From assembly GCF_001194135.2 (NCBI RefSeq), contig NC_068986.1, positions 20,321,482 through 20,385,481 of the forward strand: a stretch of 64,000 nucleotides of DNA, in the 5' to 3' direction. This stretch comes from Octopus bimaculoides (lineage: Eukaryota). This document shows positions 1 through 64,000 of this stretch, piece by piece. The notes beneath the pieces were generated by a model. That model was not told the DNA's origin. It was given only the letters and a program-made list of their open reading frames with translations, and did not search any database. Made by a program: the position numbers and the translations under genes. Each line of letters opens with the position of its first letter. Within the stretch, counting starts at the first letter, position 1.

Positions 1-1784
1 TGACATAAGTTCCATACATGGTTTCTTCATAACAGACAGTATTGACCAAAATGGAGCTACATCACCATGGAATCGTTCTTACACAGCACTCTTTGCTCAG
101 CAATTATGAGTGATGTTGATTACTAAGCTGTCTTTTTCTTTTTTTCTGATTAGCATATGTATTCATTATTAAACAATTAATCTTATTGACTTCTGGCAAG
201 TAACGATAATAGAATTTTGAAATCAATTCTCTCTCTCTCACGGTCATTATGGCCTAAGTGAGATGCAACAACTTCAACTAGGAATCAAAATTATATTGCT
301 CATGAATGCTATAAAAATCCTAAAATGTCATCCAGTAAAAATATCTAAACTGTACACTTTACATAAAGAATTTTTATCCCTCCACAGTTCCTACTCCTGT
401 TATCATCCATTCTGGCAGATTGTTCATTTTGTTGCTATTGGAAGGAACTGTGATAATATTGTTTAAGCTATTTTATGTTAAACTCTTGTTAGATTAATTA
501 GTCCAGTGTGGCATTAACTGAGGAGACACAACAAGTTCGAAACACCAGGTGCTCCAAAGTTCCCTTATCCTAATGAATCAAGTGTGTTATGAACACACGT
601 TCATATCAAAGAAGTTGTTGAACTTGCTGGAATGCTAAAACATGAATGTGTATGTCATCATTCATATTCCATGTTGTTACATGGGAAAACACATGTTATT
701 ACTATGTTTAATAAAAGGGCAATTGGAGAAGAATGGTTTGAATTGTTGAATATTATTGATAAGAATACCATAAAAAGAAGAGAGAATGGCTTAATTGGTC
801 CAAAAGTTTGGTTGTAGCTATGCTATAAGTAAATAAGGCAAGCATAGTTTTTTAGAAAAGCATGACTGCTGCACATATCTATATCTTTATTTGTGTGTGT
901 TTGTACTATATCAGTATTTCATTGAGGTGCAGACACTAGCATTTGTTTAGGCAGGTTAAACTTGAAATTCTTACAAGGAATAAAGAAAACAGTTTGTGAA
1001 GGAGGAAGTAATAAAGAATGTCTTCAATATATGTCAAAAGTAACTGTGTGTGTGTGTGTGTGTGTGTGTGTATAATACATACTGTTTTATTGTGAAAGAA
1101 GTAATTATTTTGAGATACAAAATGATTGCTAAATTACAATAGCTTTGTAGTTTAGAAGAAATACATGTACTATTGAGTGAAAGAGTAAAGGGCATATTAG
1201 TAAGTGTATGTCTATAGGTACATCCACTCGACTATCTTGATGAGGAGGGTTGCTAAAATCTCAAAGACCTGTCAAGAACCCAGGATAGCGAGGTCCATGT
1301 TACCTTACTGTCTAGCAATACTGGACAGGGTTATTGAAATAGCCAAAATGCCATCTTTCATTATTAACCCTTTCAGCCCTTGTCATAAAGCCACCTTCCT
1401 CCTTGGTAGCTTCACTCATTTGAAGGAGATTTTAGTGTTGCAAGCAGCATGGTGACATCACTAGTGCTGGTGCCATGAAAAAGGCTCCCAGCACATACAT
1501 GCCTGTAAAGAGGTTGGCATCAGGAAGGGTTTCAAGCCGTAGAAACCATGCCAAAGCAGCCATTGGAATAAAATACAATCTTCAAACCCATTCCATCAGA
1601 CTATCTAACTCAATTCAGAAAGGTTGATTGGTGATGACAGACGTATATTGCAATGCTATTTTGTTATGTTATTGTGGTATGATCTCAACATTCTCTTATT
1701 TGGTTGTTGCTGTAGTTTAGTTCTTCTCCATCACCAATTGAGCATACCTGTGGTCAGAGACATTCCACTTTTACCTATCCTTTC

Positions 1785-1980
1785 ATCAGTGCTGGTGCCA
1801 ATAAAAAGCACCCACTACACTCTTATAAAGTGGCTGGTTTTAGGAAAGGTATCCAGCCATAGAAACTGTGCCAAAACAGATACCAAAGCTTGGTGCAGTC
1901 CTCTGGTTTTCCAGCTCCTATTTAACCATCCCACCCATGCCAACATGGAAAGCAGACATAAAATGATGATAATGATGTCT
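1785..1980 (+). mobile_element. RTE-tail SINE/LINE 3' end ('family C', my label)
   Basis: ggtgcc..aaaaagcacccactacac..aggaaaggtatccagc..catgccaacatggaaagcagacataaaatgatgat; recurs many times in the window. Confidence 0.8.
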
Positions 1981-2534
1981 AGCACTACACAGAGCAGCAT
2001 TTTTTTTTCCTTTTCTTACGATGGAAGAGCGTGATTTACTGGAATATGATTACTATTTTGACTAGGTTGAACGACGATGTAGAGTACCCTTATTATTATG
2101 GTATTGGTCAGTGGCTATTTAGTTAAGGTCTGTCCTGACAATCTGGTTGATCAATAACTTGTATGCACAGCTCTTCTTTTCCCTCACAAATATCAAACAT
2201 TTTACGTATAAGCAGATGTTCACCTACTTTAAGGGATTATTGTCAACAGTTGTAAGTGCACTTAGCTAGATTTTAATCCACAGATGATTAAACCAGTCTG
2301 TTTGATGTACTTATCAGTCTGCATGTCTTTTCTCTACAGATAGTCATATTTAGGGCTGAATAGAGTTCTGTCACTGAGCAAAGTCAAGGTCTTCTAATTC
2401 ACTAGTGTATGAGATAAACAAATATTCACCTTTTGTTCTAATTTTTAAACTTCATTGCAACTTCTTTATATATATATATATATATATNNNNNNNNNNNNN
2501 ATATATATGTATGTATATGTATGTATGTATATAA

Positions 2535-2683
2535 AAAAGCACTCACTACACTCTCGGAGTGGTTGGCGATAGGAAGGGCATCTAGCTGTATAAACTGGAG
2601 TTTGGTGTAGCCATCGGGTTCGCCAGTCCTCAGTCAAATTGTCCAACCCATGCTAGCGGGGAAAACGGATGTTAAATGATGAT

Positions 2684-2686
<3 letters not shown>
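2535..2686 (+). mobile_element. family C element
   Basis: Same core and (ATG)n tail as 43766-43985. Confidence 0.85.
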
Positions 2687-2714
<28 letters not shown>

Positions 2715-3977
2715 AAGATGTATAGTTGTGAGTTTAGAGCTCCATGTAGACTATCATCATCTAGTTTACATCCAGTATTACAGTGTGGTTACTATTGTAG
2801 TTAGTAGTATTACTAATTATGATATACAGAGCAACATCCACGACAGAGGATGCAAATAACCACAATGGTGAAGTATACATTAGGAACAAAGGATATAAAC
2901 TGCATCTTGTGTTTATCATACTTTCTGCGCGCACGCACGTGTGTGTGTGTGTGTTCTGCTATACTCTTTTACCATATTATCTTTGTATGATCCAGACATT
3001 TTCTTATGTGGTTGTTGGTATTTAGCTCCTGTTCAGCCCTAATTGAGCAAGCCTATGATCAAAGACATTCCGCTCATGGCCATGTTGTTGGTAGGGGTTT
3101 TTTGGGGTTTTTTTTTGTAATATCTAAGACTACATTATATACATGTGTATGTATATACTGAATGTGATAGTTGGAATCATCTAGAATTGTATCAGTTTTA
3201 TAAGTCACAGCACAACAACCTCCCATTCATTAATTGTTGTAGCTGAAGCGAAATTTCATTTGCAAACTAGATTTGAACTTGCTTTATCCTATTCTGACAT
3301 TTTACTGTCAAAAGCTCCTGACATCCTACAGCTAATACTTATATCATTATCCATTTCCTCCCTCTCGGTTAATCACTCTGCCTTCTCTTTGCTTTTTTTC
3401 CCTTGCATCCTTATCGTCCTCATTCATTACATCCAGTTATGTTGTTGTAGTTGTTATATTTTTTTTTTTTTTACTATAGATGTCTGTTGCAGCCTTTCCT
3501 CTCTTGTTTGTATGTAGGGCAGGGGTGATGGCTTATGTCTTTTTAATGAAGTCCTCTTGGTTAGGGTCTAAATTATGTTACATAGAAAATGTAGAAAGCG
3601 AAAAATAAATTACTCCATGGAATGAAATAATTTGTTTCAATTATGAGTCATACAAGTTTTATCAGAACAACTGTAATTACTGAGGAAATCATAAACTTAT
3701 GGGTTTTTTTTTTAATCTTTTATCTTATTGTCCAACTAATTGAACTATGTAGTCTGTACATGGCCCTCTTGCTTCTGATTGCATCAAGTTGCTTTGTGGT
3801 GGTGGGGGGGGAGCATATTCTACGCAGCAAGTTTACTTATTGCAGGAGTGTTAATCTGTTTATTTGTCCTGTTTACTCTCCTAAGTTCACTTTCATAAAA
3901 GTGTATATACATTTGACCGCTTTTATGCACAAGACACACATATATAGAGAGAGAGATTGATAGATATAAATATTTTT

Positions 3978-4110
3978 GACGGGCTTCTTTCACTTTCTTT
4001 CCATGTACCAAATCCATTCACAAAGCTTTGGCCAGCCCAGGGCTTTAGTTGAAGATACTTGCCCAAGGTGCCATGCAGTGGGATTGAACCCAAGAACACA
4101 TGGTTGGGAA
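3978..4110 (-). mobile_element. tRNA-derived SINE head ('family A')
   Basis: Reverse complement of the head of 7154-7580. Confidence 0.8.
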
Positions 4111-4149
4111 CCAAGCTTCTGGTCTTTTTCAACAACTTGAGCAAGCATT

Positions 4150-4468
4150 TTCTACTAAAGCCATAAATCATCCAAAGCCATGTGAATGAATTTGGAAACT
4201 GAAAGAAGCCTGTCATGTGCATGTGTGTGTGTAACTTTGTCTAGACATCACGTGAGGGCTGTAAATGAGCATCACCACCATACAAGCGAGGTTGTTAGTT
4301 TCCAGTCTTCCGTGGAAAGCATGTCTGGCCATGGGAGAATATTACCTTGCCTGGAAACAGATATGGGTTGGTGACAGGAAGGGCATCTAATTGTAGAAAT
4401 TCTGTCTCAACAAATTCAGACTGACCCATGCAAGCATGAAAAAGGGGACATTAAAATGATGAGGATGA
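4150..4468 (+). mobile_element. composite SINE ('family D': A-type head, different body, RTE-like tail)
   Basis: ggaaactgaaagaagcc...ttggtgacaggaagggcatc...catgcaagcatgaaaa; homologous to 5811-6176. Confidence 0.75.
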
Positions 4469-4582
4469 TACATAAATACATGCACACACACATACGTACC
4501 ACTGTTAAATTCAAAACATCTTAATTGACAATCCTAATCATAGAAATAGTTAATAAGCCCTAGTCAGTATTTTAGCACAACT

Positions 4583-4900
4583 TATTTAACGTCTGTCGTC
4601 CATGCTGGCATTGACTGGGCTGGCACACTGGAAGGCTGCGCCAGGTTCCAGTCTGATTCGGCATGGTTTTCTATGGCTGGATTCCCTTCCTGACGCCAAA
4701 CCACTTTGAGAGTGTAGTGGGTGCTTTTTATGTGCCACTGGCATGGGTGCCATTTGCGTGACACCAATATCTGCCACGACTGCGATTTTGCTCAGCTTGA
4801 TAGGTTTTCTTCTCAAGCATGACATAATATTGCAGGTCTTGGTCATTGCTTCCATAAGGTCCAACACTCAAAAGGAACTCAGCCACTTTGCTTCCATGAG
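4583..4900 (-). mobile_element. family C element (longer copy)
   Basis: Reverse complement of the family C core; its extension also occurs at about 51340-51430. Confidence 0.8.
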
Positions 4901-4939
4901 GCAAATTACTGACCCCTAGTCAAACAAATCACTAACATT

Positions 4940-5405
4940 GTTTCAAATTTTGGCACAAGGCCAGTAATTTTAGGGAGGGTTTAGTCATTTACATTGACAC
5001 CAGTACTTGTTTGGTACTTTATTTTGTCAAACCTTGAAAGAATGAAAAGCCAAGTTGGCCTCAGCAGTATTTGAACTTGGCATGTAAAGAGCTGGAAGAA
5101 AAATTTGTGCTGCTAACCATTTTATCAGACATGCTAACAAATCTGCCAGTTCCCTGCCTTACTAATGACAGGAATAATTGTTTCTAATTCTGGCATAGGG
5201 GCCAGCAATTTTGAGGGGAGGGTGTAGCCAATTATATCAACCTGAGTACTTCACTGGTTCTCTATTTTATTCTTTATTGAACCCTACAAGGGTGAAAGGC
5301 AAAGGTGACCTCAGCAGTATTTGAACTCAGGATGCAAAGAGCAGGAAGAAATGCATGCCGCCGATCGTATTTATCTGATGTGCTAATGATTCTACCAGTT
5401 CATAG
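4940..5405 (-). mobile_element. two tandem degraded SINEs ('family B')
   Basis: Each is the reverse complement of the ...gagttcaaat...gcctttcatcc...gtaccag...gccttgtgcc consensus seen at 10810 and 43560. Confidence 0.7.
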
Positions 5406-5810
5406 CAATACAATGTTAAGATTCCTATTTATTTTTGTTATTTCTGTTGCAACCGCAGACTGCATACACTCCGTGTAACTGTAATGCTATCAAAAATTAC
5501 ATGATTTGAGCTAACCTTCTAGTAAATCAATAATACATTGTATGATGTAAAATATAAGCACCATTAAAAAAAAACATCATATTGTTACAGGGTTATAGAC
5601 ACAGAAGCTAAAGTTTTTTTGATAAGCAATTCTCAGTCATTTATATTAAGTAGATTGAATACAATATTTTGCTTTAATGCACACGTTTGAAACAACATAA
5701 ATCTAGAACTTATGTTGGTTTATATTTTTATTCAGAAATATAAAGAACATAAATCATGTTTTATGTTTGAAGACCAAATAATTTGGTAGAGTATGTACAA
5801 TTTTGAAAGG

Positions 5811-6176
5811 CACGGCTGTGGTTGTGTGGTTAAGAAGCTTGGCTCCCAGGCACATGGTTTTATGTTCAGTCCCACTGTGTGACTCCTTGAGCATCTTCTA
5901 CTATAGTTGACTAAAAGCTTTGTGAATGGATTTAGTGGAAGGAAACCAAGAGAAGCCCCTTGTGTTCACATTGCATGATAGATGTAAATGAATGTCACCA
6001 TCATACAAGCAGTGTCATTTCCTATATTCTGCGAAACACACTTGGTCATGAGGAAATGTTACCTTGCTTGGAAACAGGTGGGGGCTTGGTGACAGGAAAG
6101 GCATCTGACAGTAGAAAATCTGCCTGAAATGACTCCATCCAACCCAGGCAAGCATGAAAAAGTGAGCATTAAAACA
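5811..6176 (+). mobile_element. family D SINE
   Basis: tRNA-like head (gtggttgtgtgg...gttcagtcccac) plus family D body and tail. Confidence 0.75.
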
Positions 6177-7153
6177 ATAAAGATTTTCAAAAGCTATTTA
6201 CATTAAACAATATATTTAGTTTACAGTGGAAGGTTATTCTGGGTGCTCTTCTGGTCACCAACCCTTACTTGTTTCTTTAGTAAGTTAATATTTCTCCGTA
6301 TCCAGACATGTTTTCATGGAAGATTGGAAATGAAGAATATGGCTCATATGGCAGTGACACAAGATGAGCATTTTTTCAATTTCTGTCTATCGAATCTACT
6401 CAGCAAGGTTTTGATTGACTCTGGACTCTAGTAGAAGGCACTTACACCTGTGTGTGTCTAAGTATGTACTTTTTTTGTATAATTCTCCTGTAAACTCTAA
6501 TGGCTCTTCAGTCAAGAGCATAATTGAAATAATCAGCCATGTCAAATGATCACTTAAGCTTTCCGTTTTACCCTAATAATCATTGAGATATCTACTCTTT
6601 TCTTAGTTGCTTGTCATCAGGAAAATACTGTGTTCTGTTATTGGTTCTCGCTGGCCTCTGTCATTTAGGTCCTCTCTCCTACCCTCCTGTGTTTAGCATT
6701 GTCATGACTATGTTGCTTTCTAATCATTATCAACAATTGCTAACTGTAAACTTTATTCATTAAGTGCTTCACTGACAAACTGAAAATTTCTTAATGATTC
6801 ACCCAACTCAAATTTTTTTTTACTCTTATTTAATTGTGTAAAAGTATAGGTGATTGAATGATCACATGGAAAGCTTCATGGAATAGTCATAGGACATTAA
6901 GCAGTAAGTTAATTGGTTGATTAGTTTATTTTCTAAGATTAGAAAGAAAGCAAGTTGTTTCTAAAGAAATTTGGAAGGCATGTGAACTTAACGGCAGGGA
7001 TCATAGTTCAGTTGCTTCAAATAACGGGACTTAAAAGTAATAACACAAAGAGTAAAAAAAAAAGAAGATAAATATTTTCTCTGTGAAATCCATTGAAAAT
7101 CTTTTCACTTGAATTACATTACAAGTATTCATTTTATTTTTGTAAATTTTTTA

Positions 7154-7309
7154 GAGTGGCTGTGTGGTAAGAAGCTTGCTTACCAACCACATGGTTCTGA
7201 GTTCAGTCCCACTGTGTGGCACCTTGGGCAAGTGTCTTCTACTATAGCCTCGGGCCGACCAAAGCCTTGTGAGTGGATTTGGTAGATGGAAACTGAAAGA
7301 AGCCCGTCG

Positions 7310-7351
<42 letters not shown>

Positions 7352-7580
7352 TGTATGTGTGTGCATATGTTTGTGTGTCTGTGTTTATCTCCCCAGCATC
7401 GCTTGATAACCGATTCTAGTGTGTTAGCGTCCCCGTAACTTAGCGGTTCAGCAAAAGAATCTGATAGAATAAGTACTAGGCTTACAAAGAATAAGCCCTG
7501 GGGTCAATTTGCTCGACTAAAGGCGGTGCTCTAGCATGGCCACAGTCAAGTGACTGAAGCAAGTTAAAACAGAAAAGAAA
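7154..7580 (+). mobile_element. full-length family A tRNA-derived SINE with internal (TA)n
   Basis: A-box TGGCTGTGTGG, B-box-like GAGTTCAGTCCC, accttgggcaagtgtctt core, tail gcatggccacagtcaagtgactgaa. Confidence 0.9.
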
Positions 7581-7673
7581 GAAAGAGAGACAAATTGAAT
7601 TAAACCCCTTTTAAAACTATCATCATGTACTGGATAAACACACACTCTGTCTCTCTCAGCTTTGTGGAAATGC

Positions 7674-7822
7674 AGGTGTGGCTGTGTGGTAAGAAGCTTG
7701 CTTCCCAACCACATGCTTCTGGGTTCAGTCCCACTGTGTGGTACATTGGACAAGTGTCTTCTACTATAGCCTCAGGCCAGCCAAAGTCTTGTGAGTGGAT
7801 ATGGTAACTGAAAGAAGCCCAT

Positions 7823-7867
<45 letters not shown>

Positions 7868-7992
7868 CTGCGTTTCTGTGTCTGTGTTTGTCCCCCCACC
7901 ATCGCTTAACAACTGATGCTGGCATGTTTATGTCCCCGCAACTTTGCGGTTCAGCAAAAGAGACCAATAGAATAAGTACTAGGCTTACCAAG
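7674..7992 (+). mobile_element. family A SINE with internal (TG)n, runs into gap
   Basis: Collinear with 7154-7580. Confidence 0.9.
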
Positions 7993-8094
7993 NNNNNNNN
8001 NNNNNNNNNNNNNNNNNNNNNNNNNNNNNNNNNNNNNNNNNNNNNNNNNNNNNNNNNNNNNNNNNNNNNNNNNNNNNNNNNNNNNNNNNNNNNN

Positions 8095-8135
<41 letters not shown>

Positions 8136-10375
8136 ATAAACTTATGCTGCATATATGGGTACAGGACGAAATATGAAAACATGAAAAACAAAGGACAGTG
8201 GAGAAGTTCTTTTAATTTCAACATAAATTTTTCTTCTTGGTGAGAATGGCTTGTATCGTTATACAAAAGAACCGACCACATTTAAAATATTTGCTGCTGA
8301 CATATATTAGACTGTAGACATTTCTGAGAACCCGTGCTCACTTGATAGAACTTAATCACCTGGAGTTGAATTGGGAATTCTTTGATTAGAAGCACAAAAA
8401 CAATGCTGCTAATTGGTTGCACTAGCTATAAGCAAAATGTCCAGTGTCTGGTTATATTTAGCTCGCTTTTTAACTAGTATACTTCTTTCTCTAGCGTAGA
8501 CCACACTTACTGGCAGTGTACTGTTGGATGTTGCTATTTTGATTGTATATTCTCTTACCAATGTGTTCAATTGCTGAGGAAATTCTAAGTATGTGTGTAT
8601 GATAGACATGGCTATGTATGTATGTATACACATCTCTAGAGAGAGATGGCATGGGTGGAGAGTTTTTGAAAAGCTGCTTTTATTTGATTTTGCTGCAGGT
8701 GAAAGGCTACATATTGCCTGCTATTCTCAACATGGAAGATATAAATTCAATACTAACAATAACGATAAATGTAATAGCAAAAATAATGAAATCAGTAACT
8801 TATATATTAATGGGGGAAAATAAATTAGTAATTGTATGGAGTTAAATTTATGAGAATATCTCCTTATCAATTTCTTTTTACTATGTAGGATCTCTGTTAA
8901 ATAAAGGCTGGATCAAATAATTGGCTCTTGTATTAGATAGTGAAGTATGGTGCATTTACTAATCTATTTGACATGATTAAATTAGAATTGCTGTTTGTAT
9001 ATATTATTAACATTTATTGCATTATGTTGGTTGTAATAGAAATTCTTTTAAAATAATATACTCTTTGAAGTGAGCATTGATTATTTGAAAGTCTAGGAGA
9101 AATGTTTAATTTTTTTTGTGATATCTATATGATTGGTATTGATTTGAAAATGCTTAAAAAAAAAATTGCCAGATATGCAAAATGGTGTTTATTTTTATTT
9201 ATTGACCGGCATATTAAATTACAGGTATACTTAGTGATGTTACAGTTGATATCTATACCAATTGATTTTTCTTTTTGTTTGTGTGCTTATGATAATATCT
9301 ATCAATACTTAAGTAGCCCTCTTTGAAATCTGTGGGTTTAAAAGGCTAACAGAATGCTTACTGTATAACGTGTTCTTTACTCAGAACATGCTGCAGGGCA
9401 AAGTGGCAAACTGGTAGTCATTAGTGTGTCGGATAGAATGCCTTGTGGTATTTGTTCCAAATCTATGTACTCTGGGTTCAAATCCTGCCACAATCAACTT
9501 TACTTCTTGCCCTTTAAGGATCAACAAAATGTGTACCAGTGCTGGACAGTAAACTGGTAGAAATGTTGGAGCATTGGATGGTATTAATTATAGTATCTGT
9601 TCATGCCATGGCCAAAAAAGAAAAGGAAAAAAAAATCACACTTCTCCTAGGAGTTGCAACTGAGATTAACAAATGGTATTGGCAATTTGAAAAACCAATG
9701 CAAACATAGTTTCTTTGGTTTGATTGGAAGATTCACTGCCACATGCTTTGAAAAGTGGTTTTGATGGTGTTATTCAGCAGACCTCATTTGTCAGCACATT
9801 ACTACACTAGAATTGTACTAATAAAGGATCTTCTCTGTGGTGGGTTTGGCCTGCTAGATATAACAGCCAGATCTCAGCCATATCACTTTTGACCATCTTT
9901 AAGAAAAATTGGATACACTGGATACACAATATCTAGAAAAAACAAAAGGAAAAATGATGGTTCCATTAAGGTTTTTGATCATAAATTTAGTCATTTTAAA
10001 CCTCCAACATAATCTTAGATTTGTACTCATTGCTATGTCTGTATTTTTATTAAGATCTTCCTTCACAAAGCAAAAGAGGAACATATAATTTATGTCTGAA
10101 GACTTCAAAGGTTTTTAAATTAAGAGAGACACGGAGACAGACAGAGAGAGAGAGAGTGGGTGTGATTAGCCTAGTTTAAGTACAACAGATATTACACAAA
10201 ATGTGTGAAATATTTATCTCTATCTTCAAAGAAAAGCATCTTTTCCATGGAAGATTATTATTTTGTGAAAAAATGTTTTTTAACATATTTTTTTCAGAAT
10301 AGTTATCAAGGATGTGTAGGTTTTGTTAGCACCATGTGTATCTGTCTATTAATTATTTTTTTTTTTTGCGTATGA

Positions 10376-10540
<165 letters not shown>

Positions 10541-10809
10541 TAAGAATAATTTATACTGAATATATTTAACAAATGCTATTATGATAGTAACTACCGTATT
10601 TGATGGTATGAAAGACATACAGACATATTAGATACACTCCAATATCAGCAGCACATACTGAGGAAAGATGTCTTTAGTGCATGAAAGTTTATGAGAGGCT
10701 CAGCTTTGCATATGGACCCATGGTGGTGTTTTTGAGAATTTTATTTATTTTTTTGTTAAGTGTCTCATATATACCATCAAATAAGGTGCTTCAAGCTTGT
10801 AGAACCAGG

Positions 10810-11010
10810 GGCTTACTATGCAAAATGCTTAGTGATGTTTCATTCGTTTTTACATCTTAAGTTCAAATTCGACTGGGATCAACTTTGCTTTTCGCCCCCT
10901 TTTGGGGGTTGATAAAATAAGTACCGGTTGAACACTGGGGTCGATGTAATCGACTTACCTCCTCCCCCGAAATTGCTGGCCTTGTGCCAAAATTTGAAAT
11001 CAATAATTAC
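10810..11010 (+). mobile_element. family B SINE
   Basis: aaatgcttag...gttcaaattc...taagtaccggttgaacactggggtcgatgtaatcgactta...gccttgtgccaaaatttgaa. Confidence 0.85.
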
Positions 11011-11467
11011 TGTGGACTGTCATTTTACAAAACCAGTCAACAACACCTCCAGAATGTTACTAATTTAGCTTCAGGATGGAAACATGAAAAGCTGTCACAT
11101 AATGATATTCAAATTTATTTTAAATATTCCAACAAAGCAAAAGGAAAACATTTTTAATGTTGAAATAAATTCACTGATAATTTTTAATGTTAATTATCAT
11201 TAACTGTTGCATATCATTATGTCTTACATCATTTTGAGTTATTGCTGATTTTTAACTGCCACTCATTGAGAATAGGTTTAATGATTCATTACATCTGTTT
11301 AAAAGAAATAGAGAAAGAAAATACAGAATACTGTGGCATAGTTTCTTTGTCCAAACTTTTTGTTTTGGTGCCACTGCTGATCATTCAGCCTTTTAACCCT
11401 TTTGATACCAACCCACTCAAGACCACCCTATAATACAAACCTCCCATCTTTAGAGTCACTAGTGGCA

Positions 11468-11841
11468 CTCCGTTGGTTATGAGAACGAGGGTTCCAGTTG
11501 ATCCAATCAATGGAACAGCCTGCTCCTGAAATTAATATGCAAGTGGCTGAGCACTCCACAGACACATGTACTCTTAATGTAGTTCTCAGGGAGATTCAGC
11601 TTGACACAGAGTGTGACAAGGCTGGCCCTTTGAAATACAGGTACAACAGAAACAGGAAGAAAGAGTGAGAGGAAGTTGTGGTGAAAGAATACAGCAGGGT
11701 TCGCCACCACCCCTGCTGGAGCCTCGTGGAGCTTCAGGTGTTTTTGCTCCAAAAAACATTCATAACACCTGGTCTGGGAATTGAAACCGTGATCCTATGA
11801 CCATGAGTCTGCTTCCCTAACCACTGGGCCATTGCGCCTCC
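11468..11841 (-). mobile_element. tRNA-derived SINE ('family E')
   Basis: Minus strand starts ggaggcgcaatggcccagtggttaggg (A box) ... ggtttcaattcc (B box); related copy at 15560-15835. Confidence 0.8.
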
Positions 11842-14682
11842 ACTTTAGAATAACTACACACACACATATACACACAACATACTCGATCTTACAGTGTCTC
11901 TGTTACAAACAACGGCCACATACAAATCATTCAAAATGATGCTCTCTTAATCATTGTTGAAGCAAATTGGATAATCAAATGTGATATTGGACAACCATCC
12001 CATGGGTCTTAAGTTCAAATTCACTACTGATGAAATATCTGGGCAGTGTACTTAATAAATTCTATGCACTTCAGTTTATTGAGTTGTCAGAAATTGGTAC
12101 CAGATCATATTTAGATGTAATCATATATTGGCTTAATATTATGATGCCAAACTAGACACTAGCTCTTAAAAGTTTCTAATGGCAACCAAGATATTTGAAT
12201 TTTATAGTGTAGGCTCCATGTATGTCAGACATAACAAAAGAATGTGCAGCTACATGCCTCTTTGCTTTCAGTTCAAACAGCTTTTGTAGATAGATGCACA
12301 TTCAATTACAAATACCTAAATGTTTTATAAACATTACACAATATTAGCACAGCAGCATTCTATTTGACTGAAACAATCTTAAAGCACATTTACCCCCCAA
12401 AATAATCACATCAGTTTTCTTTATTCCTTTGAATTCCGTGTTTAAGTTGCCGACATATCTAAATATATTCCAAGAAACAGAATTTAACAGGCATTGACCA
12501 AGTACATGTTGTATATGTCCATGATGACTGGTTTGACAATAAACAGATTGCAACATATTCTGACTCCTCATACCACTGCCTAATCAAACAATGTGTGTCA
12601 GTGTGTAGTACTGTGACAAATACATCCTGTATACCAAATCTGTGGCTCATCTCCAAATATTTCAGGAGCTCTCTATATCTCTTTATCTCTCTCTCTCTGT
12701 CATAATTCTGTCAGAGCTGAGATGACTCACTCTTGTGAATAACAGAATAATGCAAGCTTCCTGCTTTAATTAACAATAAAACTCATATATCATCTTTTCC
12801 TGGGAGACATAACATTTTGCTAACAGCCTTGTCCGACTGCTTTATAAGATTCACAAATATTTCAATATAATCCACTGGTATGAAGTCAGAGGATGAATAC
12901 TGAAGGTTTTCTTCAGGATTCTGTTTCTGGAGACTGTTTTTGTAACTCAAATATTGATCCTTGCCCAATCTATGTAAATAAATAACAAACATCTTCTCCA
13001 GACCATGATGTAAAAGTTATTGAACTGTCAATCTGAGTTCCTTAAACTTATATCAATTCAGAGAGAAAACTAAATGAAATGTCACCAGCATTTTATAACA
13101 GATAAACTCCATCTTTCTTTTATCAGTTCTTTTATTTATTTCCTTAAAATTTTCATTTGCTGACTGCTTTTAGAACACCTTTAGATTTGTTTTTGATAAA
13201 TTTCTTCCTGAATTTTTTTTTATATATATATATAAATGTCTTATATTTTATTTTACAATTTTTTTTTCTCCTTCCATTGAATTTCTTTCATCATATTAAG
13301 TGCTGACAGTTTATCCTTGAAAGACATCTTTTCCAATATTATAGCTGCTGTTATTAAAATATCTCTCTTTAGTCTGTTGGGTAACTCACAAATTTAAAAC
13401 AACATGAATCAGAAATAGACAAAGAAATCAATAGAAAATCATGCAATTTTCTTTGGCACATTTTGACTATTCACTCAGCTACTGTCCACTGTAAAAGTTC
13501 AAATTTTTTTTTTTTTTACATATTTCAATTATTGATCTATACGCTAATTTATTTGATTATCTCGGGATTTCCCTCTCAAAACAAAAATACCAAAATAGTC
13601 AATTGTTATAACAGTGAAAATACCTGTAACAACCATTGAGATGTGAAGAAAAACTGGAGAGAAAATAAGGAAAAATTCTTTGAGCTATCTTTAATCCTTT
13701 TGATACTAACCTGCCTATGACTGTCCCTGGTTCTATGTTACAATCTTCCAATTTTGAAGTGCTTTAAATAAAACCTTCCATCAAAATATGGTGTTAATCT
13801 TTGCTCTGAACACCAGCTTAACAATAGAAAAGTTATTTCACTAAATTCTTCAGTAATTTCAAAATTGATTGAAATAAAGACTGTCTATTTCAACAGAAAT
13901 ATGGGAACAGAAGGATGATATTGATTTGTAACTCAATGTGTTACAAACTCAAAACAGAATTGATAAAATAAGCACTAATATATTTATTGCAGTCACATTT
14001 CCCATCGTCAACAAAAGAAATGATTTCGTATTTAGTTAAAATAGAACTCAATTTTGAGCTAATTGATAATGAAATCACAGTTATCAAATTATATAGGATC
14101 AGATGTGTTGCATTACAATTTCTAATTCTTCAGCTCATATTTCTGTTGTTTGATGACACAGATGTTGGTAAAAATGAGTACCAGTAATAATATGAGTTAA
14201 ACAACCTGTGATATCTTCCCTTATCAAAAGTGCTTTAACCATTAAATAGCAGATATCATCAACTGATGCACACTTGTACAATGTGGGAATCTCAAATGAA
14301 TTTATGCTAACACTTGATATAAAGGAAAGTGAATATTTTACAGCACTTTGTGATAAGAAGATTGCAAATTTTATAATGTAAGAGATTAACAATAATTATG
14401 GTTTTTGTACTTATATAAAGTAGAAAGAAGTATAAGAACTTACCCTTAAGAAAAAGAGATTTTTGTTGTTGTTGTTGTTTTTATGTTTCACACACACATT
14501 CATGCAGCCCTTTCTTGCCATTTAAAGGTTAAGCTAGCAGAGATATAAATGATTAATATTTGATCAACTATCCATTTCATTAATAATAATAATAATAATA
14601 ATACAGTTTGATGGGTTGTAGTATTAGCATATTTCTCCTTAAAAACCATATTGCTAATTTACTACCTTTTCCTCTCCAACAG

Positions 14683-14770
14683 AGATGTCAGCTAAAGAAG
14701 GTCTGTTGTTATGGTGTCAGCGCAAAACAGCACCATACAAAAACGTCAATGTCCAGAATTTCCATCTCAG
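14683..14770 (+). CDS. ACTN: alpha-actinin exon (88 nt, exon 5 equivalent), CH2 start
   Basis: ccaacag|AG ATG TCA...CAT CTC AG|gtaagg; [30 protein letters not shown]. Confidence 0.97.
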
Positions 14771-15559
14771 GTAAGGAAATTAATCCGCTAATCAGTCTGT
14801 TTATCAATCCTCATTTTTCCTTCATTAAGATAATGTCCCAGTTGGGTGACACTATTTCAGTTAATGAATGTCAGTATTGCTGGTAACCCTTCAGTAAATA
14901 TATTTTGTTTATTCCTAAGACTAAATCATTGCTGACATCATCATTATTATTATTATTATTATCTGTGGAAATTACTCTCTCATCTCCACTGGCAGACATT
15001 TTTCTGCAGGAGAAGTCGGGAGAAGAAAACAAAAAACCGAATGAATCGCATTTAAATTATCAGTGCAGCTTCAAATCAATAAATTATATGTCTGTTATAC
15101 TGATCAGTTAAACAGCAGTTACATAATAGATATTCAGTTGTTGATTGAACTAAAGTAAACAAACCTTCTTAGTTTCTAGTTGTAATCATATACATGCTTG
15201 TCTACAACCAACCATTTCAGTCTGTGCTGAATAGATTTTCAATTTTCAGTTTATTATTACATAGAAGTCTTCTTCACTAAAGTTTGGTGAGAGAGTAAGA
15301 GTACCAGATGTTTTATATACTGGTGGCAAGTCCAGGAGTCTGAGGTTCAAGTCCTGTTCTAGATCAACTTTGATATTCTGTCTTTTGGAATAAAATCAAA
15401 TAGCTATCAATTAATCAATTTGTACAATTAATCCAATTGGGTTGCATGCTAAATTATTATGGGGCTGGTGACACTATTATTAGTAGTACAAAAAGCATTG
15501 CCCTCTAGATAGTATTTTCCTAGTTTATGTAATATATAATCATATTTTTTTGCGTATAT

Positions 15560-15835
15560 GGTTGTAAGGTTGTGAGTTCAATTCCTAGTGGAGCATTGTG
15601 TTCTTAAGCAAGGCACTTTATTTCATGTTTCTCCAATCCATTCAGCTGACAAAAATGAGTAGCACCAGTGTTTCAAAGGACCCGCTTCATTCTGTGTCAC
15701 ACTGAATCTCCTTGAGAGCTACATTAAGGGTACACATATCTGCACATTAATTTCATGAGCAGGTTGTTCCATTGATCAAATCAACTGGAACCGTCATCAT
15801 CATAACCAGTGCAGTGCCGGTTATAGGACCTCAGA
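15560..15835 (+). mobile_element. family E SINE, degraded
   Basis: Shares tgtgtcacactgaatctcc...gagcaggttgttccattgatc...actggaacc with the reverse complement of 11468-11841. Confidence 0.7.
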
Positions 15836-16547
15836 GTTTAATGTGTCCTTTCTTAAGACAGCAGAGTATGGTTTGGGTATTTATTCATTTAAGGAAGGAT
15901 TCTTTAACCCCTCCCCCACCTCCTCTAACTTTTTTATTTTAATGCCTTATTTTTCAAAAAAGCAGTCATTGATTTCTTTTGTGTTTTTAATGTGAGATTC
16001 AGAATTTGCAGAAACAAAATTTTGATTGTTTTTGAAGCCGATTTGGAGTAGAGAGAATATGTCATGAATGACGAAGTCACGAATGGCAGTGAACCTAAAT
16101 GGTTGATCGATTAACCGAACAATAAATCCAACAATCAATTAGTTAATTAGTTCAATAGTTAACAAACTGACAAACAAATAATAAAGAAGTGAAATAGAAC
16201 CAATGCATGTGTTTACTATTGGCATAATGACCCTTCTGAATCATCAAACCAATAATGACTTCACATCAGGAATCTTGCAAACCTAATTCAAAAAACAAAA
16301 CAGGAAAGTCCTTTTCAAAAACAAAAACAAAAATAATGAATCTCGTTCCAGTGTTATATGAATGTATTTATATATTAATTATGTAGAAAAATACTGTCTT
16401 GTAATGGCTGTATTAGCTCTGAAAATAACGGATGTAATGTGTATTCAATAATGGAAGTAATTAATCCTTTACTGATTGACTTTCTGAAAATATATAATGT
16501 TGTTGATTCAATTTATTAACAGCGAAAATGTAATTACAAATGCAAAC

Positions 16548-16810
16548 ATCATTACCATTCATTTAACATCCGTTTTCCATGCTGGCATGGGTTGGACAGT
16601 TTGACAGGAGCTGGCAAGCAGGTGGGCTACACTGGGCTCCAGTTGTCTGTTTCGGTATGGTTTTTATGGCTGGATGCCCTTCCTAACACCAACCACTTTA
16701 CAGAGTGCATTGGCTGCTTTTTATGTGCCACCACCATGGGTACTTTTCATGTGCCACCAGCATGGGTAATTTACATGTGGGGCCAGCACAGGTGCTTCTT
16801 ATGTGACGCC
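16548..16810 (-). mobile_element. family C element
   Basis: tttaacatccgttttccatgctggcatgggttggac...ggatgcccttcctaacaccaaccac. Confidence 0.8.
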
Positions 16811-17037
16811 CCCCCCCCCCACACTTACACAAATATTAGGTCAATGACAAGAGAACAGAAATTATGTAGCCACTTTCATTGCCCTACAGCGGTTTCTGCT
16901 ATATGGAACTGTGTGCCCAGAGTTTGAACATCGGTGTAACACCTTCATTGGTAACAACTATGATACAATCCTAAGTAAATAAAATCATAAAATATGTATA
17001 CAAAATATATAGTTATACACTTCAAATATTAACTAAA

Positions 17038-17103
<66 letters not shown>

Positions 17104-17185
17104 CATACATATATATATATGTATATATATATGTGTGTATGTATATATATATATATATAATACATGCATACACACACACACATGC
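17038..17185. repeat. compound (TG)n(TA)n microsatellite; representative of dozens of TA/TG/GA/TTA/CAT tracts
   Basis: Directly visible. Confidence 0.95.
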
Positions 17186-17752
17186 AAAAGGACTTCCTGT
17201 TTTTGTGAATGCACTCACATTAGAGAAATTCTAGAAAGCAACTCTAAATCTAAACATAAGCTAAAGACTTTTTTTTTATGGTTTAACATAAAACGTTTGA
17301 AGCAACAGGTTAAAATTCCACACTTTAAACAAATTAATGCCTAAATTTGTGATATTTTATAAGAAAGGTCAAAATAAATAAATAGTAAAATGACTTGGAT
17401 GAAAAGTTATTGAAATATGAAAGGGAAACGAAAACATTAGTGAAATAACTTTCTTTGACATCTATTGGTAAGACTGGAATACATAAATAAATAGTGAAAT
17501 AACTTTATGCAAAGGGAAATGGAGAAAGTTACTGAAATAACTTTGAAATGTAGAAAGTTATAAAATGGAGACACGTGAAAGTACTTTCATTTGCTCTCTA
17601 GAATGAGATATGTGGGTGGAAGTAACAAAGAAGTGAATTTAGGTCTAAAGATGTAGACAGAAGCGAGTCGTAGCGAATGAACGCTGTAGAAAGTGATGAG
17701 TGTTATGAGCAAAGATAGTGTTGAAAATGAAAATAAAGACAACAGTTTTATT

Positions 17753-18390
17753 AAAATATATTAAAATTGGGATTTCTACAGATTTAACCATCATATTCCT
17801 TTGACTCAAAATTTTGTTTTAGAGTTTTGGTTACATATCTAGATATACTTGCAGTAGTATCATTGCATTAAAGATTGTGAAATCTTTACAAAACTATTTC
17901 ACTTTTAAATTAAGACACATGAGATGATGCTCTGATTATGCTCTGAAAATATATTAAAATTGGGATTTCTACAGATTTAACCATCATATTCNNNNNNNNN
18001 NAAATATATTAAAATTGGGATTTCTACAGATTTAACCATCATATTCCTTTGACTCAAAATTTTGTTTTAGAGTTTTGGTTACATATCTAGATATACTTGC
18101 AGTAGTATCATTGCATTAAAGATTGTGAAATCTTTACAAAACTATTTCACTTTTAAATTAAGACACATGAGATGATGCTCTGATTATGCTCTGAAAATAT
18201 ATTAAAATTGGGATTTCTACAGATTTAACCATCATATTCCATTGACTCAAAATTTTGTTTTAGAGTTTTGGTTACATATCTAGATATACTTACAGTAGTA
18301 TCATTGTATAAAAGATTGTGAAATCTTTACGAAACTATTTCACTTTCAAATTAAGACACTTGAGATGATGTTCTGATTATGCTCTGAAAA
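17753..18390. repeat. 193-bp tandem repeat spanning a 10-N gap
   Basis: Units start at 17753, 17946, about 18001 and 18194. Confidence 0.9.
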
Positions 18391-21171
18391 TTGCTTGAGT
18401 TCCCATTGCAATTACTAGTGTACATCGTATTGGGAAGAAAACTGCTAAAAGGAAACCAGATTCACTTGTTATTCACTTGTTACTACAATGATTTTCTTCA
18501 GCAGGAAGTATTGTGATAGGGAAGTTCCTGTCGTAGCATTTAATTACTTCTGCTTTCATAGGGGCTTCGAAAATTTTACTTACAAATGTTGGCCTCTACT
18601 ACCTGCTGCTCTTATCCCATCTCTCTCTCTCTCACACATATACACACATATATATATATATTTTAGTAAGACTGCTAAAAGCAAGTAATTTGCAGTCTTG
18701 CTATTTTAAATTTTTTCTCACTGTTTTCCTATAACACATCGGCTGTCAATAATGTAAATTGCTGCTGCTGTTGTTCCATTGGAGGAGGCCTGTTACTGCT
18801 TCCACTGCATCTTTATTCTTGCTCTCTGTCATCCTCATCCTTCAGGCTCCTTTTATAGCCAATAAATGACTCAGAGGGGGGATCTTACTCATTTACTTTT
18901 CCCACTGCTTAATTTGTACATTTTCCTGCTCACTAGGTTCTTTCCAACTACTGGAAGGGAAAGGAAAGGGGAAGGAGTTTTAAACCATGGATTGAGATGA
19001 GCCTGTAACCCCATGAAACACTTCAGAGTATATTTCTTCCCCCCCCACCACCACCACCACCACTCTGCCGCCCTCTCCAACCCTTTACATTCAATATATT
19101 TCCTTTCGCTCCTGTTATCTGTGCTGCTAAAGCCAGATGATGTGGGTTAGGGTACTTATTCCTGTGAAGGTCTTTGGTGGATCAGGGAGTAACAAAAATG
19201 TAAAGATTGTTTTATTCCCCCCTCAGGGTTAAAAAGAAATTTAAAAAAAAAAATTAAAAAACAGATGGAGTAAATAAAAAAAAAAATGTGTTTAGAATAA
19301 ACTAAAAGGATAAGTGCAAAATAACAGGAATTCCTAAGTAGATAGGAATTATGAATGGAAAAAAATGTGAATGAGATATATACAGGGCTATTAACATAGA
19401 AACATATGATTGGAAGGTTATAAATATAACTGTTGTCTTAAGTCATTGGAATAATGTCAGCTATATCCTGACCATCTTAGAATAACTATAGAAAACAGAA
19501 TTCTATTTCTTTATTGACTCAGAATGAAATATTAAAATGATATTGTGATTGTGTATGTAGATAGTCTTATCATTTCATATTGTAGTTCAAATATATTTTT
19601 CTTATACTTTGTAAATAAAATATCTGACCATAGACAATTTAATTTATTTCAAGCAGATAAGGGACTTTTAGAGTTATTATTTTACCAGTTTAAAAACATG
19701 CATCAGTAAATCTATATTATACAATTTTGACCTTTTTTATAATACATTTATATGCACATATTTTGTATGTAGCCATAGAAAGTGGTTCACTATGATATTT
19801 GGTAGACCAAATACCATATGAATAAGGTTAGATTTTTATGCTACAAGTAATCAATTTATTGATTTTTATACATTTACTTACATACTGTTTTTTAATTGTA
19901 GAGAAAATTAATCATAACATATTGGTGAAGAAAATTGAAGTTTATTGAATCTAAATTTAAATGTATTTTAAAATTCCACTTATGTTTCAGGTTTGTCCCT
20001 ACTCTCCAAAAATGTGTTATGGAGTGAGATAGTCTGTTAACATGTTTTCTTCACAATATCTCTATCTGCTTATAACGCTTCCATATTCTAAGAATGTTCA
20101 CAGCGGTGACAGAATGCAAAACCACTAAGAGAACTTCCTTGTTAATTCTTTAACCTGCTAATATAGCAACATGTCTCTTCAAGCTAAACTGTCTAGAAGT
20201 TTTTTTTTAAGAAGTCCTAAATGTTAACACATTCAAAATAAATTTTAATTTAATGCTAACCATATGCATATATAGTGAAGTGAGTCCATGGATCACTTTG
20301 TAGCATTCTATTATGTGGTCACATTAAAGTACATTGAGTACAATACATCTGCTCAAGTAAAGCAGATTAAAGCTGGTCTTTAGCATTGTACAGTAATGTC
20401 TTCAATATTGTGTACTGAAAAGTGTAAATCTTAATCTCATGAATAGAACAAGATTATTCTATTACAGGTAAGATTTAAATAATATATGGAGTCAGAAAAC
20501 TTTGCGGCTATCACAGAAAGCTCCTTTTACAGTCTCGGCTAACAGTCTACAAAGTGATCTAATACAGAGAAATGTAATGTAGAGTGTCCATGCATCTCAG
20601 ATCCAGGAGATGCAATCAATGAAATTACTTCATGAGGATTATATACACCATAAAAATTCAAGAGCTATATTTATATAGCATTTGATGAGATGTGTCCATC
20701 AAACTTTGTCATGTGGTGTTAAGTCAAACTGTTAGTGTGTGTGTGTGTGTGAGGTAGCTGACCAAGATTGGAAGATCATGGATTCAATTACTAAATCAGG
20801 AAGTGAGCAAACCAATTCATTTTTATGTTGCTGCAGTTCACTCAGCTGTAAATGGCTAACTCTGCGACAGACTGGTTTTCCATTCTGTGGAGGTGGGCGA
20901 CAATGGCCTGTCCACCTCCCCAACCAGGTGGCATCATTTAAAAGCTACAGCAGTGCAAAGGTGTGCATTGTGACCAGTGCTATATACCAACATCTGATAG
21001 CCTGGCTGATACTGTGAGAGTGACGTAGAACTCAATACACTGGGTTGAAAATATTCTCGAGTCACATCTAAAAAAAATTTTTATGATTATTTTGAACAGG
21101 TTTTTTGTTTTGTTGTTTTTTTTTTGTTTTTTTTGCTTTTGGTATTTTTAAAAACTTATCATTTGGCACAT

Positions 21172-21550
21172 GAGTGGCTGTGTGGTAAGTAGCTTGCTTA
21201 CCAACCACAAGGTTCCAACTTCAGTCCCACTATGTGGCACCTTGGGCAAGTATCTTCTACTATGGCCTTAGGCCGACCAAAGCCTTGTGAATGGATCTGG
21301 TAGATAGAAACTGAAATAAGCTCCTCATATATATATATATATGTATGTATGTATGTGTTTGTCCCTCCAGCATTGCTTGACAACCGATGCTGGTGTGTTT
21401 ACATCCCCGTAACTTAGCAGTTCAGCAAAAGAGACTGATAGACAGAGACTAGGCTTACAAAGAATAGGTCCTGGGGGCGATTTGCTCAACTAAAGGCACT
21501 GCTCTAGCATGGCCACAGTCAAAATGACTGAAACAAATAAAAGAAAAAGA
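21172..21550 (+). mobile_element. full-length family A SINE
   Basis: Collinear with 7154-7580. Confidence 0.9.
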
Positions 21551-22580
21551 ATTAGATCCATTTGTACTCATCTCCAAATATGCCCTATTTGAAAGGTCTC
21601 ATAGCTTTCTTTATATAACATTTTTTAACACTAGAGACTGTTCCTTCTATCATCATAGTCTCTTACATTATTCAGTTAATGCTGCTTGTGTCGAAAGCTG
21701 GCAGAAATGTTAGCATACTGGGTAAAATGCTAAGCAGTATTTCATCTATTTTTATGTTCTGCCCCCCCCCCCCTCCTAAAAAATTTTCGGGCCTTGTGCC
21801 TACAGTAGAAAAGAATGTTGCATGTGTCTCTTATTTCAACTCCCCCCCCCNNNNNNNNNNNNNNNNNNNNNNNNNNNNNNNNNNNNNNNNNNNNNNNNNC
21901 CACCACCACACACACTTATCATCTGAGTGGTTCCCCACAGGAAAAAACAACCTGCTGGGAAAATAATTGCTCTAAAAAATAAAAAATTAAATAAACAGTT
22001 CACTCATTTAAGTGCAGAAATATTGATGTTGAAGAAACACACAAAAATGAAAAATAAATATCTGCTCCTCCAAATATATGCATAATCTAATGATTTTAGT
22101 TAAACCTCTAATGACATTCTATATAGTAACGCCTCGTTATATGTACTTTACTTTAAACTAGTATTTTCCACCGGTCAGCTCCTTATATGTCATTCAGTTT
22201 TTTTTGTTTTTTTTTGTTTTTTGTTTTTTTTTGGCAGAATCTAGACCAGATGCTTAGTAGCATTTCTTCTGGCTTTTTACATTCCAAGTTCAAATGTTGC
22301 CGACGTTGATTTGCCTTTCATCCTTGCAGGTTCTATAAAATAAATACCTGTCAAGCACTGCATTTGGTGCGATTGACTAGCCCCTCTGCCAAAAAAAAAA
22401 AAGGCGAAAGTAAAGAAAGAAAAGAAAAATTGCATAAGACAGAATTTCATTTTAATACTTTGAACCAGAAGCTCTTTATACCATTGCTATCCGCTTGTGT
22501 GGTTTTTTAAATTTTTATTATTATTATTATTATAAATTGTTTTATAAAAATTGCATAAATGTATATTTATCATATTACAG

Positions 22581-22659
22581 CTGGAAGGATGGTCTGGCTT
22601 TCTGTGCCCTGATCCACAGACATCGTCCAGAACTGCTGGATTATTACAAACTCACCAGG
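22581..22659 (+). CDS. ACTN: alpha-actinin alternative exon 6a (79 nt), CH2
   Basis: attacag|C TGG AAG GAT...ACC AGG|gtaaat; (S)[26 protein letters not shown]. Confidence 0.93.
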
Positions 22660-23232
22660 GTAAATCAATCTAAAAGAGTTCTCTGCAAGTTATCACTGTT
22701 GAGCTGATAACAATAAACTCCGTTTTGTCACCCTCACGTTGTCCAACTTGTTGCCACCCATCTATTTGTTGTCTGACCAGTGCTTTACTTATGCTGCTCA
22801 CACAAACACTATCTAACTGAGCAAGTTTTGGCAGTTTATAGAATAAAAAAATGATAATTAAGAGACATAAAAAGATAATTATTTTCTCTATTCTTTTTTT
22901 AACTTCTATCATTCTTCTCCCTCAGAATCATTTTCTCTCAGTCTGACATATCACTGGCAAGAAACGCCAGAAGTGAAATGAAATTTCATTTGTTTTGTTG
23001 TTTACTTACACATATAGAGAAAATAACATATCAAGTTTTTCTTGAAGAAAAAAAAAACTGCCAGAACTTGCTTCTTTTGGTGACGGTGCTAAATCCTTAC
23101 TACCTGACACTCTCTTCTTTTATTTCTTCTCTATCTATTTAATATCTGGTGTCTGTCTGTTCAGGAATGCTAACTCTCCGTTGAGCAACTCATCAAAATG
23201 CATGTATTGTATGTTTCTTTGTCTTTCTACAG

Positions 23233-23311
23233 CTTTAAAGATGGCTTGGCCTTCTGTGCACTGATTCATCGGCACCGGCCAGATTTAATTGATTACCACA
23301 AATTGTCCAAG
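23233..23311 (+). CDS. ACTN: alpha-actinin alternative exon 6b (79 nt), CH2
   Basis: tttctacag|C TTT AAA GAT...TCC AAG|gtgagt; (S)[26 protein letters not shown]; missed by the ORF track. Confidence 0.93.
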
Positions 23312-24156
23312 GTGAGTGTAGTGTAGAGTAGCAGTTAGCGACAACCAAAATTGTTTTCATTTCTATCATTTTTATTTTTTTAGTTTACTATAGAAACTAT
23401 ATCAGGTTACTGTAGTCTAGGGCTGTTTTTTTTTTTAATAAAAAGGAAGTGGTGCAAAAATATCTGCAGCAATTAAAGTGTGTGCCCTATTTTTACAATA
23501 AGCTAGTCAGACGAAATTCGGTTACGTACTATTATAATAATGATAATAATTAAAGGTTGAGCAATGACTTTGGGGTTGTCTTGCCAGCACTCCTTTCAAT
23601 AATAATCTGCTCAAGGCAACCTGTGTTATAATTTTATTAAAATTCCAACTGAAATCTGCTTATTACAAGAATGTTAACAAAAGATTTCAGTAAGCAAACA
23701 TTTTCCTCATATTTTGATTTTCATGTAAAAGCTCTTTGTGTTCCTAGGTCACTGTGAGAGCCTTGATATGGCTGTTTTACTTGCTAGAAATAGCAGCCGA
23801 ACTTCTACCATCTTATAAAGAACACATTGGCTACTGTTGTCCAGAGTACACTATTCTTTAAGAAATATATCAATAGTATACTTTTGTTAGAAATATGGTA
23901 TATGAAAGTCATAAACTGAGGCTAACATAGTAAGTTCAAGGCCTAGCATCTTAAAGATGAGGTGATAAAAACTATACCTATACTATTACCTAATTAAAAC
24001 CATCATTTATTGTTTCTATGTAATTGGTGTAACTACACTTACACTTTCTAAGTTTTTCATTCTACTCTGGACTTTATTAGCAGTTTTAAAGAATATAATT
24101 TATCCTCCAATTTTGTTTTAACAGCAGTTTAGCTTTTAGTATACTTTGAAGAAGCT

Positions 24157-24188
<32 letters not shown>

Positions 24189-24408
24189 ATGTGTATATTA
24201 TAATGTCAGAAGACTTTAGAAACTTCAGAGACATGAAATAAATTGCTTTTAATGGTAGAATCTGAAGTAGATAAAGCTATAAATAAAAGCATGTAGATCA
24301 CTGGATTAAAAAGAGGAGCCTGAATCCCACAGGCAGTTTTTGACTTTTCCATCTAAGGGTTTTTTTTTAAAACCAATATTTACATGCTTTTATTTATTTT
24401 TACATATG

Positions 24409-24453
<45 letters not shown>

Positions 24454-26550
24454 CAACAGAAACGGTATTAATACTAAAAGGTAATCTCGATCTCCAACTG
24501 AATGTGGAGGTTGTGTTAGTATACAGAATACTGTGTTATTTACCTGGAGGGAATCCCTTATAAAAACTAGTAGTACATAAAAGCACTTATAAATGTATCA
24601 TTGACAGAAGAGAGCCGTCTGCTGTGGCTCCGATCATGGGATTTCACCCTGCCATGGGTTCTTCAGTGACAGATGTCCTGCAGTGGCATAACATCCAAAT
24701 TTCCCATCAACGATGTATAGAATAACAGTGCTGTACACATACACACTATATCTTCAGATAGTTACAAGTGTATTTTGACCATGTTCTTTATACATAAGAA
24801 CAGCTGAAGCAGCTTACCTGAAATAATCTTCAGTCATGTCTTTTCTATTTTAGAGCAGACAGTAAATTCATCATACTTTTGCCCCCATTATGCTAAGGTT
24901 GTCTCCAGTTGTTATACTGTGTTTAAAAGTCAGCTTAGAAATCTCTCATATTGTTGTTGAATATATTTGAAATCTCTTCTCAATGGAAATATATTTTATT
25001 ATCAGCCAAATAGTCCTTCTTAAAATGTTCTTTCCATCATTTCTCTTGGCCTTGAGGAGGGAAATGCTAACTAACATGTACTATGTTACATTAGTCAACA
25101 AAATATTAACTACTAAAATGACATTTACTAAGTCTTAGCAGTTGAATTCTAATCTTCGACATACTGTTGAAGAATACTGCAAAACTAGTGTTGTAATTAC
25201 CACACGTGACTGCTGCTATAATGTTAGCTACATGTTAAAGTAGCTTTACTGATATATGAGCAACTTTAATCATTAGTATGACTATCTTTAATGTAGTACA
25301 CTACTGGTACACTGTGGTTCACCATTGACCTACTTTTTTTGTTGGAGCATCGTTTTCTCAAGATTAATTAACTATAATTGCTTATTCTGTAAAGACTTTA
25401 TCTGTTTTACTTCTGTCTTTCCATGTTAGCATGGGTCGATTGGAGACTTATACTTCAGTTTTATAATCATCTGACAGAAGTCTTAGACACAGTATTTAGT
25501 TGCTATTTCACTGTTTGGTATATTTTCAACATGGTGTTTAGGCTTGAAGTGCTCTCAGTTTCCTTTCACTTAATTTAACATCATTTAGCAGAAGTCTTAA
25601 GTACCTCAATTTGGAGAAACTGGAATCAAATTTTTCATTTAATGGAAAGTAAAAGTACCACATGAAAATACGACACAGTACTTCAGTTAGTTTTCATGTT
25701 TGATATGCACAACATACTACATAGAGATCTATCACATCCTGCCATCTTACTTTAGGTTTTAGTTCTGGTCTCATAGCCATCATCCTGGAAGATGTATCCT
25801 TTCAAGAATCACTAGTGTAAAAATTCACATCTTCAGAGAATCTCTAGAATAATTGGATTTCTTCAGAATAAAATAACAGTAATAAAGTTGTCACAAGTTT
25901 AACTAATCAAATTGAAGTTTTGTTCATAGGACATCATACTTAGTTATCAAGAAAGCTGCCTTAAAGGTAATAACATACCTTCACAAGGTGTATAATTCTT
26001 AAGTGTGTATGCTGTGACCTGTTAACGGAAGGTAACAAACTCTTCACAACAAAATACATCCACTATTACTGCATGTCATATAACTAGCTTCCGTGAAAAA
26101 TCTTTCTTGTTGGTGGCCTTACATGACTTTACATAATTCACTTGTATATTTATTGAACACTTATTGCTGTTGTTTTTGTTGTTGCTTGAATTTTCTAACT
26201 TTTGTTAAAAATATCAAGTTTATGTACGTTTACAAGCCATACATGTCAGAATTAAATATTCAAATATTTAGCTTAATTTAGTGTTATTACTATTAGATTG
26301 GTTTTATTTTGGAGTATATGGGAGAAACAAATAATTGCTCATTTAGGACCTAAATATTTCCATTATAATTTTGATTAATCCCTCTGCAAAAAAAAAAAAA
26401 AATTCCATTTTATTCTTGTCTCTAGACCAGTTTAGAGTTACCCTCTCCTCTTCCAGTCAATATACTGTATTTTCTCTTTAATGATGTTTGGTACCTGCAG
26501 AAGAAATAAGAATTTCATCTTTCACTTATAAACAGAAGCGTTGCCCTATA

Positions 26551-26697
26551 CAGGCATGGGCAACTTTTCATGAGAATCGAGCCACATGAAACATGGCTTG
26601 TTATTTTGTGAGCTACACTACTAAAAAACATTCAAGGTAATTTTTTGTTAGTTGTGTCATTCAGGAGGTCCCATAGGCTTCTGGTTGCCCATGACTG
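26551..26697. mobile_element. hAT-type MITE (147 bp)
   Basis: 14-bp TIRs CAGGCATGGGCAAC / GTTGCCCATGACTG (1 mismatch); no clean 8-bp TSD. Confidence 0.7.
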
Positions 26698-27449
26698 ATA
26701 TATAATGAAAATTAGTCAGCATTTAGTGCAGTTAATTACAACTTTATATTAATAGTCTCCTCCTACATGTCTTATTACTTGGAAAGGACTGGAGGGGTGT
26801 CTTCTAAATACTTATGCCCAGTAACAACTAATCTGTGTCAAAACAACTTATACCTGTCCTGTCTCCCTGCAACATAAGATCATTTATAGTTTAACCTCAC
26901 CAACCAATGTGACATTTACACTTTAGAATTTTAATACTCTCTGCAAGGATTATAGCAACCAAACAGTCTAGGATTAAAGAGAGGAAGAGGAACAAAACGA
27001 AAAAAAAACAAAACGAAAATCCCCACAAGTATCCAGCTGATTTTCATTTAATATATACTTAATCCCTTCTCTCACTATTCTTCTAGTCATCTTTTGCTTG
27101 GTTTAGGTTGTTAAGCTAAAACTTTGTTATTTTTACAATAGGTGTAGTTGACAGCTGTGTTTTCAGTAGCCCTTAGCTTAACTTTTTAGTTTGTTTTTTG
27201 TTTTTTTCATATTATTATATTTTATTTATTTAGTTATTTCTTAGTTTTGTAAGCATTGTAAATTGTATCTAAATGCACTGCTCCCCACTCTCTACATCCA
27301 CATAGTAATAATCTTTGTTGTCATCTGCTGTTCGGCTGCAACAAATATACACCACCGAGGATGGTCTGACGGTGTACTACCATTTTTCTACTCGGAATGA
27401 ATGATTGCATTTTAATGATGTAATCCGACACTTGATAGATCTGTTATTC

Positions 27450-27735
27450 TTTTACTTGTTCCAATCATTGGAAACAAATAAAAGTGGCCATGCTGGAGCG
27501 CTGCCTTGAAAAGTTTAGTCAAACAAATTGACTCTGGTACTTTTTCTGGCAATCTCTTTAGTTAAGTGATGGGGATGTAAACTAACCAGTGCTGGTTGTC
27601 AAGCAGTGGGGAGCACAAACACAAAAACCCACATACACATATATGGTGGGCTTCCACATAGTTTTCATCTGTCAAAGTCACTCTTGGGGCACTGGTCAAC
27701 CTGGAGCTATAGTTAGAAGATACTTACCCACATGG
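27450..27735 (-). mobile_element. family A SINE, degraded
   Basis: Reverse complement of family A tail and body (gtggccatgctggagc...ggggatgtaaac...gctatag..agaagatacttaccc). Confidence 0.7.
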
Positions 27736-28567
27736 TTAAATGAGTAGTTATCAATCATAGAAACCAGTCCAAAATTGGAGTGTATGAGTTAGACATAGTC
27801 CTCCATCCCATCTAAGCTGGTAGTAACTATGAATAAGGCAATGTGTTCAACCCATGCCGGGTGGACATGCTGACATGTGCTGGATGAGCCATCATGAGCA
27901 AATCAGTTCTTATTCAGGTCTACTGTCCTCCTTGATGAGTCAGGGATCATGACTCTCACGTGTTCTATTTTTAACTTGTCTTCTTCTGCTGGATGCTTTT
28001 TTTCTGTTGCCAATGGCTACATTTCATAATTGCCCCCAGCACTAGAAAGTTACCTTATTTCTGGCAGATAGAAGAGAGAATAATGAAAAGGGATTAGAGC
28101 AAGAGAGGGAGAGAGAGAGATGATGAGGAGGAGGAGAATATTAAAGGAGAACTAGTGTACTAAGAGTGGGAGGATGATAAACAGAAGAGTATAAGCAAGA
28201 GAAAGTGACAGACAGCTACATGATGATTATTGGTAAGGAGGTTCAATAGGAAAGCATGAGAAGCATGATGAGGGAAGAAAGAGTGAGAGGAGGGAGAGGG
28301 TAATGAAAGCAGAAATACTGGAGGTGGGGAACGGGAGTGAGAGTGATGGATGTTGATAAGTGACAAGAAAGGAGTGTGTGTGTGATTATACATTGACTCT
28401 CTCATTTGTCACTCATATATAATGTATATTTATATTTGGGTTTGTGTGTATGTATCAAATTTGAATCCTGTTTTGATCCATATTTCTATATGTATATATA
28501 TATATATATATATAATTAAGGTGGCTATCAGCAATTCAAAACCAAGGAAATGATTCACCATCACGAA

Positions 28568-28676
28568 GAGCACCAGCATTGCTAGAAATAGGAGTCATAG
28601 ACTCCTTAGCCTTGAGATCATGTGCTTTTTGTGGCTAAGAAGTCTATGACTCCTATTTCTAGCAATGCTGGTGCTC
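28568..28676. repeat. 44-bp inverted repeat, 21-nt spacer, one mismatch
   Basis: Arms 28568-28611 and 28633-28676 checked base by base. Confidence 0.95.
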
Positions 28677-29380
28677 ACTGCACCCTTGTCACTCTTAGTG
28701 ATGTTGAATTATAAATATATACTGGTAAAAGAGAATAAAAAAGGCTTATACAACCATCTTTGAACACCCAAGTAAAATTAATTGAGCTGAAATTCTCAAC
28801 ACCTAGAAATGACGATGATGATGTATGTTCTGTTTAAGTCTCAATCAATTGTCAGTCGTTGCATGTTGCCTTCTCCTCAACCAAGCCTGTAGTGTAGTTT
28901 TGTGTTTGCAATTTTCTCTCTGAATGTCCTTGCTGTTGTCTCTCTAACCATTCAGTATTGTTACTAAACTCAACTAACTTGTTTGTTGTTACTCACTCCA
29001 TTAATGCTTGTTTCTTTGATACTATTAAAAACTCTTGTTTTCTTTTTTTCTCTATTTCTTTCCTTTCCTTTAGTCATTTATTTATTTTTTCTCCTTTTCT
29101 TTTATTTCTCCAATCTGTTTCTCCTTGATGTAAATATGTTGATGTTACTCTCTTTCTAAGGCAAGACATTTGTTTTGATTTCAACTAAGTAATTACGATA
29201 AAAAAAGATATATACTCCCCGTTTCATTAAGTTGAGTTAGAAGTTGACAATGATGCAAGTAACAATTTCAGTTCACCAAACTTTAGTGTTTGCACTTCGA
29301 CAAGAACAAAAAGGAAAAAAAAAAAAAAGCGTTTGATTTGGTCATGGCACTTGACTCCTCTTATACACAATGTTTTAAAC

Positions 29381-29460
29381 CAGGGGCTGGGGAAACCCCT
29401 GCCCATGGGCGCAACTGCGCCCACGAGCCTGTTTTATTGTGCCCGCAGGCTGATATACTC
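29381..29460 (+). mobile_element. hAT/Charlie-like left end
   Basis: CAGGGGCTGGGGAAAC followed by GC-rich gcccacgagcc/gcccgc subterminal motifs; right TIR not found. Confidence 0.5.
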
Positions 29461-31089
29461 ATATGTACAAAATATAGTAAATTTTGCAATCAAAATTTAT
29501 TCAATATTCGTATACTTATTTGAGACATGGGTCGTGTTTCCAATACAACTTAAAATGGTCAGGAATCATCCGGTAATTGCCATTTGAATGGAAATTTTGT
29601 TTTCACTGTAAAATATATTGCTAGGTTTATACCACCCCCTTGAGACCCAATTACACTTTAGCTGAAAAATGTAGAATACCTCTTAAGTAATATAAACATC
29701 GTAAATTCAGTGGTGGCTTTAATGAAGATGGTACACATTAATTTGATGTGTTAAACTTATGTTTATTAATGTATATCAAATTATACATAGATATATACAA
29801 GATTTACACAGGTATAATTGAACCTGTGATCCACCCATGGATCTTTTTCTTAAGAAATTTTTGCCCGCTGCAACATTGTTTTTCTTTCAATTAACTTCAA
29901 AAATAATGAAGAATAGAGAAAATTACTTCATCATTATTAACCTGAAGTTTGGAAAATAATTTTATATGAAATTTTGATAGGAAGTTTTTATTTAGATCAC
30001 TTTAAAACAGGAAATCTGTATCATAAAAATAAGGGCAGTTACAGTCAGTTTGGTATGAAAAGGGTGAAATGAAGAACCAAAGTTAAGTAATAGTTTATTG
30101 CCCAGAACATAGTAGAAAGATTATTTGATGTAAGTGATAAATTCTTTGATGTAATGCTTATGTATTCATGAAACAATCTGAATAAATAAGCATTACATTT
30201 GACGGAATAATCTTAATGCTAAAGGGTTAGTATGAAGGAAATGGCTTTTAGACAGTCATTTATTTTACACTATTCTTCTCTCTTCAGGCAGTTTGGTAAA
30301 AATTAAAAAAAAGTCCAGTTTTTTTTACTGGGATTTACTGAAACTCCTGTCTTTCTGTATTCTGTTTCCTATCGCTAGATTTCTGGGAAAATACAGTCTG
30401 GTTATTTAATTTACTCCTGTTAACAAATTTGAAGTTTTTGCCTCTATTTTAAAATAGCTTCCAAATAAATTATTTCACCAGATGTTAAAGAATGGAAAAC
30501 GAGTGTAGGGGAAGAGGGAGATATGACTATTTGAAGATTTCTGAAAACTTCTGTTGCAGAGTTCTATCAAAAGAAGGAGTGGCAATTCAATTCAGCCAAC
30601 TGAAATTGAGAAGCTCATTATAAGAAATTTAGGTTTATTGGTTATTTTTGAATGAACCTTATTCTGTCAGGTTTCCAGCTGGGAAAACAACTTGATCACT
30701 GATATTCCTTAAATTAGAAATGCTATTTAACTTGGTTATTGTCATTTTCATCATCATCGTAAAACCTTTACAAAACTACCATTGTGATGTAGAAACACAG
30801 TAAAAGAAATGAGGTTTCTAATAAGTTGTCCTTCTTGTCTAATTATATACAATTGGGTCTTCTATTAGTTGTACCATTTGGTATAAATAGAGACAGAGAC
30901 CTAACACACATAGAACAGTCACAGCCTGTAAAATTACCTGGACAACACAGTTTGACTAGTTCCAACCTGCCTGATTTAAAATTGGTCTGAATGATCAATA
31001 CATACTAGATGACCGAGTTTTAAGGTGGTCAGCTAACCAGCTAAACAATTGATAGTTCATATTCCATCATCATTGATGGTCTAGGACAT

Positions 31090-31460
31090 CATCATCCTCA
31101 TCTTAACTGTTTTCATGTCCACTTTTCCATGGAGCTATTGAAGCAGGTTTTCAACAGCTGGATGCACCTCCTGTCACCAACCCTCACCTGTATCCAAATA
31201 AAGTGATATTTCCCATTTGTCAGACAGGTTTTCCCAGAATGACATTAAGTCTCCTTGTCTTGACATCACATCAAGTGTCCCCATACACAAGCAGTATCAT
31301 TCATTTCCAATGTTCTGTGAAAACATATCAGGCCATGGGGAAATATTACCATGCTTGGAAACAGGGGAAGGCTAGAGACAGGAAGGACATCTGACCATAG
31401 AAATTCTGCCCTCGATAAACACCATCCAGCCCATGCAAACATGGAAAAATGGATGTTAAA
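31090..31460. mobile_element. two family D SINE bodies in inverted orientation
   Basis: About 31090-31265 minus and about 31270-31460 plus; roughly 70-75% identical by eye. Confidence 0.7.
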
Positions 31461-31809
31461 AACCGTCATTGTTGGGTTAATAGATCACTATGTTACAGAT
31501 GGTTTTGATCAAAACTAATTAGGGATTGACAATAACGATAAGCTGATACCCTTATCAAAAGCAATACACAACTGATAATGAATATTCCCAGTAGAAGAAA
31601 CTTACCCATGATGCAATACAAACTGATAGTCTAGTTATTTCATTGCCATAAAATTGGCTTTCATCTCTATACTGAATATTATTAGTTTTATTAGAAGTTA
31701 TAGGAATTCAAATCAAAGGAACGATGCTTTCATTCATCCTTGTTGAGCAGAAAGATAGATCTCCTATCAACATAGAATGTTTGTTAGTGTATTTGCCAAT
31801 GTGAAGAAT

Positions 31810-32559
31810 ATACATATATGTATGTGCATATATATATAATATATATATATGTATGTGTATATATATGTATGTATATGAATATATATATGTATGTATATAT
31901 ATATATATATATGTACATATATATGTATATATATATATATGTACATATATATGTATATATATATATATGTACATATATATATGTACATATATATATGTAT
32001 ATATATATATGTACATATATATGTACATATATATGTTTATATATATATATGTACATATATATGTACATATATATGTATATATATATATATGTACATATAT
32101 ATGTATATATATATATATGTACATATATATGTACATATATATGTATATATATATATATGTACATATATATGTATATATATATATATGTACATATATATGT
32201 NNNNNNNNNNNNNNNNNNNNNNNNNNNNNNNNNNNNNNNNNNNNNNNNNNNNNNNNNNNNNNNNNNNNNNNNNNNNNNNNNNNNNNNNNNNNNNNNNNNN
32301 NNNNNNNNNNNNNNNNNNNNNNNNNNNNNNNNNNNNNNNNNNNNNNNNNNNNNNNNNNNNNNNNNNNNNNNNNNNNNNNNNNNNNNNNNNNNNNNNNNNN
32401 NNNNNNNNNNNNNNNNNNNNNNNNNNNNNNNNNNNNNNNNNNNNNNNNNNNNNNNNNNNNNNNNNNNNNNNNNNNNNNNNNNNNNNNNNNNNNNNNNNNN
32501 NNNNNNNNNNNNNNNNNNNNNNNNNNNNNNNNNNNNNNNNNNNNNNNNNNNNNNNNNAT

Positions 32560-32591
<32 letters not shown>

Positions 32592-32755
32592 GTACATATA
32601 TATGTATATATATATATATGTATATGTATATATATATATGTATATGTACATATATATGTATGCATACATATATATGTATGCATATATATATATGTATGCA
32701 TATATATATATGTATGCATATATATATATATGTATGCATATATATATATGTATGC

Positions 32756-32786
<31 letters not shown>

Positions 32787-32790
32787 TACA
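31810..32790. repeat. complex AT minisatellite [GTAC(AT)n and ATGC(AT)n units] around a 357-N gap (32201-32557)
   Basis: Directly visible; source of the spurious long ORFs. Confidence 0.95.
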
Positions 32791-33038
32791 TTTTTTTTTC
32801 TTCAGTCTGTCACCAGAATACAAAGCCATATGTTGTGGGCTACACTGTCTATTATCGTCTATTATAGTGTTAAATCTCCATTATTATACACAATATTTAA
32901 ATGTATTTTTACAGAAGAGAAAAAAAAAATTGTAAACCTCTTATCTGTTCATTGATTACATAATTAATGCTGTCCATTTTTAGTAAATGAGGTGCCTATT
33001 GTTATTATTCACAATATAGACTACTCTTTCTCTCTCTT

Positions 33039-33085
<47 letters not shown>

Positions 33086-33096
33086 TACTCCTTCTG

Positions 33097-33130
<34 letters not shown>

Positions 33131-33684
33131 GAAATTATTACTTGCAATTATATCTACTTAACAAGTGTCTTGCCCTTGCATTTGTAATGCTATTGAATTC
33201 CATGTTTCATTTTACACAAGAAAGAAAAAAAGTAAATAAATAAATAAGACTTGATATGGTAACTCATTTTGTAAAGCTGACTACTTCTAAAGAAACCTCC
33301 TTCAAAGTTGTTCTTTGATGAGGTGCTCATGTTGTTGTTTTATTTCATTTAAGACATCACTTGTTTTTTTCTGATGGATGCTGCTCTCTGACAAGCAACC
33401 ATGTTTGGAAGAGATGAAAGTAAACTTTATGGCAATGAAATAACAGCGCCATCCTTTACCATCGCTGCTGCTATGACTGCAATAACGGTCAGAGAGATGA
33501 TTCTGGTGAACATTAAATGTAGTAGTATCATTGTCTCTTTATAACGTAAAGCATTTATGAAAGAATCCAGATTTGTATCACTGTGTCATTGACATGGAAA
33601 TTCTAAAGCAGCACATTTATAGTTACCATATCAAGTATCAACAACACCCTGTATCAGGATTTGTAATTTTATTTAATATTTTGT

Positions 33685-33717
<33 letters not shown>

Positions 33718-34871
33718 GCTATTTAAAAATAAATATATGCTGTATTTGACTAATAGTTGATATTTAGTAGTATATGATTAGTATTAGGAGTTTGTTTGAA
33801 ACCTGCCTTTGTTTTGTTTTTTATTATTCTATTTGTAATGACATTAAGCTTTAGTAGTTATTGTTCCCAAGAAATGCACGTTTACTGCAACATAAATACT
33901 CCCTCCTAATGTAGCTGCTATTTGTTCTTTATGCAAACTACCTCAAAAAACTTGGAAATGATACCTTAGAAAATAAAACAAATATTAAACCACTGCATGG
34001 GTAGAAAATGTAGTAGTATTTTACGCTATCTCTTAAAATCTAACTACTTTTTTCTGTCAATTGGAAGTGGGGTGAGCACCAGTACTCTAGTTGTCGGTGC
34101 TATTAATATCTTATCTTTTTATACGAGAGTAAATCAGGTGTCATTCTTATATTAGTTTATCGATTAAATTCTAGAAATTGAGTATTAGATTTTAGGAATG
34201 GATGCATTAGCTGTATTTCAGTTTGGCAGATGGAGATCTGCTATATAACTTCATGCGTGACATTTTAATATCATCAAAAGCAAACTGTCGAATAAAACCA
34301 TCATTAACTTTGAGATTTGAAAACTACAAGTTTGCTCTTTTCAATTTGAGTAACAAAAACAAACATAGTGGAAGTTTAAAGATATAAAAGAATATAAAAA
34401 AAAAAAAGCAGAAGTTATGTTCCTTTTCTAAAGATGTGAGTTGCTGGGGGAAAATTACAAAATATAAATGGCTGATGAAGCTAGGATTCATTTGTCATAA
34501 TTGTTCATGCAACCTCTTCATTAAGTACAATTAATATCGTTACTTTAGGTGTTCAATTGTTTTGAAGGTCTCTTTTTTTTTCCTTCCTTGCCTAAACAAT
34601 AACTCTATAATAAGGTTCATTATATTCCTGCAGTGGTTCTATCTTCATCAAAGTCACTTAGTTTGAATTTGTTTCTTTTGTTATAATTCCCTCATAAAAT
34701 TTATTCCAAAAAAAAAAATTGCAAACTCATTAGCTTTACTGTTTTCTTTTTCAGTGTAAAATTCAGTTTTTGTGAAAATTACTGTCTTTCTGTTATCTAT
34801 TTTCATTTTTGTATTTACTTTTTAGTTCTTTAACATTCTTCTGATATTTATTCTTTAATTTTTAAATCTAG

Positions 34872-34953
34872 GACAATCCACTGGAGAATTTGAACACAGC
34901 CTTCGATGTTGCTGAGAAATACTTGGATATCCCCAGGATGTTGGATGCTGAAG
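34872..34953 (+). CDS. ACTN: alpha-actinin exon (82 nt, exon 7 equivalent)
   Basis: atctag|GAC AAT CCA...GCT GAA G|gtaatt; [27 protein letters not shown]. Confidence 0.97.
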
Positions 34954-35558
34954 GTAATTTTTCAATATAGATAAAAGTACTTTATAAAAGTACAATTGCA
35001 AAGCACACACACACGTGTGTATATGTATATATATATATATATATATGGAGCACAGTGCAGTTTTCAGACCTCTTGGACCCTAGCAATCCTACCACCCCAT
35101 GCCACTATTCATTGGGAGAAATTTCCCCTAGTCAGATTCAGCTTCTCACACCTAACCTACAATGTCATTCTAAAATTATACAACCGCACCATTGAAATTT
35201 CCAAGCTGTTAGATAATGCATGATTAATTCGACACAGAGTGAATAAATAAGCTTTACATTAGACAGTAATCGGAATGCCGAAGGGTTAAATATCACTGTA
35301 CAGGAATATATTTTATTCAAACCTACTTCGTGTGACTCTGTTCAGATCACTGGTTCTCAGCCAAATTTTTGATAGGATCTTCATACCTTTTGAATGTATC
35401 GAAAGATGGTTAAAATATTTTATGTATTGTAGGAGTATAACCAATTTATTGTGTGTAAATTTTAACAACAAAATCTTATATGGACCCCAGTTGAGAAACC
35501 CTGGTTTAAATTATTTAGTATGTTTAGTATTCTTTTAGTGACAGTGTATGAGTTAGTG

Positions 35559-35691
35559 CAGTGGTCCACAAAGGTAGTACTGTGGGTCCGTGAACATGTT
35601 AAGCTGACAGAATTTTCAGTATCCTGGGATCAGGGGGAAAACTCATTTAAATAAAAGGGGTCCTTGGTAGTGAAAAGGTTGGGAACCATTG
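35559..35691. mobile_element. hAT-type MITE, degraded
   Basis: Ends CAGTGGTCCACAAA / GTTGGGAACCATTG. Confidence 0.5.
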
Positions 35692-35889
35692 ACCTATTGG
35701 TTAGGGTGCTGGGTTCACAATAATAATAATGTCATGAGTTTGATTCCTGGACTAAGCATTTCATTTCTTGCTACTTCAGTTGACTTGGCTGAAAATGAGC
35801 CCCAGCCTAGCTGCCACATTCTGTATGTTCCACTGGGTTCAGGGATGGAAGGGCAAAATGCATGTCTATACTTGCTTGCAATTATAGGG

Positions 35890-36260
35890 CCTGCTGGCAG
35901 AATCATTAGAACGCAAAGACGGATGAAATGCTGTTCAGTATTTTACCTGGCGTGCTGAGTTCAAATTTTGCCTTTCATCCTTTTTGGGTCACTAGTTGAG
36001 TTCTGGGTTCAATGTAATCAACTAATCCCCTCCCCCGAAATTGCTGACTTTCTGCCAAAATATGAGGCCACTATTATTAGAACTTCAAAGGTGGCAAGCT
36101 GACAGAAGTGTTAGCATGCTGGGCATAACGCTTAATGGTATTTTGTCCAGTAGAGGTCGACTCTGCCTTTCGTCTTTTCAGGGTTCAACACTGGGGTTGA
36201 TGTAATCAACTTATCCCCTCCCTAGAAAATTGTTGGCTTTGTGCCAAAGTTTGAAATCAG
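35890..36260 (+). mobile_element. tandem family B SINE copies
   Basis: Two ctggcagaa..ttag..aatg heads and two tgtaatcaact..cccctcc..gtgccaaa tails. Confidence 0.75.
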
Positions 36261-36418
36261 TTACGCAGCTACCGAAAAACAATTAACAAAAGCATGGTAC
36301 ATGCTTCAAGATCATACTCACTTATGAATGACTACTAGGGTTTCTTTTTTGTTTAGTTTTTTTTTTTTATATTTGTTTATTCTATTTTAGATCTTATCTC
36401 CTATTCAAATATGTTGAC

Positions 36419-36465
<47 letters not shown>

Positions 36466-37559
36466 CTAATAATTATTTTACTTTCTTTTGACATTTGAAT
36501 CGGTAGGAAGTCTGTGCCACCTACTTCTATCAGCTCTACCAATCTTAAAACTCTACCCTCTTACTTATCAACTGATTATAACCATGTTTACATATTTCTG
36601 CTTCAAGTAATTCCAAAATCATGTTTGCTTTCCTTCATGCCAACTTAAGAAAAAGTCCTTCCCAGTTTCTAAAAGGAAGCCAAAATAGCTTTCCTGTTAG
36701 AAGTCTATTAGAAGTTCTTGAGTGCTTCTATTACATTAATTATATTCACTTGTGTATTTTCTCAAAATGCTGGGTGTTTCAGCTTTTAACAAATCTAGCT
36801 ACTGCTCTCTTCAGAGTCTAATTCCATTACTATATACTAATGGTTCCCAAAGTGGACAGTACTGCCCCCTTGGGGGTGGTGGAAAGATCCAGTGGGGTGT
36901 TGAAGGAAAGTGGGATGATAATGGGGTGGCTAAAATGGGGTGAGAGGTATAAAAAAAAATATTATGTTAATTAGGTTTAAGTTTTATTTGTGAAATGCAG
37001 TTGTTTTGAATTTGCTGCAGAAAGTGGCCTATATTTGTGGTAGGGAGGGAGAGGTAGGGCACTAGGAATTTTGCCCATGGAGAGGATTTTGCTGCAGTAA
37101 CTGTCATGAAAGAGAAATTCTTCTTATAAACAATGTGTATGGACATTCTTAAATTATACTATGTGTGCTGGGTGCATTTTATGCTACTGGCACTAGAAAG
37201 GTTGTACCATGAGAAGAGGACAAAAGGATTTTTTCTGTCTTGTATCACTTCTTGTTTATTGTTACATCCCTCCTTGTCAGTAATGTGTGATAATAAAGCT
37301 TTCCGAGATGTTTGTAGAACAGCAATAGAACAATAGTCCTTAACTATACACCAACTCTCTATAGTAACAGGGTATATATTAGAATTTTAACATCACTATA
37401 AACAAAATTATTGATTTAGTTTGTTTAAAATTAAAAAAAAAAAAAACCTTGATTTCTCATCTAACCTTACAATGTAATAATATTAATTGTGGATTTTCTG
37501 TTTTCTTTGTTCATTTAACCAGCCATTCATATTTTCTCTCTCTTTCCTCTGATTTACAG

Positions 37560-37645
37560 ATATGGTCAACTCAGTGAAGCCAGATGAAAGATCTGTCATG
37601 GCTTATGTGTCCTCTTACTACCACGCTTTCTCTGGTGCCCAACAG
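37560..37645 (+). CDS. ACTN: alpha-actinin exon (86 nt, exon 8 equivalent)
   Basis: tttacag|AT ATG GTC...CAA CAG|gtacaa; DMVNSVKPDERSVMAYVSSYYHAFSGAQQ. Confidence 0.97.
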
Positions 37646-39090
37646 GTACAATCACTTCTTTTCTATTGACTTTCCACTAGCCCTTCTCCTCTTAATTACT
37701 CAACCAGTTACGTGAGTTAACCCAATCAGCTTTATTCTCTTGTCTTCATAAAAGATCAGCTTAGTTTGAAGGCAGCCGTAACATATTGTTTTGTCAATAA
37801 TCCAGCACAAGCTGCCTGTTTATTTTATAGCTGACAAACACTTAGCATCTGTACAATATTTCCAGCATTGATCTTGTAGCCCTGTTTGCAGTTATAAATC
37901 TACTGCTAGTTTTCTGATTCCCCACTCCCTTTTAATGTTATTTAAAAGGTTCTTATAGAAAAAAAATATTCATAAGACACAGCCCTTCTTTTTTCTGCTT
38001 TTGATAAAGTAACACAGTTTGTTTATTTTTATTTAGAGTATGAAAGAAAAGGCTGCAGCCTGTTGCACATTACATTATGACATACATGTCATTGATTGCA
38101 GTACAATTACTCATGTGCGCATGTGAGTGTATGTAGTAATATTAGAAGCTGTAGATTGTATATACGAGATAAATACTGATGGCTGTCCTACTACATTAGC
38201 TTTGACATTGTGTATACTTTTACCATGTGTTTTCTTCTCATGCCATCCTCTGTGGCCTTCCTAACACCACCCTTTCTGTTACAGCAATGTGATTTTCCTG
38301 TCAGTATAATGATAAGAAAACCTCTCAAAGTCACATAGAATACAAAAGTGTATTCATTAAAATTATTGCAACCATTTTAATTTTTTAATTGGTACCGTTA
38401 ATTTCTGGTTTAAATTTTATTTGATTTCTTCGATGTGCAAAAATGTTATGATGTGCAAAATCTTTCCGGCTCAACTAAAATACATCAGGACATTGAATTC
38501 TTGAGTATATATATAACATTAAAATAATTTGGATATATATCTCATGGAGTTTTATTTTTGAATATTATTATCTTGAAAATGCTTTGCAATGAACACAACA
38601 CTATAATTGGCCATTTATGAACAAGAGCCTGTAAATTGTGCACAGTTCAAATAAATGCTTTGAAATATTTTGGCACAGTTTTCCTTTCTGAACTGGTTGC
38701 GTATGGGTATGCACATACACAATGGACTCCCCTGTCATAAACAACAAAAGAGGGTTCTGCAACTTCTTGTTGGCCTACTCAGAGGATTTGTTTGTGCCCT
38801 ACATAAGTCCATTCCTCCCCGCCATCAAACATCACATTGCCACACATCAGATGCCAAAGTAATCACTGAGCAACATGAAAGAAAGTACTTTGCTCAAGAA
38901 CACAACACACTGCCTGATCCAGGAATCGAAACCCCACTCTTGCAACCTAACCACTGAGCTACACATATGCATGTTCAGACAGACAAATTAATGGTAACAT
39001 AGCTGTAGAATCCTGATACTCTTTAGTACATTTCTTAAACATAATTATCATTACTTGCTTGTTTAATGCTCTGAATTTTTTTATATGTAG

Positions 39091-39183
39091 GCTGAAACTG
39101 CTGCCAACAGAATTTGCAAGGTACTGAAGATCAATCAAGAAAATGAGAGGCTTATGGAAGAATACGAGAAACTTGCCAGTGAT
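39091..39183 (+). CDS. ACTN: alpha-actinin exon (93 nt, exon 9 equivalent), neck/SR1
   Basis: atgtag|GCT GAA ACT...AGT GAT|gtaagt; [31 protein letters not shown]. Confidence 0.97.
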
Positions 39184-39480
39184 GTAAGTCATAAAAGAAA
39201 CAACTTCTTCTTTGTCTATGTGTCACAGGATAGTATCTGTCAAGTTGGATCTGGTGAAACATAACAAAAGGATAAACTCTTCTTGATGGTTCTTTTTTTT
39301 TTTTTGTTTAAAACATTTGTGCACACTGACATGTTGAAAGCCCTTTGCTGTAGAGACTGTCTTGAAGGAGAAATTCTCCTTACAGACAATGTGTGTAAAA
39401 AACACACTACTGGGCTATAAATGAGGTCATTGAACCACAGGACATGTTTTTCTGCATTATCTTTATCAGTTATGGATACC

Positions 39481-39655
39481 AGATCTTGACAACTGATGCT
39501 GGTGTGTTTACATCCCCGTAACTTTGCGGTTTGGCAAAAGAGGCTGATTGAATAAGTACTAGGCTTACAACAAATAAATTTTGAGGTTGATTTGCTTGAC
39601 TAAAGCCGGTGCTCCTGCATGGCCACAGTCAAATGACTGAAACAAGTAAAAGAAT
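39481..39655 (+). mobile_element. 3' half of family A SINE
   Basis: ctgatgctggtgtgtttacatccccgtaactt...gcatggccacagtcaaatgactgaaacaagtaaaag. Confidence 0.85.
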
Positions 39656-42125
39656 ATATATATATATATATATATATANNNNNNNNNNNNNNNNNNNNNN
39701 NNNNNNNNNNNNNNNNNNNNNNNNNNNNNNNNNNNNNNNNNNNNNNNNNNNNNNNNNNNNNNNNNNNNNNNNNNNNNNNNNNNNNNNNNNNNNNNNNTCC
39801 CGTTATCATTCCAAGTATTATTTTTTTTTTTCTTTATTTAAATAGTTTTTTTTTTTGTATATTACTGCTTTAATAATCTAAAATTGAATAATAAATACTT
39901 GTTCATTTTTACTAACTTATTGCATCAGTTTTCTTTCCATTCTGTCATGAGTTGATTGGGTGTTTTATTGTCAGGTTAATAGGTTAAGTGCATAAATTGA
40001 TAGAGCAAGGGCTTTATAGTTGATTACTTTCCTATATATATCAGTCAACCATGAAGTAGCATATGCTATTCTGTAAGCTAGATCTGTCAACCAACTTAAC
40101 TTTCTCTTTTCACAAAGAGCTATTTCGTGGCCTCTGGATCATTAGCATTGTGCTTAGTATCTTAACCATACACTGTTACAAGTGAAAGTATAAAATATTA
40201 TTGTAATTTATTACTAGTAATCATAGTAGTAGTAGTAGTAGTAGCGCATTGGATTGGTTATGGTTGTAGCAGTGAAACAAATTCTGCTGCATTGACTAAT
40301 GAGAATGCTTGCTCTGGAACATACCTTTTAAACTGGGAAACAGCTTCAAGCAACTTTCAGAATGAACATATGTCATATTTTAGTGTCAGCCAAACTATTT
40401 GTGAAATGAAAATCAAGATCATTATCTCTAGTTGCTATTGTTGCTATGCCTACAACTATTTACTATTTAATGATTGTGAGACATTAAAGGGAATTGGTGA
40501 ACTCTTTCCCAAACTAAAAACAAGTAAGCCATTGAGTTGTTCGTCAAGTTTTCTGTCTGCTCTACTGCTCTACTTAATGTGACACATTAGAGATAATAAT
40601 CAGAAGAGATGCCAGTTTGCCACAGAATAAAGAAGTTGGTCATAAACAACTTCATGAATTCTTATTCTGGAAGATCATCATAAATTTTTATACCTCTGCC
40701 TCACTCGTTCCTACCCATCTTGAAGATCCACTCTGATACCTCGTTGCCTTTTTTTTCCCCCCTCACATTCCAGCTCCACTCTCCTGACCCTTTCTTCTAA
40801 CATGTGAGCCATCAAGGAACCTGTTGTACTCCAGCCCTTTTCTCTCATATTTTACTCTTTTCTACTTATTCTCCTGGCATAAAGTTGCCTCTTCCCCCAT
40901 TGCTCTCCTCTTAAGAGTTCACAGTCTTGCAAACTGCACGGTGGCTTGAAACTGGCACCTAGTAAAGTGGTTATCATTTTTGAAGGGCACCCATCTGTAA
41001 AAACTATGCCAAAACAGACACCAGAGCACACTGTCCTTGGGCCCATCAAATCCTGTCTAACCATCCAACCCATGTCAATATGGAATATGGACATTAAAAC
41101 ATGATGATGGTGTACGAGATTGTTTAATGTCCTTATCTTTCTCAAAGGGATGAGAAACAAAGCTGAAATGAGGTGGGTGCCATGCAGAGCAGGGTTGTGT
41201 GCTTAATAAGCTGACTTTTGCAACCATTTGGTTTGATTTTTGACAGTTGTTGGCCCATTGGAAACCTGTAATCAGCCACAGTAACACTTGTCGCTCACCA
41301 AAGTCAAAATGGAATATAAAATAAACAGGAATTGAAACTAGGTCACTGGCTAGTCAACTCCATACTTCCTCTTGCACTCGACATCAATAACTTTATACTT
41401 TAAACAGAAATTTGTGAGTGCATATATATGTATAAATGTGCTTGAACATATCATTTTTTAAGTTTTTTTTTTCTTTTCCTGTAGATATTCATGGTTTTTA
41501 ATTTTAGAAATGAAGAAAATAACTTTTAAAATCATCTGCACAAATAACAAGTTAGAGAGACCTGCTTAAAACTAATTATTAATCAGTAGAAATGAGAGTA
41601 ACACCTGTAGTTCACATTTAAATCTCTCTCTCCCCTCCCTCCCTTCCTCTGCAGAATCTCAAAACACGTTTTGAATAAATGTGTTTTAAACCAAATAAAA
41701 TCATGTAGCTCTCCTTCTCTGCATAGAATATTCTAGTAAAAAAATATAAAATTCTAAATATATATTGTCTGGAGAAACTCTGTAAACAATGGGTTTTACA
41801 CAAGTAATAAGAGTAACTCTATATCTAAAAATAACAACTTTACTATTATTATATCCTAATAAAACATTTTCATCTCGCCTTTTCCATTTGTGGTGCAACC
41901 AATTTCTTTTCCTAGCGTAAACAAGTTTTGCAAAAATCAACTTTTCTATATAAGCAGCCACGTTTACATAAGCCTAGCTAATGTCAAATCACTCCCAAAG
42001 GCAAATTCATTCATGTAGCCAGTTTTGATATCATTCAGTTTAAAAGAAGATGGAGGTGGTGGGGTGGTGGTGGTGGTGGTGGTGGAGAATAAGATACTAG
42101 TCAATCAGCAGTTAATTCTCTATGG

Positions 42126-42432
42126 CAGCAGTTTTTCAACCATAGAGGGAGCCACTCAGTTCCTATGGTTGTAGAATTGGCAGGATTACAATATGGCTCT
42201 TTATAAACTTATAACAATGAAAAAAATATAAAATAACCTCTTAAAATAAGATTTTAGACCAGTGATTCTTAACCTTTTTAATATTCATGCTAAATCCAAA
42301 ACCTGGATTTTTTTAGGGGCCACACCAAAAAAAGTTAAACACAAGTCAATTTAAGAAAAATTTACTATATTTGTAGAGGGTAGACTGTCGAGGGTTGCAT
42401 GCAGCCCTGGGAGCCATGGTTGAGAACTGCTG
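42126..42432. mobile_element. hAT-type MITE (about 307 bp)
   Basis: TIRs CAGCAGTTTTTCAACCAT / ATGGTTGAGAACTGCTG. Confidence 0.65.
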
Positions 42433-42877
42433 ATTTAGAAACTTCGAGAGAATGTGAAATAATTTGTTTTTGGCATTGAACTCAAAGTAGATAGAACTAT
42501 AAACAATAATTGGTAATTATTGGATATAAAAAGATGTCAAAAGCATTTTTAACCCCATATTTACACACTATTACTTATAGCTTTATTTACTTTAAGTTTC
42601 CTCGTTGAAAATGGATTTTCAACCTTTTAACAGTTCTGTCATAAAATTGACTGTAAATATAAGCTATTGCTAATGCCAGCATTAAAAAAAAAGATGTAAA
42701 ATGGTTTTAGAATTTTGAGCTAGATGTGGGCAGTATCAACAGTTGCTTTAAGTATGGCATCATATGATGGCATTTATTCATAGGAAATTAGATACTACCT
42801 GACAAATTACTCTGTCACTTTTTCTAGCCATTCAAGTGGTTGTGGCTTGTACAGATGGATAAGTTTCATGAGTTTAA

Positions 42878-43048
42878 CCCTTCAGCATTTTCGTATCCGA
42901 CCCAAATAGTTCTACCTGTTGTGTGTTCAAACTGGCCAGATCTTGCCTCTCACACCAACCATACAATGTCATTCTAAAAATAAACAATCACATCATGAAA
43001 ATCTTGAAGCTGTATTGCCTTTGACCGAGTAATCTAAATGCTAAAGGG
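42878..43048. mobile_element. piggyBac-type MITE (171 bp)
   Basis: TTAA|CCCTTCAGCATTT ... AAATGCTAAAGGG|TTAA; 12/13 TIR match, TTAA TSD; related ends at about 30226 and 35286. Confidence 0.85.
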
Positions 43049-43249
43049 TTAATTGTTCTTTCCTTTAGTTGTAGTTAAGGCTTTCAATATCTGTCTCTAT
43101 CCAGATAGATTACCTGCCAATTAGCAAAAAAAAATTTTTTTAAGTAGTGGGGAAGGGGATAATGCAATCGACCTTCACTAAATTTAGTACAGTTTACCTT
43201 TTTTAAAAAAATTTTCAAACGATTGACCTTTCTCGTTCTATCTTTTCAG

Positions 43250-43480
43250 CTCCTTGCCTGGATCCGTAAAACTACTCCCTGGCTAGAAAATAGACACACA
43301 GATAACACTCTCCCTGGAACGCAGAAGAAGCTTGAAGAATTCCGAGATTATCGCCGTAAACATAAACCACCAAAGCTGGAAGATAAAGCCCGACTGGAAA
43401 ACAGTTTTAACACCTTGCAGACACGCCTCCGACTCAGCAATCGTCCAGCCTATCTGCCTACTGAAGGCAAGACTGTTGGG
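43250..43480 (+). CDS. ACTN: alpha-actinin exon (231 nt, exon 10 equivalent), SR1
   Basis: ttttcag|CTC CTT GCC TGG...GTT GGG|gtaaga; [15 protein letters not shown]...[17 protein letters not shown]. Confidence 0.98.
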
Positions 43481-43559
43481 GTAAGAATATCTCGTTAATA
43501 TTTCCACTTTATTCTTTCACATTATTTTCTTCTTTCAAACTGCTTTGCAAGTATTTTAT

Positions 43560-43721
43560 TATTCGTGTGTCTTTACGTTCTGAGTTCAAATTCCGCCAAG
43601 GTCGACTTTGCCTTTCATCCTTTCGGGGTCGATAAATTAAGTACCAGTTGCATACTGGGTTGATCTAATCGACTGCCCCTCCTCCCCAAGACTTTTGGGC
43701 CTTGTGCCAAGAGTAGAAAAG

Positions 43722-43765
<44 letters not shown>

Positions 43766-43982
43766 CGTGGCCATTGCCAGTACCACCTGACTGGCCCTTG
43801 TGCCGGTGGCACATAAAAGCACTTACTACACTCTCGGATTGGTTGGCGTTAGGAAGGGCATCCAGCTGTAGAAACTCTGCCAAATCAGATTGGAGCCTGG
43901 TGCAGCCTTCTGGTTCACCAGTCCTCAGTCAAATTGTCCAACCCATGCTAGCATGGAAGACAGACGTTAAACGATGATGATG

Positions 43983-44018
<36 letters not shown>

Positions 44019-44480
44019 AATAATTATAAGATGGTAAGCTGGCAGAATTGTTAGCATGTCTGGTGAAGTGCTTAGTAGTTGTTCCATCTGCCACTACACT
44101 CTGAGTTCAAATTTCACCAGGGTCAACTTAACCTTTCATCCTTCCGGGCTTCAATAAAGTAAGTACCAGTTTACTGCTAGGGTCAATGTAATCGACTTAA
44201 CCCCTCCTGCCAAATTTCAGGCCTTGTGCCTATAGGAGAAAGGATTATTATTATTAAGGACTGAGCTGGCTGAAGTGTTAGCACTCTGGACAAAGTGCTT
44301 AGCAGTATTTCGCCTGTCGCTTTGCCAAGGTCACCTTTGCCTTTCATCCTTTCGGGGTCGATAAATTAATTACCAGTGTAGGTCTGAGGTCGATGTAATC
44401 AACTAGTTCTCTCCTCCCAAATTTCAGGTGTTGCACCTTTAGTAGAAAGGATTATTTTTGTTATTATAAGTTGGCGAGAT
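43560..44480 (+). mobile_element. cluster of family B SINEs with (TTA)n tails plus one family C element (43766-43985)
   Basis: Repeated gagttcaaatt/gcctttcatcctt/agaaaggattattatt units at about 43560, 44030, 44258; head only at 44470. Confidence 0.85.
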
Positions 44481-44504
44481 GGCAGAATCGTTAGCACTTC
44501 CTTC

Positions 44505-44870
44505 TTGACTATTCATGGGTCAGAGGGTTACGCAACATCAGTTACAGAGCACATGTGGTGCACCTTGTCCACCACCACTAGGTCTGGTTACTAATACTCT
44601 AGCATGTGCTCTGCTTGGATTGGGAAATCCCACAGGATTTTGCGGGTCTCCAACTCAGCCACTCTGTGTGGTTTGTGCTCACACCACACCTTGTACCTCT
44701 CTGTGGACCTCGCTTTGCACATAGTTTCCAATGTACCACTTTTGCTACCTCATCGTGTCACCACAACTTATAATGGTTTTGAGCAAGTCTGGGGCATTTG
44801 TTCACATTACAGGCAATGGTTTCGTCCACTCTATTACAAATGCAGCCCTGTGGAGACACTTGCTCTTTCT
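44505..44870 (-). pseudogene. R4/Dong-like (restriction-like endonuclease clade) LINE C-terminal fragment
   Basis: Minus-strand translation with stops and a frameshift: CICNRVDETIACNVNKCPRLAQNHYKLW*HDEVAKVVHWKLC.. / CEHKPHRVAELETRKILWDFPIQAEHMLEY**PDLVVVDK..TDVA*P (zinc knuckle, RHD-like motif, PD-(D/E)XK). Confidence 0.8.
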
Positions 44871-45817
44871 TAGAGTTGACCTTACATCATCATCATTATC
44901 ATCATTACTGTATTAACCACCATTTCTCACATGTATAAAATTACAAATCCAAATTCAATAAACCATTTCATCAGAATTGTTCAATCTAAACTTCTATCCA
45001 ATATAGATTTTATTGTTATAAAGAAAAGAGTTGAGTGTTGAGACTGACAATTCATGTTACTTCATTCAACAGCCTACAACCTCATTTCCTCAATTAAGTG
45101 ACCTCCTTCAAAAACATTCTGTAAAATGCATGCATTTAGTAAGTTCCTACAGTGTCTCATATTCTTGGTTGAAGCTGCATCGATATAACAGAATGTTTTA
45201 TCAGCCTCTCAGTCGTTTTAGAAATGCTTAAAGTCTGCTTTTTACATTCTGAATAACAATGGAATATCATCAGTAAAATGTCCACATTGCTTCTGACCCT
45301 TACAAACCAAAGAGTAAATAGCTTAAAGGAATCTTAACTATTATGAAAGGTTCCTTGCCAAGAATTGCTATGTACTGCATGAAGGATGAAATGGTGCAGA
45401 TTATTCTTAATGACCTCTGTTTACACGATTCCCTTAATACCAACAGAGAGCAATGTTGAATTTAAGAAATTGCAATTTGCAGTCAGCCAAATTTTTATAA
45501 TAGCCATTAGCACATCTCAAGGTTATTTGTTGATTTGCCAATATTGAACCCGCAAATAGAAATTAAAACTGGCAACACCTTTGTATGAACAGAATTTTGA
45601 AGTAACATAAACATTTTGGTAATGACTGCTAAAAACCATTGTCATTAAATATTTTATGTTGAATTCATTTTCAGTGTTTTCTATTTCCTTGTACTTTGTT
45701 CTTATTAAGTGTATTGATATGAATTTAGCAAAGGTAAAGTTTTTACCCCATTAAAAATATAACTAATGAATTATAAATCTATTATTAGCTCTTTGTTTTC
45801 TGTTATTTTTATATTAG

Positions 45818-45894
45818 GATATTGTCTTTGCATGGAAAGGTCTTGAGTCTGCAGAAAAAGGTTTCGAAGAATGGCTATTGTCTGAGCTGCAGAG
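45818..45894 (+). CDS. ACTN: alpha-actinin exon (77 nt), SR1/SR2
   Basis: atattag|GAT ATT GTC...CAG AG|gtaatg; DIVFAWKGLESAEKGFEEWLLSELQR. Confidence 0.96.
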
Positions 45895-46115
45895 GTAATG
45901 TTTATTTCCTTGTTATTTAATAAAGTTTTTGCTAAGCTCCACATTGTGGAACGAAGTTCTCAACAAGACTAGCATTTGGTTAATGTCAATTCAGTTAATG
46001 TATTAATGCTCTTGAAAAAGACACGAATGTCTCATCTTATCATTTCCATCCCCGAAATATTTATCAAGTTTTGTGCATACATAAAAATCTCAAAAAATGC
46101 TGCTTTGTTTTTCAG

Positions 46116-46242
46116 GTTGGAGAGACTGGACCATTTGGCCCAGAAATTCCGCCACAAGTGTAACATTCACGAAGAATGGGCTACAGGCAAGGACATCATG
46201 CTAGATGCACCTTTGCAGAAATGCAGTCTGCAAGAAATGAAG
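46116..46242 (+). CDS. ACTN: alpha-actinin exon (127 nt), SR2
   Basis: ttttcag|G TTG GAG AGA...ATG AAG|gtactt; LERLDHLAQKFRHKCNIHEEWATGKDIMLDAPLQKCSLQEMK. Confidence 0.96.
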
Positions 46243-46877
46243 GTACTTTTTTTTTTCCCCACTACACCATCACATTTCCTCCTATATGTTCCTGATGAAC
46301 ATGTAAACATTAGTAACTTTTTAACTTCTATACAAGTCATTAAATTTAATAGTGAATTTAAATTGTATATATATTTGGACCTTTAGAATAATAATACTTC
46401 AGTTAACCTGATTGCAACTCTTCTTTGACTGAGATTTTTTTTCCATGGTTCCTTTTATGGAATGAGAATTCAAATGTCAAAATACTTGCTCCTGAAACAT
46501 ACTGAAGTCAGAAGTTTCGTCATTAGTATTAGAAGTTTCATTATGGTGATAGTATATAATGCCGACAAAACAGATGTAAAATAATGTGAGGAATTTAAAA
46601 ATTTATGCAGATACATTGGATAATTAATAATTCCAATGAAAACAATATCTTGGATTGAAACAATTTTAATTGGTAGTTCTTTTTCTATGTCTGCCTTTAA
46701 GTTTCTTTGAATTCTCCCAACCTTTGATATACATAAACTGCTCATATTTTCTTTGTTTATTTAGCTCTTTCACCCATCTCTCTGTCATGAGATACACATC
46801 TCTTAAAGAACTCTTTGCCGCTATCACATCCATTGTATGTATTTTTCTATAATACTTTACTTTTCTTACGTCATTAG

Positions 46878-46970
<93 letters not shown>

Positions 46971-47129
46971 TAGGTTCTGATTACTTTTATTTGATGCTAT
47001 TTCTGTGAGCTTACCCTAATTTACATATAGTACCAAACGGAAGGTTTTTCCAGGCAGTGTTTTATGGTTGGCTGCCGGAATGTACTGGACCTACTTTAAA
47101 CTAGATTCTATACACACAGTGTAGATTAA

Positions 47130-47500
47130 TAAAATGCTATTTGGTTTTATGCCAGGAAGAGAATGTAAGACAATTATAAGAGGAATATTTCGTTTGTTGG
47201 GTTTATTGGTGTGAGGGGAAGCTTTTGACGGGGTTCCACATGAAGAAATGATATGAGCATTGGGAGAGTTAGAAATGGAGAATTAGTTGTTTAAAGTAGC
47301 AATGACAAATGTATGAGAGAACACACAGTTATATGAATGAAGGACAGGAACAGTGATGAGTTTGAAGTGAAGGCTGGAGGACTCAAAGTGTTACTAATCT
47401 TATTGTTACTTGTAGTTGTGATAGAGGTACAGATGAGGAGTATAAAGGAAGATTTATGATGGATGATCTGGTGTTAATAGTCGAGAGTTTAAGTGTATTG
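47130..47500 (+). pseudogene. RTE-clade reverse transcriptase fossil
   Basis: Translated pieces FGFMPGR, AFDGVPHEEMI*AL, NSDEFEVKAG, MMDDLVLIVES resemble QFGFMPGR / KAFDRVP / YADDLVL. Confidence 0.7.
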
Positions 47501-48587
47501 AAGAAGGTGAATGAGAGGAAAGGATGTATGTGTCTTACAATTGCTGCTTGCTTATGAATGTCACAACATTCACACAGTGTTCCTGTTGGCCTTTGTTTCA
47601 TACCTGCAAAGCCATGTGGAAAGGGAAATCTGTTCTTGAAAATCAGGTAGACTTTAGCATCAAGAAAGACATCCAGCTATAAAATAATTGCTGCAATAAC
47701 ATGTTTGTCTAACACATGCTAGCTTGGTAAAATGGACATAAGACAAGCAAATGGTTGTATGTGTGGAGGCAAAAGGTCTGAAAGGAAGTACTGAAAAGCA
47801 AAGAAAAAAGGTGATGGCTAATACAAAAATGTATGGTGAGATGGATGGCACAGGGGAGTTAGAGCGAACTTTTTTTACATGGACATGTACACTGGGTGGC
47901 TTCATTGAAAAGCGTAATAATATGAGAAGGTTATTAACTAATGGGGTCTAGGTTTGGCCTAGATTTTTTTCAATTAAATCTGTGTGGAGCCGGTTTCTTT
48001 AATAATGGTGGGATGCAACAAAAGACTTCATTAAGTAATCCTCTGCTGAAACTGTTGGCTTTCAACAATATAATACATCTCTATAATGTCGTGGTGTTAC
48101 TTTAAACACTAATAACTGTAGCAACCACTTTATATTAGTCAGTAAGATTATTAAGTACTTGGGTGTCAAATTCTGCTTACACACACACACATGCAGAGGT
48201 GTAATGTAAGAAGTAGATTGTGTATTGGAAACTGATATTTTGGAAAAGTGAGTTCAGTCTTTCGTTGCATTACTACACAAAACAAAGTCTACTTCTTTTT
48301 TTTTTTTTTTTTTTTTTTCCTTACAACTTCTGTTACTTCTCTTAGGCACTTTTTTGTTGTTTTGTCTGGAACCCTATCAAACTAATATCTTAATTATTAG
48401 CACATGTTACTTTAATGAAGCTTAATGCACAGCTAATTTCGGGATATCTGTCATTCGACTTGTATAAAACACTGAGCTTTAAATAATAGTAGATTTAACT
48501 TGTAATTTTTAGTGTTTCATCAGGAGACACATAATATAAATACTAAGGACTACTACAAGTTAACTTAAATACCTGCACCAAGAGAAA

Positions 48588-48660
48588 CCTCTCCCAGTTA
48601 TTGAAATAGATAGAAGCCTCTCCCAGTTATTGAAATAGATAGAAGCCTCTCCCAACTATT
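48588..48660. repeat. 29-bp tandem repeat, 2.5 copies
   Basis: CCTCTCCCAGTTATTGAAATAGATAGAAG at 48588, 48617, partial at 48646. Confidence 0.9.
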
Positions 48661-48792
48661 GTCATATTTAAAACTCTTCATGATAATGAACACAATACAG
48701 GAGACCAGCTATTTGATTTCTTGAGTCAGGTGATCAGTTTCCTTTCAGTTGTTCTTTTTTTACAAATTTCATATCAGCTTCTTTATAAGACA

Positions 48793-48829
<37 letters not shown>

Positions 48830-49650
48830 TGATAATAGTCTGTTAGTGTTGGTTTGATTTTTAAATTACTATTGACGCTTCAAATTACTTGGTATACATT
48901 TTATCAAGCAAGCACGCAGTTTTCATTTCTTGTCCCTTAAACAATTGGTAGTAGGAGTGGGAGTTTCATTGAAGTGTCCATATTTTGTACCTAGGTCGAG
49001 TTAACCTGAACAATCCCATTTATAAGAATATCTTGGCTGCTAGGTTAACACTCCATTTACTGGGCATTACATACAACATTTCAATTACAGTAGCATATAC
49101 AAAAGCATGATAACAAAGTAGTTAGAATGCAGGAATTCAAACAGTTATCATAATTATTCTGAATGCAGCACTCAGTACTCAGCTATGGTAGTATTCTCTA
49201 AGAATCTCTTTATTAAGTGTGCCTTACATCAGAATTATATGTTTAAGCACTAACATGTTCTATGTAACCTAAATGGTAAATGTAGATAATTCACTTAGGA
49301 ATATTTAACTGTTTTTTTGTTTCTGTAATAAACAAAACACTGGTCATTTATCTTTCTATCATCATCATCATCATCATCATCGTTTAACGTCCGCTTTCCA
49401 TGCTAGCATGGGTTGGACGAGATACAAGGAATGGTTAAATTTAAAGCTCCAAACCAAAGTTCTAAATAATTGCCATTATTACATAGGAAGGAATGAAAGA
49501 GTACTGGACTGTCTTGTACTGTTTAATTTCACATTGGCACTGATTTAGTAAACTATATTAATCCTTTAAAATGTTTGGCTTTGTGCCAATGTTAGAACCT
49601 TGCAAAGTTGTTCTGAGTTCACATATATATATATTATAAGTTAAGCGGTA

Positions 49651-50054
49651 CAGGTCGTCATCGACTTACGACGATTGGCGCACCAGCTCCCAGCAGCAAT
49701 AATAGTCCAGCTGAAATCTAATGGGTTTAATTTCTTAGAAATTAACCCATCTACGGATGATATCAGCTAACAAATATTTCCCCTAGGTTTGGTTATCAAT
49801 CGCCACTGTTGGATGACTATCCTGTTATGGAGACATTGAAGTAACCTCATATTTGTTTATAAGATGACTGCTTGAGACTCTGAAATTTTTGACTAACACC
49901 AGTATATTAGTATAATACAGAATGCTGTGTGTGGCTTTTACCTGAGAATGTACTTTAAAAATGTAAAAATATAAAACAAAGCTATGTAGACCTATAGGCT
50001 GACTTACGACCAGTCAGTCAGAACCAATTGTGGTTGTAAGTCGTTGATGATTTG
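49651..50054. mobile_element. Tc1/mariner (pogo/Tigger-like) MITE, about 404 bp
   Basis: TA|CAGGTCGTCATCGACTTACGAC ... GTTGTAAGTCGTTGATGATTTG|TA; degenerate TIRs, TA flanks. Confidence 0.7.
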
Positions 50055-50840
50055 TATTTAAGAGAGAAGTGGAGAGAGAGAGAATGAGTAAAATGTCTGT
50101 ATGATGTATATTGTGTACAGAACCTTGGCCTACTTTATCTAGCATCCTCTTTTCTCAGATGGTAGCGTGTAAATTGATGATGATTTGGGTACTATTTCTG
50201 GCAGGTCGAGAATAACATTTGTGATGTTTCTGCTCACTCAAACAACTACAAACTATTAGAAACTTTGAGCACAAACTAACACACACACAGACATACATGT
50301 GCTCACAGCTGTTTCCCATCTAATAACTTCCTGTGTATGTGTGTTGGCATGATTCAATGTACGTGTGTATGTGTCTGTTTTGACCAAAGTATACACACAC
50401 ACACACACACCATGTGTGTGTGCTCTCTCTCTTTTTCTGTATATTTTGTTGTTTTTCTATCAATTATTAGTGTAAGATAGAGTGATTGGCAAAAACACAA
50501 AATTGCTTTTTACTATGAATTTTCACTATAAAAATTTTTTACTTTAGTACATTGTCCTTGTGTGTGTGTGTAAGCATCTGTATGTGTTTGTGTGTATGTG
50601 TAGCATGCACACAAACATATCTGAAAGGTTAGTAACAGCACTCATTATGGTAAGAAACACGATTCACTGAGATGTGATGTTACTGGGTTGCTATTTTAAG
50701 GTGAGAATGACATCACTTCACTTGTGCCATACACTAAAAAAACTGGAAGGAAGTCCAAACAGTAACTGAGTTTCTTTATGTACTTGTTGATAACATAGAT
50801 TTCTTTCACTTTTCCTAAATATTGTTTTATATTATTTCAG

Positions 50841-50886
50841 TGCCTTGAACTATCACGATGTGGTCACAGTTAACACCAGATGCCAG
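50841..50886 (+). CDS. ACTN: alpha-actinin exon (46 nt), SR2
   Basis: atttcag|T GCC TTG AAC...TGC CAG|gtatgc; ALNYHDVVTVNTRCQ. Confidence 0.95.
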
Positions 50887-51689
50887 GTATGCATTATTTC
50901 TTACTTTCCATTTCTTAATATTTACATCTAAGTAATTGGGTTTAGTTGGGTCATTTGTTTGAAAGCATTGAGAGAACCATTCCAGGATTGCATCTAGTGA
51001 GTCCTAGTAATGTAATATAAGGATTCAACTGTGTTCCACATGACCAGTGTCCAGCCAGCTATGATCTTTCTTTCTTGGCCTGACTACTGACCGTCAACAT
51101 GTCTTGTGTCCATCTCCCATGTTCCTGCCTTTAGGCTTTCACTTCATACACGCCAGTTCAATTTAAATCATTCTCAGTCGAAAGACGCCTGTTGTTATTT
51201 CTTGTTGTTTGTATTCATAATTCTGTACCATGTTTTCTGTTTTTGTTTGTTTGTTTGTTTTTGTCTTTGTTGCCGTACACATTCACTAGCTTTCTTACAA
51301 AGGAGTCTAATGCTCTTAGCTTAGACTTTTTGGGGGACAACCATTTGCATGACACCAGTATCTGTCATGACTGCAATTTTGCTCAGTTTGATGGGTCTTC
51401 TTCTCAAGCATGACATAATGTCAAAGGTCTTGGTCATTGTCTCTGCTCTGGTCATTGCCCAATATACATTTATATTATATGATATACATGTGACAATTTC
51501 ACAGGAGAGTATCTGCCAAAGAATCCCAATTGTTTTGTGGGCATAATGAATCATTAAAATTAGACACCTAAATAAATTTTTAAATGTTTACTGGATCCCT
51601 ATTCAAATTTATTGTGCCTTATGTTTGGCTGATGCAACCTTATATTCCCATTCACAATTCCAGTATTTATTTACTTCTTCCTTTTCCAG

Positions 51690-51752
51690 CAAATCTGTGA
51701 TAACTGGGATGTCCTAGGAACATTAACCCAAAAGAGAAGACAAGAACTTGAA
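51690..51752 (+). CDS. ACTN: alpha-actinin exon (63 nt), SR2
   Basis: tttccag|CAA ATC TGT...CTT GAA|gtaaat; QICDNWDVLGTLTQKRRQELE. Confidence 0.95.
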
Positions 51753-51809
51753 GTAAATATTTCATCATTTTTATTACCAACTTTTATTTTCAAATTCTGC
51801 TTTTTTTTT

Positions 51810-51842
<33 letters not shown>

Positions 51843-52048
51843 TGGTGGCGGTTATCATTTTTGAAAGAATCACCGATAATATTAAATCTTTAAAGAAAAT
51901 GTTATTCAGTTTATGTTAAAAATATTTTCCTAACATGCTGTCAGCCTCTGGGTGATACAAGTAAAAGTAAAGTTGTAAATATTTGACACTTATTGAAATT
52001 TTTCTGTGACTTTACTGTTGTTTTAACTCAGAATATTTTGTGTTGCAG

Positions 52049-52111
52049 CAAGCTGAGAGAGTATTGGAGAGAATTGATCAACTTCACCTTGAATTTGCTA
52101 AGAGAGCTGCT
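52049..52111 (+). CDS. ACTN: alpha-actinin exon (63 nt), SR2/SR3
   Basis: gttgcag|CAA GCT GAG...GCT GCT|gtgagt; QAERVLERIDQLHLEFAKRAA. Confidence 0.96.
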
Positions 52112-52199
52112 GTGAGTATTATTTTCTACTTTGTTGTATTAAAGTAAAAGGAACATTATCTGTTTCCAAACGAATTCACAATAAATCAGTAATGTTTTA

Positions 52200-52465
52200 A
52201 TCATGTGACTGACCAAACTGTCAGATGTTCTTACACATCACTGGTCAACACATCACTGGTCACTTTGCATTGTTTTAGCCCTAAAATGATGTCATCCCAC
52301 TGGCTGGGCAAACAAGCCAACATTCCCCACCGATCAGGAAGGGGACTGGGGCAAAGTGAAATGAAGTGTTTTGCTTAAGAACACAATGTGCTGCCCAGTC
52401 TGGGAATTGAACCCATGATCTAGTGATTGTGAATGCAACAACCTAACCACTTGGCCACATGCCTT
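52200..52465 (-). mobile_element. tRNA-derived SINE (family E-like head)
   Basis: Minus strand: gaaggcatgtggccaagtggttagg ... gggttcaattcccagactgggcagcacattgtgttcttaagcaa. Confidence 0.7.
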
Positions 52466-52539
52466 CGCAATAGTTTGATACACATAAGAAATATTTCTCT
52501 CCATCAGTTTTTTTTCCTCTAATTTCTAATGATGATGAT

Positions 52540-52732
52540 GATCATCATCATCATCATCGTTTAACGTCCGCCTTCCATGCTAGCATGGGTTGGACGATTT
52601 GACTGAGGACTGGTGAAACCGGATGGCAACACCAGGCTCCAATCTAATTTGGCAGAGTTTCTACAGCTGGATTAGATTGGAGCCTGGTGTTGCCATCCGG
52701 TTTCACCAGTCCTCAGTCAAATCGTCCAACCC
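52540..52732. mobile_element. family C element with fold-back inversion (perfect 62-bp hairpin)
   Basis: Minus-strand copy 52540-52670 followed by the exact reverse complement of 52587-52648 at 52671-52732. Confidence 0.95.
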
Positions 52733-53196
52733 GATCTATAGGCAAAAAATTATTCTAACATTTTACCGAGAGAAAAGCTTTGTATGCAGTATCCTTCAGC
52801 GTGCATAAGCCTTAGAAATATTGAAATAATTTTGGTTGTTGTTTCAAACAGTACCAAAAAGTATCTATTCCATATTATGAATATTATATGTATATTTGTA
52901 TTCTATGCACTAGCAGTAGGCATGGAAATTCCACGGCTCATTTTGTGGTACAGTGTCAGCTGCAAACATCTCCTCACTTGCTAATAATATCCTGTCATTT
53001 CCTTCAAAATCCTCCAATTAATTTCTCGGAAATCTTGTCCATTCCCTTCACTCATGTTTTCTCTTCTAGCTTATGCAAAATATTCTCAACCTGTCATCAT
53101 CATTCCTGTTTTGCCTTCTTTCTTGTTTAACAAGTTTCAGTCTTTTCCTGTTCACTTCAATTTCTTATAACTAATTGTATAATTTTTCTGTTGCAG

Positions 53197-53274
53197 CCAT
53201 TTAACAACTGGATGGATGGTGCCAAAGAAGATTTAATGGACATGTTCATTGTCCACACCACAGAAGAAATCAGG
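53197..53274 (+). CDS. ACTN: alpha-actinin exon (78 nt), SR3
   Basis: gttgcag|CCA TTT AAC...ATC AGG|gtaaga; [26 protein letters not shown]. Confidence 0.96.
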
Positions 53275-53441
53275 GTAAGATTAATACAGTGCTCATACAT
53301 CTATATATATATCAGTCGCAACTGATTTCTACTCCTCTGGTCCCTCTTCATGAGCCCTTAAACTTTTGCTTTTATATTCGATTTTATATTTTTCAAATGT
53401 GATACTTAAATTTCTCGAATATCATTTCTTTTATTTCCTAG

Positions 53442-53597
53442 GACCTTATCTGTGCCCATGAGACATTCAAAGAAACTTTGGGTGAAGCAGACAAAGAGTT
53501 GAATACGATTGTTTCTCTAGAAAACGATGCTAACCGCCTTGCTCAGGAGATTGGAATTGGTGTTCCAGAGAATCCATACACTACTCTTCATGTTAAT
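53442..53597 (+). CDS. ACTN: alpha-actinin exon (156 nt), SR3
   Basis: ttcctag|GAC CTT ATC...GTT AAT|gtaagt; DLICAHETFKETLGEADKE...PENPYTTLHVN. Confidence 0.96.
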
Positions 53598-54298
53598 GTA
53601 AGTGTCATCTCCAGCTCTTTTTGCTCTCTTTCCAATTCAGTAATGTAACTGGAGGGTTAAAACCTTTCTTGTTTCGAAATCATCTTACCTTCTTACATCA
53701 GTTATAAGCTCTTTTCACTGTGTGACCATGACCTTTCTATTCCCTAATTTAGTTTTCTAAGTCTACAAGAATAAAATTAGTTAAAGACTAGTTGATTTTA
53801 TTTCCTACATACTTAACCATACATGCTATAGAGTAAATTCAGATCTCTCTTCCCCTTCATATTTGCCACATTTTAAGTAAAAAAAAATTCAGCTCTCTAC
53901 TTTTGTCTGTCTATGTAGCCTGTTTGGATAGACTCAATCTACCTGTTGTTTGAATTCAGATCCCCGTCCCCTCGTCATATAATTAGTGTATCAAGCCGAG
54001 TAGAGTTTAGCTCTTTCTCTTCCTCCCTCAAGGTATCTCAATAAACATATTCTCAAGTCTACTCTCCAGAATGGTCTCTGGATTTTCTACCTCCAGCCTC
54101 ACAGTAACTTGATAATTAAATGCAAATCTTCCTCTTCTGCACACTCACTTTCTCTCTCTCTCTTCCTTGGCATATGCTTTTCATATTCCCCCTCTCCCTT
54201 TCTCTCAGCATATGCCACATAGTTGCATGTCAATCATTTTCTAACTCACTTGAAATGAACAAGTTTGTCTTAAAGATAACTCTGTCTGTCCCCTGCAG

Positions 54299-54583
54299 GA
54301 TATCACCCATAAGTGGTCTGAGGTGAGATCATTGGTACCACAGAGGCAACAGGTTCTCAAACAGGAAGAACAAAAGCAAATCAACAACGAACGTCTGCGA
54401 CAACAGTTTGCTGCCAAGGCCAATGAAGTTGGTCAATGGATTGAGGTGCAACTAGACTCTGTAGCGTCCATCTGCGTCCAGTTGAGAACTTCCCTTGAAG
54501 ACCAGCTCGCCAAGTTACAACAATATGACAAGGTTGTTGCTTCGTACAGACCAAACATGGATGAACTGGAGAAATATCACCAG
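54299..54583 (+). CDS. ACTN: alpha-actinin exon (285 nt), SR3/SR4
   Basis: cctgcag|GAT ATC ACC...CAC CAG|gtgagc; DITHKWSEVRSLVPQRQQ...PNMDELEKYHQ. Confidence 0.97.
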
Positions 54584-55056
54584 GTGAGCTACAATTTTTC
54601 AACCATATCTCTGTGTGTGTGTGTGTGCATATGTGAATGAAGTGTAATGAGGAGAAATGAAATGTTGTTATGGCAAACTGGCAGAATCATCACAGTACTG
54701 GAAAAAATGTTTTGCAGTATTTCATCTGAGTTCAGATCCTGCCAAGGCCAAGTTTGCCTTTCATCCATCTGGGGAGGTTCATAAAATACGGTACAAATCA
54801 AATGAAATTAACTCCTTTTCCCCTCTAAATTGCTGGCCTGGTGCCTTAATCAGAAACCATTGTTAATTCCTCATGGTGAAATAATTTTGCCCTGTTATTG
54901 TAAATATAAACATTGTCTTATCCATATTCTTGTGGCAGTGATGGTAACATACTAGTATTGATGATGATGGTTTATTGGAGCAAATAATACCAGTTTTGAA
55001 TGGAAAGTTGGTACTGGCTCTGATGACTGTTTTTGGTGGTGGTAGCGATGGGGGTA

Positions 55057-55250
55057 TCATCATCATCATCATCATTTAACATCCATTGTCCATGTTGGTG
55101 TGGGCTGGACAGTTTGACTGGGGCCGGCATGCTGGAAGGCTGCACCAGATCCCAGTCTGATTTGGCATGGTTTTCGAAGGCTGGATGCCCTTCCTAACGT
55201 CAGCCACTCCAAGAGCGTAATGGGTGCTTTTACATGTCCCACAAGATGAT
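55057..55250 (-). mobile_element. family C element
   Basis: (CAT)n tttaacatcc..ggctggatgcccttcctaacgtcagccactcc. Confidence 0.8.
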
Positions 55251-55944
55251 TTTTTGTTGTGCATGTGCATGAAAATTTGCAAAATATGTGCAGATGCAAT
55301 GAGTTAACTATTACTCAAATTTCTTCAACTGAAAAAAAAATTCAGTTTCATCTTGAAATCTTTGTGTGTGCACTGATTGCAAAATGTGTGCATGTGTACA
55401 AGTGCACAGCTTAGTGGGGACTGCTGTTCTAATAAAATCCTTTGTATTCTATTGATATAATATTAAATGTATTATTTAAGGTGGCAGAATTGTTAACATA
55501 CAGGGCAAAATGCTTTGTGGAATTTCATCTGCTTTTACTTTTTGAGTTCAAATTCCACCAAGTTTGACTTTGCCTTTCATCCTTTAGGGGATTGATGTAA
55601 TTGACTCATTCCCTCCCTCTGAAATTTTTGGCCTTGTGCCAAATTTGAAACCAATATTAAGTGTATTTTTTGTCTTCTGTCAGTTCTAATATATTTATTT
55701 ATTTATGTATGTGTGTGTGTATACACACACACATACACGTATATGTACATATTGATATATTGGATTAGATTGCCCATGTTCAGCCCACTGCAAGATGAGG
55801 GCCTCAACATGTTCTCTCCCCCAGAGAATGGCTTGAGATGATTCTGGTTTCATGAGCCTAACCTGCCACACTGGCTTGACATGGCTTGGCAGAGGGATGC
55901 AGTTCTTTTCCTTGTACTCATCCCCAGTAGTAGTTAAGTCAGTT

Positions 55945-55984
<40 letters not shown>

Positions 55985-56087
55985 TTGTGTGTGTATCTTA
56001 CGTAATATGTGTGTATATGAATATAGAAAGTGTATTTCCCAGTATTATCTCATAACATTAAGTAATAATGTTTGTTTTATCTTACAG

Positions 56088-56141
56088 CTTGTACAAGAGG
56101 CAATGATATTTGAGAACAGATATACACAGTATACTATGGAG
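56088..56141 (+). CDS. ACTN: alpha-actinin exon (54 nt), SR4
   Basis: cttacag|CTT GTA CAA...ATG GAG|gtacgt; LVQEAMIFENRYTQYTME. Confidence 0.96.
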
Positions 56142-56247
56142 GTACGTAACATTTTACTTATGTCTATCTCTCCCAGTCACATGATTGATCTGGTGCGGGG
56201 TGGTGTGGTGGAAATCAGTTTCCCATTTCTTTAGCATTATAAATGTA

Positions 56248-57117
56248 TGAGGTGTAGTCAAAGAGTATCTGGCCTTTGGCCAAAAACAAGTAATATGAAA
56301 AAAACTCACCGTCTTGATTTAGTCTCCTTCAAAATATTCACTTTAGGAGTCTGCACACTTCTGCCAGCGTTCCTGCCTCTGCTGGAAACATTTCTGGAAA
56401 TCACTTTTTGGGATGCTGTAGAGATGTGCTGTCGAATTTTGCTTAATGTCCCCTGTTGACTCAAATCTTCTCCCTTTAAGTGTTTTTTAGCTTTGGGAAG
56501 AGCCAAAAGTCTTATAGATCTATGTCTAGGGAGTAGGAAGCCTGACAAACAAGTGGTGTGTTTTGCTTGACGAGGAATGCTTGGATGATGTGGGTGGAAT
56601 GAACTGAACTGACACATGGCCGATTCCAGCTTCGGCAAAAATCTCCTCAATAGTCACATGACAGTCTTCATAGACTATTCCTCGAACCTTTGCAATCATT
56701 TCGTCATTTCTGCTAGTTGAAGTTCTGCCACAACATGGCTCACTGTCCACTGAGGCGCAACCATTTTTGAACCGGTTGTACCACTCCTTTATTTGTGTTT
56801 TCCCCATAACATCATTTCCAAAAGCCTTCTGAATCTTCTTGATAGCCTGGGCTTTTGCGTATCACGAAGTTTACGACAGAATTTGATACAGTATCTTGCC
56901 TCGACGCACTCAGTCATCTTAACTCAGAAAGAAAAATTACACAGCACACTCTTGACGTCTGTACTCAACACATCACTGTGGGCGAATTGCACTACCTACA
57001 GGCATTTTTGTGCATGCTCAGAAGGACATGGCTACCTAATACCCATGCAGATTTTATTTGTGCATTGTTATTTTGTGCAAAAAAAATCAAGGTCGGATAC
57101 CTTTTGACTACACCTCG
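56248..57117 (-). mobile_element. internally deleted mariner transposon (870 bp) with transposase pseudogene 56917->56319
   Basis: TIRs TA|TGAGGTGTAGTCAAAGAGTATCTGGCCTT and AAGGTCGGATACCTTTTGACTACACCTCG|TA; MTECVEARYCIKFC.., MGKTQIKEWYNRFKNG..GRTSTS (HTH), YSLDIDL*DFWLFPKLKKHLKG, RFESTGDIK..EYFEGD*; DDD core missing. Confidence 0.93.
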
Positions 57118-57203
57118 TAATATTATATGAATGTATAGTGTCTCAGTTTATTGATAGCATTCTTCTCTGGTGATATTTATTTTTGTTTTCCCTTTATTTC
57201 TAG

Positions 57204-57272
57204 ACTTTACGTGTTGGATGGGAGCAGTTATTGACTGCCATTGCCAGAAACATCAACGAAGTCGAAAACCAG
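57204..57272 (+). CDS. ACTN: alpha-actinin exon (69 nt), SR4 end
   Basis: tttctag|ACT TTA CGT...AAC CAG|gtaatt; [23 protein letters not shown]. Confidence 0.96.
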
Positions 57273-57418
57273 GTAATTTTTTCATCTTTTTTTTTTTTTC
57301 ATCTGTAAGTTGAGCAATGAGAACAATAGGTTCTTCCAATGTTTATGTTTCGAAGCTCAAGCAAGGAACCAGTCTGTTTTTATGCTAATCAGAAGAAGCA
57401 GTTAGTGGAGAATATATA

Positions 57419-57617
57419 CAGGGTGTCCACAAAGTCTGGGTACATGTAGTAAATAAAATCATAACATAAACGATTAAATATAAGAAATAATAATTTCTTA
57501 AAGTATGTGTTAAGCCCCATGTGGGTACATGTAGTAAATAAAATCATAACATAAACAATTGAATATAAGAAGAAGTATGTGTTAATCCCCATGTACCCAG
57601 ACTTTGTGGACACCCTG
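57419..57617. mobile_element. Tc1/mariner-type MITE (199 bp), perfect 28-bp TIRs
   Basis: TA|CAGGGTGTCCACAAAGTCTGGGTACATG ... CATGTACCCAGACTTTGTGGACACCCTG|TA. Confidence 0.93.
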
Positions 57618-58220
57618 TATATAAACACAGCCATTAAAGATTTCATTCCCTGGATAATGTTCTGAGTTCTGAATCCTACCAAACTCAGCTCCGCTTTTTG
57701 TCCCTCTGAGGCCAAGTAGTAGGTCAATATGATCGACTGCTTTCTTCTCATTGAAACAACTGACCTTGTGACTTGACTGAAATATTTCTTTTGTTCAAAT
57801 ATATTCTGCAAATTTGATTGGGAGGAGAGGTCATCGTAAAGTTATTTTAATTTTTATAACATCATTTCATTAACACGTTAACTGCCACACTTACCACTGG
57901 TGCTTGATTGCAAACTTCATACAACCACCATATTGAACCACCGGTGGTATATCTTCATAATTTGAGAAAATATTTTATTCTGTGTCTTTGACATGGTTTC
58001 AAGGATATTTAAATAACATGAGCGCTACATATGAAATATTGTGAAAATGCAAAACAAATTGCATTTCCTTGTAATTAAAGATTATGCAGAACAGGCAGTG
58101 GCAGGTAATGAGTTAAGAATACTTTTATTGTCTTTGATATATTGTTTTTTTTTTTGACTCCTCCTGTTTCTGTTATTCTATTCTTCCCTAATGCAATACA
58201 ATGTTTTTTTTTTTCTGTAG

Positions 58221-58379
58221 ATTCTTACCAGAGATTCAAAGGGTATCAGTGAAGACCAGATGAATGAGTTCCGTATGTCATTTAATCATTTTGACAAAAC
58301 TCGTAGCAGGAGACTTGAACCGAAAGAATTCAAAGCATGTCTTGTTAGTTTGGGTTACAAAATCAGAGATGATAAACAG
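58221..58379 (+). CDS. ACTN: alpha-actinin exon (159 nt), EF-hand 1
   Basis: tctgtag|ATT CTT ACC...AAA CAG|gtaagt; [53 protein letters not shown]. Confidence 0.97.
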
Positions 58380-58649
58380 GTAAGTTTTCTTTTGGTTCCT
58401 TTACAAGAGGAAAAGTTAATATGATTCTACTCCATCACCTGTTAATGCAAGTAAGTGTTGAGCTGTTTTATTCTTGAGACATGAATTATTCCTAATCTTT
58501 GAGAATAATTTCCAATGAATAGACAGGCTAACAGCAGCAGGAAATTTAACTTTTGTTGGGTTGATTGCTTTACAGATATCTAAATCTTTTTTATATCAAC
58601 CCCATCTAAGAGTACTCCTGGTTCTTAGATACAAAATTCATGTTTTTAA

Positions 58650-58868
58650 CCCTTTAGCATTCAGATTATTCTGTCAAATGTAATAGCTTTTTATTCACAT
58701 TGTTTTGAATAATCATAAATTATCTCATAGCTTTGAGAGATCAATGATGTGATTGTTTACTTTTAGAATGACATTGTTGGGTAGGTGAGAGAAACTGGAT
58801 TTGGCCAGTTTGAACATACAATAAGTAGAATATTTGGGCCAGATGTGGCTGGTTTTAATGGTAACGGG
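58650..58868. mobile_element. piggyBac-type MITE, opposite orientation to 42878-43048
   Basis: TTAA|CCCTTTAGCATTC ... AATGGTAACGGG|TCAA; interior is the reverse complement of the 42878 family. Confidence 0.75.
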
Positions 58869-59770
58869 TCAAAGGGATTTACTTCAAAATCACCCAGAAA
58901 TTTCTTGTTATGTTTCAAAACATCAGCTTAATAATAAGTTATTCTGCTGAATTTATCATTATTTTTTAAGTTAATTTAAACAAAGGCTGTGTATTTCAAC
59001 AGAAATATGGTTTTAAAAAAAAGTGGGGGGGGTGCTCATATTTCACTTGGTGAAGGACCCAACCATATCTCATACACTGATTTCTGTTATAGAGGTTGGA
59101 GTAAGTATCATACCAATGTTTGATGAGTTTTAAATCATTTCAACAAATAATAATAATAATTATTGTTGTTATTATTATTATTATCTACACTGCCAAAAGT
59201 ATACAATTTCAATGGAAATGTGAAGAAGGGTTAAGCAAAATGATGGCTGGGGAGATTTGAAAACGTATGTTACTTAAGAGTATCCTGTACAATCTGGCTA
59301 TGAGAAAGAGTGTCGATTGTTTGGAACATAAATGGAAGGGTCAGTTTGGTTTTTAATTTTCCTGTTCTTTTACATATGTTAAAGCTAGCACTGTGATTGA
59401 AATCAAACTGTTTAGTATTGGCATTTTGACATTATTAGATAGTAGTTTGATGATTATTAATAAAACATGTCTGAAATACTTTGAGAGAGGGCAAAGCTAA
59501 CATGGCTGTTGATTTTGTAAGTAAATAGTTAAAGGGAGCCATATCTAATATCCATTTCCTTTCTTCAAGATATTAAAAAAAAAAGAAGTCCAAGAACGGC
59601 TATTACTTTAATGGGGATTCTATGATTTATCTAGTTTGGTATTCTGATAAATTGTCGAAAACTAACATAACAAATTCACTTTTGATCTTCCCTCCACCTC
59701 ATTGTAGGAGACATTTATTTCTTACATACAAGACATCATTTAACCAATTACTTTTTTTTCTTTTCATCAG

Positions 59771-59929
59771 GGTGAGACTGACTTCCAACGAATTATGTCT
59801 ATAGTTGACCCGAATGGCTCTGGTTACATTACCTTTGATGCTTTCTTAGACTTCATGACAAGAGAAACAGCAGATACTGACACTGCAGAACAAGTTATGC
59901 AATCTTTCAAGATCTTAGCTGGTGACAAA
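59771..59929 (+). CDS. ACTN: alpha-actinin exon (159 nt), EF-hand 2
   Basis: tcatcag|GGT GAG ACT...GAC AAA|gtgagt; [53 protein letters not shown]. Confidence 0.97.
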
Positions 59930-60725
59930 GTGAGTGATTATTTCTAACACAACAAATCCTGTCATTGTATTAAAATCTATTTCAATCTGTATACCATGTT
60001 TGATGGCATCTAAAACATATTCTGTTTTTTATCTAAAGAAACATCTCTAAAACTCACCTCAAATGCTATATGCAAAGTTGGATTCCCCATAAGCAAATTT
60101 TGTCCCTGTTTTAATGCACTAAAAACTGTATTTCCTGAATATGTGCTGCTGAAATTAGGATGTGTCTCTGTGTTTTTTTGATGCCATCAACAATGGTAAT
60201 ACTGATCGGTCATTTTTGATAGTAAATTGGTTCTCATGTCCATCTGATCTTATTCTGTAATCAACGTGATTTCATTGTATATTTACATTATTTACATTCG
60301 ACGGATATTTGTCCTTGCAAATATCTCCTTTGAGTAAAACCACCAATAGAAGAGAATATGACCAAAGACTGTGTGTGCTCCATCCTATGCAGCTGCGGTA
60401 GGTCATACAAAGGCGAAACATGCCGCCCCCTCAAAATAAGGGTAGACGAACATCGCAAAGCTGTGACACAAGGAGATATTGATAAATCAGGTATAGCTGA
60501 TCATATATGGAAAAATGGAGAGACCCCCCCCCCTCCCCGTGAGATGAAGTTAAAATAATAAACAGAGAATACCACTGGAAAATAAGAAAACTAAAAGAAG
60601 CAGCACATATGCTAGGACACAACAACATCCTAAGCAGATATGAGCAGCATATGTGAACCGGTATTAAGGAAGGCTAGGAAAATATTAAATTTATAAGCCG
60701 TAAAATTCACTCCATAATTGCCCAT

Positions 60726-60795
60726 GGGCATATGGCATAGTTGTTAAGAGCATGGGCTACTAACCCCAACATTCCGAGTTCGATTCCAAGCAGTG
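60726..60795 (+). promoter_or_regulatory. tRNA-derived Pol III promoter-like segment inside the Penelope remnant
   Basis: A box TGGCATAGTTG (60733), B box GAGTTCGATTCC (60776), anticodon-like loop CTACTAA; no acceptor stem closure. Confidence 0.6.
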
Positions 60796-60880
60796 ACCTG
60801 AACAATAACAATAATAATAATAATAATAACATTGAAAATTACCTTAGGAATGAGAACCCAGGTTCGAAATTTCCCTCAGA

Positions 60881-60920
60881 CACCTGAAGAAAGCTGGAGG
60901 GTATATCAGCTGAAACATGT
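60881..60920 (+). ncRNA. hammerhead ribozyme core, probably degenerate
   Basis: CTGAAGA (60884-90) - A - stem AGCTG/CAGCT - GAAAC (60912-16); stems I and III do not close convincingly. Confidence 0.5.
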
Positions 60921-61043
60921 TAACAACAAACAAGATGAGGACAAATATCCGTCGAATGTAAATAATGTACATAATTCCTCATCTCTTAGATATAGAACTT
61001 CATTGTATATTGTCTAATAATTTGCTTGATTTTTGTTTTTCAG

Positions 61044-61202
61044 AACTATATTACTGCCCAAATTCTACGTCAAGAATTACCACCAGAACAAGCTGAATAC
61101 TGTATCCAACGGATGGCACCTTACACAGGTCATGATGGTGCTCCTGGAGCACTTGACTACATGTCCTTCTCAACAGCCCTTTATGGTGAAAGTGACCTCT
61201 AA
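61044..61202 (+). CDS. ACTN: alpha-actinin last coding exon (159 nt incl. TAA), EF3-4
   Basis: ttttcag|AAC TAT ATT...GAC CTC TAA; [52 protein letters not shown]. Confidence 0.98.
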
Positions 61203-61890
61203 GTTTACTGAACTCTCTATGATCCCTTCTTTACCTCCTCTCACTTTAACTGCTATGATCTCTCTCTCTCTCTCTCCTTCTGTCTGTCTGTCTCTCTCTT
61301 TTTCTCTCTCTCTCTATTTCTCTATCTGTCTCCTTTTCTTCTTTCTCCCTTGCTTTTGGCTGTGTAGTTGTGAGTTGTCACCAGCAATCTGAAACAAACC
61401 ATCTGACAGACAAACTGTGTGAAATTAATTGTTTGGCAATCAATGACCAACACAAGATAATGAACTCGTGCTGCACACTTACAAGACATAAGTCAAAGCA
61501 GTGGATGTTGTGATAAAAACCAGTGTGGAAAATACCATTTTTTTATATCAATTCATGCTGAAATATAATAATAATAATAACAACAACAACAACAAGAACA
61601 ACAACACTGACACATTCAATATTCTTTTGCCCTCTTCCTGCAACCTGAAATGAACCAAATTACTTTCCTTCCATTAATGACAAAAGAAGACAACAGAAAA
61701 CAACAACAACACCAACAACAACAAACACTCTAGCAACATTTTAACATTCAGATTGTATTTTTGTATCTCTTTACAAATGCCAATCCTTTACTGTGTGTAG
61801 CTTATTTCCTGTCTTAATTGCTAAAATGAAATACATATATTTAATTACTATTTGACAGATTTTGATTTTGTTAACATTGACTCTCATGAA

Positions 61891-61923
<33 letters not shown>

Positions 61924-63910
61924 AACTACTACAATTATCAACTACAACAGTTGCCAAATTGGTAACTGTTTCTGCAATTCAGACTCTAACAACTATTTGG
62001 GAGACAATGATAGCAGCATTGGTGCTAGGAGGGTGTGACTTCGGGCAGTAACGATATGGTTCAGTCACTGATTTGCTACCCTCATTATTAAAAGTCTGAT
62101 AATAGCTGCCAGCTTAGAGAAATAGTTTGGTTCAACTCAACTTCTGCTGGCAGATTCCCACAGTTGATTTGTCTTCAATAGATTCTAAGATGTACTTCTC
62201 TACTAAATAGGATCACTGCTAACTAATAGCAAAAATGTAGTAAATTAATTTTGTTTCTCTCCTTTTATATAATACATATATATATATATATATATATATG
62301 TCCTGATATCTTTTCTTCCTACATTGTTTTGTGAAGCAGTTATCAGGATTTTCTCGTGTCTCTCATAAAGAAGTTGTGAGAGTTCTCGTCTGTCTTCCAT
62401 GAAGAAAACTCATCAGAGCTCATCTCTTTCTTGCCCTCCATTTAGCAGAATTCTTACAAAATACGAAAGAGATAGGTTTAATTTTCTGATATAGAAGAAG
62501 AAAAATGTGTTGATTTAATAGTGTCAATATTTACTACTGATTTCTAGTGTAGCTAACTTTCTTACTCATCCTAAGCACATTTAGCTGTGGCTCTGCTTGT
62601 CTGGTATATGTCTTGAGGAAAATAAATGGCCCTTTTAATCTAATAAAAAAGGACTCTGTTATCAATAGTGGATGTCCTAACAGACAAACATTATTACCAA
62701 CTGGGACTGGACACCATTTGTACTGCAATGGCAGCTGTGTTGCACCAACAGAAGAAATAATTACAGATTTACAAAGAAATGTTTCCTTTGGGTCGTTTCT
62801 TCAGCACTGATTAATGTGCACGTATGTGTGTGTGTGTATATATTTATGTGTGTGTATGTATATGTGTGCGTGTGTATATGTATTTATGCATGTATGTATA
62901 TACACACAAACCCGCTCACATTTTTCAGTTGGAAATGGTTTTCCTAAGTGATTATTTGAAAAAAAAAGAAAAATACAATCTGTCTACTTTGTGTCAATCT
63001 GCTACCCACTGGTTGCTAACATTTATAACAGTACATCGTATTATTCTCTACCTATAGCCCTGTCTGACCATCTTCTGTCTCTTACGCAGGAAATGTTCAG
63101 TGTTTACTAACATCAAGTGGAGAAAAAATACAGATATAAAATGATTTGGAGGAAGTTTTTGGTTCATTCTCTTTTCAATTTTATTTATTTTTATATCTTT
63201 TTAATGAAGGGATTTTTTTTTTTTTTTTTTTTTTNNNNNNNNNNTTTTTTTTTTTTTTTTCTTGTTTTGTGTGAGTGTGTTCATTTGGGATTCAGCCATC
63301 CCATGGCTGGGTAGTTAATAGTGGAGGAATGCCTACCAGTTCAGTTCCATTCTTTGACCATCAAACAGGTCATAACTTTTGGCATTCTGTTTGTCTCTCT
63401 TTATAAGAAAGCTTCCTCTTATCAGCCTTCAACTAAATCGTACACGGAAGGCTAAACTCAGTCAATATGTAAAAAATGGAAAAAGCAGTACTGCTCTTTA
63501 AACCTTGTTTATTTTATTTTATATAAATATATATCTATATATATATTTTTTTTTTCGTAAGTCACCGAACGTCTACTGCCAACATCATCATCATGCCTCA
63601 TCAAATGTGATTGACACTCACAGTTAGGGAGAGAGATGAGGACGGCTGTTTAGAAGAGCAAAATATATCACTGATTGAAATGATAGGGAAACAACTGTGA
63701 CCCTTAGACTTCTTCATTTTTGTTGTCGAAACAAGTTTCCATCTGTTGTTGATCTTTGAGTTCTCAGTATGGAGCAGTTTATGAGAGGCAAGCAGAAATG
63801 ATGGGTGATTCCAACCTATTTTGATAAATGCTACAACTTGTATTTTTCTAAGCTGACAAACACAGAAATGAAATAAAATAAAATAAAATGAAATTTTAAA
63901 AAATTATTTT
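61203..63910 (+). other. probable 3' UTR of alpha-actinin (end uncertain)
   Basis: Follows the stop codon; no interspersed elements recognised; AATAAA at 62621, 62642 and 63872-63887. Confidence 0.45.
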
Positions 63911-64000
63911 GAACTTTATTATCAACAATTTTGGTATTCAAAACCCTGGTGCTAACCCATAGCATGGACGACTGGACGGCTGGCTTTTCAATAGAAGCCA

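What the first reader, a model, noticed from the sequence alone, without database searches (positions are those of the whole stretch)
22581..23311. Tandem duplicated, mutually exclusive CH2 exon (6a/6b) in alpha-actinin
Seen: two 79-nt exons 573 nt apart with the same phases (2 in, 0 out) and canonical splice sites. They encode (S)[26 protein letters not shown] and (S)[26 protein letters not shown]. They differ at 24/79 nt but only 6 residues, and 13 of the 20 same-residue codons differ synonymously, pointing to an old duplication with both copies under purifying selection. Using both reads AGG|CTT TAA (stop at 23236). Skipping both reads AG|G ACA ATC CAC TGG AGA ATT TGA in exon 7. Only one-of-two makes protein. 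Known: the familiar actinin switches are exon 8 and EF-hand exon 19, and this CH2 segment carries part of the PIP2-binding surface (IHRHRP). From recall, 6a has the vertebrate-type W and 6b the fly-type F. Inference: a tissue-specific isoform switch in the actin-binding domain. I do not recall an exon-6 switch being described but cannot confirm novelty.
Basis: partly seen in the sequence, partly recalled or inferred. Interest (0 to 1): 0.85.

Follow-up and report, generated by a model that had tools for sequence, protein, structure and literature searches.

The report
Alternative exon-6 pair in octopus alpha-actinin
The octopus alpha-actinin gene carries two interchangeable copies of one 79-base exon in its actin-binding domain. 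The pair is real and at least as old as the common ancestor of molluscs, annelids and bryozoans, but both protein forms are already in the public RefSeq annotation and their tissue use could not be tested here.

Summary
Two 79-nt exons (22581-22659 and 23233-23311) have the same phases and AG/GT borders. They differ at 24 nt and 6 of 26 residues. Using exactly one keeps the reading frame; using both or neither gives an early stop.

The window is the Octopus bimaculoides alpha-actinin gene. RefSeq already lists isoform X1 (XP_014779444.1, exon 6a) and X2 (XP_014779445.1, exon 6b), which differ only at those six residues. Octopus sinensis has the same X1/X2 pair. Argonauta hians has a 6b model.

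The same a-then-b exon pair, 79 nt with intact splice sites, is present in a chiton, two annelids and a bryozoan. A hemichordate and a mite have one copy. Octopus 6a and 6b are each closer to their counterparts in other phyla than to each other, so the duplication is ancient. 6b resembles the single-copy form.

Both forms occur as mRNA-length assemblies in bivalves. Every cephalopod transcript assembly I found carries 6a.

This is a different exon from the known actinin switches at exon 8 and exon 19. I found no paper describing it.

The parts
10446..61199 (+). The part of the Octopus bimaculoides alpha-actinin gene that lies in the window, from the exon encoding (E)IVDGNVKM to the stop codon. 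The N-terminal exons lie upstream of the window.
   Evidence: tblastn exon map. The assembled model is 100% identical to XP_014779444.1. Pfam finds CH x2, Spectrin x4 and EF-hand domains.
14683..14770 (+). Exon 5 (88 nt), constitutive. It encodes [29 protein letters not shown](S) and ends in phase 2.
22581..22659 (+). Exon 6a (79 nt), residues 171-196 of isoform X1: [26 protein letters not shown]. The acceptor region is A/T-rich and the nearest upstream AG is 109 nt away. The donor is AGG|gtaaat.
   Evidence: It is used in XP_014779444.1 and in all cephalopod transcript assemblies found.
22660..23232 (+). The 573-nt intron between the two alternative exons. It has GT..AG ends and is long enough to be spliced. 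A long-range stem is predicted between 22820-22837 and 23055-23072.
   Evidence: fold z = -2.6. No comparative support was available for the stem.
23233..23311 (+). Exon 6b (79 nt), residues 171-196 of isoform X2: [26 protein letters not shown]. It has a better pyrimidine tract and a consensus donor, AAG|gtgagt. It begins C TTT AAA, which reads CTT TAA if it is joined to 6a.
   Evidence: It is used in XP_014779445.1. The peptide is identical in O. sinensis X2 and Argonauta hians X2.
34872..34953 (+). Exon 7 (82 nt), constitutive: [27 protein letters not shown]. It contains the out-of-frame TGA that is met when both exon 6 copies are skipped.
37560..37645 (+). Exon 8 (86 nt), single copy here: [29 protein letters not shown]. 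This is the exon that is alternative in arthropods and in vertebrate ACTN2/ACTN4.
   Evidence: Searches show no second copy in the window. One search shows arthropod isoform pairs that differ in this exon.

Best explanation
Exons 6a and 6b are an ancient tandem duplication of the alpha-actinin exon that encodes the second helix of CH2 and the segment after it. They are spliced so that one of the two is used. The result is two 888-residue alpha-actinins that differ at six positions: W/F171, E/D187, L/I189, Y/H192, T/S195 and R/K196.

Shown: the exon anatomy; the reading frame allows only one of the two, because double inclusion or double skipping puts a stop inside CH2; both single-exon isoforms are annotated; the pair is conserved in order, length, phase and splice sites across molluscs, annelids and a bryozoan; both forms exist as mRNA-length assemblies in bivalves.

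Inferred: frame-shifted products are removed by nonsense-mediated decay; the choice between 6a and 6b is regulated by cell or muscle type; 6a is the major form in cephalopods; the switch tunes regulation of the actin-binding domain through residues next to the PIP2 platform and the CH2 surface, not through the PIP2 arginine itself. 6b is close to the single-copy form of outgroups. 6a (W..YYKL[ST]R) is the derived lophotrochozoan form.
For: Sequence anatomy and frame logic. Gene identity and isoforms: X1 and X2 differ only at residues 171, 187, 189, 192, 195 and 196 in O. bimaculoides and in O. sinensis, and Argonauta X2 carries 6b. W-type/F-type isoform pairs that match outside exon 6 (0-2 mismatches in the 400 flanking residues compared) occur in Gigantopelta, Sinanodonta, Ostrea, Mytilus, Haliotis and Ruditapes. 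mRNA-length Logan contigs carry the F form (P0152 Mytilus-like; P0167 and P0170 Ruditapes-like) and the W form (P0130, P0140). Genomic pairs with 79 nt and AG/GT borders are present in Liolophura, Capitella, Owenia and Watersipora, while Ptychodera and a mite have a single copy. Cross-phylum residue distances are 1-3 for 6a against other a copies and 1-2 for 6b against the annelid b copies (4 to the bryozoan and 6 to the chiton b copy), versus 6 between 6a and 6b. Synonymous sites are saturated and pN is 0.14. Exon 6 lies inside the Pfam CH2 match, residues 143-248. Octopus residue n equals human ACTN2 residue n+9. PMC4259493 maps PIP2 binding to ACTN2 165-181 plus R163/R169/R192.
Against: There is no direct read-level evidence for 6b splicing in any cephalopod. 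Two protein searches aimed at 6b fragments found no cephalopod hit, and a metagenome scan found none either. All six full-length cephalopod transcript assemblies carry 6a. The RefSeq X2 models are automated predictions. 6b has the stronger-looking splice signals yet appears to be the minor form, which is unexplained. The six substitutions are conservative and no functional data exist.
Confidence: 0.8

Rival explanations
1. In octopus, 6b is a silent relic. The X2 models would then be artefacts of homology-guided annotation, and only 6a is ever used.
For: Every cephalopod transcript assembly recovered uses 6a. No 6b-containing cephalopod fragment was found.
Against: 6b keeps an open frame, the exact 79-nt length, a good pyrimidine tract and a consensus donor. 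Its 26 residues are identical in O. bimaculoides, O. sinensis and Argonauta. It differs by one residue from the Owenia b exon despite saturated synonymous change. b-type mRNAs exist in other molluscs. Owenia shows what a decayed copy looks like: an in-frame TGA and diverged residues.
Confidence: 0.07
2. The pair arose several times independently in molluscs, annelids and bryozoans, or has been homogenised by gene conversion. It would then not descend from one ancestral lophotrochozoan duplication.
For: Other exons of the same domain have clearly duplicated independently: exon 5 in Owenia and Watersipora, and exon 8 in Owenia and arthropods. Within-species a/b distances are small in Capitella (2 residues) and Owenia (3 residues, pS only 0.49). 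Twenty-six residues carry little phylogenetic signal. Both Watersipora copies end in R.
Against: The order is the same in all five lineages, with the a copy upstream. Shared diagnostic states are a terminal R (AGG|gt) in the a copy against K (AAG|gt) in the b copy, except in Watersipora, where both copies end in R; Y22 in the a copies of molluscs and Owenia; and W1 in the a copies of molluscs and the bryozoan. Octopus 6a and 6b are each nearer to copies in other phyla than to each other.
Confidence: 0.15
3. The main role of the pair is quantitative control rather than two proteins. Regulated double inclusion or double skipping would make stop-containing transcripts that lower alpha-actinin output.
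For: Both non-productive combinations give stops within a few codons. The 573-nt intron is long enough to be spliced, so co-inclusion is physically possible.
Against: Purifying selection acts on the amino-acid sequence of both copies across phyla. Full-length mRNAs of both single-exon forms exist. Neither is expected if one copy were only a poison exon.
Confidence: 0.08

Closest known systems
Exon 8 mutually exclusive pair of vertebrate ACTN2/ACTN4 and of Drosophila and other arthropod Actn (non-muscle versus muscle isoforms)
   Same: It is in the same gene family and the same domain (CH2 end of the actin-binding domain). It is the same kind of event: tandem-duplicated exons used one at a time. 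In Drosophila it gives non-muscle and muscle isoforms (PMC2289344; PMC4550062; PMC8373072, which cites Lek et al. 2010). Arthropod isoform pairs differing in this exon are visible.
   Different: It is a different exon. The homologue of exon 8 in the window (37560-37645) is single copy. The octopus pair lies two exons upstream. The clade differs too: lophotrochozoans rather than arthropods and vertebrates. Owenia has both events.
Exon 19a/19b (EF-hand, calcium-sensitive versus insensitive) of chordate ACTN1/ACTN4
   Same: It is a mutually exclusive tandem exon pair in alpha-actinin that gives tissue-specific isoforms (PMC4550062; PMC9741552).
   Different: [quoted passage not shown] No duplicate of the EF-hand exons exists in the window.
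RefSeq models XP_014779444.1 and XP_014779445.1 (O. bimaculoides alpha-actinin, sarcomeric, isoforms X1 and X2)
   Same: They are identical to the two products deduced from the window. X1 uses 6a and X2 uses 6b.
   Different: They are automated predictions without a published description. I found no paper that cites them.

Membership tests
alpha-actinin (spectrin superfamily) | Two N-terminal CH domains, four spectrin repeats and a C-terminal EF-hand (calmodulin-like) domain | tested here: met
   Pfam on the matching RefSeq protein finds CH x2, Spectrin x4, EF-hand and EFhand_Ca_insen. The window model is 100% identical to XP_014779444.1. Human ACTN2 structures match at E 1e-149.
Tandem-duplicated mutually exclusive exons | Adjacent homologous exons of equal length and equal phases with their own splice sites | tested here: met
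   79 nt each, phase 2 in and phase 0 out, AG/GT borders, 77% residue identity, 573 nt apart.
Tandem-duplicated mutually exclusive exons | Mature mRNAs contain exactly one of the two | tested here: inconclusive
   Only one-of-two keeps the frame. Annotated isoforms and transcript assemblies each carry exactly one. No read-level junction counts were possible.
Tandem-duplicated mutually exclusive exons | Both copies conserved in orthologous genes | tested here: met
   Pairs are present in a chiton, two annelids and a bryozoan and in many mollusc isoform sets.
Mutual exclusion by steric hindrance (intron too short, or branch point too close to the upstream donor) | Intervening intron below about 60 nt, or a distant branch point with a long AG-free zone reaching the upstream exon | tested here: not met
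   The intron is 573 nt and the nearest AG upstream of the 6b acceptor is only 47 nt away. By contrast, the Owenia exon-5 pair has a 40-nt spacer.
Mutual exclusion by incompatible U2/U12 splice sites | One exon flanked by U12-type signals (/[AG]TATCCTT donor) | tested here: not met
   The donors are gtaaat and gtgagt, and both acceptors are cag. All are U2-type.
Mutual exclusion by competing intronic RNA pairings (docking and selector sites) | Conserved complementary intronic elements that pair in mutually exclusive ways | tested here: inconclusive
   Candidate pairings exist at 22820-22837/23055-23072 and 22954-22974/23567-23587, and the intron fold has z = -2.6. No second cephalopod locus could be fetched to test conservation.
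ACTN exon 8 switch | The duplicated exon is the one encoding D[IM]VNT.KPDE..MTYVS..YHAF | tested here: not met
   That exon (37560-37645) has no second copy in the window.

The most novel reading that the evidence does not exclude
Lophotrochozoans have their own ancient, so far undescribed actin-binding-domain switch at exon 6. It predates the mollusc/annelid/bryozoan split. It would play the tissue-specific role, for example muscle versus non-muscle or between muscle types, that exon 8 plays in arthropods and vertebrates. That would make the CH2 domain of alpha-actinin a repeated target of mutually exclusive exon evolution, at exons 5, 6 and 8 in different lineages.
Probability: 0.45. Interest if true: 0.55.

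Novelty: new member of a known kind. Interest (0 to 1): 0.4.

Why it matters
Alpha-actinin is a textbook case of isoform switching by mutually exclusive exons, and the cases I found described are exon 8 and exon 19. An exon-6 pair conserved across at least three lophotrochozoan phyla shows that the same small domain was diversified repeatedly, at different exons in different lineages. It also offers a natural six-residue variant next to the PIP2 platform, which can be used to probe how CH2 tunes actin binding. For octopus biology it marks two alpha-actinin forms that may distinguish muscle or cell types. For annotation it explains faulty gene models that fuse both copies.

Tried and rejected

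2. Cephalopod genomic comparison failed. The O. vulgaris, O. sinensis and Argonauta genes span 118-150 kb and no DNA was returned. The Ostrea and Lingula proteins were not on record.

3. Searches for cephalopod 6b transcripts found none. A 140-aa query and a 333-aa query returned only other taxa. Exact 6b+exon 7 peptides in P0013, P0014, P0040 and P0041 proved to be arthropod-type genomic ORFs (ISVEEMT..MLDPD). The metagenome scan gave no cephalopod locus.

4. Weak exon-5-like and exon-7-like hits just downstream of 6b (23631-23754) are chance. They show no nucleotide similarity above shuffled controls.

5. My first hand reading of the exon 18/19 junction suggested a non-canonical intron. The real sequence has a normal CAG|GAT acceptor.

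6. An RNAduplex script with shuffles timed out. I replaced it with the repeat finder and strand folding.

7. Literature: ten searches found no description of an exon-6 switch. Lek et al. 2010 (Mol Biol Evol 27:773), the key survey, is not held, so I cannot exclude that it mentions the pair.

Full report
**Observation**

Exon 6a is 22581-22659 and exon 6b is 23233-23311, both on the + strand. Each is 79 nt, preceded by ..cag and followed by gt.
- The exons encode [26 protein letters not shown] and [26 protein letters not shown].
- They differ at 24 of 79 nt and 6 of 26 residues. Thirteen of the 20 identical-residue codons differ.
- Translating the four possible splice products shows that 5-6a-7 and 5-6b-7 stay open. 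5-6a-6b-7 stops at CTT TAA (23236-23238). 5-7 stops at ...ATT TGA in exon 7.
- A self-search with every exon peptide finds only this pair (E = 6e-13). No other exon of the gene is duplicated in the window.
- Nei-Gojobori gives pS 0.89 (saturated) and pN 0.14 between the copies.

**What the locus is**

tblastn with an alpha-actinin sequence maps exons on the + strand from 10446 to the stop at 61199. The assembled model is 100% identical to XP_014779444.1, 'alpha-actinin, sarcomeric isoform X1 [Octopus bimaculoides]'. RefSeq also holds isoform X2, XP_014779445.1.
- X1 and X2 are both 888 residues and differ only at W/F171, E/D187, L/I189, Y/H192, T/S195 and R/K196. That is exactly 6a versus 6b.
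- O. sinensis X1 and X2 show the same six differences, and Argonauta hians 'X2' carries 6b.
- So the isoform pair is already in public annotation, although only as automated models. I found no paper that cites these accessions.

**Distribution**

Among the 120 best full-length relatives, many molluscs have paired isoforms that match outside exon 6 (0-2 mismatches in the 400 flanking residues compared). One carries a W-type exon (W...YYKLSR) and the other an F-type exon (F...[HSNY]KLSK). Examples are Gigantopelta, Sinanodonta, Ostrea, Mytilus, Haliotis and Ruditapes. The Nucella and Tegillarca models wrongly run through both copies, which shows the tandem arrangement there too.

Genomic loci that could be fetched:

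| Species (locus) | Group | a copy | b copy |
|---|---|---|---|
| Liolophura sinensis (L001) | chiton | 30310-30387 | 30945-31022 |
| Capitella teleta (L002) | annelid | 6545-6622 | 6927-7004 |
| Owenia fusiformis (L003) | annelid | 33160-33237 | 34348-34425 |
| Watersipora subatra (L004) | bryozoan | 19088-19165 | 20219-20296 |

Every copy is 79 nt with AG/GT borders, and the a copy is always upstream. The hemichordate Ptychodera has one copy. The mite Dinothrombium has one copy, fused to exon 5.

Residue distances:
- Octopus 6a is 1-3 residues from the a copies of the chiton, annelids and bryozoan.
- Octopus 6b is 1-2 residues from the annelid b copies and 3 from the single Ptychodera exon, but 4 from the bryozoan and 6 from the chiton b copy.
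- 6a and 6b differ from each other by 6.

The simplest reading is one duplication before the mollusc/annelid/bryozoan split. 6b is close to the single-copy form and 6a is the derived form. Twenty-six residues are few, and the small a/b distances in Capitella and Owenia leave room for gene conversion or repeated duplication. I put about 0.7 on a single origin.

**Expression evidence**

Indirect evidence comes from mRNA-length assemblies: 3-6 kb contigs with an uninterrupted 888-residue ORF, from genes that are split into many exons. They exist for the F form (P0152 Mytilus-like; P0167 and P0170 Ruditapes-like) and for the W form (P0130 Sinanodonta-like; P0140 Ostrea-like).

In cephalopods, all six full-length transcript assemblies carry 6a. 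These are P0124, which is close to Argonauta, and the P0125 cluster, which includes P0246 seen on 57 contigs. No 6b-containing cephalopod fragment turned up.

6a is therefore probably the major cephalopod form. 6b use in octopus rests on the RefSeq models and on conservation: its 26 residues are identical in Octopus and Argonauta, and it differs by one residue from the Owenia b exon despite saturated synonymous change. Owenia also has a third copy with an in-frame TGA and diverged residues, which shows what a decayed copy looks like.

**How exclusivity works**

Shown: the 79-nt length makes any product other than one-of-two frame-shifted, with a stop inside CH2. Removal of those products by NMD is inferred.

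| Mechanism | Result |
|---|---|
| Steric hindrance | Does not apply: the intron is 573 nt and the nearest AG upstream of the 6b acceptor is 47 nt away |
| U2/U12 incompatibility | Does not apply: all signals are U2-type |
| Competing RNA pairings | Undecided (see below) |

For RNA pairings, the intron folds somewhat better than shuffles (z = -2.6), with a long-range stem at 22820-22837/23055-23072. A weaker pairing (22954-22974/23567-23587) brackets 6b. No second cephalopod locus was available to test conservation.

6b has the better pyrimidine tract and a consensus donor (AAG|gtgagt). 6a has an A/T-rich acceptor region with a 109-nt AG-free zone and the donor AGG|gtaaat. If 6a is really the major form, 6b is probably actively repressed in most tissues. 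That is inference.

**What the switch could change**

Exon 6 lies inside the second CH domain (Pfam CH match, residues 143-248). Alignment to human ACTN2 structures gives octopus residue n = ACTN2 residue n+9. The variable positions therefore correspond to ACTN2 W180, D196, I198, S201, N204 and K205.

PMC4259493 places the original PIP2-binding peptide at ACTN2 165-181, on the loop between the first and second CH2 helices. It places the arginine platform at R163, R169 and R192.
- W/F171 therefore sits at the end of that peptide.
- The arginine that aligns with R192 (octopus R183) and the whole IHRHRP motif are identical in 6a and 6b.
- Five of the six changes cluster in residues 187-196, just after that motif.

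Nothing here tests it.

**Comparison with known switches**

- Human exon 8 encodes DIVNTARPDEK...; I matched it to exon 8 from my own recollection of the published ACTN4 variant residues N248, A250 and S262. Its homologue in the window is 37560-37645 and is single copy.
- Arthropod isoform pairs differ in that exon. This matches the Drosophila non-muscle/muscle isoforms described in PMC2289344 and the ACTN2/ACTN4 event shared with Drosophila in PMC8373072, which cites Lek et al. 2010.
[quoted passage not shown] No EF-hand exon is duplicated in the window.

The octopus pair is therefore a third, separate event in the same gene family. Ten literature searches found no description of it. Lek et al. 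2010 could not be read, so prior description cannot be ruled out.

**Verdict**

The reading as a mutually exclusive exon pair is well supported by anatomy, annotation and deep conservation. Tissue specificity and functional effect are untested.

It is a new member of a known kind (tandem mutually exclusive exons in alpha-actinin). It is already present in RefSeq models but apparently undescribed in the literature. Interest is moderate. The main added value of this check is that the pair is conserved across at least three lophotrochozoan phyla, and that the CH2 domain has acquired such pairs repeatedly, at exons 5, 6 and 8 in different lineages.

Noticed in passing
L003 (Owenia fusiformis) 28396-28484 and 28524-28612: Exon 5 of alpha-actinin is also duplicated in tandem. 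The two copies are separated by a GT..AG spacer of only 40 nt, too short to be spliced, so the two copies would exclude each other sterically.
   Followed up: partly
L003 32691-32768: A third exon-6 copy lies upstream of the a/b pair. It has intact AG/GT borders but an in-frame TGA and diverged residues (FQDGLAFTALINIH*PELLDYDKLKK). It is either a decayed copy or a possible poison exon.
   Followed up: no
L003 37255-37341 and 37966-38052; L007 (Dinothrombium) 3479-3565 and 3716-3802: Exon 8 is duplicated in the annelid Owenia as well as in the mite, so Owenia carries three separate duplicated-exon clusters in the CH2 region (exons 5, 6 and 8).
   Followed up: partly
L004 (Watersipora subatra) 15920-16006 and 16278-16361: The bryozoan also has a tandem pair of exon 5, about 270 nt apart. 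Both copies have splice-site-like borders.
   Followed up: no
Proteins P0126 (Nucella lapillus), P0208 (Tegillarca granosa), P0196 (Dinothrombium), P0197 (Trichonephila clavata): These deposited gene models include both copies of a mutually exclusive exon in one protein: exon 6 in the two molluscs and exon 8 in the two arachnids. These are annotation errors caused by the tandem pairs.
   Followed up: partly
window 10470 onward (RefSeq X3, P0243): RefSeq also lists a 769-residue isoform X3 that starts at MTLGMIW and lacks most of CH1. It uses 6a. Whether it is real or a model artefact was not examined.
   Followed up: no
window 22820-22837 / 23055-23072 and 22954-22974 / 23567-23587: Complementary segments lie inside the 6a-6b intron (18 nt, 94%) and bracket 6b (21 nt, 76%). 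The intron folds with z = -2.6. These are possible splicing-control structures, with no comparative test.
   Followed up: partly
window 2488-2500, 7993-8094, 17992-18001, 21851-21899, 32201-32557, 39679-39797, 63235-63244: These are runs of N (assembly gaps), mostly next to TA/CA microsatellites. The gap at 21851-21899 lies in the intron about 700 nt upstream of exon 6a.
   Followed up: no
window 60334-60555 (+): A 74-residue ORF lies in the last intron (..CGRSYKGETCRPLKIRVDEHRK..). It looks like a mobile-element fragment, but it has no Pfam match at E <= 0.01.
   Followed up: partly
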